Shown: positions 1 to 50,045, counted from the stretch's first letter. The stretch is DNA of 50,045 nucleotides from Pseudomonadota bacterium (GCA_043825735.1 JBDRRP010000058.1:1-50045), one strand, 5' to 3'. Notes: a model not told the origin generated them from the sequence alone. Made by a program: numbers and translations.

Positions 1-189
<189 letters not shown>

Positions 190-224
190 TTATATGCCCC
201 AGGGCACGGCACATTAAAATAAGG

Positions 225-301
225 TGGAGCCCACGATCGGAGTCGAACCGATGAACCTCTTCCTTACCAAGGAAGCGCTCTACCGACTGAGCTACGTGGG
301 C
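225..301 (-). tRNA. tRNA-Thr(GGT)
   Basis: Cloverleaf GCCCACG...CGTGGGC-TCCA, D-arm TAGCTCAGTCGGTAGAGC, anticodon loop TT-GGT-AA, GGTTCGA T-loop. Lies just upstream of tuf. Confidence 0.97.
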
Positions 302-356
302 GTCACAACAACGGAAACCTCTAAAAGGATTGAACGACTGACAAGAGGGAGCTGGG

Positions 357-432
<76 letters not shown>

Positions 433-654
433 CTGAACGTCTTTCCGTGAGCGCGCGGTGTCAAATACAGCTGCGCCCACCCTCTAATAAATCGCTATCT
501 GACTATCCTGAAGTCCCCGTAGTACATATACGACCCCGACCGTGGGATCTCCTACAAACGACTTAAGCGGACCAGCCGCCGAAAAACGAACCTGCCCCTT
601 GGCGAAACGCCCAACAACCGTAGCGCAACCCAAGTTGCCGAATTTGACCACGAC

Positions 655-730
655 TGGAGCCAGAGACAGGAATTGAACCCGCGACCCGCTGATTACAAAT
701 CAGCCGCTCTACCGACTGAGCTACTCTGGC
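655..730 (-). tRNA. tRNA-Thr(TGT)
   Basis: GCCAGAG acceptor stem, anticodon arm CTGA-TT-TGT-AA-TCAG, GGTTCAA T-loop, encoded CCA. Confidence 0.96.
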
Positions 731-852
731 CCTCAAGGCCTGTATTCCTGACTATGCCGACTTTCCAGACGCCATAGGCGCACTTGCAGGAGTGCGGCCA
801 ATCATTACCTATTAACCACTTGGGCCAAAAAGATCAACCCTGGAAAACGGGT

Positions 853-880
853 ATTATGCCAAAACCATCCGTCATGTCAA
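853..880 (-). promoter_or_regulatory. Sigma70-type promoter of the tRNA-tuf operon
   Basis: Minus strand TTGACA-N16-CATAAT, about 120 bp upstream of tRNA-Thr(TGT). A 16-bp spacer is typical of stable-RNA promoters. Confidence 0.7.
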
Positions 881-1094
881 GGCATAATTTGGACAATTTG
901 TCTTTTGTGGCGCAGGATTGTCGCCCGGCGCCGGGAGACGAAAACAGCGCCACCAGTCAGGCGCCGCACCATACCGGCCGGTCCGGTTCGGCCTTGCTTG
1001 ACAATTAGGGGGTTTCTTGATTAATGCCTCAAGCAACACGGATCGCCGTAGATCCGATCAACCCATTTCTTATGACACGAATAGCTCTTTGACC

Positions 1095-2999
1095 ATGACA
1101 TCCATATCAAAACGACTCGGGCCCCTTGTAGTCTTGACGGTGATTTTTTCCGGCTGCAGCGCGCCCGCCATTGTGCGGACACAAAACCCCGCCCCGGCCC
1201 AGACCATTAATGACGCCGTTGAATCGGTGCCCGCCGGCACCCTATCAAAAACGGACCCCAAAGGGGAACAATTTTCAGAGAGTGCCCGCGCATCTGAGGA
1301 CATTATTTCGGAAGACGGACCGGACCGCGTGACCTTGCAGTCCGCCGGCGGAACCGATACCGTCGGCGGTGACGCCGCACAAAGCGGCCTGCCGGCAGCG
1401 GACGACGAGAGCCCGACCAGCGCCGCGCCCCAAAAAAAGACGGATGAAACACTTCTCGAGGAAGCGCTTGATTTTTGCCAGGCGGCCCAGGAATTCTGGC
1501 AAGCCGGGGAACTGGACAGCGCTTTGGAAGCCCTGGATCAGGCGTACCTGCTGATCCTTGATACCGACACCGGGGAGGACCCCAAACTTTTCCAACAAAA
1601 AGAGGATATTAGATTAATAATTTCCAAAAGAATAATGGAGATATACGCATCTCGACACACAGTTGCCAACGGCCAGCATAATGCCATCCCACTGGACATG
1701 AACCAGCACGTAGAAGCCGAAATCAAGCGGTTTACCACTGTTGAACGCGACTTTTTCATGGAATCCTACCGCAGAAGCGGCCAATACCACGAGTTCATCG
1801 TCGCATCGCTCAAAGAGGCTGGTTTTCCCGAAGAACTGGCCTGGCTTCCCCTCATTGAAAGCGGGTTCAAGGTTCAAGCGCTCTCCCGTGCACGGGCCTT
1901 GGGATTGTGGCAGTTCATTCCCTCCACCGGCTATAAGTTCGGTCTGAAACGCGAAACTTACGTCGATGAACGCCTTGACCCATACCGGTCCACTGCGGCC
2001 GCCGTGAGCTACCTGAAGGAGTTGCATCAGATTTTTGGTGACTGGATGACGGCACTGGCTGCCTACAATTGCGGAGAAGGCCGGGTGCTGCGCGTCATAC
2101 GCTCACAAAATATCAATTATCTCGATAATTTCTGGGATTTATATCAGCGCCTGCCGCAAGAGACGGCGCGTTACGTCCCGCGGTTTCTGGCGACCCTGCA
2201 TATCCTGCGAAACCCCGAGAAATACGGCATGTCGCTGCCGACACCGGACCCGCCGATGACATTTGAGACGGTTACAATCGAAAGGCAGGTCAGTCTTCGG
2301 GATATCTCCAACGCATTGTCGGTGACAGAGCAATCGCTCAGAGACCTGAACCCCTCCCTGCGCTATCGCATTCTTCCCAAAGAACCCTTTGACTTGCGGG
2401 TTTCCGTGGGCTCCGGCGATGAACTGCTGGCAAAATTGGACACGCTGCCCATATCGTCACCGCCGCGCCCAGCCTATGTCTACCACAAAATTCGCCCTGG
2501 TGAGAGCCTGTCCACCATCGCGAGAAAATACCACACCAGTGTGAGCCGCATTACCCAGGCAAACAACATCCGTAAAAGCCATTTCATTGTTGCCGGCAGG
2601 ACCTTGAAAATTCCGCTTTCAGGAACAATGGTCGTAACCACAGCGCCGCCGGAATCTTCCGAATGCCCTCCCGGCGGGCAAGCGACCATCGTCCACCGTG
2701 TAAACCGCGGAGATTCCCTGTGGATTATCGCCAAACGCTACGACACGACAACTCTTAAAATCCAGCAAATGAACGGCCTTAGCGGAACGCATCTGAGTAT
2801 CGGTCAAAAACTCAACATTCCGGCGTGCAGTGAGAAGCAGTCCGACACACAAGGCATGCGGGCCTATGTCGTCAAAACCGGCGACAGTCCTTTTGGAATT
2901 GCCAAACAACATAACATGTCCCTCAATCGGTTCCTCAGTGCCAACGGCATGACGCCCCGCAGCACCATTTATCCGGGCCAGACCGTTAATGTGGAATAA
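1095..2999 (+). CDS. mltD: Membrane-bound lytic murein transglycosylase D-like lipoprotein (SLT + 3 LysM)
   Basis: Lipobox IFSGC; SLT motifs LIESG, GLWQF, AAYNCG, ETARYVP; three LysM repeats. ATG 1095 preferred over TTG 1017. Confidence 0.88.
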   Translation: MTSISKRLGPLVVLTVIFSGCSAPAIVRTQNPAPAQTINDAVESVPAGTLSKTDPKGEQFSESARASEDIISEDGPDRVTLQSAGGTDTVGGDAAQSGLPAADDESPTSAAPQKKTDETLLEEALDFCQAAQEFWQAGELDSALEALDQAYLLILDTDTGEDPKLFQQKEDIRLIISKRIMEIYASRHTVANGQHNAIPLDMNQHVEAEIKRFTTVERDFFMESYRRSGQYHEFIVASLKEAGFPEELAWLPLIESGFKVQALSRARALGLWQFIPSTGYKFGLKRETYVDERLDPYRSTAAAVSYLKELHQIFGDWMTALAAYNCGEGRVLRVIRSQNINYLDNFWDLYQRLPQETARYVPRFLATLHILRNPEKYGMSLPTPDPPMTFETVTIERQVSLRDISNALSVTEQSLRDLNPSLRYRILPKEPFDLRVSVGSGDELLAKLDTLPISSPPRPAYVYHKIRPGESLSTIARKYHTSVSRITQANNIRKSHFIVAGRTLKIPLSGTMVVTTAPPESSECPPGGQATIVHRVNRGDSLWIIAKRYDTTTLKIQQMNGLSGTHLSIGQKLNIPACSEKQSDTQGMRAYVVKTGDSPFGIAKQHNMSLNRFLSANGMTPRSTIYPGQTVNVE

Positions 3000-3127
3000 C
3001 GCATAGACAGAGCCCGTGCCCACGCCGTTTTCCACGAAACGATGCACAGCGGATCCGTATTGCGGCGGCTGATGGCAGGGCGAACGGGAACTGCCGATTC
3101 GGTGTCCCAGGCAAGCAGGGATGGACC

Positions 3128-4354
3128 ATGCCGGTTTATGAATACAAGGCGTTATCTGCAAACGGCAAAACCATTGCCGGCATTATCGATGCCGACAGCG
3201 CTCAGACAGCGCGACAGAAACTTCGCAGCAGCCAGAAATACCCCGTATCGTTAAAAGAAGTTACTCAGACCGCTGGAAACACGAGGGGACGCTGGCTGTC
3301 GATGTTCGACGGGATAGTCCGGGTCAACCCCACGGAACTGGCCATGATCACGCGACAATTGTCGACCCTGGTCAATGCCGGTTTTCCAATAGACCGCGCC
3401 ATCGGATCGGTGGTGCCACACACGCGTTCCAAACGTTTGAAGCGATCCTTGGCTAACATTAAAGATGCCATCACCGAAGGCAACAGTTTTGCTGCGGCGC
3501 TGGCCCAGTACCCGAATCTGTTTTCCCCGCTCTATGTCAGCATGGTAAAAGCCGGCGAGTCTTCGGGTACGCTGGACCTCATTCTCGATCGACTGGCGGT
3601 AATCAACGAAAAAAGCATCGCTTTGTCCAACCGAATCCGAACGGCCATGGCATACCCGCTGCTGATGGCGGTTATCGGTTCCTTAATCTTGTTTTTTCTG
3701 GTGACGTTTGTGGTCCCCAGCATCACTTCGATTTTCACGGACATGAACCAGCAGCTGCCGTTGCCGACCGTGCTCCTGCTTTCCATCAGCGGCTTTATGA
3801 AAGTCTATTGGCCGTTGATTCTGCTGGCTGCCGGTGGGCTGATGGCGGGTTTTCAGTTTTTTAGGATGACGATCGGTGGTCGCATTTTTTTGGACCGCCT
3901 CTATCTGCGGACCCCTGTTTTTTCAGATTTGATCGAAAAGATGGCCATGGCCCGCTTGTCCCGGACACTGGCGTCACTGCTTGAAAACGGCGTATCCATG
4001 CTCCCGGCCCTGGATATTTCCAAAAGCGTCGCCGGCAACGCAATTATTGCCGATTCACTTGAAACTGTCGCCGCCGAGGTCGAAAAAGGACAGGGACTGG
4101 CGCCGTCAATGGAACGTTTTTCCCACTTTCCGAGCCTGGCCGTTCAGATGGTACAGGTCGGAGAGCAAAGCGGCGCGTTGGAGGAAATGCTCAAAAAAGT
4201 CGCCGACGCGTTCGACAACGAAACCGAAGCCCGAATCATGAGCGCGACCACCATGCTGGAGCCGCTCATGATTCTTCTGATGGGGGTGGCGGTGGGATTC
4301 ATTGTCCTGGCCATCTGCCTGCCGATATTTGAAATGAACCAGTTGGTAAAATGA
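3128..4354 (+). CDS. gspF: Type II secretion inner-membrane protein F
   Basis: MPVYEYKAL start, RQLSTLVNAG, AGESSGTLD, AMAYP, VGEQSGALE, LEPLMI; three TM segments. Confidence 0.93.
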   Translation: MPVYEYKALSANGKTIAGIIDADSAQTARQKLRSSQKYPVSLKEVTQTAGNTRGRWLSMFDGIVRVNPTELAMITRQLSTLVNAGFPIDRAIGSVVPHTRSKRLKRSLANIKDAITEGNSFAAALAQYPNLFSPLYVSMVKAGESSGTLDLILDRLAVINEKSIALSNRIRTAMAYPLLMAVIGSLILFFLVTFVVPSITSIFTDMNQQLPLPTVLLLSISGFMKVYWPLILLAAGGLMAGFQFFRMTIGGRIFLDRLYLRTPVFSDLIEKMAMARLSRTLASLLENGVSMLPALDISKSVAGNAIIADSLETVAAEVEKGQGLAPSMERFSHFPSLAVQMVQVGEQSGALEEMLKKVADAFDNETEARIMSATTMLEPLMILLMGVAVGFIVLAICLPIFEMNQLVK

Positions 4355-4440
4355 TTTCTCCAGCTAAATAGAAGAATACCCTCAATTTTCGACGGCAATC
4401 GGCCTCACGCGATGGAGGCACTCGGAAGGAGCCCTTAAAC

Positions 4441-4902
4441 ATGAAGCGCACACGCGACACCGCAGGCCGTCACGTTGGTGATCACGGTTTTACCCTGATC
4501 GAGCTGATGGTTGTTCTGGTCATCCTTGGCATTCTTGCCGGCCTGGTAGTGCCGCGCCTGATGAACCGTCCGGATGAAGCCAAGCAGCTAAAGGCGCGGA
4601 TGCAGATCGAAAGCATTGAGACCGCCTTGAAGCTCTATAAACTCGATAACGGCGCCTACCCGGATACCGACCAGGGGCTGCAGGCCCTCGTTGTCCAGCC
4701 TGACACGGGAACGTCCACCAAAAACTGGCGCAAGGGCGGCTATCTTGAAAAGGGAAAAGTGCCTAAAGACCCCTGGGGCAACGACTTTATCTACATCAGC
4801 CCCGGGATCAATGGTGAGTTCGATATTAGCTCTTATGGTGCGGACGGCATTGCCGGCGGTGATGGCAAGAACCTGGATATCAACAACTGGGAAACCCAGT
4901 AG
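4441..4902 (+). CDS. gspG: T2SS major pseudopilin G
   Basis: [11 protein letters not shown]-methylation motif, [29 protein letters not shown]. Confidence 0.96.
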
Positions 4903-4954
4903 CGTGAAAGGCTCGGCCACAGACCGGTCGCGACACCGCCGGCAAGCAGTGCTC

Positions 4955-5443
4955 ATGGCGCACGTGCCTGCGCTGAACAATGGCCGAGGTTATACGTTTG
5001 TTGAACTGATGGTCGTAATCGCGCTGGTCGGCATTTTTTTCTTTTTCGCCATCCCGCGTATCGCGCCCGACATCCCATCGGAGGATTTTCGAAAGGCCAT
5101 CAACTGGTTCGCCCTGAATGTCCCTCGGCTCAAACGCCTGGCGGTGTCGGAGCAAAAAATCGTGTTGCTCACTATTGATCGAAACACGGGCATGCTGATC
5201 ATCTCTGACGCAACGTCTTCGCCGGAGGAGCGCTTTGCCCTTCCCGATACCGTTCACATCGGGGAAATCGTATCCTTCGGGCGCCCCCTTCCAGAGTCCG
5301 GACCTGTAATGATACGTTTTTTACCTGACGGCATATCTGATTTCATGAGTATTAGACTCTCAGACGATGACGGCCGTGAAGCCGACATTCAGATCGAACC
5401 TTTCCTGTATGCGGCAAAAATATCTGAAAATCGACCCCGCTGA
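4955..5443 (+). CDS. gspH: T2SS minor pseudopilin H
   Basis: RG/YTFVELMVV prepilin motif, I.F.PDG motif, position after gspG. Alternative GTG start at 4904. Confidence 0.8.
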   Translation: MAHVPALNNGRGYTFVELMVVIALVGIFFFFAIPRIAPDIPSEDFRKAINWFALNVPRLKRLAVSEQKIVLLTIDRNTGMLIISDATSSPEERFALPDTVHIGEIVSFGRPLPESGPVMIRFLPDGISDFMSIRLSDDDGREADIQIEPFLYAAKISENRPR

Positions 5444-5816
5444 GGGTGATGGGGGCTTTACCCTCCTGGAAACCCTGATCGCGCTGGCGATTCTCGCCAT
5501 CGCCCTGGTGGCCTTATTCCGCCTTCACTATCAGTCCATCGATCTGAGCGCAGAAATCGCATTCAACGCCAACGCACCTTTTCTGGCCGGTCAGTTGCTC
5601 AGCGATGTGGAACGCGCGGGCCTTGACGGGGCGGGACGCCATGCCGGCACCTTTCAAGAGGGCCTTCCGCCGTACTCATGGCAAGTCGACATCGCCCAGG
5701 TGGAGCTGCCCGTGGGAGAGGCAACACCGCCGAAACTCTGGAAAATCGATATCGACATCGCTTCCGGAGAACGGCTGAACTACCACCTGACCACTTTTCG
5801 TCGATACCGGGAGTAA
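5409..5816 (+). CDS. gspI: T2SS minor pseudopilin I
   Basis: G/FTLLETLIALAIL prepilin motif, YSW motif, operon position. Confidence 0.82.
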   Translation: MRQKYLKIDPAEGDGGFTLLETLIALAILAIALVALFRLHYQSIDLSAEIAFNANAPFLAGQLLSDVERAGLDGAGRHAGTFQEGLPPYSWQVDIAQVELPVGEATPPKLWKIDIDIASGERLNYHLTTFRRYRE

Positions 5817-5820
5817 CGCG

Positions 5821-6600
5821 GTGCCACCAGCAAGCGATGAGCATACGGTAGAATCCACCGCCGTCACCGAGCGCCGCCCCGATCGGGTGCATGGGCAACT
5901 GCGCTCGCGGTCGCTTGATGGGTTCACGCTCTTTGAAATTCTCATCGCAATGATGATGCTCTCTTTTGTATTTACCACGCTGTTTGTCTCATTCCGGCAA
6001 CTGCTCGGTGATGCGCAGGCCGTGACACGAAAAAACGCCCTCACGGAAATGACGGCAACGGCATTGCATCATGTGGTGGCCGACCTTGATGCCGCATTCA
6101 TTCTTCTTCCCCCGTTTTACAGCCCCCCGGGCATTCACGACACCAAGGCGCCGCCATATCGGTTCACAGGTACGACAACCCCCATTGATGGGTCAGCGTT
6201 TGCCGATATCCGATTTGTTTCCGGTCGTCATATCGACGGTCAAGGTGCCGGCGGCGAAGGTTTTGCCGCTATCCGTTACTATGTCGCACCAGACGGCAAC
6301 GGAGCGCTCCGCCTGAAACGCCAGGACCGTTTAGTGGCCTTTGGCGCCATGACATCCTTGGCCCCATGGCCCGATCCCATTGTCTGTGAACATGTGAAGC
6401 GGTTCGAAATCACCTATTTTGATGACGACGACAACGCCCATGACGAATGGGACTCGGAGGCTGAATCCTTTGGGTATGCCACCCCCACTGCCATCAGAAT
6501 CGTTCTGGGAGTAGCCCGCCCGGATGGTGAGGCAATGACATTGACTACAACGGTATATCTAACGGCCATACGCATGGCACCAGGCGCCAGTGACCAGTAA
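5821..6600 (+). CDS. gspJ: T2SS minor pseudopilin J
   Basis: G/FTLFEILIA motif, C-terminal W.DEWD...P.AIRI pattern. Start could be ATG 5891. Confidence 0.82.
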   Translation: MPPASDEHTVESTAVTERRPDRVHGQLRSRSLDGFTLFEILIAMMMLSFVFTTLFVSFRQLLGDAQAVTRKNALTEMTATALHHVVADLDAAFILLPPFYSPPGIHDTKAPPYRFTGTTTPIDGSAFADIRFVSGRHIDGQGAGGEGFAAIRYYVAPDGNGALRLKRQDRLVAFGAMTSLAPWPDPIVCEHVKRFEITYFDDDDNAHDEWDSEAESFGYATPTAIRIVLGVARPDGEAMTLTTTVYLTAIRMAPGASDQ

Positions 6601-7657
6601 CCCCCTTCGCTCGGACAAGGGCATTGCCCTGATTCTGGTGATCAGCGTTATCGCCGCGCTGGTGGTCTCCGGCGTGATGCTCAACCGCCAGGTCCGCGGG
6701 ATGATAGTGTCTTCAGCAACTCAAGCGGATCACCTCAAACTTTCAGAAATGTGCCGCTCGGGGCTCGAGGCCGCCGTGTTGCGCCTTGGGGCCGGCAAGA
6801 CCGAAGACGTGCTCGGATGGATACTCTCCGAAGAAAACAGGGCCGAGCTCGCAGAAGACATCAACAACGCCCTCGCCTTCTCTTCGGACACGCTCGATGT
6901 GACGGTCGCCGACGAGCGCGCCCTGATTCAGGTCAACGCTCTGATAGACTACCCTCACCGCGGGCAGTTCAACGCCGAGCAGCGACAACTCTGGGAGCGC
7001 CTTTTGCGCATTCTAAAAGCGCAGTCTCCGGATGGCCCCGAATTCACCGAAGCCGAAATCATCGACGCATTAATAGACTGGCTGGACGCCGGTGACGACG
7101 ATGCCATTACCGGCCTCAGTGGCGCGGAAAGCGATTATTATGAAGGGCTTCCCGTCCCCTATTCCGCAGCCAACGCCCCAATGCAGCACATCGGCGAATT
7201 GCTGCTCATCAAGGGGATGTCCCCAGAGCTATACCACGGCACCCCCGAGTTGCCCGGGTTGGCACGCTATGTCACTGCTGCCGGTGTTTTCGGCAAAAGC
7301 GCCGCGGGTCTGCGTTTCGACGGGAAGATCAACATCAACACCGCTGAGGCGACGGTCATCGCAGCGATCTTGCCCCTCGAATACCAATCCCTGGCAGAGG
7401 CGATCGTCGCCTATCGCCAGGAGCGCATCGCGGAAAAAGACTTCGAAACCTTGAAACAGCCGGCCTGGTACAAAAACGCTCCCGGTTGCGGAAATCTTGA
7501 ACTGCCGCCGGATCTGGTCACTGTCTATAGTAATCTATTCCGTGTCACCATGACGGCTTTCAGTGGCAATCGCCGCGTCCACCGCACAGCCCTTGTTCAG
7601 TGTCAGCGCGAGGACACGCCGGCTGCAAAGCGCTGTGAAATATTGCGCTACGAATAA
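6590..7657 (+). CDS. gspK: T2SS minor pseudopilin K
   Basis: G/IALILV, IIDALIDWLD.DDD, GAESDYY, ELLLIKG, GKININTA. Confidence 0.92.
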   Translation: MTSNPLRSDKGIALILVISVIAALVVSGVMLNRQVRGMIVSSATQADHLKLSEMCRSGLEAAVLRLGAGKTEDVLGWILSEENRAELAEDINNALAFSSDTLDVTVADERALIQVNALIDYPHRGQFNAEQRQLWERLLRILKAQSPDGPEFTEAEIIDALIDWLDAGDDDAITGLSGAESDYYEGLPVPYSAANAPMQHIGELLLIKGMSPELYHGTPELPGLARYVTAAGVFGKSAAGLRFDGKININTAEATVIAAILPLEYQSLAEAIVAYRQERIAEKDFETLKQPAWYKNAPGCGNLELPPDLVTVYSNLFRVTMTAFSGNRRVHRTALVQCQREDTPAAKRCEILRYE

Positions 7658-7760
7658 ACAGCCTAACCATCATCTCCCGGCACACCAACGGGCGGCGGCA
7701 TGTTGCGACGCCTGCGGCCCCCTTCCAACCCCGCCCTTTCTGGTTTCACCCGGTTGGGGT

Positions 7761-7789
7761 TTGCAAAAATCTGAAAAATAACATATAAA
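7761..7789 (+). promoter_or_regulatory. Putative internal sigma70 promoter upstream of gspL
   Basis: TTGCAA-N17-TATAAA in the AT-rich 210-bp gap between gspK and gspL. Confidence 0.5.
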
Positions 7790-7868
7790 AAATGCAATAT
7801 TATTAAATGCCTATACCACTGCACCGGCTGGCATTACCATCTGCCGGTGCACAGGGGCGACGGTCTTT

Positions 7869-9314
7869 ATGCCAAACCAGCATCTCGGTATCGACATCCA
7901 CCCGGACGGCATCAAGCTTGTCTTGCTCAGCAGCCGGCTGAAAAGCGCCACGGTGGCCGGGCACTGGTCCGTCGACTATCCGGATGGGCAGTATTCACCG
8001 GAGAACCTGGCGGCTGCCCTGATGACGATCGCCGATACGGCCGACATCGAAGGCTGCGAGTGCGCGGTAAGTATTCCTGCGTCATGGGTCTATCTGCGCC
8101 AGGCCGTTTTGCCTTTCAAGGAAAAGAAGAAAATCGATCAGATCCTCTCCTTTGAAATGGAGCCGCTGCTGCCAGTGGCCACTGATGGCGTCCTCGTGGA
8201 CTACCAAATCACTGCAACCGATGCAGCCAAAACCGTCCTTATGACAGCCGCCGTCGATAAAGCGCGCCTGACGTCCGTCATTGAGCGCCTTGGAACATTC
8301 AAACTCAACCCGAGCATTTTCACCCTGTACGGATGTCCATCCCTCGTGCTTCTCCAGCAGTACTTGAAACCTGAAGGGGACAGCGTATTTGTCGTACCGA
8401 CTGCCACCGATACGACGGTTTTTCTTTTCTCCGAAAAGCAGGTGATCCTGGTTCGCTGCCTGCCGCAAGCGATCGCATCTTCACCGCCGCATAAAATGGC
8501 CACCGACATCCAGCGCGTTATTTTTTCCTTCCAGGACGGCAAAACCGGGGCGCGCTTTATCCCCGAAAGGCTTTTTCTGTCAGCTTCTTCGGAAATCCCC
8601 GCCACCCTGCCTGCCGCGCTGTCAGATCTGTTAGGCATCCCGGTTGAGCTGTTTCACTCGGGCCGAGTGCCCTCGGTCCTATCCATCATCGACAGCGAAA
8701 CACCGCCGCTGGAGAGCATGCCCACCGATGCACTGGCCCTTGCCGTGTGCAGCCTCAAAGGATTTAAGGGGCTCAATTTCAGGAAGGGGCCATTTGCGGT
8801 CAGCCGATTCTGGCAGGAAAACCGTAAGTCGCTCATCGCGCCGGCCGTCATCAGTCTGCTGATTTTGCTGACAGCCGGCTATCGCAGCATCGCGGCAATC
8901 CATGATTATCAATCACGGCTGGAAGGCATCAATCGGGAAATCACCCAAACCTTCAAGGCGGCCCTTCCGGACGTGAATCGAATCGTCAAACCGATCCATC
9001 AAATGCGCACTAAACTGGCGGAAATGAAGCAGGAAGCGCCACAATTTTCACATGCCTATCGATCCCGTAGCGTGGTGGATATGCTGCGCGCCATCAGTGA
9101 GCGCATTCCGGCTGATGCGGATGTTGTCCTGAACCAGATGGTCATTGGTCCCGACGCGGTTCTTCTCGGCGGTGACACTGACACGTTCAACACCGTCAAT
9201 ACGGTTCAACAGCGCCTCGAACAGGACCCGACCTTTACCAGCGTGAGTATCAGTTCCGCCAACCAGCAAAAGTCGGGAAATCGTGTGAATTTCAAAATAA
9301 GGATCCAATTGTGA
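7869..9314 (+). CDS. gspL: T2SS protein L (PilM-like cytoplasmic domain + TM + PilN-like domain)
   Basis: LGIDI actin-like start, LPF..K.I..IL.FE.E, LNFRKG.F, one TM, periplasmic ferredoxin-like tail. Confidence 0.85.
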   Translation: MPNQHLGIDIHPDGIKLVLLSSRLKSATVAGHWSVDYPDGQYSPENLAAALMTIADTADIEGCECAVSIPASWVYLRQAVLPFKEKKKIDQILSFEMEPLLPVATDGVLVDYQITATDAAKTVLMTAAVDKARLTSVIERLGTFKLNPSIFTLYGCPSLVLLQQYLKPEGDSVFVVPTATDTTVFLFSEKQVILVRCLPQAIASSPPHKMATDIQRVIFSFQDGKTGARFIPERLFLSASSEIPATLPAALSDLLGIPVELFHSGRVPSVLSIIDSETPPLESMPTDALALAVCSLKGFKGLNFRKGPFAVSRFWQENRKSLIAPAVISLLILLTAGYRSIAAIHDYQSRLEGINREITQTFKAALPDVNRIVKPIHQMRTKLAEMKQEAPQFSHAYRSRSVVDMLRAISERIPADADVVLNQMVIGPDAVLLGGDTDTFNTVNTVQQRLEQDPTFTSVSISSANQQKSGNRVNFKIRIQL

Positions 9315-9835
9315 TTCAGGTCAGTCGGCGGGAGAAGATGGCCATCGGCATTGGGGCAATCGCCCTGGCCTGTTTTCTTTTTGTGGAATGGGTGGCCTTT
9401 CCCATCTATGACAAGCAAAAATCGCTGGCCGAAGCCCTCAATCGCCAGGAAGCAGAGCTGGCCGAAGCCCGGGAACTGGCTCGCCAGATTACCGAAATCC
9501 GCGAAACCATGGCTTTTTCCCAACAACGGTTGGCTTCAAAGAAATCGGGTTTCAGCCTCTTTTCGTTCCTGGACGGCCTGGCCGCGCAGGCCGGGCTGAA
9601 AGACCATATCATCTACATGAAGCCTTCGGTTTCCAAAATCAAAAACACCGAGATGGCACTGTCCATTGTCGAAATTAAACTCGAAGCCATTGCGCTCACT
9701 CAACTGGTCCAGTTTCTTCACATGATCGAGACATCTTCCGAGGAAGTCACCATTCGGCGGATGTCCCTTCTGACAGGCGGGAAAGAAAACACGTCGCTGA
9801 ACGCGGTTCTGGAAATCGCAACCATCAAGGTTTAG
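9311..9835 (+). CDS. gspM: T2SS protein M
   Basis: SRREK + TM + coiled coil, L..LVQFL..IE; overlaps the gspL stop (GTGA). Confidence 0.82.
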   Translation: MIQVSRREKMAIGIGAIALACFLFVEWVAFPIYDKQKSLAEALNRQEAELAEARELARQITEIRETMAFSQQRLASKKSGFSLFSFLDGLAAQAGLKDHIIYMKPSVSKIKNTEMALSIVEIKLEAIALTQLVQFLHMIETSSEEVTIRRMSLLTGGKENTSLNAVLEIATIKV

Positions 9836-9868
9836 GGGACGGCGCCATGTGGCGACCACCGGCTTAGG

Positions 9869-10735
9869 ATGATGACGCAGAAACGGACCAGAGCGGCGTA
9901 TGCAATCTATCTAATTGCTATAACAGTATTTTTTTTATACACTGGCTTTCCGGAAGATAAGATTCTCCAATTTGTGAACCGTGCGGGCGCAAACCCGCAG
10001 CAACCAGTCGCCGTATCGGTCCAGCAGGTGTCCCCGGCAATACCGCCGGGAATTGTTTTCAAGGGTGTCCGGCTGAGCCGCAACGACACCACGCTGCTGC
10101 AGGTAGCGCGCCTTACGCTGTCTCCCGACTATCTGGCAATGGTCACGGGAAAACCGGCACTTCGATTTCACGGGGATATTCACGGCGGCAGCGCCAGCGG
10201 CACCATCCAGGGCATCGGAAAGGATCGGCAGGAAATCCGCTTGCGGTTTGCAGCAGTGGATCTATCCCGGCTGGCGATCAACAAGGCCACTGCGCCGGAG
10301 CGGTCCGTCACCGGGCAGATGTCAGGGCAGTGCCGCATCAGCACGCAACCGGACGCCGCGGTCAGGATCGCCCTTGAAACCGTAATAACCGATACAACGG
10401 TGGGCTTGTTAATGCCCATCGGCAACATTCGATCCATTCCGTTTGACAGGATCGAGATCACTGCGTCAGTTGTGGGACGAACAGTCACCATCTCATCGTG
10501 CGTGTGGAAAGGCGCGGTGATGGCGGGCAGTCTCACCGGCACCATCGGAATGCAGGAATCGACTGGCGCCAACACAATTTCGTTGAAAGGCAATGTCATT
10601 CCGCAGCCGGCGCTGATCCAGGAATTGGGGGAACCGATGGCATCCAGACTGTTTCCCGACCATCGCCGCCGGAAGAACGGGTTTCAGATAACCTTCACCG
10701 GCACTGTCGATAAACCGGTTTTCGATATCAAATAA
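9869..10735 (+). CDS. gspN: T2SS protein N (deltaproteobacterial type)
   Basis: N-terminal TM ending FP, beta-rich body, C-terminal GT..KP motif, position after gspM. Confidence 0.75.
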   Translation: MMTQKRTRAAYAIYLIAITVFFLYTGFPEDKILQFVNRAGANPQQPVAVSVQQVSPAIPPGIVFKGVRLSRNDTTLLQVARLTLSPDYLAMVTGKPALRFHGDIHGGSASGTIQGIGKDRQEIRLRFAAVDLSRLAINKATAPERSVTGQMSGQCRISTQPDAAVRIALETVITDTTVGLLMPIGNIRSIPFDRIEITASVVGRTVTISSCVWKGAVMAGSLTGTIGMQESTGANTISLKGNVIPQPALIQELGEPMASRLFPDHRRRKNGFQITFTGTVDKPVFDIK

Positions 10736-10741
10736 AACGCA

Positions 10742-11650
10742 ATGACGGCCGGCAATCCTACTGGCGCCCGAATCATGATACCCATTCGCCCAGCAATCCA
10801 TATACTGAACGTCGTGCTGCTCACGGTATTGGCATATACCGGCGTCAAAACAGTTTACGACATCAGCGTCCGAAAACTCCCGACGCCCGTGCAACGGCCA
10901 GCCGATGCCGCAGCTATCCAAACGGAATCTGGCGCCGCAAAGAACCCGCTGCCCTATTACCAGGTCATATCCCGGCGCAATCTTTTCGGTGCCGGTGCCG
11001 ATACAAAAACATCACCGCCGCCGGCTGCGGCGCTGCAAAACTTGGAACCCACAAAACTAAAACTCAAGCTGTGGGGAACCATCACTCATCGGGGCGGGAA
11101 AGAATACGCGGTCATCGAAACCCTGAAAGACCGGAACCAGGACCTGTACAAGGCCGGTGACACGGTGGAAGGGGCGCTCGTCAAACAGGTGCTCAGGGAA
11201 AAAATCGTCCTGACGGTTGCCGGCCGGGATGAAATTCTTCAAATGGCAGAAAGCGTCATCAGCGCACCATCGGCCACTCCAGGGGCCGCGTCGGCGCCGC
11301 CCCTGGAAAGCGCTGGCTTGGAGCCCCAGCATCAACAGGTCCCCATCAGCCGCGAAGACGTCCGGAAAGCCTCCGAAAATATTCAGGAACTCATGCGCCA
11401 GGTGCGCATCCGCCCTCATTTCGAACAGGGTAAACCCGCGGGGTTGATGCTCTCCGGCGTACAACCCGAGTCCTTGTTTACCCGGATGGGGCTCCAATCG
11501 GGTGACGTTTTGAGAAGTATCGACGGCAGCCCCATCCGATCCATGAACGATGTACTGAAACTCTATGAGCAGCTCGGCTCAGCCGATGCCCTGGAGATCG
11601 AAGTCAAACGGGGGGGCAGCCTGCTCAACATTCAATATGGTATCGAATAA
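10742..11650 (+). CDS. gspC: T2SS protein C with PDZ domain
   Basis: TM, ISRRNLFG, LKL.GT..., Q.LY..GD, C-terminal PDZ (GLQSGDV..SIDG). Confidence 0.9.
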   Translation: MTAGNPTGARIMIPIRPAIHILNVVLLTVLAYTGVKTVYDISVRKLPTPVQRPADAAAIQTESGAAKNPLPYYQVISRRNLFGAGADTKTSPPPAAALQNLEPTKLKLKLWGTITHRGGKEYAVIETLKDRNQDLYKAGDTVEGALVKQVLREKIVLTVAGRDEILQMAESVISAPSATPGAASAPPLESAGLEPQHQQVPISREDVRKASENIQELMRQVRIRPHFEQGKPAGLMLSGVQPESLFTRMGLQSGDVLRSIDGSPIRSMNDVLKLYEQLGSADALEIEVKRGGSLLNIQYGIE

Positions 11651-11705
11651 CCGGCCGTATGCCTTGCCGGCGGTTTTTTAAAAACGACAACAAAGGGGTA
11701 TTGCG

Positions 11706-13754
11706 GTGTCTTCGCTCACTGGCTGGATTTACCACCATTTGAAACAATCGATTTATGCGGCATTGCCGACCGGCCGCCTTTTTCTGGGATTCGCCTTTCT
11801 GCTGGCGTGCCTCTACGGGGGCACGGCCGGGGCAGGCCTTGCGCTTTCAGCGGAAAACGCCGAGGCGGACAAGTATGTCACCATCGACTTCAACGATGTC
11901 GATATTGCTGTTTTCATCAAATACATATCCGAGCTGACCGGCAAAAACTTTGTCGTTGACCAGCGGGTGAAGGGCAAGGTGACCATCATTTCACCGTCCA
12001 AAATCTCAGTCGCCGAGGCCTACAAGGTATTCGAGTCGGTTTTGGAGGTCCACGGATTCAGCACGGTGGATGCCGGAGAAATCACCAAAGTCATCCCCAT
12101 GCCGGATGCCCGATCCAAGAATATCGAGACCAAACTGCGCACCGAGGCCAAAAACCCGGATGACTCTGTGGTCACGCAGCTGATACCGCTGAAATATGCC
12201 AACCCTGACGAGATCAAGGCGCTGTTTGCCCCGCTGATATCAAAAAACAGCGTCATGCTGTCCTATGCCCCCACCAACATGCTCATTGTGACCGACGTCT
12301 ATTCCAACATCCTGCGGCTGATGAAAATCCTGACGGCCATCGACATCTCCGGTATGGGGCAGGAGATATCGGTCATCCCTGTGCAAAATGCCGATGCCGA
12401 AAAGATCGTCAAGCTGCTGGCCACGGTTTTCAAGCCCCAAGTCCAAGGAAAGAAAAAGGGTACCGCAGACGACGCCATCACCGTCGTCGCAGATGATCGC
12501 ACCAACTACATCGTCCTGATGGCCAGCCAGATAGAATCCGAAAGAGTGCGTGATCTGATTCAGATGCTCGACAAGGAACTGCCGCGGGGCAAGGAAAATT
12601 TCCATGTCCGCTACCTGGAGCACGCCACGGCCGAAGACCTGGCCAAAGTGATCCAGGCGCTGCCCACCACGGGCACCGCAGACGAAAAAGGGGGAAAAAC
12701 GACGACCCCGGCGGTCTCCGACAAGGTAAAAATCACCCCCGACAAAGCCACCAACAGCCTGATCATCATGGCCGATAAAGAAGAATTTCAGATCCTGGAG
12801 GGCATCATCGCCAAACTCGACATCCCCCGGGCCATGGTCTACATCGAATCGCTCATCATCGAGGTCAATGTGGACAAGGACTTCCAGTTAGGCGCCGAAT
12901 GGGCCGTCGGCGGCGAAGGCGCTTACGGGAACAAACGGATCGGCTATGGCGGTGGTAGTGGCAACGGGGGCGCCATAAACAATGTCATCCTTGGCGGCGA
13001 TGCCACCAAAGGGTTTACCTTTCCCAGCGGCATGGCATTAGGCGTATTCGGTGAAGGGATTACCATTGGTTCTGTCTTTTTCCCCAGCATCGCCGCGGTG
13101 GTAAAAGCCTTCCAGCAAGACAAGGACGTTCACATCCTGTCGACTCCGCAGATTCTGACCACAGACAATGAGGAGGCGAGCATCTCCGTGGGGAAAAACG
13201 TTCCGTTTCAAACCAGCACGAGTTTTAGCACGACCACCACGACCGGTAGCTTCGAGTATAAGGACGTGGGAATTATGTTGAAGATCACCCCCCAGATCTC
13301 CAAGGATCGTATGGTCCGCCTGAAGATCGAGCAGGAATCCACTAAGATCGACGAACTGGCCACCAAGGATCTGACCACTGACAACCGGGTCACTCCCACG
13401 ACATTTAAACGCACCGTCCAGACGACGGTAATCGTCAAAGATAACAACACGGTGGTCATTGGCGGCCTCATCGACGATAGCTTTACCAACACCGTCACCA
13501 AGGTGCCGTGCCTGGGCGATGTGCCCATTGTCGGGTGGGCGTTCCGCAGCGAAAGCAACTCCGGCGAAAAAACCAACCTGTTCATATTCATCACCCCGCG
13601 GGTCATCCAGTCACCAACTGAAGCCACTGCGGTGTTCGAGCAAAAAAAAGATGCGATGAAAGAAATCGAAGGTGGCAGAATCAAGATGTACATGCCCCGC
13701 TCGGGAAACTCCGTGCCCGTCCCCGAAACGATACTGCCCCCGGCAACCAACTGA
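11706..13754 (+). CDS. gspD: T2SS secretin D
   Basis: N0 (VTIDFNDVDI), N1-N3 repeats, LD.PRAMV.IE, STPQILTTDNEEA.I.VG..VP, VP.LGDVP..G..FR. Confidence 0.96.
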   Translation: MSSLTGWIYHHLKQSIYAALPTGRLFLGFAFLLACLYGGTAGAGLALSAENAEADKYVTIDFNDVDIAVFIKYISELTGKNFVVDQRVKGKVTIISPSKISVAEAYKVFESVLEVHGFSTVDAGEITKVIPMPDARSKNIETKLRTEAKNPDDSVVTQLIPLKYANPDEIKALFAPLISKNSVMLSYAPTNMLIVTDVYSNILRLMKILTAIDISGMGQEISVIPVQNADAEKIVKLLATVFKPQVQGKKKGTADDAITVVADDRTNYIVLMASQIESERVRDLIQMLDKELPRGKENFHVRYLEHATAEDLAKVIQALPTTGTADEKGGKTTTPAVSDKVKITPDKATNSLIIMADKEEFQILEGIIAKLDIPRAMVYIESLIIEVNVDKDFQLGAEWAVGGEGAYGNKRIGYGGGSGNGGAINNVILGGDATKGFTFPSGMALGVFGEGITIGSVFFPSIAAVVKAFQQDKDVHILSTPQILTTDNEEASISVGKNVPFQTSTSFSTTTTTGSFEYKDVGIMLKITPQISKDRMVRLKIEQESTKIDELATKDLTTDNRVTPTTFKRTVQTTVIVKDNNTVVIGGLIDDSFTNTVTKVPCLGDVPIVGWAFRSESNSGEKTNLFIFITPRVIQSPTEATAVFEQKKDAMKEIEGGRIKMYMPRSGNSVPVPETILPPATN

Positions 13755-13768
13755 GGAAACGCGCGCGC

Positions 13769-15529
13769 ATGTTTGCCGACTTGATCGACACCATCGGGCA
13801 GGATTACGACATCTCTACCGAGAGCCTGGAAGAGGCGCGCCGTCTGCTGCGAAATGAGTCCTGCAGCGCCGCCGAAGCGCTGCTGCGAAAAAAAATCGTG
13901 TCCGAAACGCAGTTGCTTCAGTCTCTCAGCCGGCGCTATCATCTTTCCTTTCAGCCCACCCTGTCGCTGGACAATATCACCGGAGCCTTCACCGACCAGA
14001 TCCCCATCCAGTTTCTCAAACGCCACCTCATCGTGCCACTGCGACGAAAAGTTGAAAACACGGACAAAACAGACCCCGCGGCAGCGGCGACAGATAGTGA
14101 CACCGCACGCGAGGCATCGGCGCCGGAATGGGTCATCGCCATAAACGACCCCGGAAGCGCCCATGCCATAGACGACCTGACCCGCATCATCGGTGCAACC
14201 GACCCGGAAATCGTATTCTCCACCCGGGAGTCGATCCTGTCGGCCATCAACATCTCATACGACTTCAGCAGAGGCTCGGCCGAGCAACTGGTCCAGGATA
14301 TGGAAGATGACGGGGCGATGATTATCACTGACATGGACAACCCGGCCGACCTGCTGGATGACACCAGTGATGCGCCCATTATCAAACTGGTCAACCACAT
14401 TCTCTCCGAGTCCATCAAGGCCAGAGCCAGCGATATCCACTTTGAACCCTACCAGGACGGGTTCAAAGTCCGCTACCGGGTTGACGGCATTCTCTACGAT
14501 CTGCTGTCGCCCCCGAAGTGGATCCAGCAGTCCGTGATCTCACGCATCAAGGTCATGGCCAAACTCAACATCGCTGAAAAACGTTTGCCCCAGGACGGCC
14601 GCATCGAGGTGAAGGTGGGCGATCAGGAAATCGACATCCGGGTATCCACGCTGCCCACCTCCTTTGGCGAACGCGTGGTGCTGCGCCTGCTCAACAAGAC
14701 CGCCTCGCTGGTGAATGTGACCGATCTCGGTCTCACCCAGTCCCGATTCAAACAGCTCTCCGCCCTGGTGACATCGCCAAACGGAATCATCCTGGTCACA
14801 GGCCCCACCGGCAGCGGGAAGACCACCAGCCTGTATGCGATCCTCTCATCGATCAAGACGCCCGAAATCAACATCATCACCATCGAGGACCCCGTCGAGT
14901 ACCAGCTCAAGGGGATCAGCCAGATCCAGGTCAACCCCAAAATCGATCTCACCTTTGCCCGTGGACTGCGCTCTATCGTTCGGCAGGATCCGGATGTCAT
15001 CCTCGTAGGGGAGATCCGCGACAAGGAGACCGCCGATATCGCCGTGCAGTCGGCACTCACCGGACACCTGGTGTTTTCGACCCTGCATACCAATGATTCA
15101 GCCAGTGCCATCACCCGTCTGGTGGATATCGGGGTGGAGCCCTTTCTCATTTCCTCAGCGGTGGTGGCGGTGATCGCTCAGCGCCTGGTGCGTGTCCTGT
15201 GCCATGAATGCCGCACCGTCGCCGAACCGGACCTGGTGATTCTGGCCGGACTGGGGATAACCGATGATGCCATTCAGGGCCGCACCTTCTACAAGCCCCA
15301 GGGATGCGATGCGTGTTTTCACTCCGGTTTCAAGGGCCGGATCGGCATCTTCGAAATCATGGAGATGAACAGCCCGATGAAAAGCCTCGTTCTTAAGACT
15401 TATGACGCCAACCGAATCAAGGAAGCGGCCGTAAAACACGGTATGACCACACTGCGCCAGGACGGTTTGGACAAGGTCCTGCAAGGCATCACGACCCTTG
15501 AGGAAGTGCTGCGGGCCACGCAGAAATAG
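13769..15529 (+). CDS. gspE: T2SS assembly ATPase E
   Basis: ASDIHFEP, Walker A GPTGSGKTT, TIEDPVE, RQDPDVILVGEIRD, CxxC...CxxC Zn motif. Confidence 0.96.
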   Translation: MFADLIDTIGQDYDISTESLEEARRLLRNESCSAAEALLRKKIVSETQLLQSLSRRYHLSFQPTLSLDNITGAFTDQIPIQFLKRHLIVPLRRKVENTDKTDPAAAATDSDTAREASAPEWVIAINDPGSAHAIDDLTRIIGATDPEIVFSTRESILSAINISYDFSRGSAEQLVQDMEDDGAMIITDMDNPADLLDDTSDAPIIKLVNHILSESIKARASDIHFEPYQDGFKVRYRVDGILYDLLSPPKWIQQSVISRIKVMAKLNIAEKRLPQDGRIEVKVGDQEIDIRVSTLPTSFGERVVLRLLNKTASLVNVTDLGLTQSRFKQLSALVTSPNGIILVTGPTGSGKTTSLYAILSSIKTPEINIITIEDPVEYQLKGISQIQVNPKIDLTFARGLRSIVRQDPDVILVGEIRDKETADIAVQSALTGHLVFSTLHTNDSASAITRLVDIGVEPFLISSAVVAVIAQRLVRVLCHECRTVAEPDLVILAGLGITDDAIQGRTFYKPQGCDACFHSGFKGRIGIFEIMEMNSPMKSLVLKTYDANRIKEAAVKHGMTTLRQDGLDKVLQGITTLEEVLRATQK

Positions 15530-15567
15530 GATGCTGTTGATTAATGCGACACTCCAAAACCATATTT

Positions 15568-15804
15568 TCGCGCAGAGACGCTGAGACGCAGAGAACTACA
15601 AAAATATTTGAAGCCCTAAAAAAGCAATTTTCTCGCAAGACGCCAAGTACGCTAAGAAACACATTTTTAATATTAATTCGTTAGCTTTGCGAGAGATTCC
15701 GACTTTTTACGGTTCTAAAAACACCGAACCCCGGCGAAGCCGGCAACGCGCCGCAGGCGCTTTAATATCTGTTTTTCTCTGCGTCTCGGCGTCTCTGCGC
15801 GAGA
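15568..15804. repeat. Nested palindromic intergenic repeat (8-9-bp-period arms)
   Basis: CGCGCAGAGACGCTGAGACGCAGAGA (15569) is the near reverse complement of TCTCTGCGTCTCGGCGTCTCTGCGCG (15776). Inside lies a second element, TTTTCTCGCAAGACGCCAAG...TAGCTTTGCGAGAGATTCCGACTTTTTACGG, also seen at 23893-24062. Confidence 0.85.
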
Positions 15805-15852
15805 AATGAATTTCGCTGTTGATTTCATAATAACGGCAATGGGTCCGCTATA

Positions 15853-16272
15853 GTGAAGGAGATTCAACATAACATCGGCATTGACTGGAGGCTTTTGGTA
15901 CCGGCGAGTCTTCTGCTTGCGGCAATGCTGATCGGGTCCGCCACGGCTGCTGCGGCCGGTGCCGGCCCTGCCGGCGCGCAGGCCGTAAATGGGGAGGCGA
16001 CGTCCGTTATCGATGCCCCCATCCGGTTCTTCCAGGAGGTCATATCCCCTGTCGACGGCCCGCGTTGCCACAGCTACCCCACCTGCTCTACGTATGCCCG
16101 CCAGTCGGTGGCCGCGCACGGGGCCTTCATGGGATGGATCATGACCTGTGACCGGCTCATGCGAGACGGCCGCGACGACAATCATATCCTTCCGCGTATC
16201 CGCGTCGGCAACCAGGATTATGCCGACGATCCGGTTGGCGCCAACGATTTCTGGTGGTATCGAAAGCCATGA
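15853..16272 (+). CDS. YidD/haemolytic-domain protein with N-terminal hydrophobic leader
   Basis: ISP.DGPRC.SYPTCS.YA..SV..HG...GWIMT.DRLMR is the YidD-family signature. Confidence 0.8.
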   Translation: MKEIQHNIGIDWRLLVPASLLLAAMLIGSATAAAAGAGPAGAQAVNGEATSVIDAPIRFFQEVISPVDGPRCHSYPTCSTYARQSVAAHGAFMGWIMTCDRLMRDGRDDNHILPRIRVGNQDYADDPVGANDFWWYRKP

Positions 16273-17219
16273 AATACCGCATTATCGCCACCATCCTGCT
16301 CACACTGCTCATGCTCCCGGCCCAGGTCGTCGCCGAGCCTCAAGATACCCCGCAATCGGTCATCACCATTACCGCGCAGCGCCAGTATCAGCTGGCAGAA
16401 TCGCTGTTTTTGGAGACCGAATACGCGACGGCACTGGCCGAATTCAAAAGATTTCTGTTTTTCTTTCCCGCGGACGCCCGCGCCCCCGGCGCCGCCCTTC
16501 GCATCGGGCAATGCCACGAGCGTCTCGGCAACACCGATAAGGCCCTCTCGGCCCTCAATGCCACTGTCGAGACGTACCCGGGCACACCCTCCGCCTTGGC
16601 GGCCTATTTTATGATATCAGATGTGCATCAACGCTCGGGGCAGCCGGAGCAGGCGTTGATCAATATGCAAAACATGATACTGCTCTATCCGGCGCCCGGC
16701 ATCCGGGACCGGATTCGGTACCGGATGGCCTGGATACACATCGAAACGGGACAATGGGCGAAGGCCGAAAAGACGCTCGGCCTGATAGGACCGGTGGGGC
16801 TGGAAGATCTTCCGGTCATGGCCTTGACGGCCGATCTGAAGCGCGCCGAGAGCATCCAATATAAAAACCCGTCGCTGGCCGGCGCCCTTTCCATCATTCC
16901 CGGTGGCGGCCAGCTTTACTGCGGGCGTCATCGAGATGCTCTCGTGGCTCTTCTTCTCAACGGAGGACTCATCTGGGCGGCGGTGGAAGCCTTCGACAAA
17001 GAACTCTATGCACTGGGGGCAGTGATCTCGGTCGTGGAGTTCGGTTTCTACGCCGGAAACATCTACGGTGCCGTCGGCAGCGCCCATAAGTATAACGATC
17101 TGCAAAAAACCGACTTCATCGAAAACCTGAAGCTCAAATTCACCGCCGGCACCGATCCTTTCACTGAATCCAGGAATACGGCCCCGACACTGGGCTTATC
17201 GCTGAACTACCGCTTTTAA
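16269..17219 (+). CDS. Exported TPR (BamD/YfiO-like) protein with C-terminal hydrophobic domain
   Basis: Signal peptide, TPR helices (YP...A..A), K.P.LAG.LSIIPG.GQLY.G segment, C-terminus LSLNYRF. ATGA overlap with the upstream gene. Confidence 0.75.
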   Translation: MKYRIIATILLTLLMLPAQVVAEPQDTPQSVITITAQRQYQLAESLFLETEYATALAEFKRFLFFFPADARAPGAALRIGQCHERLGNTDKALSALNATVETYPGTPSALAAYFMISDVHQRSGQPEQALINMQNMILLYPAPGIRDRIRYRMAWIHIETGQWAKAEKTLGLIGPVGLEDLPVMALTADLKRAESIQYKNPSLAGALSIIPGGGQLYCGRHRDALVALLLNGGLIWAAVEAFDKELYALGAVISVVEFGFYAGNIYGAVGSAHKYNDLQKTDFIENLKLKFTAGTDPFTESRNTAPTLGLSLNYRF

Positions 17220-17310
17220 CCCCACCAACCGCTTTCTTTGCCTTGAGCCCGCCAAGCGTAGCAGTGGTGAGCCAATTCGTCATCGATTTTGCGAATCGAT
17301 GTTCTTGGAC

Positions 17311-17348
17311 TTGATTCAGCCCGTATTCTGATCTAAATTCAGTAATAC
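17311..17348 (+). promoter_or_regulatory. TA promoter with overlapping operator palindrome
   Basis: TTGATT-N17-TAAATT. Imperfect inverted repeat GTATTCTGA...TCAGTAATAC (17323-17348) spans the -10. Confidence 0.5.
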
Positions 17349-17381
17349 AAATTGTCTGCCTATCAAAACAAGGAGTGATCA

Positions 17382-17645
17382 ATGAAGCCCATAATCATGT
17401 CTAAAAGTATCGTGTCCCTTTCGGACTTCAAAACCAATGCTTCCAAAATGCTCCGTGAAATTAATGCGTCCCATAACCCCATGGTCATTACCCAAAATGG
17501 TAAGGCTGCTGCAGTCCTTCTCTCCCCCGCCGACTTCGACTTTCTCACTGAACAAGTCAACTTTGTCAGTACGGTCCAAAGGGGATTAGCGAATGTCCAG
17601 GAAGGACGGGTGATCGCCGATGAGGATCTGGACAATGCGCTATGA
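17382..17645 (+). CDS. Phd/YefM family antitoxin
   Basis: SLSDFK.NAS..L..I.....PMVITQNGKAAAVLLS; AGGAG RBS. Confidence 0.93.
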   Translation: MKPIIMSKSIVSLSDFKTNASKMLREINASHNPMVITQNGKAAAVLLSPADFDFLTEQVNFVSTVQRGLANVQEGRVIADEDLDNAL

Positions 17646-17944
17646 GGTTATTTTGGACCGAGACGGCTAAAAATGATTTATTGGCCATTCGACGATATAT
17701 CGCCTCGGATAATCCGGTAGCGGCCAAACGCTGGATAGATCGCTTGAAGGAGCGCACCAGGGCTGTTATCCATGCGCCACTCTCGGGACGTATCGTGCCT
17801 GAATTCTCTCGTGACGATATCCGTGAATTGATTGAAGGAAACTACCGAATCGTTTACCAGGTGCTTGTCGACCGCATTGTGGTACTCACAGTGTTCGAAG
17901 GCCATAGGCTTTTTCCTGCTGAAGAAATTGAAAACCAGGAGTAA
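17642..17944 (+). CDS. RelE/ParE family toxin
   Basis: WT..A.NDL..I..YIA.DNP.AA, P.SGRIVPE, RELI.GNYRIVY, V.TVFEGHRL; ATGA overlap with the antitoxin. Confidence 0.93.
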   Translation: MRLFWTETAKNDLLAIRRYIASDNPVAAKRWIDRLKERTRAVIHAPLSGRIVPEFSRDDIRELIEGNYRIVYQVLVDRIVVLTVFEGHRLFPAEEIENQE

Positions 17945-18101
17945 CTGCAGACGAAACGTGCATTTTGCTCCGCCAAAAACCCATCTCCCCCGTCAACCTT
18001 GATAAACTCGTGAAAACGCAATTATCTACGAATTAAAGGCGCGACCCCGTTGCCATGGCGCCGCCCGGTGCACGCTTTTTGGGGTAGATCAGCCCGTTAA
18101 T

Positions 18102-18139
18102 AAAAAAGGGCGGGCGGCTTCACAGCCACCCGCCCTTTT
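18102..18139. terminator. Bidirectional rho-independent terminator
   Basis: AAAAAAGGGCGGG.GGCT-loop-AGCC.CCCGCCCTTTT between the convergent toxin and large surface-protein genes. Confidence 0.85.
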
Positions 18140-18153
18140 GTATTGGTAATGGG

Positions 18154-21100
18154 TTATTTACGTCTTCTCCGGATCAGTGCGAACAAGAGCGGCATCATTG
18201 CAACCAGCATAATCAGGAGCACTGACCGATCGGCACCCACGGCAGGCATCTGAAGGCCGTCGGTGGCGGTGCTGATGAAACACCCGCCGCCGCCCCCACC
18301 ACCGCTGGCGCCGCCACCCGAGGAAGAGACGACAACGCCGATCCCAAAGGCGGAAAGGTGGTCAACCCAGAAGGTCACCACACCGTTGGTGTAGTCCACC
18401 GGCGGGATGATCTGGCTGGGCGACAGGGCCGTGTAGTTGCCCGCCGCCATGTCCACCATGGAACTGGCCTGGTAGACAATAAAGGTCCCGTTTTCCAAAG
18501 AGCCTTCGGTGACCACCGCCGGGTCGAACGTAATGGTGATCTCGAATCGTTGGAGATTGGCGTTGTCAACGTTGCCACCGTCTTCATCGATCATGGTGAT
18601 TCCGCTGATTGCCGACCCGGTGATCCCGGTAGCGCCGGCAACGCCGGCATTGGCTTCCACGATGGCGATGGTCACCGTGTCGAGGATGTCGCCACTCAAG
18701 CCTCCCGGTGGGAGATTGACCTGGGTGTTGGGCGTACCGGCAGGAGCCGTGCTGCCGGAAAGGTTGGGATCCGTAATGGTGACAGTACCGTAAGCGCGTT
18801 GCGACTTGACATATTCAGCCAGTCGTGTGGCCCGGTATCCCGCCGCCACATCATGCAAAGTTTCACTGACGTCGGCCTGCACCGTAAACCGGAAGTTTTC
18901 ATAGACGGGATGGGTAAACGTCCAGGCATTGCCAGCCACGTCATAGATCATCAACACCGGTGACCCGTCAGACATCGTCACTTTGGCTTCCGCGGCGGTA
19001 TTGTTGAAACGGTAGGGCACACTTCCCGCCTGGGCGGTAACAGTGCATTCCACGCTGTCGGCAACGCCATCGCCCGTCACATCGGCGCCCTCTGTGCACG
19101 CAGTGGTGATAATGGTCGTCGGATCGAGGGTGATGCCGCCAGCGGTAAGCAGCGGCCATGGAGGTGAACTGTTGGTGACAGTCATCGTCCTGCTGATGTA
19201 GCCGGGTTTGACCGCTTCAACGGTGAAGGTCGTTGCCGTGGCAAAGCTCGACGGAATCTGGAATGTGTAGTTCCCGTTGTTTGTTGTCATGACGATGATC
19301 GCAACACCGGTGTCATCGGTGATGTAAACGCCATCGGCCTTCACCTTAATGAGGGTTTTAGGCGCATTGCCGCTGGTCGCTCCCCCAAGATCTACCAAAT
19401 CCCGGAGATTGACGTCACCGGTAATGGTGCCGCCACCGATGGCACTCTGAAGCACGATGGCTGTGCCAGGTTCTGTAGCGGAAGGAGATGGACCGACTGC
19501 CGTGGTTTTGACAAGATTAGCGCTGGAAATGATTTTGTCCAGATAGTTGGTAACCGAAACGATGAACTGGTATGGGATACCCACATCGGCAAGCGGGCCG
19601 ATAGTGAAAGTCCCGTCAGCGCCGATCGCGGTCGTAACGGCCGGATCATGCAGTGCTGTAATTTTTGCAACGGCAGGAGCTGGAAGGGACCCAACAACCG
19701 GTGTCACTCCGTCGGCCTGCACCACTGTACCGGAGTATTTGACCATCGGTGCGATGCGCAAAATCCAGGTCGTGACGCTGCCGAGACCTGCATCGATGAG
19801 TCGGCTGACGTCCGAATTGCTGCCTGCCTGCGTCGCGTCGAGCGATGCCGTGACCCTGAAGGAAATTGGTGCAGGAATGCCTTTGGTCACAGTGAACGCG
19901 TTGGTGTTATCCGTGGGCGACCCGTCAGCGAATGTACCCGCAGCTGCCGTTGTCACCGCCGTCCCGTTGAGGTCTTTCGCATCCCAGTTGAACACCGTTG
20001 CCACGAGGGGGGCGGTATCGTGCGTTTTGACGGTAAATACGACGGGCACGGCGATGCCGTCATTCAGGTTGTTGCTGGCCTGGTCGTGGCTGATTTTCAT
20101 ACCGACCCGCAGGTAGTAGGTGCTGGTAAGGTGCGGTCTGTCGTGATCCTTCACCGTGACCTTGTACACGCCGGCCCCGCTCGCGGCAAAAAGCCCATCG
20201 GGGTTTACGGCATAAGAAACCGTTCCGGTGTTGTCGCTGGCGCGCTCAATACCGTTCCAGTCGGTCACGGACCAATCGTATCGCCTTGCACTATCGGCAG
20301 CCCGGAGTGTCGTGGTCTGCCCAAAGGCAAGCAGCGGATAGGTTAGTGGTTTGCCGTTGACGTAACCCGCCCACCGGTTGCTCAATGTAATGGCAGGATA
20401 CACCGTAACGATGGCCTCGCCCTTGACCGGTGTCGCGTGGGCGCTGTTGAACATGGCATCGTAGGCGGCCACGGTCACTTGCTGGGTGCCGCTGCCAACT
20501 ACCGGTGCAGTGAAAACACCGGCAGCGGTGATGGTTCCCGCACTGGCCGTCCAGTTATACGCACCGGTCCCGCCGGTGGCTGAAAATGTCAGCGATCCTG
20601 AGGAACTCACGCTGCCCGTTGCCGTGACGGTGATGGGCGTCACCACGGTAATCGTGTTTGAGCGGGTGCTGTCCAACCGGATATCTTGGACCTGGACGCG
20701 GATAGTGCCTGGTTTCAGGGCGGTAAATACCGCCTTGGTGTCATCGACGGTTTCCGCCACACTGCCCACCGTGTCGCCCGGCGTGGCCGGAGCGTCTTCC
20801 ACCACGGTCCAGACATTGCCGCCATAGGCAGAATAGCCACCGGCGGCGGTAAATGTATGGGTGCCGCCCACTGCGAGTCCAACGGTACCTGTCGGTGTCA
20901 CTGCCAGCGGTGAGGCCGGGACACCGTCATCGGTGGCCGGATCATACCCTGCCAGGCCGGGCGGGTCATCGGCATTCGGGTTGGTCCCGTTGAGATATTC
21001 CTGAAGGTTGGAATAACCGTCCCGATCGGCATCCAGTCCGGCGTCGCTCACCCCGTACAGCGCTTCCCAGTAATCCGGCATGCCGTCGCTGTCATTATCG

Positions 21101-22146
21101 GGATTGACCAGCGAGAAATCCCTGGCGACGCCGTCCGGACCGTTGGCGATGGTTATAACCGGCGAGGCATAAGCGCCGCTGGCTTCCGCGGCCTCCTGAG
21201 AGGCATTGCTATTGCTGTCGATGTAAGCGGCCAGTGTGTAGGTGCCGTTGGGAATCCCTGATACTGCATATGTTTTACTATTATCCCCGGCGGCCCAAGT
21301 GATCTGCTGGGTACCAATGGGATTGGCATGGGCCGTATCGGTAGTATGGAATGCCGACACAGACAACGTACCGCTCTGGGGACCGTTATAGGCAATCGTA
21401 CCTGAAATGGCATTGGCGCCGACAACGGTCAGTGTCGACGAAGTGACGGTCGAAAAGGGTGCGCCCGCGTTGCCGAGAAGGACGGGAAAGGCCTTGGTGA
21501 GATCGCCAAAAACGCCATCAGTGCTGGGCAGGGCGCCCACCAGTACGGGCACCGGGTCCATGGTATCGCTGCCGGGGTCATAGATGCCGTTGCTGTTGGC
21601 GTCAGTGCCGTAGCCGGCGGCCGGATTGAAAAGCATGGTCTGCGATAGCGCGAAGGTGAAAGCGCTGCCGGTAGCGGCTCCGGCTTTCACGGCAAACTTG
21701 ATGGTGAAAAGAACGGTGTCGGCCCCTGACGTATACAAAGACCCGCCGGTGGTCTCGTTGATGGCGGCGCCGCTCAGATAGATCTTGCCGGCGGTGGTGC
21801 CATTGGCTCGAAAGGTATCGCTGTCAGGATTCGTCCCCTGGTAGGTAAACGGGAAAATCGATGAAATGTCCCCGGCCGACAGCGGCAGACCGTCGGCGCC
21901 AAGGGCCGGTGGGGTCAGCAGCGTCGCATCGTAGGTGAGGGTGAACGCCGCCCCGGCGATGCCGGCAGGGTCATCCACGCGAATGTTCAGATATAAAAAA
22001 TCACCCTGGGTATAGGTCGTTGCCACTGTGGCGCCGTCGCTGGTGGGTTCCAGCGACAGCGTTGCGGCGTGTGCCATGCTCAGCGGCGCCAGCATCACCA
22101 TCATCAGGGCGAGCACGATGAACACTCGGGATGGATATGATTTCAT
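18154..22146 (-). CDS. Large secreted/surface protein: cohesin domain, Ca-binding TSP3-like repeat, Ig-like repeats, CFI-box C-terminal sorting signal
   Basis: Signal peptide ending AHA; cohesin pattern (GD...V.I.VD....IAGA.FTLTYD...L); DNDSDGMPDYWE...DADRDGYSNLQEY..GTNP; Thr/Val/Gly-rich beta repeats; tail GGGGGGCFISTA + TM + RRRRK. Alternative GTG start at 22161. Confidence 0.8.
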   Translation of the reverse strand: MKSYPSRVFIVLALMMVMLAPLSMAHAATLSLEPTSDGATVATTYTQGDFLYLNIRVDDPAGIAGAAFTLTYDATLLTPPALGADGLPLSAGDISSIFPFTYQGTNPDSDTFRANGTTAGKIYLSGAAINETTGGSLYTSGADTVLFTIKFAVKAGAATGSAFTFALSQTMLFNPAAGYGTDANSNGIYDPGSDTMDPVPVLVGALPSTDGVFGDLTKAFPVLLGNAGAPFSTVTSSTLTVVGANAISGTIAYNGPQSGTLSVSAFHTTDTAHANPIGTQQITWAAGDNSKTYAVSGIPNGTYTLAAYIDSNSNASQEAAEASGAYASPVITIANGPDGVARDFSLVNPDNDSDGMPDYWEALYGVSDAGLDADRDGYSNLQEYLNGTNPNADDPPGLAGYDPATDDGVPASPLAVTPTGTVGLAVGGTHTFTAAGGYSAYGGNVWTVVEDAPATPGDTVGSVAETVDDTKAVFTALKPGTIRVQVQDIRLDSTRSNTITVVTPITVTATGSVSSSGSLTFSATGGTGAYNWTASAGTITAAGVFTAPVVGSGTQQVTVAAYDAMFNSAHATPVKGEAIVTVYPAITLSNRWAGYVNGKPLTYPLLAFGQTTTLRAADSARRYDWSVTDWNGIERASDNTGTVSYAVNPDGLFAASGAGVYKVTVKDHDRPHLTSTYYLRVGMKISHDQASNNLNDGIAVPVVFTVKTHDTAPLVATVFNWDAKDLNGTAVTTAAAGTFADGSPTDNTNAFTVTKGIPAPISFRVTASLDATQAGSNSDVSRLIDAGLGSVTTWILRIAPMVKYSGTVVQADGVTPVVGSLPAPAVAKITALHDPAVTTAIGADGTFTIGPLADVGIPYQFIVSVTNYLDKIISSANLVKTTAVGPSPSATEPGTAIVLQSAIGGGTITGDVNLRDLVDLGGATSGNAPKTLIKVKADGVYITDDTGVAIIVMTTNNGNYTFQIPSSFATATTFTVEAVKPGYISRTMTVTNSSPPWPLLTAGGITLDPTTIITTACTEGADVTGDGVADSVECTVTAQAGSVPYRFNNTAAEAKVTMSDGSPVLMIYDVAGNAWTFTHPVYENFRFTVQADVSETLHDVAAGYRATRLAEYVKSQRAYGTVTITDPNLSGSTAPAGTPNTQVNLPPGGLSGDILDTVTIAIVEANAGVAGATGITGSAISGITMIDEDGGNVDNANLQRFEITITFDPAVVTEGSLENGTFIVYQASSMVDMAAGNYTALSPSQIIPPVDYTNGVVTFWVDHLSAFGIGVVVSSSGGGASGGGGGGGCFISTATDGLQMPAVGADRSVLLIMLVAMMPLLFALIRRRRK

Positions 22147-22182
22147 TTCGTATGTCTCCACTGAGAATGACGTAATCGATGC

Positions 22183-22317
22183 TGATGACCATGTAAAAAG
22201 TCTGAAATCACCACAGAGGACACAGAGAGCGCAGAGATAACTTACTAATTATTCAGTAATTTCTCTGCGGTTCTCTGCGGTCTCTGTGGTTCAAAATCAC
22301 TTTTTACGGTTTTATCA
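22183..22317. repeat. MITE-like palindromic element (family A)
   Basis: Ends TGATGACCATGTAAAAAGT / ACTTTTTACGGTTTTATCA, internal CACAGAG 9-mer arms. A closely similar copy is at 33495-33620. Confidence 0.85.
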
Positions 22318-22529
22318 ATGCTGCCGATTAATCGAAGGTCATTTCTCCGAGATGTTGTCGCGGTGCGTAAATATCACGCGTTTCCCGAATGGCGTTGATG
22401 GGGATTACCCCTTCTTTTGCCGTTTCGGGTTTTCTGCGCCCTGGGTTCAGGCGCGCCAAGGCGTCGGCGCTACCGACGACCCGGCGCCCAATAACGCCAA
22501 GCCGCTCCTGGGCCCGAAAGCCCGGTAAT

Positions 22530-22946
22530 TTACGCAATCTTGGGCGGCGGTGTGGGAGGGGATGGATCTAAAGGGCAAAAGGCGGTTGAGGCGGCCCGCA
22601 GGTGCTGTTGGATCAAAACCGGTGGCGGGGATGGCATATAGGCCAGCAGCCCTATCGGTAACGATGAGGACGGTGCCGCGAGATCACCCGTGGCGTCAGC
22701 CTTGATGACGGTCTTCAGATTGGCGGCCACCTCGATGGCGGTCACCGCGGTACGAAAATGATTTTGCAGTGAAGCTGGGTCTTTGGCACCACTGGCGACC
22801 TCATGCATCGCCATGATGGCGTCGCGCAGGTCGATGCTGCCGTCACGGTGCAGATCTGCCGGGTGGTGGTATGGCATCGTTGCTGCCATCAAGGCAGCGA
22901 CCAGCAACACCCGTAATGTAATTTTAAGACCCTTCATGATGACCAT
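22530..22946 (-). CDS. Small exported protein with one dockerin-like Ca-binding motif and a Pro-rich C-terminus
   Basis: Signal-like N-terminus, ADLHRDGSIDLRDAIMAM (D.N.DG.ID..DA), ends DPSPPTPPPKIA. Confidence 0.7.
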   Translation of the reverse strand: MVIMKGLKITLRVLLVAALMAATMPYHHPADLHRDGSIDLRDAIMAMHEVASGAKDPASLQNHFRTAVTAIEVAANLKTVIKADATGDLAAPSSSLPIGLLAYMPSPPPVLIQQHLRAASTAFCPLDPSPPTPPPKIA

Positions 22947-23019
22947 TTTCCGCTATAGATTCGACCCATTTTCATTATCGGCCGATTTTGCAACCCGCAT
23001 GAGCGCTGACAGTTTCCAC

Positions 23020-23049
23020 ACTATATATGCACCCGGAGCAACCTGTCAA
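23020..23049 (-). promoter_or_regulatory. Putative sigma70 promoter for the small dockerin-like gene
   Basis: Minus strand TTGACA-N18-TATAGT. Confidence 0.45.
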
Positions 23050-23173
23050 GCGTACCGCAATTGCCGCTGCCAATGACTTCTCACATATTTTCAAAGCGTT
23101 GTGGCTGACATGCCTCTCTAAAAAATGACCGCCGCCAGTGTCGTAAGCCGTGGATGGGCGCTCAATAATTTTT

Positions 23174-23878
23174 TCACCCACGGTGATCGCCAGTGGGTAC
23201 GCACTCTCTGAGCGCAACCCTGTCAAGAATGCAGATGGTCTTACCCCTCATGGTGATCAACCCGGCCTTTTTGAGCTCTCCAAGCTCTTTATTGATGCTT
23301 TCCCGGGTGGCTCCGACCATCTCCGCCAGTTCCTTCTGGGTCAGGGGGATTTGGATGTCGATCACCTCCCCTGCTTCGTCGCCCACGCCGAATGCGTCGG
23401 ATAGTTCCACCAGTTTTTTGGCCAGCCGCTCTGAAATATTGAGAAAGCACTTGTCCTCGAGCAGTGTGTCGGTTCTTCGCAGTCGGCGTGACAGTGTCGA
23501 CAGAATGGTCTCCATGGCCGTTTCGTTTGAGCGCAAAAAATCGATAAAATCCCGCCGGCTGATGGCCAGCAGCTCGGAATCTCTCACTGCGATGGCATCC
23601 GCCGACCGTGGCTCTCGATCCAGCAGGGCCATCTCTCCCAGAAAATCACCCTCGGAAAAGATACAAACGATCATCTCGCCGCCCTGCGGCGACGGGAGCA
23701 CTATTTTAATCGCGCCTTTCTGGACAATGAAAAGCCTGCCGCCTTCGGCACCCTTTCTAAAGAGCACATCGCCTTTGGCCAGTGTCACCCGCTGCAGCTT
23801 CGGCAGAAGCTCGGCAATGCACTCACGTGTCATTCCCTGAAAAAGCGGGACGGGCGTCAAAAAGCTGGTTAGTTCCAT
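23174..23878 (-). CDS. Crp/Fnr family transcriptional regulator
   Basis: cNMP-binding motif GDFLGEMALLD..PRSADA; HTH LTQKELAEMVGATRESINKEL; GAGG RBS before ATG 23878. Confidence 0.93.
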   Translation of the reverse strand: MELTSFLTPVPLFQGMTRECIAELLPKLQRVTLAKGDVLFRKGAEGGRLFIVQKGAIKIVLPSPQGGEMIVCIFSEGDFLGEMALLDREPRSADAIAVRDSELLAISRRDFIDFLRSNETAMETILSTLSRRLRRTDTLLEDKCFLNISERLAKKLVELSDAFGVGDEAGEVIDIQIPLTQKELAEMVGATRESINKELGELKKAGLITMRGKTICILDRVALRECVPTGDHRG

Positions 23879-23892
23879 TCCACCTCGCTGTC

Positions 23893-24062
23893 GATGAATC
23901 CGTATTAAAGCGATTTTCTCGCTAAGGCGCAACGTGCGCCAAGAAAAACATCTTCAATATTAGCTCATTAGCTTTGCGATCGTTGCCCTTCGACTTCGCT
24001 CAGGGCCGTGAGCCTGTCGAACGGCGCCTTTGGGAGAGATCCCGACCTTTTACGGATCCATA
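23893..24062. repeat. Palindromic element with a nested REP-like insert
   Basis: Homologous to 15620-15715 but carries an extra CCCTTCGACTTCGCTCAGGGCCGTGAGCCTGTCGAACGG (23986-24024) splitting its right arm. Confidence 0.8.
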
Positions 24063-24568
24063 ATTTTTGATGATACAGCAGCTCCCGCGGGCGCTGTTGG
24101 AAAAATCGCCACTCTAAACGGTTTGGTGTCGTGTTTGATATTTTTCAGCTCGGCACTCATGAGTTGGCTCTCGACAATGCGCAACTCGGTCTGGATTGCC
24201 TTTTTTATCTCGACCGAAGTGGTGAAACGGAACTCGAACACGGTAATCTTTTTCCCGCCAATGCCCCGGGCACCGGCCATGACCAGGACCAGGCGACCGG
24301 GCTGCCGGTCATTGACGATGTACATAAAAGTGGTGGCCAAAGGGGTTTTTGCACCTCCGGCATAGGTCAGCACCGTTTCATCGAAAACAATGACCAGTTT
24401 CAAACCGGCCAGATTGTCCAAGTCATCGATCATGACCGGAACGGTAATTGTCTCGCCGGATCTTACCGACACATCCGGTGAATAGACGGTCACTGCGAGA
24501 CCCGCTGAAGGCCTCAGCGAAAATAGCAGCGCGCAAATCAGTATGAGCCTATAGATTCTTTTCGTCAT
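24050..24568 (-). CDS. Secreted stand-alone cohesin-domain protein
   Basis: Signal peptide, then GETITVPVMIDD...LAG..L.I.FD..VL.Y, ...PG.L.L..A, the classic cohesin beta-sandwich pattern. Confidence 0.8.
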   Translation of the reverse strand: MTKRIYRLILICALLFSLRPSAGLAVTVYSPDVSVRSGETITVPVMIDDLDNLAGLKLVIVFDETVLTYAGGAKTPLATTFMYIVNDRQPGRLVLVMAGARGIGGKKITVFEFRFTTSVEIKKAIQTELRIVESQLMSAELKNIKHDTKPFRVAIFPTAPAGAAVSSKIMDP

Positions 24569-24681
24569 TCAGCGCCCGACGGATGGTATCGGTGGCGATC
24601 GGCCCTTTTTAGCGCCCTGTAATCATTATATAAGTGTTGACCAACAATCAAGGCTCAATCAAAAGGGCCGAAAGGCGCTTG

Positions 24682-25017
24682 TCAGTTGATCTTGTCACGG
24701 TCAATGGGCGGGGCGGCCGCACCGCTGGCGTGGCGGTGCTGTTCTACCTGCCGCTGAAGCGCCTGGATCAAACCGGGAAGAATCTGAAAAGGAATGGCAA
24801 TTTCAGCCACCACCGGAACTTTGTGCTCTCCGCCGCTGGCCGCCAGGTTAGCGACGTTATCAATGGGTCCCACGTCACAAAACCGCAAAGTGAAATCGTA
24901 CGGAGAATGCGCCACTTCGACATAATTGGAATAGAGCCGCTTCACGGGCAGGCTCGCGTCCGCTCTGAGTTTGAGCTCTACCACCATTTCCTTATTCGTG
25001 ATCGTCTGATTTGTCAT
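24682..25017 (-). CDS. DUF3467-like small protein
   Basis: LYSN...V.HS.YDF.L.F...P......V.I.P...L...L. Start ATG 25017 (or 24987). The longer ORF-track extension runs over a toxin remnant and a MITE. Confidence 0.7.
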   Translation of the reverse strand: MTNQTITNKEMVVELKLRADASLPVKRLYSNYVEVAHSPYDFTLRFCDVGPIDNVANLAASGGEHKVPVVAEIAIPFQILPGLIQALQRQVEQHRHASGAAAPPIDRDKIN

Positions 25018-25041
25018 CTCATATCCCTTATTGCTTGACCC

Positions 25042-25174
25042 ACTATCGCCGTCGACAATCCCAAAGCCGCCGTCGACATGGCGCAACGGGTTTGGAGCGC
25101 CGTCGCCCTTTTGTCCAAGCAGCCCGACTTGGGGCGCCCCGGCCGTGTTATTGGAACCCGTGAACTTATAGCAG
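25042..25174 (+). pseudogene. Internal fragment of a RelE/ParE toxin
   Basis: Reads TIAVDNPKAAVDMAQRVWSAVALLSKQPDLGRPGRVIGTRELI. In-frame TGA just upstream (25036), and the 3' part is replaced by a MITE half. Confidence 0.75.
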
Positions 25175-25244
25175 GCTATTCCTCCGGTTTCGAAAATGCT
25201 CAAGCCTTGCTCTGAACCAAAATCTACCATTTCTGGATGGACAC
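25175..25244. mobile_element. Half copy of MITE-like element (family B)
   Basis: 69/70 identical to the reverse complement of 45266-45335. Confidence 0.88.
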
Positions 25245-25255
25245 GTGTTAACGCT

Positions 25256-25349
25256 TCTCCGCGCCCCGGCGCCTCTGCGCGAGAAATTTCTTCGCTTTTC
25301 TTTGCGCTCTTTGCGCCTTTGCGAGAGACATTGGGTTTTCGCCTTTTCT
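25256..25349. repeat. 9-mer-arm repeats downstream of the subtilase
   Basis: TCTCCGCGCCCCGGCGCCTCTGCGCGAGA, then TTTGCGCTCTTTGCGCCTTTGCGAGAGACATTGGGTTTTCGCC; the latter recurs at about 30260 and 31090. Confidence 0.8.
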
Positions 25350-25364
25350 ATAATCTGACATCCG

Positions 25365-27299
25365 TCATCTGATCTCTGCCACCCGCTGCAGGATGTTGAT
25401 GGCATCGGCGGTGCCCAGGCGCCCGTCCCCGTCGGGATCGGTGCCGGCGGCAAAACAGGTTTCACAAAATTCGGGTGTGCCGGCGGCAATCACCTGCAAG
25501 GCAATAATGACATCAGCCAGATCAACACCGGCATCGCAGTTCACGTCACCCGGGATGGCAGCAGCCAGACACAGCGCGTTTCCGATATTGAGCCGTCCGC
25601 CGGTAACCGTCTTTCCCTGGGCGGCAGATATCGGATCGACACTGTCAAAAATCGCTGCCTTGACTTGCGCAGCGGTCAATCCGGGCTTCTTAGACCACAG
25701 CAGGGCAATCGCGCCCGATACCTGAGGAGCGGCCATGGAAGTGCCGCTTTTATAGCCATAACCGCCGGCGGATACCGGCAGCGTTGATCGTATGTCCGAT
25801 CCCGGAGCCAAGAGATCGACGCTTTGAGCGCCGAAATCGGAGTACAGTGCCAGCGCATCCTGCCGGGTACTGGCACCGACGGAGAAAATGTTGTCCAGGT
25901 TATAAGCTGCCGGATAAAGGGGAAAACTGTCGGCATCAATGCCTGCCGGCGATTCGTTGCCGGCGGCGCAGACGGCAACCGTGCCGGCCGCACCCAGTGC
26001 CGCCAGTCGATTGTATTCGATCTGGCTGTATCCGGACCCGCCGAAACTGCAGTTGACGATGCGCGCGCCCATGCTTTGGGCATAGATCAACGCGGCGATG
26101 ATCGCCGTGCCGTCCAAGAAGCTCTGGCCGTTTCGTTGCACCTTGAGCGCCATCAATTTTGAATGCCAGCTCACTCCCGCCACACCGACCCCGTTGTTGC
26201 CGACGGCGGCCGCGATACCGGCCACATGGGTACCGTGCCCGAATGTATCCATGGGCAGAGCGTCATTATCGGCAAAATCCCAGCCGTAAATGTCGTCGAT
26301 ATAACCGTTGGCGTCGTCATCCACCCCAGAAGAGCCGTTCAGCTCTGCGGCGTTCCGGTAACGATTGGCAGCGATGTCCGGATGGGTGTAGTCGATCCCC
26401 GTATCCACAACGGCAATAAGAACATCGGGGCTACCCTGGCTGAACTGCCAGGCTTTTTCAGCGCTCATAACCGCCGGCGCCCACTGATCCGAATACAACG
26501 GATCGTCCGGGGTAACTGACGGGTATCTCAGCACATGCCTTTCGGCAATTTCCACGAGACCGGAGGCGTAAAAGGCACGCACCGCAGTCAGTTCGGGCAT
26601 TCCCGGCGGCACCTTTACCGTCGCCAGACGTGCGGCGGACAGCCAGGAGAGCAACTTGCCACCGAGAGCATCGACCAGGGTGTCTACCTTTTCTCGCGGC
26701 ACCGCCGGTTTAAACTGCACCAGGACTTCCCCGGGTTTATAGAGCAAACGCCCCTGAGAATCGGTTGGCGAAACAAGGTTCCCACCGCCCACCGCCGCCA
26801 CCGGAATCGAAAGGGGTTCTCGGGGTATTTTTTGTGAGAGACCTGCGTCAGATGACGATGATTCAGCATTATTTGATGGTATATCGACACGATTATGACG
26901 TGAATCACTCGAATTAAACCCCTGGACATCAACGATCCGGTACCGCCCGGTTTTGGGCTCATAAGCAAAAACAAGGGCCGTATTTTCGAGCAGCCGTGCG
27001 AGCACTTCTTCCACGGTGGCATGGGTCACCGACAGGGTGGCCCGCCCCTCCAGTGCCCTTCCAGTACCGAGAGAGGCACCGGAAATACAGGCGATTTCAT
27101 TCAGTATTTCAAGGCGTTCGGCATTGTTGGCCCAAAGACTGAAAGTATCCCCGGTCATCTCGATGCGCCAGGACGAATCCGCAGCCGCAGCGACATCCGG
27201 TGTTTGAGCGCGCCCCTGCCCCCCGCTCACCGGCTGAAGGCCGGCAGCGAGCATGAATAAACAGGCAGCCACGATGTGTCGTATCAAAAGCATCCGCAT
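25365..27299 (-). CDS. S8 subtilisin-like serine peptidase with STN/N0-like N-domain, propeptide and C-terminal dockerin
   Basis: Catalytic motifs VVDTG, GHGTHVAG, AAGN, GTSMAAP; PGEVLVQFK propeptide; duplicated dockerin motif GDVNCDAGVDLADVI..LQ / DPDGDGRLGTADAI..LQ; signal peptide. Confidence 0.9.
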   Translation of the reverse strand: MRMLLIRHIVAACLFMLAAGLQPVSGGQGRAQTPDVAAAADSSWRIEMTGDTFSLWANNAERLEILNEIACISGASLGTGRALEGRATLSVTHATVEEVLARLLENTALVFAYEPKTGRYRIVDVQGFNSSDSRHNRVDIPSNNAESSSSDAGLSQKIPREPLSIPVAAVGGGNLVSPTDSQGRLLYKPGEVLVQFKPAVPREKVDTLVDALGGKLLSWLSAARLATVKVPPGMPELTAVRAFYASGLVEIAERHVLRYPSVTPDDPLYSDQWAPAVMSAEKAWQFSQGSPDVLIAVVDTGIDYTHPDIAANRYRNAAELNGSSGVDDDANGYIDDIYGWDFADNDALPMDTFGHGTHVAGIAAAVGNNGVGVAGVSWHSKLMALKVQRNGQSFLDGTAIIAALIYAQSMGARIVNCSFGGSGYSQIEYNRLAALGAAGTVAVCAAGNESPAGIDADSFPLYPAAYNLDNIFSVGASTRQDALALYSDFGAQSVDLLAPGSDIRSTLPVSAGGYGYKSGTSMAAPQVSGAIALLWSKKPGLTAAQVKAAIFDSVDPISAAQGKTVTGGRLNIGNALCLAAAIPGDVNCDAGVDLADVIIALQVIAAGTPEFCETCFAAGTDPDGDGRLGTADAINILQRVAEIR

Positions 27300-27516
27300 T
27301 CCATTGGCAATTGCAAAGACCAGGCCACTAAAATACGCCCAGGTTACCTTATCTGCAACCACGCCGCTGATTTATGGAAGTTTCCCTATCCGCTGCGCGT
27401 TACGGACTGTCCACTGCATTGCCTTGCAAACCGCTTGAATCCCATCATCGATTGTTGTAATGCAGGGGCACGCTTTTTTTCGGTCGGCCGGACTCCGGCC
27501 GGCCGGGCCTATCTAA

Positions 27517-27592
27517 GCCCCCGTAGCTCAGTGGATAGAGCACAGGATTCCTAATCCTGGTGCCGCGTGTTCAATTCACGCCGGGGGCACCA
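27517..27592 (+). tRNA. tRNA-Arg(CCT)
   Basis: GCCCCCG acceptor stem, TAGCTCAGTGGATAGAGC, anticodon arm CAGGA-TT-CCT-AA-TCCTG, GTTCAA T-loop, encoded CCA. Confidence 0.96.
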
Positions 27593-27656
27593 TTATTTCT
27601 CCCACTGCCATCGCGCCGCACCACGGGCCGTCAGAAACCCAATGCCCATTCCGCTT

Positions 27657-27848
27657 ATCTCGCCAAGACGCAAAGGCGCCGAGAAAAGCGAACATCGAAC
27701 GTCCAACGTCGAATGATAAATCAAAAGACCAACTTCGGAACGCCAATTCGGTGGCTGTCGATTGGTTTTCATTCGATGTTCAGCGTTCGGTGTTCGATGT
27801 TGGACGTTCATTTTTCATCTATTGCAGTTTTTGGCGTCTTTGCGAGAA
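27657..27848. repeat. Composite palindrome: outer CGCAAAG-type arms, inner 7-mer (TCGAACA/TCCAACG) arms
   Basis: CGAACATCGAACGTCCAACGTCGAATGA ... TCATTCGATGTTCAGCGTTCGGTGTTCGATGTTGGACGTTC. An inverted copy lies at 30737-30900. Confidence 0.85.
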
Positions 27849-27892
27849 ATGGTCTCTGGCTTTTCACCGATAAATCGCACCCCCGGTCCGAT

Positions 27893-29452
27893 TTATTCAT
27901 TAAACCGACGCCATCCTTGCAGGTAGTACTGATAGAGCACCGGCTGATCGAGGCGGTTGATTTCGACGGCACCCGCCGACATGAGGTCTTTTCCGAAGCT
28001 GAACATGGCGCCCAGGGTCTCGGTGGTGAGAAACCGGGTGGGTACGCTGACCTTCGCCGTCTGCGGGTTAAGCGGGTGTTTGGCAGCGAGGACAAATCCC
28101 CACTCGCCGAATGACGGCACATGCACGTGATAGGGAACCGCAATCAGCCGGGCCGTGTCGTTTTCCGGCGCCGCGGCCCCGGCGATGGTGGCGGCGATGC
28201 ACCAAAAGGCATCCGGGGCAAAAAAGGGGCTGGTGGCCTGGGTCACCATGACCCCGCCCACCGCGAGTCGGCGCGAACACAGGGCATAAAAGGCTGTCGA
28301 GTAAAGCTTAGTCATCGACTCGGAGTTGGGGTCGGGCAGATCGACGATGATGACGTTGAAAAAGTCGCGGCTGTTTTCCACGTACTTCATGGCGTCCGTG
28401 TTGACGATGTCAACGCGCGCATCGTTCATGCTGCCGCCGTTCAGCGCCACCAATTCAGGCCGCTCGCGGCCCAGCCGGGTCATTTCGGGATCAAGATCCA
28501 CCAGCACGATCCGCTTGACTGGCCCGTATTTGAGCACTTCCCGGGCGGCCATGCCGTCACCGCCGCCCAGAATCAGAACGGTCTCCGGCCGGGCCGCCAG
28601 TTCCATGGCCGGCAGCACCAGCGCCTCATGGTATCGGGCTTCGTCGACGGCGGAGAACTGGATGTGCCCGTTTAAAAACAACCGGATGTCATCGCGCCAC
28701 CGGGTGAGAACGATGCGCTGGTATGTCGTCGTCTTGGCGTAGATCACGCTGTCCTGGTAGAGCATGTCCTCCAGAAAACCCACCATCTCTCCGGAAAAGA
28801 TTAAGGCCAGCATCAAAATCAGTGCCGCCGCAGTTAATCGCAGCGATATCCACAGCCGCCGCCCTCCCAGAAACGTGATGCCCGCCGCCGCGACCACCAG
28901 GTTCATGACACCGAACACCACAGAGGCCCTGCTCAGCCCAAGCCATGGAAGGACCACCAGGGGAAAAAGGATCGCTCCGACCAGGGCCCCGGCGTAGTCG
29001 ATGGCCAGAACATGACTCACCGCATCTGAAAAATCGGCGTTCTCCTTGAGAATTCGGATCAGCAGCGGGATCTCGATGCCGATAAGGATACCGATGGTGG
29101 CGCACAAACTATAAAAAATCACCGGAAAAACAGGATCGAGGTAGGCGCTGACCGCAAACATGGCGATCGATGACAATCCGCCGACAAGACCGATAACGAT
29201 TTCCACTTCGATAAAGGTCTTTAGCAGATCGCCGACGACAAACTTCGCCAGGTAGGATCCCAACCCCATGGCGCACAGAAAAACACCGATCACCAGTGAA
29301 AACTGGGTGACGGCATCGCCCATGATGTAGCTCGAAACGGCCCCGGCCACGAGCTCGTACACCAGACCGCAGGCGGCCACAAGAAACACGGACCCCAGCA
29401 ACACCACGCGAGCGGCAGGAGATGGCGAAAAAGTGGGGCGGCGGCGGGTCAT
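27893..29452 (-). CDS. speE: Membrane-bound polyamine aminopropyltransferase (spermidine synthase-like)
   Basis: About 7 N-terminal TM helices (ACGLVYEL), DEARYHEALV, LILGGGDG, VDLPDP, VPSFGEWGF. Confidence 0.9.
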   Translation of the reverse strand: MTRRRPTFSPSPAARVVLLGSVFLVAACGLVYELVAGAVSSYIMGDAVTQFSLVIGVFLCAMGLGSYLAKFVVGDLLKTFIEVEIVIGLVGGLSSIAMFAVSAYLDPVFPVIFYSLCATIGILIGIEIPLLIRILKENADFSDAVSHVLAIDYAGALVGAILFPLVVLPWLGLSRASVVFGVMNLVVAAAGITFLGGRRLWISLRLTAAALILMLALIFSGEMVGFLEDMLYQDSVIYAKTTTYQRIVLTRWRDDIRLFLNGHIQFSAVDEARYHEALVLPAMELAARPETVLILGGGDGMAAREVLKYGPVKRIVLVDLDPEMTRLGRERPELVALNGGSMNDARVDIVNTDAMKYVENSRDFFNVIIVDLPDPNSESMTKLYSTAFYALCSRRLAVGGVMVTQATSPFFAPDAFWCIAATIAGAAAPENDTARLIAVPYHVHVPSFGEWGFVLAAKHPLNPQTAKVSVPTRFLTTETLGAMFSFGKDLMSAGAVEINRLDQPVLYQYYLQGWRRFNE

Positions 29453-29499
29453 GGAAAAGAAAACCGGAGGGGAAACAAAATGGTAACCGGAGATCGGCG

Positions 29500-29770
29500 G
29501 ACGGAACACGGAACACTGAACACGGGACACGGCAAGGGCAAAATCATTATTTGAGGAGTGTTTGTCATAGTCCTGTTTTCCGAATAATGCCCGGCAACAT
29601 TTTGATCACCACGGTGATCGCGGAGGACACGGAGATTTTTTAATTCATATCTCCGGCAGAATCGCAGGGAAAAGCACTCGCGCAATTTAATTTCCCGCAG
29701 TTCTCTGCGTCTCGGCGCCTCTGCGCGCGAACATCTTTTTGGGTTAAAAAACCCCCGTGCTCCGTGGTTC
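29500..29770. repeat. 7-mer tandem (ACACGGA) and 9-mer-arm palindromes
   Basis: ACGGAACACGGAACACTGAACACGGGACACGG; CACCACGG...ACACGGAGA / CCGTGCTCCGTGG; TCTCTGCGTCTCGGCGCCTCTGCGCG. Confidence 0.7.
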
Positions 29771-29891
29771 ATCGTTACTGCACGAAAAAGCCGGCTGGCG
29801 CATTCGGCCTAAACGCAGAGGGTATTCCAGCCGCAGCACGCCTTCTATCATAAAACGTGCGCCGTGCAACGTTTACCCAAACCCAGCACGG

Positions 29892-30107
29892 TTAGGTGAT
29901 CGCCGCCGCGATGATGATGGCCAGGCCGAGGATGACGGCGCCAAACAGGATGGCCAGGGCGATGTTCTGATCCTCTTCGATCTCTTTTCGGATGGAAAAG
30001 GGAGTGATCTTCTCGAAGATGAAAAACGCCGCGGCAAACACACCAAGCCCCAGCACGGTGTATACAATGGATAGCACGAAATTGGTGATATGAAGCGTCA
30101 TGTCCAT
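29892..30107 (-). CDS. DUF350 family membrane protein
   Basis: Two TM segments around EKITPF.I.KEI.E.QN.ALAI. Confidence 0.88.
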   Translation of the reverse strand: MDMTLHITNFVLSIVYTVLGLGVFAAAFFIFEKITPFSIRKEIEEDQNIALAILFGAVILGLAIIIAAAIT

Positions 30108-30132
30108 GATGGTTTCCCTAAAAAGCGAGTGT

Positions 30133-30445
30133 GCGGCTTCGCCGCGGTTCCGGGTTCGGCGGCTGCGCCGCGGTTCCAGGTTCACGGTTCCGGGTTCAGG
30201 GGTTAAAACCCTTGAACCTCTTTTTTAACCGTTGAACCTTTTTTTAACCCTTGTTTGCTTTTCTTGGCGTTCTTTGCGTCTTGGCGCGAGACAATGGGTT
30301 GTCGCCTTTTCTGGCATCTGTCATCTGCCATCTGTTATCTGCTTGCCCGCCGTAGCTTTTTTTGCGAAGGAGGGTCTTCTGCCTGTCCCCCGACTTGTCC
30401 GCCCTTACGCAGTGACGGCGGGAGCCTTGGCGAAGGTGGGTCGTC
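30133..30445. repeat. Cluster of 7-mer tandems and REP-like palindromes
   Basis: (C)GGTTCC/A 7-mers interleaved with GCGGCTTCGCCGC mini-hairpins; CATCTGT/C 7-mers; two CCGCC..AGC.TT.GCGAAGG.GG units. Confidence 0.7.
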
Positions 30446-30449
30446 TGCC

Positions 30450-30665
30450 CTACTTCCCTCCGCTCAAACCGCCGCCCCGGTGCGTCCGGCCCGCGCGCAT
30501 GGGCAGCACCATGGCCCCCCGGCGTCCGATAAGACTTTCCTGCCGGAGCCGGACCCCTTGAGGAAACGCCGCGGAGGGGATGCCCCATTTGGCGAAAGTC
30601 GCCGCCGAGGCATAAATAGTGCTGACCGCCGCCGCACCGATGACCAGAGCCCTCAAAAAACCCAT
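30450..30665 (-). CDS. Small membrane protein ending GGGLSGGK (typical companion of DUF4178/DUF350 operons)
   Basis: AGGAG RBS, one TM, LRQES...GGG.GGK tail, operon position. Confidence 0.7.
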   Translation of the reverse strand: MGFLRALVIGAAAVSTIYASAATFAKWGIPSAAFPQGVRLRQESLIGRRGAMVLPMRAGRTHRGGGLSGGK

Positions 30666-30736
30666 GGGAATGTTCTCCTATTTTGTTCGGCATCCGGTCC
30701 ACCGCGCATGGTCACCCCAAAACCGACACCCTGTTC

Positions 30737-31170
30737 ACTCGCCAAGCCGCAAAGTTCGCAAAGAACTGCAATTGATAGAAAAATGAACGTCCAACATCGA
30801 ACGCTGAACGTCGAATGAAAACCCCATCGACAGCAACCGAATATGCATTTCACCGTTCGTCTTTTCATTCATCATTCGACGTTTGAAGTTCGGTGTTCAA
30901 GGTTGAAACACTTAAACCGCCTTTAAACCCATCCTGCTTTTCTCTGCGTCTCGGCGTCCCTGCGCGAGAAATCTTTTTGGTTTTCTTGGCACTCTTTGCG
31001 TCTTTGCGCGAGTGCCCACTTCGCGGGGGTTCCGGGTTCGGCGCCTACGGCGCTGTTCAAAGTTCATGGTTGAAACCGTTTTCTTTTATCTTTCTTGGCG
31101 TTCTTTGCGTCTTTGCGAGAGACAATGGGTTTTCGCTGTTGGAGTACCGTGTACCGTGTACCGTGCACCG
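30737..31170. repeat. Second composite 9-mer/7-mer palindrome plus additional arms and GTACCGT tandem
   Basis: 30737-30900 is an inverted homologue of 27657-27848. Further arms at 30941, 30984 and 31092; about 4 copies of GTACCGT at 31144. Confidence 0.8.
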
Positions 31171-31173
31171 TTT

Positions 31174-32511
31174 TCAATCATCATCATCGTCGTCGTCATC
31201 ATCGTCGCCCTTGCGCCATCTGCTCCAGAAAATGAAGGTGAGCACCAGCAGGACGAAGCAGACAACTGCGGCCAAGGCAAAAGGGATCCACGGCTGGACC
31301 CTGTCGTAGACGCGCACGCGCAGATCGTGGAGGGCGGCGTCCGCCTGTTCGGTATTGCCCCGGGCGCTCACGGCCTGAACGTGGATACGGTAATCGCCTG
31401 CCTGGGGGATCATCACCATGAAGGATTCGCTCTGGCTGCCCTCGCTCCAGCCCTCGCCATCCTCATACCCGTGGTAGTAGGATATGCCCGCCAGGTAGGG
31501 CTGAACTACCAGGTCCTCATCGCGCACCACCTGGGCGTCGAGTTCCATCCACGCGTTGTCCAGCGGTGCGCTGAATTCGATTCTTTGGATGGTGCCGCCG
31601 CCTGAAATCCGGAAGGGGTTCGTAATCACGCCCTCGGAGACCTCCGCCGCGGGAAAGGATTGCCGGAGTACCCAGGTACCGCGGGTATAACAAAACGCCG
31701 CCAGCGCGCCGTTGAATACCAGGCAGGCCAGCGCGACCATCATCATGCGCATGTACCATTTTCGAATGACGGCCGCATCCGGCCTGTCGGCCGGTGAGAC
31801 TGCCTCTTTGCCCAGTTCGGCCTTTTTGGTGGCGCGTCGCACCATGGCCAGCGGGAGTCGGCGGCCCTCGCCGTACTCCATCTCGGTCTCGATGCTTTGG
31901 GCTTCATAGATACGGCCGGACCCGCTCTTTTCCGCGAACTCGGCGTACTCGATGCGATCGCCCACCGAGGCGATCCACGGCAGTGCCCCGTCCACATAGT
32001 ACAGCTCGTAGGTGCCTACCCCTTCAGCCACCCACTGCCTGCCGTCATGGGTGTCGATGACGTCGCCCTTGGCGACGCTGAAAGGCACTTGCTTTGGCAG
32101 CACGTGCGAATCGCAGGTAAGGCTGTACTCCCCATCGTACTCTCCAAGCCACAGCGTGCCCATGCGCGGGTTGTACAGCAGGTATTCCCGGGTCATGTCG
32201 GAGGAATCGTCGTCCTCGATAAAGGCCAGACGGGCGAGAACTTCAAACCTCGTGGCACGGTGGTAAAAGCTGTCGCCGAGTTGCAGTGGAAACGAAACCG
32301 CACGGTCCGGATTCTTGCCAAGAACGGTCTGCTCTTCTGCGGAGATGTCCAGACGGCTTCCGCAGTAATCGCAGACCACCATTTCACTATGTTCGTTCTT
32401 TACGGTGAGGCCGGCTCCGCAACCGCTGCAGCGAATGTTCTTCGGTTGATAGGGCGGCCGCGCCCGCCCGGCATTGAGCCCGAAACGCTCCTGATCCACC
32501 GCGCTCACCAT
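31174..32511 (-). CDS. DUF4178 domain membrane protein with Zn-ribbon
   Basis: CSGCGA...CDYCGS, REYLLYNP..G..WL.EY.G, V.G.LPW, two TM segments, poly-Asp tail. Confidence 0.8.
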   Translation of the reverse strand: MVSAVDQERFGLNAGRARPPYQPKNIRCSGCGAGLTVKNEHSEMVVCDYCGSRLDISAEEQTVLGKNPDRAVSFPLQLGDSFYHRATRFEVLARLAFIEDDDSSDMTREYLLYNPRMGTLWLGEYDGEYSLTCDSHVLPKQVPFSVAKGDVIDTHDGRQWVAEGVGTYELYYVDGALPWIASVGDRIEYAEFAEKSGSGRIYEAQSIETEMEYGEGRRLPLAMVRRATKKAELGKEAVSPADRPDAAVIRKWYMRMMMVALACLVFNGALAAFCYTRGTWVLRQSFPAAEVSEGVITNPFRISGGGTIQRIEFSAPLDNAWMELDAQVVRDEDLVVQPYLAGISYYHGYEDGEGWSEGSQSESFMVMIPQAGDYRIHVQAVSARGNTEQADAALHDLRVRVYDRVQPWIPFALAAVVCFVLLVLTFIFWSRWRKGDDDDDDDDDD

Positions 32512-33137
32512 TGAAGGCCCTCGTCGTCCAGCGTCAGGTCACCGTATTTGAGCCATTTGCCGATAAAAACCGTGGGCGGATCGGCGTCGTATTCAATGCC
32601 GAAAATGGCCTTCCCGTCGGGGGTGCCGGCATCGGCGAACATGTACGACTCACCGGTGACGGCTGCGATGGGCAGCGCCCCTTCGACACCGATGCATGTG
32701 GCGCGGCCCACTTCGCGCACCACGACGGTGGTGTCTTTGCCGATGGCGATAGTCTTTCCGGGATGCAAGAATTCAAACTCGGGGATACGCTCCGGGGCGG
32801 TGCGCGTCTGGAGCGCCAGTTCATGGTTGTCTTCGGTCAGCCAACCGATGCTGCCGTCGTTGAACTCGAGAAACCATTCGTCCCAGAACCCCTTGCCGAA
32901 GCTGTAGCGCACGCGCCCCATGACGACGAAGCGCTGTTTGTCGAGGCTCCCGGTGGCCCCGCGATAGAGGCGGGAAAATCCTTCCGGAAGGATAGACTGC
33001 TTACCGGCGCTCCGGATCTTTTCCTTATCCCAGTACACGGCGTTGCCGCAGTATTCGCAGACCACCGTGATGACCCCGGGATTGAGCACATCTTGGGTGG
33101 CGCCGCAGGAGGGGCAGGATATGGCCTGAGCTTCCAT
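32505..33137 (-). CDS. DUF4178 domain protein with Zn-ribbon
   Basis: CPSCGA...CEYCG, GRVRY....G.WDEW.L.F.DG..GWL.ED, VEGALP. Confidence 0.85.
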   Translation of the reverse strand: MEAQAISCPSCGATQDVLNPGVITVVCEYCGNAVYWDKEKIRSAGKQSILPEGFSRLYRGATGSLDKQRFVVMGRVRYSFGKGFWDEWFLEFNDGSIGWLTEDNHELALQTRTAPERIPEFEFLHPGKTIAIGKDTTVVVREVGRATCIGVEGALPIAAVTGESYMFADAGTPDGKAIFGIEYDADPPTVFIGKWLKYGDLTLDDEGLQW

Positions 33138-33282
33138 CAGTGTCCGTCCACAAACGGCATATTTTGACTCCTGGCGGCGTTCTCGCTCATTTTCAATCCT
33201 CGAAATAGACGGGCTATGTCTGCGGTTGAAAACTCGCTCGGGCCTTGCCAGAAGTCAAAATCTACCGCTTGTGAACGGACAC
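33138..33282. mobile_element. Diverged MITE-like element (family B), followed by a partial second unit to about 33333
   Basis: Ends AGTGTCCGTCCACAAACGGCAT / TACCGCTTGTGAACGGACAC, central AATAG.CGG.CTAT; same architecture as 45264-45411. Confidence 0.75.
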
Positions 33283-33494
33283 GGGGCACCCCACAAGCGG
33301 CATCTTTTGGCTCCTGGCGGCGTTCTTGCCTGGAAGCCTGCGCGAGGCGCAGGGTTTCCAAGGCAATGATTCGCATAATGCTGGAATGAGGCTACAAAAT
33401 GGCATGTTCCCTGTCAAACCTAAAACGGATGACCAGGCGAAATGCCCGGTCACCCGTTTTAAAGAAAGCGCGCTGCGCCGTCACCCTTAAAACT

Positions 33495-33620
33495 CGATGG
33501 CCATGTAAAAAAGTCTGAAATCACCACAGAGGACGCAGAGACCACAGAGATAAACCATTAATTATTAAACATATCCTCTGCGATCTCTGCGGTTTAAAAT
33601 CACTCTTTTCGGTATCATCA
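33495..33620. repeat. MITE-like palindromic element (family A), second copy
   Basis: Shares CCATGTAAAAA(A)GTCTGAAATCACCACAGAGGAC.CAGAGA and AAAATCACT.TT..CGG with 22183-22317. Confidence 0.85.
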
Positions 33621-33674
33621 AACTACTATCTCCAAACTTCTATCTCCAAACTTCTATCTTCAAACTGCTATCTC
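33619..33674. repeat. 14-bp tandem repeat x4 (CAAACTTCTATCTC)
   Basis: Four consecutive units; the last overlaps the RND stop codon. Confidence 0.9.
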
Positions 33675-36600
33675 CCATCTTCCGCCTTCAGCCGCGCCCC
33701 CACCCCCGTGATCTTCTTCGCCCCGGGCATCAGCCCCCGGATGTCCTCGTTGATGCCGTAAAGGCACGGGACAATCATCAGCGTAATGCCGGTGGCGAAA
33801 ATGATTCCGTAACCCAGCGAGAGCGCCATGGGAATGAGAAACCGGGCCTGCCGCGAGGTCTCGAAAATCATGGGGGCCAGCCCGCCGTAAGTCGTCAGGG
33901 TCGTGAGCAAAATGGGTCTGAAGCGGTGGATGCCGGCGCTGAGTATCGCGTCGTGCCAGTTGCCGCCCGCCAGGCGGTTACGGTTGGCGAAATCGACCAT
34001 GACCAGCGAGTCGTTGATGACCACCCCCGAGAGGGCCACCACGCCGAACATGCTCATGACGCTGAGGCTGTAGCCCATTATCAGGTGCCCGATAACCGCA
34101 CCCACGATGCCGAAGGGAATGGCGCACATGACGATGAGGGGCTGGGTGAAACTGTTGAAAGGCACGGCCAGCATGGCGTAAATCACCAGCAGCGCAATGG
34201 ACAGCCCGCGGACCAGGCTCTCCATGCTTTCCCGGCGGTCGGCCTGGTGCCCCTCGAAGCTGTATTTGAGCCCGGGATAACGCCCCTTCAATGCCGGCAG
34301 GGTGTCGCTGGTCAGGGCCGTCATCACTTCACCGGCCTTGCTGCGCGGCCTGACATAGGCCGACACGGTGACAATGCGCCGGCCGTCATGGCGGGCGATG
34401 GTCGTGTATGCCCGCCCCCGCTTCACAGTCACCGCCTCAGCCAGGGGAATTTCCTTGCCCGACGGTGTGCGCAGGATCATTTCTTCCAGGTGGTGCTCAC
34501 TGGAGCGCTCGGCCAGGGGCAGCCGAACCATCACCTTCACCTCGTTTCGGCCCCGCTGCTGGCGCAGGGCTTCAGCGCCGTAAAAGGCATTGCGCACCTG
34601 CGCGGCCACATCCCGGGAATGCAGCCCAAGACTGCGGGCTTCCGGACGAATTCTGAAATCGATCTGCTGTTTTCCCGGCATGACGCCGTCGTCAGGATCG
34701 AAAACATTGGGGAAATACCCCAGTGCGTCGGCCACGGCGGCGGCGGCGGTATCCAGCGTCTCCACATCCCGGTGGCTCAACTCTAAAGAGATGTCCGCGC
34801 CGCGGCCCGGTCCGCCGGCATCGGATTCGAACTTGAGACTCTCCAGGCCGGCGATGGATCCGGTCCGCTGCTGCCAGAGTTCGGTCACCCGTGCGGTCGA
34901 CAGGGGGCGCACCTTCGGCGGGGTCAGGAAAACGCGCACCTCCAGGGTGTTCTGGTTGATCCAGGCGTAGATCCCTTCCACAAGTCGCTCGGCTCCGTTT
35001 TCAGCGGCCACCGCCTGGGCGGTGGCCACCAGCCGCTGCTCCACGTCCCGGGTTTTTTGAAAAGCGGTCCCAAACGGCAGTGTGGCCGTCGCCATGGCAT
35101 AGTCGGACTCGATTTTGGGAAAGAGCTCAAATCCCATGCGCCCGCTGCGGACATAGGCCAGGGTGAGAATGAGAATGGCCACGCCGATGCTCACGGTGAC
35201 ATACCGGTAGCGCAGGCAAAAATCGAGCGCCGGTCCATAAATGTTGCGCACCGCCCGGGCAAAGCCGTCACTGAAACGCTGCTGCCGGCGGTAGACCCAG
35301 CCCAGGGGGCCCCGGTGCGTCTTTTCCTTCTGATGGGCGAGGTGGGCGGGCAAAATCAACAGGCTCTCCACCAAAGAGACGGTAAACACGCAGATCACCA
35401 CCAGCGGGATCTCGCGAAAGGCCTTGCCCATAAAGCCGGGCACAAAGAGAATGGGTACAAAGGCCACCATGTTGGTGAGCACGCTGAACACCACCGGCAG
35501 CATGACTTCCCGAGCGCCGTCTACCGACGCGTCGAACCACGACTTCCCCCGCTGCCGGTGATGATAGACGTTCTCACCGGCCACGATGGCGTCGTCCACA
35601 ACGATACCGAGCGTAACGATGAAGGCGAACATGGAGACGATGTTGATGCTGACCCCCAGGACGGGAAGCATCAAAAACGCGCCGAAGATGGAAATGGGGA
35701 TGCCGAGACTCACCCAGAAGGCCAGTCGCGGCTCGAGAAAGATGGCCAGCAGGATAAAAACCAGCGCCAGGCCGAGATACCCGTTTCTGAGCATCAGATC
35801 CATGCGCTGGCTGTAAATCTCCGAGCGGTCGTTGAGGGTATTGAGCGCCAGCCCCGGCGGGAGAAGGCTCGCCGGCATGGATTCGGCGTAGCGCCTCACC
35901 GTGTCGGCCAGCGTAATGGGCGTCTGGTCTCCCACCTGGTAGACATCGATCATCACGGCCGGCTTGCCGTTGTAGGTCGCCACCACGTCCACCTCGGCAA
36001 ACCCGTCACGCACCACGGCGATATCTTCCAAAAGCACTTCAGTGCCGGCCCCCGAGGTGATCACCGGAATGCGGCCGAATTCTGTGGCCAGATCCCGCCG
36101 CTCGGCCATCCGGATGAGGATGTCGCCGCCGGCGGTTTTCACGGCACCGCCGGGAATTTCCACGGCGGCCCGCTGGATGATGGCGGCGACCTCCCCCAGG
36201 GTGAGCCCATAGGTACGCAAAGTGGCCTGGGGGATCTCGATGCTGATCTCGAAATCCCGAACGCCGGAGAGCTCCACCTGGGTAATGGCGTCATCTTGCA
36301 GAAGACGATCCCGGATGCGCTCGGCGGTTTCGCGCAAAATCGCCTCGGATTGATCGCCGTACAAAACGAGCGAGATGACCGATCGCCGCCGCTGGGCGAT
36401 GGTGACCTGGGGCGTTTCGATATCGTCGGGAAAGGAGGTAATCCGGTCCACCGCGTTTTTGATATCCTGCGCCACCCGCTGGACATTTTCGCCTTCCATC
36501 ACATCAACGGTCAGGCTGGCCGAACCTTCACGGGCCGTGGCGTTGACCGTTTTGACCCCATCGATCGCCTGGACCCCTTCTTCGATGGATAGGATGATGC

Positions 36601-36838
36601 CCCGTTCCACCTCCTCCGGGCTGGCACCGGGGTAGGCCACCGAGATCGTGACCTGGTCCAGTTCGAAATCGGGGAAGACCTCTTTTTTGACACGACTGGC
36701 CATGATCAGACCGCCCACCAGCAGGACCACCATCAACAGGTTGGCCGTCACCGAATGGCCGGCCATCCATCGGATAGGGCCTCCCTGGCGCCGATCGACG
36801 TCGCCGCTCTCGTGTGGCGCAGGCACGTCAGGATGCAT
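33668..36838 (-). CDS. RND family efflux permease (AcrB/AcrD/AcrF-like)
   Basis: YPGASPEEVE, GIVVDDAIV.GEN, GVVINDSLV, RFRPILLTTLTT; 12-TM pattern. Start ATG 36838. Confidence 0.93.
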   Translation of the reverse strand: MHPDVPAPHESGDVDRRQGGPIRWMAGHSVTANLLMVVLLVGGLIMASRVKKEVFPDFELDQVTISVAYPGASPEEVERGIILSIEEGVQAIDGVKTVNATAREGSASLTVDVMEGENVQRVAQDIKNAVDRITSFPDDIETPQVTIAQRRRSVISLVLYGDQSEAILRETAERIRDRLLQDDAITQVELSGVRDFEISIEIPQATLRTYGLTLGEVAAIIQRAAVEIPGGAVKTAGGDILIRMAERRDLATEFGRIPVITSGAGTEVLLEDIAVVRDGFAEVDVVATYNGKPAVMIDVYQVGDQTPITLADTVRRYAESMPASLLPPGLALNTLNDRSEIYSQRMDLMLRNGYLGLALVFILLAIFLEPRLAFWVSLGIPISIFGAFLMLPVLGVSINIVSMFAFIVTLGIVVDDAIVAGENVYHHRQRGKSWFDASVDGAREVMLPVVFSVLTNMVAFVPILFVPGFMGKAFREIPLVVICVFTVSLVESLLILPAHLAHQKEKTHRGPLGWVYRRQQRFSDGFARAVRNIYGPALDFCLRYRYVTVSIGVAILILTLAYVRSGRMGFELFPKIESDYAMATATLPFGTAFQKTRDVEQRLVATAQAVAAENGAERLVEGIYAWINQNTLEVRVFLTPPKVRPLSTARVTELWQQRTGSIAGLESLKFESDAGGPGRGADISLELSHRDVETLDTAAAAVADALGYFPNVFDPDDGVMPGKQQIDFRIRPEARSLGLHSRDVAAQVRNAFYGAEALRQQRGRNEVKVMVRLPLAERSSEHHLEEMILRTPSGKEIPLAEAVTVKRGRAYTTIARHDGRRIVTVSAYVRPRSKAGEVMTALTSDTLPALKGRYPGLKYSFEGHQADRRESMESLVRGLSIALLVIYAMLAVPFNSFTQPLIVMCAIPFGIVGAVIGHLIMGYSLSVMSMFGVVALSGVVINDSLVMVDFANRNRLAGGNWHDAILSAGIHRFRPILLTTLTTYGGLAPMIFETSRQARFLIPMALSLGYGIIFATGITLMIVPCLYGINEDIRGLMPGAKKITGVGARLKAEDGR

Positions 36839-38090
36839 CGGCGGTTTTCTCCATAGACGGCAAGGCGACCTCCGGACGTGCGGTGAGCGCCATGCCCTGG
36901 GCAGGATTGGCCAGCGCCGATACGACCAAACGCTCTCCGGGAGTGATGCCCTCTCGGACCAGAACGGTCTCGGCGCCACGCCACAACGGCGTCACCCGGC
37001 GGATGTCCAGCGTTTCGTCATCTCTAACGATCCAGATAAATTCATTGTCCCGGAGCGCCTCCCGGGGGATGCTGTAGACTCCGGCCAGTGTCTTTCCCGA
37101 AATCTCCACGCGAACGTATTCGCCAATCAGCAGGGGCGGCATGGGCGCTTTTATACCGGATCGTCCCAGGGGGTGCTTCACCGCCACCAGGACCCGGGCC
37201 ATGCGCCCTTCCGTGTCCACGTCCTTGAGAACGCGGATGACCGCCCCCTCCCGGTAGTACCCGTTGCGGTAACGCACCCGGGCAGTGGCCCCGGTGCGCC
37301 CGTTGCTCTCCGGGATATCGATCCACCGCAGATGATCCACCCGGACGTGGGTTTCAACCCAGAAGACGTCGGTTCCCACCAGTTCGGCCAGGGTGTCCTG
37401 GGTGCTTACCTGGGAGCCCAGATCGATCGATTTATTTCGCACGACGGCATCGAAGGGGGCCCGGATCACGCACCGCGCCAGGTTCAATCGCGCCTGGGCC
37501 AGCTCGGCGGCGGCGGCGGCAAGATCGGCCCGCGCCTTGGCCAAGTGGGGCTTTCTCAGCGCGAGCGCCAGATCTTCTTCGGGCGCGGACTTGCCGTCAT
37601 TGAGGATTTCCCATTCACGCCGGGCCACGTCCTGGTGGCCCATTTCCATTTGCAGCCGGTATTCGGCATCCACCACCGCGCTTTCTCTTTGGGCCACGGC
37701 CAGCCGGTAGTCTTCATCTTCGAGCCGGATCAGGACATCGCCGGCGGCAATGACGCCGCCGTCCAGAAATTCCGGGTGCAACTGGGCCACCTGCCCGGCC
37801 ACGCGTGAACGCAGGGCCATCTCACGGCTGGGGATGACCGTTCCCATGGCCGGGATGAGCACCGGCTGGTCGGCGGGTTCCAGTTGTCGCGTTTCCACCA
37901 GAGGGACAAAACGGGCCGGAGCCCGTTTTGCTGCCTTGGGCACGGTGTTTTTGATGTAAGCCGCCCCGGCGATGCCGGCGGCAATGATCACGAGGCTGAT
38001 GATCAGGTTGGCGATCCACCACCAGGTCCTGCGGTCAGTCCGTGGCTGGGTATCAGGCGTTGGTTCGTTCATGTTCCGACTCATGGTCAC
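36828..38090 (-). CDS. RND periplasmic adaptor (MFP)
   Basis: N-terminal TM, V.G.V lipoyl motifs, coiled coil, IRAPFDAVV. Confidence 0.92.
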   Translation of the reverse strand: MTMSRNMNEPTPDTQPRTDRRTWWWIANLIISLVIIAAGIAGAAYIKNTVPKAAKRAPARFVPLVETRQLEPADQPVLIPAMGTVIPSREMALRSRVAGQVAQLHPEFLDGGVIAAGDVLIRLEDEDYRLAVAQRESAVVDAEYRLQMEMGHQDVARREWEILNDGKSAPEEDLALALRKPHLAKARADLAAAAAELAQARLNLARCVIRAPFDAVVRNKSIDLGSQVSTQDTLAELVGTDVFWVETHVRVDHLRWIDIPESNGRTGATARVRYRNGYYREGAVIRVLKDVDTEGRMARVLVAVKHPLGRSGIKAPMPPLLIGEYVRVEISGKTLAGVYSIPREALRDNEFIWIVRDDETLDIRRVTPLWRGAETVLVREGITPGERLVVSALANPAQGMALTARPEVALPSMEKTADAS

Positions 38091-39508
38091 AGGGTTCCTG
38101 TAATGGCGATCGGGTCAGCGCTTTGGGACGACGTCAGCTCCGATGGCCAGGTGCCTCCCAGGGCACGGTATAGGCTTACTCGATATTGCACCAGGGTGGC
38201 TGTCTGGCGGATCAGATCACGCTCCAGATCCTGAACCGCCAGCAGCTGGGTCAATACCGGCAGGTAGTCGCTCAAGCCGTTGCGATAGCGCGACACCGCC
38301 TCTTCAAGCGCACGGCGCGATGATACGCTCACGGCGTCCAGACCGGTGATGTGCGCTCGCTGCATCGCTTCACTCACCAGTGCGTCTTCCACCTCTTTAA
38401 TTGCTGTGATCACCACCTGCCGGTATGCCCACAGGTTTTCTTCGGTGCGCGCCCGGGTGCGATCGACTTCAGCCTTTCGTCGTCCGCCGTCCAGAAGGGG
38501 CGCGGTGAGGCTTGCCGAGAGGCTGAGCAGCCAGTTATTGAAAAGATCCCCCACATCGGCTTCCCCGTAACGTGCCGTGGCCGTCAGGTTGATGGCCGGC
38601 AGCCGGTTGGCCTGAGCGGCCGCCACCTGCCAGTCGGCTGCGGTCAGCCGCTTGCCCGCAGCGCGGATATCGGGCCGGTTGGCCAGCAGGTCTGCCGGCA
38701 CCCCGGCTGACGGCAAATCTGCGGGTATGGGCAGGCGCTCGCTGGTCACCAAGATATTCATCTGCGGCGATTTGCCAACCAGAACGGCCAACTCGTTCAA
38801 TAGGAGCTGCGCCTGTTGCCGTGCCAGCGGAATGCCGGCGCGTACCCGCTCGACGACCTGTTTTTGCTGATAAACGTCGAGCGCGGAGACCATGGCCTTT
38901 TGAAAGCGCAGCTCGATCAGCTCGAGAAAGGTCTGGTTGATTTTCAGTTGCCGCTCGAGCAGCGCAATCTGCTGGCGCTGGGCGATAAGGCGCACCCATC
39001 GGTCCGCCACCTCGGCGGCAAGGGAGATGGCCGCCGCGTTGACATCCTCCCGGGAGGCCGCGGCCTCCATCACTGCCGCTTCACGTTCGGAACGGATCCG
39101 GCCCCACAGGTCCAGTTCATAGCGGCTGATAAGGCCCACGGAGGCATTTTCCAGGCTGCTGGTTCCCCCACTACCGGAGTGCTGGCGCCCCGTCGTCGCA
39201 CCCGCCGCGGCGTCCAGCCCGGGATAGATCGCGGCGCCGGCCTGAACGGCGCGGGCCTGGGCCTGGGAAAGCCGCGCCCAGGATTCCTTGAGGCCGAAGT
39301 TGCCGCCCAGGGCCTCGTCGATCAACGCCGTGAGGTCCGGTGCCGAAAAGCTTTCCCACCAGCGATCCATGGGCACGGCCTCGGCTGAATACAGTGAAAA
39401 CCGAGGGCCGATATCCTGGGTGACGGGCGTCCGGGGCTGAGGGGTGAAGGGACTGCAGGCCATGGCCAGCAGCAGGAGGATCCACAGCGCCGAGGGCATG
39501 ATACGCAT
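38087..39508 (-). CDS. Outer-membrane efflux lipoprotein (NodT/OprM/TolC family)
   Basis: Lipobox AMAC, WWESF..P.L..LI..AL..N, YELDLWGR, P.DLL.NRPDIRAA, LYRALGG.W. Confidence 0.93.
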   Translation of the reverse strand: MRIMPSALWILLLLAMACSPFTPQPRTPVTQDIGPRFSLYSAEAVPMDRWWESFSAPDLTALIDEALGGNFGLKESWARLSQAQARAVQAGAAIYPGLDAAAGATTGRQHSGSGGTSSLENASVGLISRYELDLWGRIRSEREAAVMEAAASREDVNAAAISLAAEVADRWVRLIAQRQQIALLERQLKINQTFLELIELRFQKAMVSALDVYQQKQVVERVRAGIPLARQQAQLLLNELAVLVGKSPQMNILVTSERLPIPADLPSAGVPADLLANRPDIRAAGKRLTAADWQVAAAQANRLPAINLTATARYGEADVGDLFNNWLLSLSASLTAPLLDGGRRKAEVDRTRARTEENLWAYRQVVITAIKEVEDALVSEAMQRAHITGLDAVSVSSRRALEEAVSRYRNGLSDYLPVLTQLLAVQDLERDLIRQTATLVQYRVSLYRALGGTWPSELTSSQSADPIAITGTL

Positions 39509-40003
39509 TTTGCGAAAACCGCCGCCCAATGCCCTGAACCCGGCATTTTTGGGCTTTCGCAAGAGACTGCGGGGGTGCCAACACTGCGCCCCCATCCTGT
39601 ATGATGCGCCCCGGCTGTCCAATCAGTTTCGTCCTTGCGCCGACGCCAAGTGCCTCGGCAAATAAATATGTTATGTCAGGAGACGCCGTTTATGAAAACG
39701 CTCTCGCTACAAGACGTGTCGGCGAGCTCTCATTGAGCGGCGACCGGCAATGCGCTCCCTTTTCCGGGTCAACACCCCGGCCAACCCGGCGCGGACAATA
39801 CCCATGTGAGCCCCCCCCGCTCTAATATCGCAGTGTCACGGGGGACGCCAGCAAATGGATATAGTATAAGTACGCCGACCCGGAAACTCAAAATTAGACC
39901 CTTTGTTCTCTTTTTGCTTGACTGCAGGCATGCGCGGCGTATAAAGGCCGCCGCTTTAAAATTCCGACGGTCTCTCCCGGCACCGTCACAACAGAGGTGG
40001 TTT

Positions 40004-40867
40004 ATGAAAACCGGTAAATATCATCGCATCTCGTCCATCTTCCACAATCTGCTCCTGATCTCTCTTGGCTCGCTCGTTTTCGGCTTCGGCGTAAAAGCCA
40101 TCGCCGTCCCCAATGGTATGATCACCGGCGGCATGTCCGGCGTGGGGTTGCTGCTGTATTATGCCACCGGCAAACTGTCGCCCGGGCTGTGGTACCTGGT
40201 GATCAACCTGCCCATCTTCATTGCCGGGTGGCTCATGGTCAGCCGCCGGTTTTTCTTCTACAGCCTCTACGGGATGCTCGTGGCGTCTTTCGCCATGGAC
40301 CTGATCACCGTCACCGTCCCCATCCACGACGGCTTTCTGGTGATGCTGGCCGGCGGCGCCGTTATTGGCGCGGGCGCCGGCATCACGTTTCATTCCCTGG
40401 GCTCCATGGGCGGCAACGACATCATCGCCGTCATTTTGAACCAGCGCTACAGTGTGCGCATGGGTACCTATTTCTTTATTTTCAATATCGTGCTCTTCGC
40501 GCTCAGCTTCGGCGTCATCCCGGTGGACATGGTGCTCTATTCCCTGTCCATGAGTTTTGTAACCTCCCAGGTGCTCGACTATGTACTGTCGATGTTCAAC
40601 CAGCGGAAAATGGTGCTCATCATCACCGATGCCGCTGAGCGCATCTCCGCCGACATCAACGCCCGCCTCCAGCGGGGCGCCACGCTGATCGCCGGTGTCG
40701 GCAGTTTCACCAAGGCCCCCCGCACCGTCGTCATGACCGTGGTCCACAATGTCCAGCTCAAGCGACTGGAAGAGCTGGTCCTCACCACCGATCCGGATGC
40801 GTTCATGATCATGGAAAACACCTTCAACGTCATCGGCCGCGGGTTTTCCAGGCGGAAGGTATATTAG
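40004..40867 (+). CDS. YitT family membrane protein (DUF161/DUF2179)
   Basis: GGMSG, INLPIF, GS.GG.DII, RGAT...G.G.FT, DP.AF..., V.GRGF; GAGG RBS; TTGACT-N16-TATAAA at 39918-39945. Confidence 0.9.
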   Translation: MKTGKYHRISSIFHNLLLISLGSLVFGFGVKAIAVPNGMITGGMSGVGLLLYYATGKLSPGLWYLVINLPIFIAGWLMVSRRFFFYSLYGMLVASFAMDLITVTVPIHDGFLVMLAGGAVIGAGAGITFHSLGSMGGNDIIAVILNQRYSVRMGTYFFIFNIVLFALSFGVIPVDMVLYSLSMSFVTSQVLDYVLSMFNQRKMVLIITDAAERISADINARLQRGATLIAGVGSFTKAPRTVVMTVVHNVQLKRLEELVLTTDPDAFMIMENTFNVIGRGFSRRKVY

Positions 40868-41179
40868 AGGGGGACGTCGGGGATCGGATGTCAGAAGTGC
40901 AGTTTCCCGGATCCCTGACCTCTGGCCTCCGATCCCGGATCACGGCTTTCTGATTTCATGCCTTAACGGTCTCGGTCATCCCAGCCGCAGTTGGGCAAGG
41001 CCCATGGCGGGAAACGCGGCGACGGGCCGAGACATCTGCCATGCTCGGCCCTGTTCTGTCGGTGCGGGGTTGACTTGCACATCGGCGCGATGATGCTGAT
41101 CAAGGGGTCCGGGATATAACGGGCACATACCGATTGCTGCCCGCAGCACCGCGTCAGCCAATATCTCACGCTCAATCGC

Positions 41180-41668
41180 TCAGTGGAACGGGAATTTATC
41201 CCAAAAAATCTGATCGCCCTTTTGCCAGTCCGGTCCGAAGCGGCTCTCGCAAAAACCGCCCAGTCGGTGCATCCAGCGTGTCCACGGGCTGATGCCCTTG
41301 GCGCGGTCGTCGAGGATGTCGTTGAGATGGGCCGCGATATTGATCATCTCTTCTTTGGGCAGGTAGTAATCGGCGCCGCCGGATACGGAGCGCTTGATGC
41401 TTTCAGGGCTCAGGGCATGGGCGGTCAACATGACCGATATGATGTTCCTTCCGGCGGCGATCTCCAGCAGATCAAATCCGTTGACACCCATGATGTCCAG
41501 AACGGCGATATCGAAAGGCGCGCGCTCCAGCGCGGCGCGGGCCTCTTCAAAGGACGACGCCCGGACCGTTTCGCACTCGGAAAGCAGATCTTCGAGTGTT
41601 TCCAGGATGTCGGGCTCGTCGTCCACCAGCAGGATTTTTTTCCCTTCCAAACGTTTGGCTGTCGTCAT
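41180..41668 (-). CDS. Single-domain response regulator receiver with C-terminal extension
   Basis: ILLVDDE, LDIMGVNG, MLTAH, PK; GGAGG RBS. Confidence 0.88.
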   Translation of the reverse strand: MTTAKRLEGKKILLVDDEPDILETLEDLLSECETVRASSFEEARAALERAPFDIAVLDIMGVNGFDLLEIAAGRNIISVMLTAHALSPESIKRSVSGGADYYLPKEEMINIAAHLNDILDDRAKGISPWTRWMHRLGGFCESRFGPDWQKGDQIFWDKFPFH

Positions 41669-41800
41669 TGTGTAGCCTCCCATTGAAAACGCCGGTTGCA
41701 CCGGCCGGCAAGGGGCGATGTGAAGCGCGTTTGCGGTCCTGTCGGAAAAGGGGCCGGCGCCAAATGGCACCTCAATCGAGTTTCCCGTCGGCGGCCGGCC

Positions 41801-41989
41801 CTATCCGTTGTCGTCGCAGTCAAGCAGATCGCAGATGTTCAACTCCAGCATTTTGACGCTGGCCAGAATCCGGGCGGTATTGCGCCGGACCGCCGGTATG
41901 GATTCACCGGTGCGATAAAGACGCTCCGCACACTGTTTCAGTGCCCGTATTTCACTGTCCAGTTCACGCAGTTGCGGTTGGCAGTCCAT
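41801..41989 (-). CDS. Small hypothetical protein
   Basis: GAGG RBS, helical 62 aa, directly downstream of the CoA ligase. Confidence 0.65.
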   Translation of the reverse strand: MDCQPQLRELDSEIRALKQCAERLYRTGESIPAVRRNTARILASVKMLELNICDLLDCDDNG

Positions 41990-42006
41990 CCTCTTTCCTC
42001 CGATCT

Positions 42007-43341
42007 TCAGTGGCCTTTCGTGCGCAGGTCCTTGAAGCGCTTGGCCTTGACTTCGTAGCGCGGCAGTTTGCCGTGATCGTAGATTTCGATCCGGTAGCCC
42101 AGGTTGGTCTTCAATCGCAGCTGGTCCTTGAGAGTCTGCTCGATATTGCGGGCCCGGGCTTCTGCTCCCGGCACCAGCTCGACTTTGAGCTTGATCCGGT
42201 CCGCATCTCCGAGTTTGTCCACGATGACTTCGTACTCGTCACCGAGGCCGTCGATGCTGCGGACCACATCTTCGATAGCCGAGGGGGCCAGAAGCACACC
42301 CTTGACCTTGGTGATGTCGTCGGAGCGTCCCAGGACGCCGCCGTCGATGACCCTGAAGCTGCGCCCGCATGGGCAGGGCTCGGATGACCAGGCGATCACG
42401 TCCTTGGAATCGAAGCGGATGCATGGCTGGGCGGCCCGGTCCAGAGCGGTGATGATCATCTTTCCCTGGTGGCCCGGCGTATCGATGGGCGCTCCGGTTT
42501 CGATGTCTTCAATCTCCACGAGGAAAAACGCTTCATTGACATGCATGCCGCCGGGCTGTTCCAGGCATTCAAAAGACCAGGCCCCGATTTCCGTGGCGCC
42601 GGCATGGTCAAAAACCTTGGCGTTCCAGGCATTTTCCATCCGACCCTTGGTGCTGGGAATGCACGCGCCCGGCTCTCCGGCGCAAGTGATTCTGGCAATG
42701 CCCAGCGCTGCCGGATCGATATCCAGCTTGGTTCGGGCCATGTCGGCCATATTGAGGACATAGGTGGGGGTAGCCATCATGGCCGTAGGCCGGATCTCCT
42801 GAATCTTCAATATCCGCGCCACCGTATCCAGCACGCCTCCGGGAACCACTTCGCATCCGATCTTCTCCGCTGCATAGTGACCGGCCCAGAAAGCGACGAA
42901 TACGTTATAACCGAAAGGGATAAATACACGGTCGGAGGGGCGGTACCCCTGAGCCCACAGGATAAAAGACCAGCATTCGGCCCACCATTCCCAGTCGGGC
43001 CAGGAGTCGGCCTGGTAGACCGGTTGCCCCGTGGTTCCGCTGGTCTGGTGAAAGGCGCTCACCGCTTCCAGGGGAACGCACAGGGCGTCCCCGTAAGGAA
43101 AAGGATTCTTTCGCTGAATCCCCTGCATCATGGCCTTTTCCACCTTGGGAACGCGCCGGATATCCTCAAAGCTTCTGATATCCTCCGGAGTGATGCCGGC
43201 CGCATCGTAAAGGGACCGGTGGAACCGTGAGTGATGGTAGGCCCAGGAAAAAATCCGCCTGAATTTTTTGAGCTGAAGTTCCCGCAATCGCTCCCGAGGC
43301 AGGGTTTCGAGAAAGGGGTTCCAGTAAGGCGTCGGGTTCAT
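42007..43341 (-). CDS. Phenylacetate-CoA ligase family protein
   Basis: TSGTTG.P, ATPTY, AGEPG, GATE.G, GRSDDI.KVKGV, C-terminal KAKRF.D.R. Confidence 0.9.
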   Translation of the reverse strand: MNPTPYWNPFLETLPRERLRELQLKKFRRIFSWAYHHSRFHRSLYDAAGITPEDIRSFEDIRRVPKVEKAMMQGIQRKNPFPYGDALCVPLEAVSAFHQTSGTTGQPVYQADSWPDWEWWAECWSFILWAQGYRPSDRVFIPFGYNVFVAFWAGHYAAEKIGCEVVPGGVLDTVARILKIQEIRPTAMMATPTYVLNMADMARTKLDIDPAALGIARITCAGEPGACIPSTKGRMENAWNAKVFDHAGATEIGAWSFECLEQPGGMHVNEAFFLVEIEDIETGAPIDTPGHQGKMIITALDRAAQPCIRFDSKDVIAWSSEPCPCGRSFRVIDGGVLGRSDDITKVKGVLLAPSAIEDVVRSIDGLGDEYEVIVDKLGDADRIKLKVELVPGAEARARNIEQTLKDQLRLKTNLGYRIEIYDHGKLPRYEVKAKRFKDLRTKGH

Positions 43342-43372
43342 CGGTCTTGTCCTTTTCGGCTGCCGGCAGTCA

Positions 43373-44686
43373 TCAGTACATCTTACCGGGAAGATAGAGA
43401 ATGATTTGCGGAAAGAGAACCATCAGGGCAGTGCCGATGATGGTGGCGATCAGAAACGGCATGATCCCCTTGAAGATGCTCTCCAGGGGAATCTGGTCGC
43501 CAACGCTCGCCGACACACCGAAGACCACGTATACGTTGATGCCGACCGGCGGCGTGATGACCCCCATCTGGGTCACCAGAACGATGATCACCCCGAACCA
43601 GATCGGATCGTAGCCCAATTGGGTAATAACGGGGAAAAAGATGGGGATGGTCAGCATGACCAGCGCCAGGGCGTCCATAATGCAGCCGCCGAGCAGGTAA
43701 ACCCCGACCACTGTAGCCATGATCACAAAGGGGGGCAGGTCGAACTGGCCGATCCATGAAGCCAGGTTGAAGGGAATGCGGGTGATGGCCAGAAACTTGC
43801 CGAAGACCACCGCGCCGGCGATGAGAAACATCACCATGCAGGAGGTCCGCAGGGTTTCGTTGAGCGCCTTGACAAAGCCCTGCCAGGAAAGCTGGCGCCG
43901 AACCACCGACACCAGCAGCACGCCGAAGGCACCGACCGCCGCGGCCTCGGTGGGGGTAAACAATCCCGCGGCCATCCCGCCCATGACAAAAGCGAAGACG
44001 AGCACCGTGTCGATCATCCCGGTCAAAGACCGCAGCCGCTGTTTCCAGGTAAAGGATTCTCCCCGCGGACCCTGCTCCGGCGACATCCAGCACCAGATCA
44101 TAATGGCCAGGATGTAGAGAACCGTTATCACCAGCGCGGGAATGATGCCGGCAATAAACAGGGCGCCGATGGACTGTTCGGTGAGAATGCCGTAGACGAT
44201 CAGGACCACCGACGGCGGCATGATCATGCCAAGCCCGCCCCCGGCCGCGACGGATCCCGACGCCAGTTCGTCGGCATACCGGTAACGCTTCATCTCCGGC
44301 AATCCCACGGTGGCCATGGTCGCCGCCGTGGCCGGACTGGATCCGCAGACCGCCCCGAAGGCTGTGCACGCTGCCACCGTGGCCATGGCCAGCCCCCCGC
44401 GGGTGCTGCCCATGAATTTGTAAGCTGTTTCATAGAGCCGCCGGCTGATACCGCTGTTGAAGGCGAACTGCCCCATGAGGATGAACAGGGGGATGGTGGT
44501 CAGACCGTAGTTGGTAAAGGTCTCGTAGATGTTTCGCGACAGCAGCGCTTGCCCGCTCTTGAGCGATACCAGCCCGGAAAAACCGACAAACCCGACCAGC
44601 GTCATGACATAGGCGACAGGCATTCGGGTCATAAAAAGCGCCAGCATTACAAGAATGCCGATGACCCCGATCATGGAGGAACTCAT
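43373..44686 (-). CDS. dctM: TRAP transporter large permease
   Basis: IPLFILMG, GSS.ATAA, MPPS...IVYG, FTPTEAAA, ITPPVG.N. Confidence 0.94.
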   Translation of the reverse strand: MSSSMIGVIGILVMLALFMTRMPVAYVMTLVGFVGFSGLVSLKSGQALLSRNIYETFTNYGLTTIPLFILMGQFAFNSGISRRLYETAYKFMGSTRGGLAMATVAACTAFGAVCGSSPATAATMATVGLPEMKRYRYADELASGSVAAGGGLGMIMPPSVVLIVYGILTEQSIGALFIAGIIPALVITVLYILAIMIWCWMSPEQGPRGESFTWKQRLRSLTGMIDTVLVFAFVMGGMAAGLFTPTEAAAVGAFGVLLVSVVRRQLSWQGFVKALNETLRTSCMVMFLIAGAVVFGKFLAITRIPFNLASWIGQFDLPPFVIMATVVGVYLLGGCIMDALALVMLTIPIFFPVITQLGYDPIWFGVIIVLVTQMGVITPPVGINVYVVFGVSASVGDQIPLESIFKGIMPFLIATIIGTALMVLFPQIILYLPGKMY

Positions 44687-45171
44687 GGATTACCTCTCAG
44701 CTGGCGGATGAAATTGACGATATCTTTGAGGATGGTCAGGGTGAAGATCAGAAAGCAGAACGATGTGCAGTAGATCAGCAAGTGCTCTGGCAGTTCCAGG
44801 CTCATGGAAACCGTCCCGGAACGCTGCATGGTCCGGCCGTAGAGGACCATCTGCCAGGTCACCACGGCAAAGAGCGCCAGGCTGATGACGGACATGCAAA
44901 GATCGATCAGCGTCTGCACCCTTTTCGAGCAGAGACGGACGAGTAATTCCACGCCGATATGGGCCCCGGCCCGGTGGGTGTAGGGCAGCGCCAGGGCGAC
45001 GGCCATGGTGGCCATAAAGCCGACCAATTCCACCGACCCGGGGATCGGGTAGTTGAACTTTCGCCCCACCACGTCCACACAGGTTAAAAGGGTCATTCCC
45101 ATCAGGCAGCAGATGCCCACGCCCCTGAGCAGATCCGACGCCCGGTCGACCAGATTCCAAAACCTACGCAT
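44683..45171 (-). CDS. dctQ: TRAP transporter small permease
   Basis: Four TM segments, DVVGR...P..GS.EL, HI.VELL; GAGGGG RBS before ATG 45171. Confidence 0.92.
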   Translation of the reverse strand: MRRFWNLVDRASDLLRGVGICCLMGMTLLTCVDVVGRKFNYPIPGSVELVGFMATMAVALALPYTHRAGAHIGVELLVRLCSKRVQTLIDLCMSVISLALFAVVTWQMVLYGRTMQRSGTVSMSLELPEHLLIYCTSFCFLIFTLTILKDIVNFIRQLRGNP

Positions 45172-45263
45172 GCGTTCCCCCTCGGATCCCAGTGAAAGGG
45201 ACGGAGGGCCCTTTTCAAACCCCCCGTCCACGCGATGATATGGCTTTTGACAGGCTGTCAGAC

Positions 45264-45411
45264 TAGTGTCCATCCAGAAATGGTAGATTTTGGTTCAGAG
45301 CAAGGCTTGAGCATTTTCGGAACCGGAGGAATAGCGGAGCTATTTTGAGGATTTCGAAAAGTGCGAAAACGCCGCTCTGGGCCAAAAGATGCCGTTTATG
45401 GATGGGCACTA
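45264..45411. mobile_element. Complete MITE-like element (family B), 148 bp
   Basis: Terminal inverted repeats TAGTGTCCATCCAGAAATGG / CCGTTTATGGATGGGCACTA, central hairpin AATAGC-GGA-GCTATT; inserted between dctP and dctQ. Confidence 0.85.
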
Positions 45412-45413
45412 TA

Positions 45414-46433
45414 CTATTTGAGGTCTGCCAGGCTTTTCTGGGTAAACGCCACGATTTCCTTGCCGTTTAACCCCTGCTTGTCGAGCGATCCGATATAATC
45501 GTCGATGATCGGCGACACGGCCGCTTTCCAGCGAGCGGCCTCTTTGGCATCTACGCCGATGATCTGGCCGCCCTGGTCGAGGAAAAAGCGCAGCCCGTCC
45601 ATGTCGCTCTCGTCCCAGGCATCGCCGTGCTTTACGATCCATTCGCGGTTGATGCCTTCGATGATCTTCTGCAGCTCGGGCGACAGGGCGTTCCATTTTT
45701 CCTTGTTCATGACCACAAAAAAGGATGTCGTATAGGCGGCAGAGAAGGCGGCGGTACAGTAACGCGTCACTTCGCCCAGTTTCCACCCCTTGTTGGACTC
45801 CAGGGGATAGACCGCGCCATCGACCACGCCTTTTTGAAGCATTTCATAGGTTTCCGGCATGGGCTTGGGCACAGCGGTGCCGCCCAGCGCTTGCACCACC
45901 AGGGCGCTGGTACCGTGGGCGCGGAATTTGAGCCCTTTCATGTCTTCGAGCGTTTTGACCGGCCGGGTCTTGGTGTGAACCAGGCCTGGCCCGTGGGCGT
46001 GCAGGTACATCACCTGGGTATCGCTCAGTTCGGCGGGCTTGAACTTTTCATAGACCGCGTTGACCACCTGGGTGGCCACCTTGCCGCTGGTATATCCCAG
46101 GGGCAGGTCCACGGCGGAGAGCACTGGAAAGCGCCCCCGGGTGTAGGCCAGCACCGAGAACCCCACATCGGAAAGGCCTTGTACCACGCCGTCGTAAACC
46201 TGCTGGGCCTTGGTCAGGGTTTGGCCGGCGAAATACGCCACCGTGACCCGTCCGTCGGTGCGCTTTTCCACCTCCTTGCACCAGGCCTCGGCGAGTTTGC
46301 TCTGGATGTGCGTCGGCGGGAAGAAATTGCTGTAGGTCAGCTTGACGGTTTCTGCAACTGCAACCGGGCTGAAGGCAAAAATCGATGCCACAGCCATAAT
46401 GACCACCATCATCATCCGCGAAAAACGTTTCAT
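45414..46433 (-). CDS. dctP: TRAP substrate-binding protein
   Basis: Signal peptide, VEKRTDGRV, DMKGLKFR, YEMLQKGVVDG, MNK.KW..L..E.Q. Confidence 0.94.
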   Translation of the reverse strand: MKRFSRMMMVVIMAVASIFAFSPVAVAETVKLTYSNFFPPTHIQSKLAEAWCKEVEKRTDGRVTVAYFAGQTLTKAQQVYDGVVQGLSDVGFSVLAYTRGRFPVLSAVDLPLGYTSGKVATQVVNAVYEKFKPAELSDTQVMYLHAHGPGLVHTKTRPVKTLEDMKGLKFRAHGTSALVVQALGGTAVPKPMPETYEMLQKGVVDGAVYPLESNKGWKLGEVTRYCTAAFSAAYTTSFFVVMNKEKWNALSPELQKIIEGINREWIVKHGDAWDESDMDGLRFFLDQGGQIIGVDAKEAARWKAAVSPIIDDYIGSLDKQGLNGKEIVAFTQKSLADLK

Positions 46434-46645
46434 CGTGAACCCTCCTTTTGTAAGAATACGGTTATGTACTGCGAACGGACACGGTTCGTATTTCCCGGTG
46501 CTTCAAATATGACGCATAGAAAACGCTGCGTTGAACCGGTGCTGCTTTTTTCTTATCGGTATCCGGCGTCTCGTCGAGCACAAACTGAGTCCACTGGCTT
46601 AGAGCTAAAATGCAGCTACCATGTAGTTATGAATAATTCAAGTTT

Positions 46646-46985
46646 TCATGCGGATTCCGGCGTCGTGCCGGTCAAGGCCGCCATTTCATAGCGGGTGAAA
46701 TTCACCGGTGAGCCGAACTTATTGTAAAGCGTGTACAGCACCCGGGCGAGACGATCTGCGACCCTTTTTTCAATCAGGTTTATGATCCGAAGGTTGGCAC
46801 TGTCCACAGCTTTTCCAAGGATTGAGATGGCAGTGATGATGAGGTTGGGATGCTGCATGACAAAAGGCAGGAAATTTTTTTGACTGACGCATAGCAGGAG
46901 GACATCGGACAAGGCACCAGCGGCCGTCGAACGCAGTGAACAGGCAAACGGACTCACCAGATAAAAATGATAAGTAAGAGGTCAC
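46646..46985 (-). pseudogene. Degraded Crp/Fnr regulator
   Basis: Frame 46770-46985 gives the cNMP-domain start (GESVCLFTAFDG). Frame 46646-46957 gives ...RLARVL..L....G....FTR.EMAALTGTTPESA*, stopping inside the HTH. Confidence 0.75.
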
Positions 46986-47011
46986 ATCTTAAATATTCAC
47001 TTTGGCGTCGG

Positions 47012-47164
47012 TCACTTTGCCGGAGCGGTGTTGTCTTTGGGCACGACCGCTTCCTGCGCTTGGCGTGGCTTACCCATTTTTGTGGAGGCCCCACTTTTAT
47101 CGGGTGTTTGTGCACACGCAGCAAGAAACGAACCGATCATAAGACAGGCTGCAATTGCTGCCAA
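47012..47164 (-). pseudogene. Small lipoprotein remnant, 5' end removed by IS3
   Basis: Reads LAAIAACLMIGSFLAAC-AQTPDK...PAK*: an h-region and lipobox starting right at the IS end, with no n-region or RBS. Confidence 0.55.
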
Positions 47165-47240
47165 ATGGGGTGGACCCCAAAGCTTGGACAGCCGGATGGG
47201 TTCGTTAAGCTAAGAGCCAGAAGAATAAAATATAGAGGCA

Positions 47241-48122
47241 TCAGGCCGCCTCAGAGTAAGGGTGAGGCAGACCGTAGTAGACCTCATCCGGGGTTCTGTC
47301 GTCAAGGCTTGAGTGGCCTCTTTCACGGTTATAGCCGCTTATCCAAGAGGCAAGGCCCTTTCGCAAGGCCGCGCCGCTGTCGAATGAGTGGAGATATAGA
47401 TACTGATACTTGAAGGTCCACCACAGGCGCTCAATGAAGATGTTGTCCTGGCAGCGGCCCCGACCATCCATGCTGGGTTTTATTCCGTTTTCCAGGAGTG
47501 TGTCGGTGAAATCTTTACTGGTGAACTGACTACCCTGGTCGGTATTGAAAATGTCAGGTCGCCCAAATCGGTCCAGAGCCTCCTGTAGGGCCTCGACGCA
47601 AAAGTCCGACTCCATGGTATTGGACATCCGCCAAGACAGCACCTTGCGGCTGTTCCAGTCCATGACGGCCACAAGGTACATGAACCCTCGTTCCATGGGT
47701 ATGTAGGTGATATCGGATGCCCAGACCTGGTTGGGCCGATCAATGGTTAAATGCCTCAGCAAATATGGGTAAATCTTATGCTGGGGATGGGGACGGCTGG
47801 TGTTCGGCTTCGGGTAAACAGCCTCAATGCCCATGAGCCTCATTAACCGCTGAACCCTCTTTCGGTTGACCTTGATCCTCTGGCGCCGCAGTTGCCTGGC
47901 GATCGAGCGACTGCCCCGGCTTGGTTGCTCGGTATATAGCTCGTCGATCTTTCGCATCAGCTTCAGATCCTCTGGTTTCAAGGGTTTGGGTTTGTAGTAA
48001 TACGACGAACGGCTGATTCCCAGGAGCTCACATTGTCGATTCACGCTCAGCGGCTTGTACAAAGGGTCGATCTTCGAAACTCGCTGTTTTCGATTTAGCT
48101 GCTGAGCTTGCGTGACAAAAAA
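47241..48122 (-). CDS. IS3 OrfB (DDE integrase core), -1 frame relative to OrfA
   Basis: WASDITYI, NTDQGSQF, DNIFIERLW; slippery T-TTT-TTG at 48116-48122. Confidence 0.9.
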   Translation of the reverse strand, partial: FFVTQAQQLNRKQRVSKIDPLYKPLSVNRQCELLGISRSSYYYKPKPLKPEDLKLMRKIDELYTEQPSRGSRSIARQLRRQRIKVNRKRVQRLMRLMGIEAVYPKPNTSRPHPQHKIYPYLLRHLTIDRPNQVWASDITYIPMERGFMYLVAVMDWNSRKVLSWRMSNTMESDFCVEALQEALDRFGRPDIFNTDQGSQFTSKDFTDTLLENGIKPSMDGRGRCQDNIFIERLWWTFKYQYLYLHSFDSGAALRKGLASWISGYNRERGHSSLDDRTPDEVYYGLPHPYSEAA

Positions 48123-48376
48123 TCGTTTTCCACCTTAAGCTGGCCGATCTGACGATACAGTTCATCAGATTGTGCTTCAGCCTGCTTGCGTGATTTATGG
48201 GTCTTGTCGAAAAGCTCTGCGGCACCGTCGAGAAGCTGCCGTTTCCAGTTCGACACCATGGTTGGATGCACACCGAAGCGACTGGCTAACTGGGAGCTGG
48301 TCTCCTCGTTCTGGATTGCCGCCAAGGCTACCTTGGCTTTGAACTCGGCACTGTGCGTTTTTCGTCTCTTCCCCAT
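48095..48376 (-). CDS. IS3 OrfA (HTH)
   Basis: EFKAKVAL.A, LASRFGVHP..V.NWK, LY.QIGQLKVENDFL; GGAGG RBS. Confidence 0.93.
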   Translation of the reverse strand: MGKRRKTHSAEFKAKVALAAIQNEETSSQLASRFGVHPTMVSNWKRQLLDGAAELFDKTHKSRKQAEAQSDELYRQIGQLKVENDFLSRKLSS

Positions 48377-48449
48377 TGTCAGATCCTCCTTGGTTGAAGT
48401 GGTCTGACTCTTAGCTTAGCACATTGTCCGAATTTCGGGGTCCACCGCC

Positions 48450-48712
48450 CTTATACCGGTCCGGCCGGCAATCATGTGCATGGCCTTGGGAATAACGTCA
48501 ATGCCTCGGTTATCGGAAACAATGAGATGAATATGGTTGGATGTGACGGTGAAATTGAGAATGGATAAACCGAAACGCTTTTTGGCTTCGAATAGCAGTT
48601 CCATCCATCGGGATTGATCTCTGCCAAATTTGAGAAGATACTCTCGTTTATGGCACCGGTGTGTTAGGTGCCAAATGTATCCGGGTATGAAATGTCTGCT
48701 CGCGCGGGCCAT
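48450..48712 (-). pseudogene. Y1/HUH (REP-associated, RAYT-like) transposase truncated by IS3
   Basis: MARASRHFIPGYIWHLTHRC...TSNHIHL (HUH motif); sequence switches into the IS3 end just after AGRTG. Confidence 0.88.
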
Positions 48713-49038
48713 GAGAAGGGGTTTTGCTTAAAACGACATTTTCAAGGGCGAAATATGCAACCTAAGGCCGATTTTAGAGTCATTTTTTCAAATTTATTTC
48801 CTCATGTCAATGACTTGGCTTGGTCCGTCCCCAAGGGGCCTTCATGATCAAAGCTACGGCTTGCTTTTATTTCAAATTGGCCACCGTTGATTTTAAAACT
48901 AAGTGTAATTAGCGGTTTCAAAAAAATCTCATGAAGTTTTGAAGTCTGATATTGGCGCTCAATCGCTCAATATTTGATAGGCAAGTTATAGCCTTCAGTC
49001 ATACATAGTTAATAGCAAGAAGGTAATCTGCTGGCGAG

Positions 49039-49404
49039 GTGAGTATTTTGAAAATATTATTGATTTGCACTGCTATTTTACTATTTTTTGTTGGATTCTT
49101 TTCATTGTGTTTTATATATTTTTATTTATTTAAAAACAAAAAAATGCCTATTTCAAGGTTAGAACATTTTATTATTCCGAATATACTTAAAGAGTACAAA
49201 GACTACGTTTCCATAAATAACTCAAGAATCAAGTTTGTTTATTACCTATCATACTTTGGCCTGTCAGCTTTTTTACTAATAGTTTTTTTTCTATTTGCAA
49301 TGGAATTAAAAGATTTTGTATTGCCAGCAAAAATTTTAATCGGTTCAATTTTAGTGCTATTTGCAGTAATTTCCATCTCTATTATTTCTTCGTTTAGAAG
49401 GTGA
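49039..49404 (+). CDS. AT-rich hypothetical membrane protein (about 3 TM)
   Basis: GAGG upstream of GTG start, three hydrophobic segments, much lower GC than the surroundings. Confidence 0.6.
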   Translation: MSILKILLICTAILLFFVGFFSLCFIYFYLFKNKKMPISRLEHFIIPNILKEYKDYVSINNSRIKFVYYLSYFGLSAFLLIVFFLFAMELKDFVLPAKILIGSILVLFAVISISIISSFRR

Positions 49405-49817
49405 GTTTTGTTGTAAAAGTTCATAGAAAGTGTCCTATACAAAAACTCATCTGCGCTAAAAGCTGCAATTTATGCAGGTTGATGAAATGATGAAATGGAA
49501 ATGATGAAATGGGGTCGCACCGAGCTATCCTATTGCAAGCACACATATTTTTATCCAAATTATAGGTGTTTGTATAGGCTATTTCGTACTTTTCGGGGCC
49601 AAAAACGGTCATATAGAAAAAGTACCGGAATGCGTGTCACCCTGGCCTTTATTTGCGTAACCTTACCGGTTTATGTACAATAGATCCCGTCAAGCACATC
49701 CTACCTATGAAGCCCTCCTTTTCAGACTATCCCACCGGTCTGACAGCGCCTTCGCAGCGTCAAGCAACAGTTGCCGAGTATCGTGATATTGAAGCCTTCG
49801 CATATTGAGGACACATC

Positions 49818-50045
49818 ATGGCCCGAGCGCACCGTTACTTTATCCCCGGATATATCTGGCACATCACCCATCGATGCCACAAGCAAGAGTTTCTGCTGAA
49901 GTTTGCCAAGGACAGGCATCGGTGGCTGCAATGGTTGTATCAGGCGAGAAAACGATATGGGCTTGTGATCTTGAATTACATGGTAACGTCCAACCATATT
50001 CATCTGTTAGTTCACGATGATGCAGCCTCAGGCGCTAACGTGATC
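49818..50045 (+). CDS. Y1/HUH (RAYT-like) transposase, 5' part (runs off window end)
   Basis: GAGG RBS; MARAHRYFIPGYIWHITHRCHKQEFLLKF...MVTSNHIHLLV; paralogue of 48450-48712. Missing from the ORF track because it has no stop in the window. Confidence 0.9.
   Translation, partial: MARAHRYFIPGYIWHITHRCHKQEFLLKFAKDRHRWLQWLYQARKRYGLVILNYMVTSNHIHLLVHDDAASGANVI

Follow-up and report, generated by a model that had tools for sequence, protein, structure and literature searches.

Cohesin and dockerin modules have been described in several systems that resemble the locus studied here. In cellulosomal type I pairs (5nrk, 4dh2/OlpC, 2ccl, 3l8q), dockerins with a fold built on two Ca loops outnumber their cohesins, and the present locus shares this fold, the matches to cohesin profiles and the excess of dockerins. 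It differs from cellulosomes in its Gram-negative host and in its constant partner, which is one soluble cohesin rather than an anchored scaffoldin. The genome that carries it encodes two single-cohesin proteins and only two dockerin proteins, an S8 peptidase and a DUF11/C25 protein on C121, with no glycoside hydrolase among the latter; a cellulosome would combine a multi-cohesin scaffoldin with dockerin-bearing glycoside hydrolases. Two non-cellulosomal complexes, the 'Planctosome' (PMC6461901) and a complex of Ca. Stygibacter (PMC8542988), have been proposed in which dockerin peptidases sit on an anchored cohesin protein; those of Stygibacter include S8 and C25 peptidases. As far as the accessible text of these papers goes, they come from other phyla and have other anchors, whereas the locus described here has one cohesin per stalk, a CFI tail, a predicted self-cleavage domain and a soluble core cohesin. 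Earlier publications describe cohesin-dockerin genes in sulfate reducers: the 'adhesins' of syntrophic sulfate reducers (PMC10553843) belong to the same phylum, contain the same module types and were noted to include S8 domains. The accessible text of that paper concerns presence and expression only and makes no mention of a single-copy cohesin, a link to the T2SS, a ZU5 domain or a leader. In the literature searched there was no report of a single-copy soluble core cohesin, a stalk with a putative self-cleavage domain before its CFI anchor or a candidate half-dockerin leader.

ORF calling in the window (the whole 50,045-nucleotide stretch of DNA analysed) recovered all four genes of the original prediction, each open on the minus strand and in the same orientation (Table 1). 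An overlooked DUF3467 gene also lies within this run; it is found near the cohesin in a second genome of the same genus (G001), yet in only 1 of 68 cohesin loci. A Crp/Fnr gene lies directly behind the stand-alone cohesin, and its orthologue cluster recurs in 12 of the 68 loci. This count was reached after four of 16 'crp' blast matches near cohesin loci were dropped as DUF4388-cNMP proteins. In the sequence preceding 21 small ORFs, CRP and FNR boxes were no more frequent than in shuffled sequence. The promoter-like site in Table 1 is a consensus match only, since four sigma-70-like sites were found in the region where 7.4 were expected. The terminator-like hairpin does not appear in the output of the consensus scan, gspN was named from its position because it has no Pfam match, and the dispersed repeat gave 188 blastn matches, 124 of which cover about the same span.

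Table 1. Features of the cohesin-dockerin cluster and its surroundings (positions counted from the first nucleotide of the window).
Feature	Position	Strand	Basis and remarks
T2SS operon gspF-G-(H/I/J)-K-L-M-N-C-D-E	3128..15529	+	Pfam; convergent with cluster
Hairpin and T-run, terminator-like	18102..18139	-	After stalk gene; read from sequence
1330-aa surface stalk protein	18154..22146	-	From ATG; signal peptide, cohesin, Ig-like stalk, ZU5/GAIN, Gly linker, CFI-TM-basic tail
Short-form CFI sorting tail (CFI, hydrophobic helix, RRRRK)	18157..18282	-	Sequence
ZU5/GAIN-fold (MAIN-like) domain	18322..18810	-	Predicted structure, pLDDT 87.1
Asp-rich DxDxDG repeat	20956..21099	-	Sequence
N-terminal cohesin of stalk (stalk type, alignment A7), with insertions	21412..22062	-	Pfam 25.2 bits
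Dispersed genomic repeat	22182..22310		Between small ORF and stalk gene
Small ORF	22530..22946	-	Hydrophobic N-terminus, half-dockerin, fixed-length spacer, PxxPPPK end; candidate arrest-peptide leader
Sigma-70-like promoter match TTGACA-18-TATAGT	23020..23049	-	11/12 consensus, ~75 nt 5' of small ORF
Crp/Fnr regulator	23174..23878	-	Pfam
Stand-alone soluble cohesin	24050..24568	-	Signal peptide; no anchor seen
DUF3467 gene	24682..25017	-	Pfam 30 bits; start codon inferred
S8 peptidase	25365..27299	-	Signal peptide, weak STN/secretin-N0-like domain, prodomain, catalytic domain, C-terminal dockerin
Two-loop dockerin, S8 tail	25368..25565	-	Alignment, profile, predicted structure

The S8 peptidase has a catalytic domain scoring 184 bits in Pfam with its D/H/N/S motifs present. 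Its tail, proposed earlier to be a duplicated dockerin, is a dockerin by predicted fold although it lies below the Pfam cut-off. The AF2 model (pLDDT 87.7; helices at 16-26, 35-39 and 52-62) had cohesin-dockerin entries as its top 14 structural matches in VIA (Z 7.2-3.6; best match rmsd 2.5 over 62 aligned residues) and a first other match at Z 3.1; Foldseek agreed with a dockerin, with no match at E<=0.001. EF-hand proteins score equally well against the sequence profile of the tail, but in the alignment and the model a helix comes after each of the two Ca loops, in the arrangement of dockerins and not in that of EF-hands. Dockerin_1 (PF00404) matched neither the full-length proteins of the window nor any other protein in the genome, and the isolated tail reached 13.3 bits against a cut-off of 22.9. 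Among 30 members of the tail family 25 match Dockerin_1 at E<=0.1, and four neighbouring members pass the cut-off. DARPin matches obtained with a six-sequence dockerin profile were artefacts that disappeared with 30 sequences. The Pfam scan proposed as a check thus succeeded for the cohesins and fell short for the dockerin.

The only two matches to PF00963 in the genome are the stalk protein and the stand-alone cohesin, both above the cut-off of 24.1 bits (25.2 and 30.1 bits). Profiles of the two matched cohesins in the PDB in 24 of 25 cases for the stand-alone protein and in 13 of 13 chains, all cohesins or scaffoldins, for the stalk N-terminus (best E 2.9e-4), and the two align with each other at an hhalign probability of 95.8%. 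In 151 genomes of the order, which are not independent of one another, the stand-alone cohesin occurs in 28 and is single-copy in 27; dockerins occur in 36, including all 28 of these (1 to 40+ each), and the other 115 have neither. The overlap was 20/20 among genomes outside the building set of either profile, and every genome in the set with at least eight dockerins has the stand-alone cohesin. The predicted co-occurrence of cohesins and dockerins is therefore tight. The free cohesin had been cast in an ancillary role; it is instead the most constant element of the system. Eight dockerin genomes lack a soluble cohesin and have 1-7 dockerin copies each, and two of the five checked contained no cohesin at all. 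In five of ten genomes checked, the soluble cohesin was the sole cohesin found, at dockerin:cohesin ratios of 32:1, 17:1, 11:1, 9:1 and 8:1, of which the 32:1 may undercount cohesins because PF00963 misses divergent ones (P0012). The dockerins were C-terminal in 39 of 53 cases and were attached to varied cargo (S8, C1, C10, C13, M10, C25, Lcl, beta-helix). This many-to-one pattern suggests that the soluble cohesin is the receptor or chaperone of proteins tagged with a dockerin.

Cargo selection by the T2SS is a long-standing open question. The stand-alone cohesin adjoins T2SS genes (at least two gsp genes) in 12 of 68 loci, compared with 1.4% of positions in the present genome, and in five loci its start overlaps the stop of gspE or gspD. 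The other 56 loci show no T2SS operon there, among them 38 of the 50 loci with at least 8 kb on one side. On a quick cohesin tree, in which 31 of 66 forks are open, the linkage label needs nine changes, at least three of them forced. Across loci, linkage to T2SS genes is far above background, in partial agreement with the nearby T2SS of the original prediction. In the window itself gspE is the sole gsp gene within 10 kb of the cohesin and lies on the opposite strand; YidD-like, TPR and Phd/ParE genes separate the T2SS from the cluster. A second complete T2SS is encoded on C107 of the genome. Presence of a T2SS was discarded as evidence because GspD occurs in 149 of 151 genomes. None of 15 longer homologues fused the stand-alone cohesin to a secretin, and a literature search by title or abstract opening returned nothing on a T2SS or sorting role for cohesin-dockerin modules.

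The stalk protein has 18 homologues at E<=1e-114 that share its C-terminal part and vary at the N-terminus. Its DxDxDG repeat, which we take to be TSP3-like, includes a weak NF042425 stretch at residues 376-397; it was rejected as a dockerin as it did not match the dockerin profile. ESM Atlas gave no usable match for the protein. The original prediction overlooked the ZU5/GAIN domain ahead of the anchor. The model of this domain matched ankyrin ZU5 (Z 10.6, rmsd 3.2, 138 aligned), CD97 GAIN (Z 9.3) and, in Foldseek, BAI3 GAIN (E 5.4e-4), and a ZU5 profile found no sequence match in the PDB. We know of no self-cleavage in ankyrin ZU5, the top match. Bacterial ZU5 domains were reportedly the subject of an earlier paper by Liao et al. 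in 2014. An HLS motif at residues 1263-1265 (nt 18360-18352) occupies the turn that leads into the last strand, adjoining the anchor; H and L are invariant and S/T is present in 18 of 18 homologues. A second CFI protein in the genome ends in DHMSSF before its tail. From the modelled fold and this motif, the domain is probably self-cleaving. MAIN/GAIN/ZU5 domains (bioRxiv 10.64898/2026.05.12.724683) have the same fold with HX(S/T) in the last turn, and MAIN proteins share with the stalk the order of signal, adhesion domains, MAIN and anchor. According to its main text, MAIN proteins are a Gram-positive counterpart of autotransporters, with mainly sortase, wall-binding or SLH anchors, and the tested examples include a cellulosome-anchoring cohesin protein; 'CTERM' and 'desulfo' are absent from that text, and its supplementary tables may list such proteins.

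The predicted CFI anchor has the expected layout, with C1289, F1290 and R1326 of its Cys-type CTERM signal invariant in 19 of 19 sequences, a TM helix and a basic end, but misses the NCBIfam cut-offs (NF041763 13.5 against 15.9; no NF041770 match). NF041770 passes in four of six stalk homologues scanned, and long-form homologues pass. The tail thus differs from CFI-box-CTERM in being a short form under the cut-offs. It shares with CFI-box-CTERM and with MYXO-CTERM and GlyGly-CTERM (PMC11980579; 10.1101/2023.06.07.544157) a Gly linker, an invariant Cys, a TM helix and a basic end, and the known CTERM systems are described in these sources as needing the T2SS to reach the surface. The accessible text of 10.1101/2023.06.07.544157 does not contain 'CFI', nor do the literature matches listed contain 'CFI-box-CTERM'.

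A rival reading takes the original prediction as the whole story: the CFI-anchored protein is the scaffold, the S8 peptidase docks there, and the free cohesin, once secreted, works as a cap or decoy and plays no role in export. In 8 of 20 metagenome loci, seemingly of one close lineage and with the S8 gene split in one, the gene immediately upstream of that for the anchored cohesin protein encodes an S8 peptidase with a dockerin (an alignment scan found the 20 loci, a single-sequence scan none). The same order is found in G087, which has two dockerins, an anchored cohesin and no soluble cohesin. Stalk-type cohesins occur in 21 genomes, 20 of them with dockerins. Yet 16 of 36 dockerin genomes have no stalk-type cohesin and 24 have no ZU5 C-terminal domain (12 do, as do three genomes without dockerins), the same-genus genome G001 has neither, and genomes with 8-32 dockerins show the soluble cohesin only. 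Single-copy retention, the gsp stop-codon overlaps and the leader family would also be left unexplained, and we regard this reading as rather unlikely. The membrane-anchored scaffold proposed originally is therefore retained in part: its modules are genuine and the S8 gene adjoins the anchored protein in some loci, but the anchored stalk is an optional part of the system.

The small ORF had been taken for a docked protein with one dockerin-like loop. The loop is real: the dockerin profile aligns (hhalign 96.9%) with a single Ca loop and two helices of the protein, the second loop being missing. The family to which it belongs (409 clusters) shows a leader anatomy instead of that of cargo, with a half-dockerin, a spacer of ~57 residues and a PxxPPP(R/K) end. 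In the best 150 proteins, found with a profile that includes the tail, PP is present in 144, PPP in 131 and Ser at -10 in 129; the spacer is 52-59 residues in 139 of 144, and the stop follows PP within 2-6 residues in 126. Identity is 16.5% in the spacer, 45.8% in the tail and on average 34% in the dockerin-like part. The penultimate Pro codon is CCT (CCU, anti-Shine-Dalgarno) in 18 of 23 cases against a background of ~20%, and just 7 of 22 folds show the Pro codons base-paired to the first SD that follows. The family occurs in 18 of 151 genomes, all with dockerins and 17 with the soluble cohesin, and in 11 of 13 regions one of the next two genes downstream encodes a stalk-type cohesin. On these sequence features the family has the anatomy of arrest peptides and looks like a ribosome-stalling sensor. 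CutF/CruR (DUF2946) and SecM-type leaders (10.1101/2025.02.05.636593, accessible text) likewise have a signal sequence and a periplasmic sensor part ahead of an envelope gene, and the CutF end PEPEGPPPRL resembles the C-terminal motif of the small ORFs. Unlike CutF, the sensor part is a half-dockerin rather than a Cys/His metal site, the downstream genes encode cohesin stalks, and 0 of 16 members match DUF2946 at E<=1. CzcI-like ESM Atlas clusters (0.83) were not used, as chance reaches that score a third of the time. The copy in the window has PPP and a spacer of ~56 residues, lacks the CCT codon and anti-SD pairing, has Pro instead of Ser at -10 and is followed by the dispersed repeat; it looks partly degenerate.

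Alternatively, the product of the small ORF could be a half-dockerin that is tethered to the inner membrane and holds or chaperones cohesin proteins, its proline tail being non-regulatory. The conserved dockerin-like part, a hydrophobic N-terminus with no obvious cleavage site, the scarce SD pairing and the missing DUF2946 matches agree with this. We nevertheless judge it unlikely, as the divergent spacer with its fixed length, the Ser at -10, the short distance from PP to the stop and the synonymous CCT bias would not be expected from it. Cell-cell or matrix adhesion, as proposed for syntrophic sulfate reducers, would make the modules cross-links and the soluble cohesin a matrix component. 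Conserved, highly expressed cohesin/dockerin proteins in ANME partners (PMC10553843, accessible text), the Ig-like or adhesin-like nature of much cargo and the 19-25 cohesin matches of some genomes speak for it; a monovalent soluble cohesin should be unable to cross-link, and its family also occurs in the free-living cultured species Desulfatibacillum alkenivorans (L087) and Desulfonema magnum (L111), making this explanation improbable. It is very improbable that the cluster is a chance, decaying island whose parts no longer cooperate: despite flanking tRNA-Arg and toxin-antitoxin genes, repeats in most intergenic spaces, the paucity of dockerin proteins and the deviant leader, all ORFs are intact, the catalytic and HLS residues are kept, and distant genomes repeat the gene orders cohesin-crp and small ORF-stalk.

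We give about an even chance to the locus being the compact core of a Desulfobacterota tagging system, the tag being a usually C-terminal dockerin carried by diverse secreted proteins. The folds, the many-to-one pairing, the conserved motifs of the HLS site and the leader and, for some lineages, the linkage to T2SS genes are computational observations; cohesin-dockerin binding and the function of the system we infer from them. Dockerin-tagged proteins, here the S8 and DUF11/C25 proteins, would be exported by Sec. In the periplasm the single soluble cohesin, as receptor or chaperone, would bind their Ca-loaded dockerin and would probably hand the cargo to the T2SS. In genomes with cohesin stalk proteins, cargo would then dock on stalks at the surface. 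The stalk would be held by its Cys-containing CFI tail and pre-cut at HL/S in the ZU5/GAIN domain, so that the loaded stalk could be shed. The small ORF would act as a monitor: with the ribosome at the PPP end, the half-dockerin would be just clear of the ribosome tunnel and the Sec channel, and cohesin binding or Ca-dependent folding of the nascent half-dockerin would change stalling. Altered stalling would cover or free the anti-SD in the Pro codons and set translation of the downstream cohesin-stalk gene, a switch that may be partly decayed in this genome. More tentatively, and somewhat doubtful in its full form, the dockerin would serve Desulfobacterota as a portable tag for secretion, with one periplasmic cohesin as its reader and as T2SS cargo receptor. 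The leader would monitor that receptor, its nascent half-dockerin being caught from across the membrane so as to control ribosome stalling, and self-cleaving, sheddable stalks would display the cargo.

The host, a sulfate-reducer-type bacterium, reuses the plug-and-socket parts of cellulosomes, apparently for handling and display of secreted proteins. If true, the model would give the T2SS a targeting signal that is defined and can be transferred, and would add an arrest peptide whose stimulus is a protein-protein interaction. With a tag of 60 residues and a single dedicated receptor, T2SS cargo choice could be tested directly, and the tag could perhaps be put to use in engineering. D. alkenivorans and D. 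magnum are cultured hosts of the soluble cohesin. With the leader family, the range of arrest peptides would grow from sensors of metal or translocon force to sensors of an assembly partner, and with the stalk MAIN-type shedding would be found in Gram-negative CTERM anchors as well. The model would also give a mechanism to non-cellulosomal cohesin-dockerin modules, so far mostly annotated, and would explain the 40-96 dockerin proteins of some sulfate reducers.

ORF calls on the window recovered the four genes of the original prediction, all on the minus strand; between them lie two further genes, which Pfam assigns to DUF3467 and Crp. The cohesin identity of two products was upheld: the cohesins of the 1330-aa stalk protein and of the stand-alone (soluble) protein both score above the Pfam cut-off, and searches with the profiles of their families hit cohesins of solved structure. 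The dockerin proposed for the S8 peptidase falls below the Pfam dockerin cut-off, EF-hand proteins score equally well with this tail by sequence profile, and the best structural match of its predicted model is modest (Z 7.2). We assign it as a dockerin because all of the top 14 structural rows are dockerin entries, ahead of all other folds. Relatives carry the labels Desulfobacterales and Syntrophales.

Positions of cluster genes and repeats in the window
Feature	Position	Strand	Evidence
S8 peptidase	25365-27299	-	ORF call
Stand-alone cohesin	24050-24568	-	ORF call + Pfam
Small ORF	22530-22946	-	ORF call
1330-aa stalk protein	18154-22146	-	ORF call + Pfam
Dispersed repeats	15610-15710, 18005-18085, 22182-22310, 23900-23990, 25160-25340		genomic matches

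The cluster is bracketed like an island by a tRNA-Arg just upstream of S8 (27517-27592) and, at its opposite end, by a Phd/ParE toxin-antitoxin pair (17382-17944); a toxin-antitoxin pair likewise lies near the cohesin locus of genome G018 (L018). Most intergenic spaces are occupied by short dispersed repeats with 14-188 genomic matches each.

The distribution of the modules identifies the stand-alone cohesin, which the original prediction had treated as ancillary, as the constant part. Among 40 relatives, cohesins were found in 10 genomes and dockerins, up to 96 per genome, in the same 10 plus one weak match. We then surveyed 151 genomes of the order, the window's included, at a completeness of at least 90%. 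The stand-alone cohesin occurs in 28, as a single copy in 27, and all 28 carry dockerins; 20 of these were unused in building either profile. Dockerins occur in 36 genomes, with the highest counts at 40 or more; 8 genomes have 1-7 dockerins and no stand-alone cohesin, and 115 have neither. Fisher's test of this co-occurrence gives p = 1.3e-23, which is overstated because related genomes are not independent. The stalk C-terminal domain was found in 15 genomes, 12 with dockerins, and the stalk-type cohesin in 21, 20 with dockerins. In a Pfam check of 10 hand-picked dockerin-rich genomes, five had the soluble cohesin only, against 32, 17, 11, 9 and 8 dockerins, and the other five had 3-25 cohesin matches; divergent cohesins can escape Pfam, so these cohesin counts may run low. 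In 39/53 cases the dockerin sits at the C-terminus; the proteins that carry it are diverse peptidases and adhesin-like proteins. One constant cohesin for many dockerin proteins suggests, by analogy with CTERM systems, a sorting tag and its handler.

Besides S8, a single further protein of the window's genome carries a dockerin. It has 3351 aa, lies on contig C121 (L161:4982-15034) and combines DUF11 repeats, a dockerin in an internal position and a C25 peptidase. Relatives of this DUF11/C25 protein directly precede the S8-stalk pair at L139-L144, L146, L147 and L163, and from this placement the cluster seems to have been split in the window's genome. Dockerin-rich relatives also encode cohesin-plus-dockerin and multi-cohesin proteins (L033:7874-10039; G007:C56, G026:C74, G034:C876, G034:C793) that, judging from match coordinates, resemble adaptor scaffoldins.

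The predicted neighborhood with a T2SS was borne out in part: the operon ends 2.6 kb from the stalk gene, but is convergently oriented, and 8.5 kb separate it from the stand-alone cohesin. Contig C107 carries a second T2SS. Two or more gsp genes were present at 12/68 soluble-cohesin loci, as compared with 94/6802 positions in the window's genome, and at 5 of these 12 the cohesin start overlaps the gspE or gspD stop. Evidence against the link comes from the remaining 56 loci, which are without a visible gsp operon, and from GspD being nearly universal among the surveyed genomes. When the T2SS link was scored for the 12 loci, two single-gene cases and the window, the label changed nine times on a quick tree, with at least three changes forced. 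Also against it, no cohesin-secretin fusion was found among the longer homologues of the soluble cohesin. Because a Crp orthologue comes after the cohesin at 12/68 loci, we count Crp, on gene order, as a genuine member of the cluster; scanned upstream regions of the small ORFs contained no CRP/FNR boxes above background. An LptC-like gene lies near the cohesin at 8/68 loci (including L116:4005-4787, L068, L082, L089, L094, L106 and L124). YidD-like and TPR genes follow gspE in the window (15853-17219) and likewise at L089, there adjoining a cohesin gene. A weak STN/secretin-N0-like domain recurs in the system, both on the S8s and as a stand-alone gene of ~270 aa behind the small ORF; examples are the N-terminus of the window's S8 (about 26960-27060), L138:710-1525, L151:788-1357 and L076:10457-11896. 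We speculate that, in T2SS recruitment, it could imitate the N0 domain of the secretin.

The C-terminal part is common to eighteen stalk homologues, whose N-termini vary. Structure prediction and fold searches give the last domain a ZU5/GAIN fold, with H-L-S/T in 18/18 homologues in the turn preceding the final strand. MAIN domains have been shown to self-cleave at the same motif and position (bioRxiv 10.64898/2026.05.12.724683), and the stalk probably does likewise. Beyond the domain come a Gly linker and an invariant CF; a hydrophobic helix and a basic stretch close the protein. The long-form homologues pass the CFI-box model NF041770 and the window's short form fails it; related Cys-type tails are reported to reach the surface via the T2SS (PMC11980579; 10.1101/2023.06.07.544157). 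Two-loop dockerin genes occur at 12/20 stalk loci. S8 is directly upstream of the stalk at eight of the 20, seemingly close relatives, and also in G087, a genome without a soluble cohesin; this arrangement is the best support for the predicted docking of S8 on the stalk. A second CFI-box protein of the window's genome (L165:118-9252 on contig C158; 3045 aa, beta-helix and Ig domains) has LLDHMSSF ahead of its tail and probably holds another ZU5/MAIN domain. A run of small ORF, STN-like gene, ~1000-aa cohesin/CarboxypepD protein, ~510-aa Pfam-less protein and CFI stalk recurs across L135, L138, L148, L149, L108, L114 and L067, some of which show fewer than five genes. The stalk of the window resembles a condensed version that bears the cohesin of the ~1000-aa protein. 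In G013 (L032, C123) the stalk gene is split and dockerin, soluble cohesin and GspD N0 gave no match, possibly reflecting decay after T2SS loss or an incomplete assembly.

The small ORF belongs to a family of 409 clusters at 50% identity, present in 18/151 genomes, all with dockerins and 17 with the soluble cohesin. A hydrophobic N-terminus is followed by one Ca loop and two helices that align to dockerin. The spacer is the least conserved part (16.5% identity), yet is 52-59 residues long in 139/144 members of the best 150 of the 409 clusters. In these 150, which came from a profile that contains the tail, the end reads (Y/F)xSxxxxPxxPPP(R/K/E/Q) a few residues from the stop, with PPP in 131 and the Ser in 129; PPP occurs within the last 16 residues of 20/4290 long ORFs of the window's genome. 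Nine complete copies outside the alignment have the PP end in 9/9 and the same spacer in 8/9. With two near-duplicates, one PP-less copy and two cut copies left out, the penultimate Pro codon is CCT at 18/23 loci against a background of about 20%, yielding CCUCC, the complement of GGAGG, which on folding pairs with the first downstream Shine-Dalgarno sequence in 7/22 leaders. In 11/13 small-ORF regions, one of the first two genes downstream encodes a stalk-type cohesin. CutF is described as stalling on PEPEGPPPRL, which opens a hairpin over the following gene's ribosome-binding site (10.1101/2025.02.05.636593). In the window's small ORF, PPP and the spacer are retained, as is the aromatic residue at -12, but Ser is missing from -10, the CCT codon is absent, and a genomic repeat is located behind the gene; its switch may be weakened. 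RYG (or FRGG) replaces PPP at about the same distance in a few members of the family, P0121, P0147, L029:11187-11597 and P0071, a possible second arrest motif.

Cohesin and dockerin genes in sulfate reducers (PMC10553843) and peptidase-bearing non-cellulosomal complexes (PMC6461901, PMC8542988) have been published. In the literature searched, which covered few subscription papers and main text rather than supplements of the MAIN preprint and PMC10553843, we found no prior report of a single-copy T2SS-linked cohesin, a ZU5-CFI stalk or a dockerin leader. What the analysis shows is the folds, the distributions and the motifs, while binding, location, cleavage and stalling are inferred. The reading we consider most likely, at roughly even odds of being correct as a whole, is that the dockerin would serve as a tag on secreted proteins and be bound in the periplasm by the soluble cohesin, a receptor or chaperone with ties to the T2SS. 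Cargo would be displayed on an optional stalk that cleaves itself, and the half-dockerin leader, by stalling, would tune stalk synthesis.
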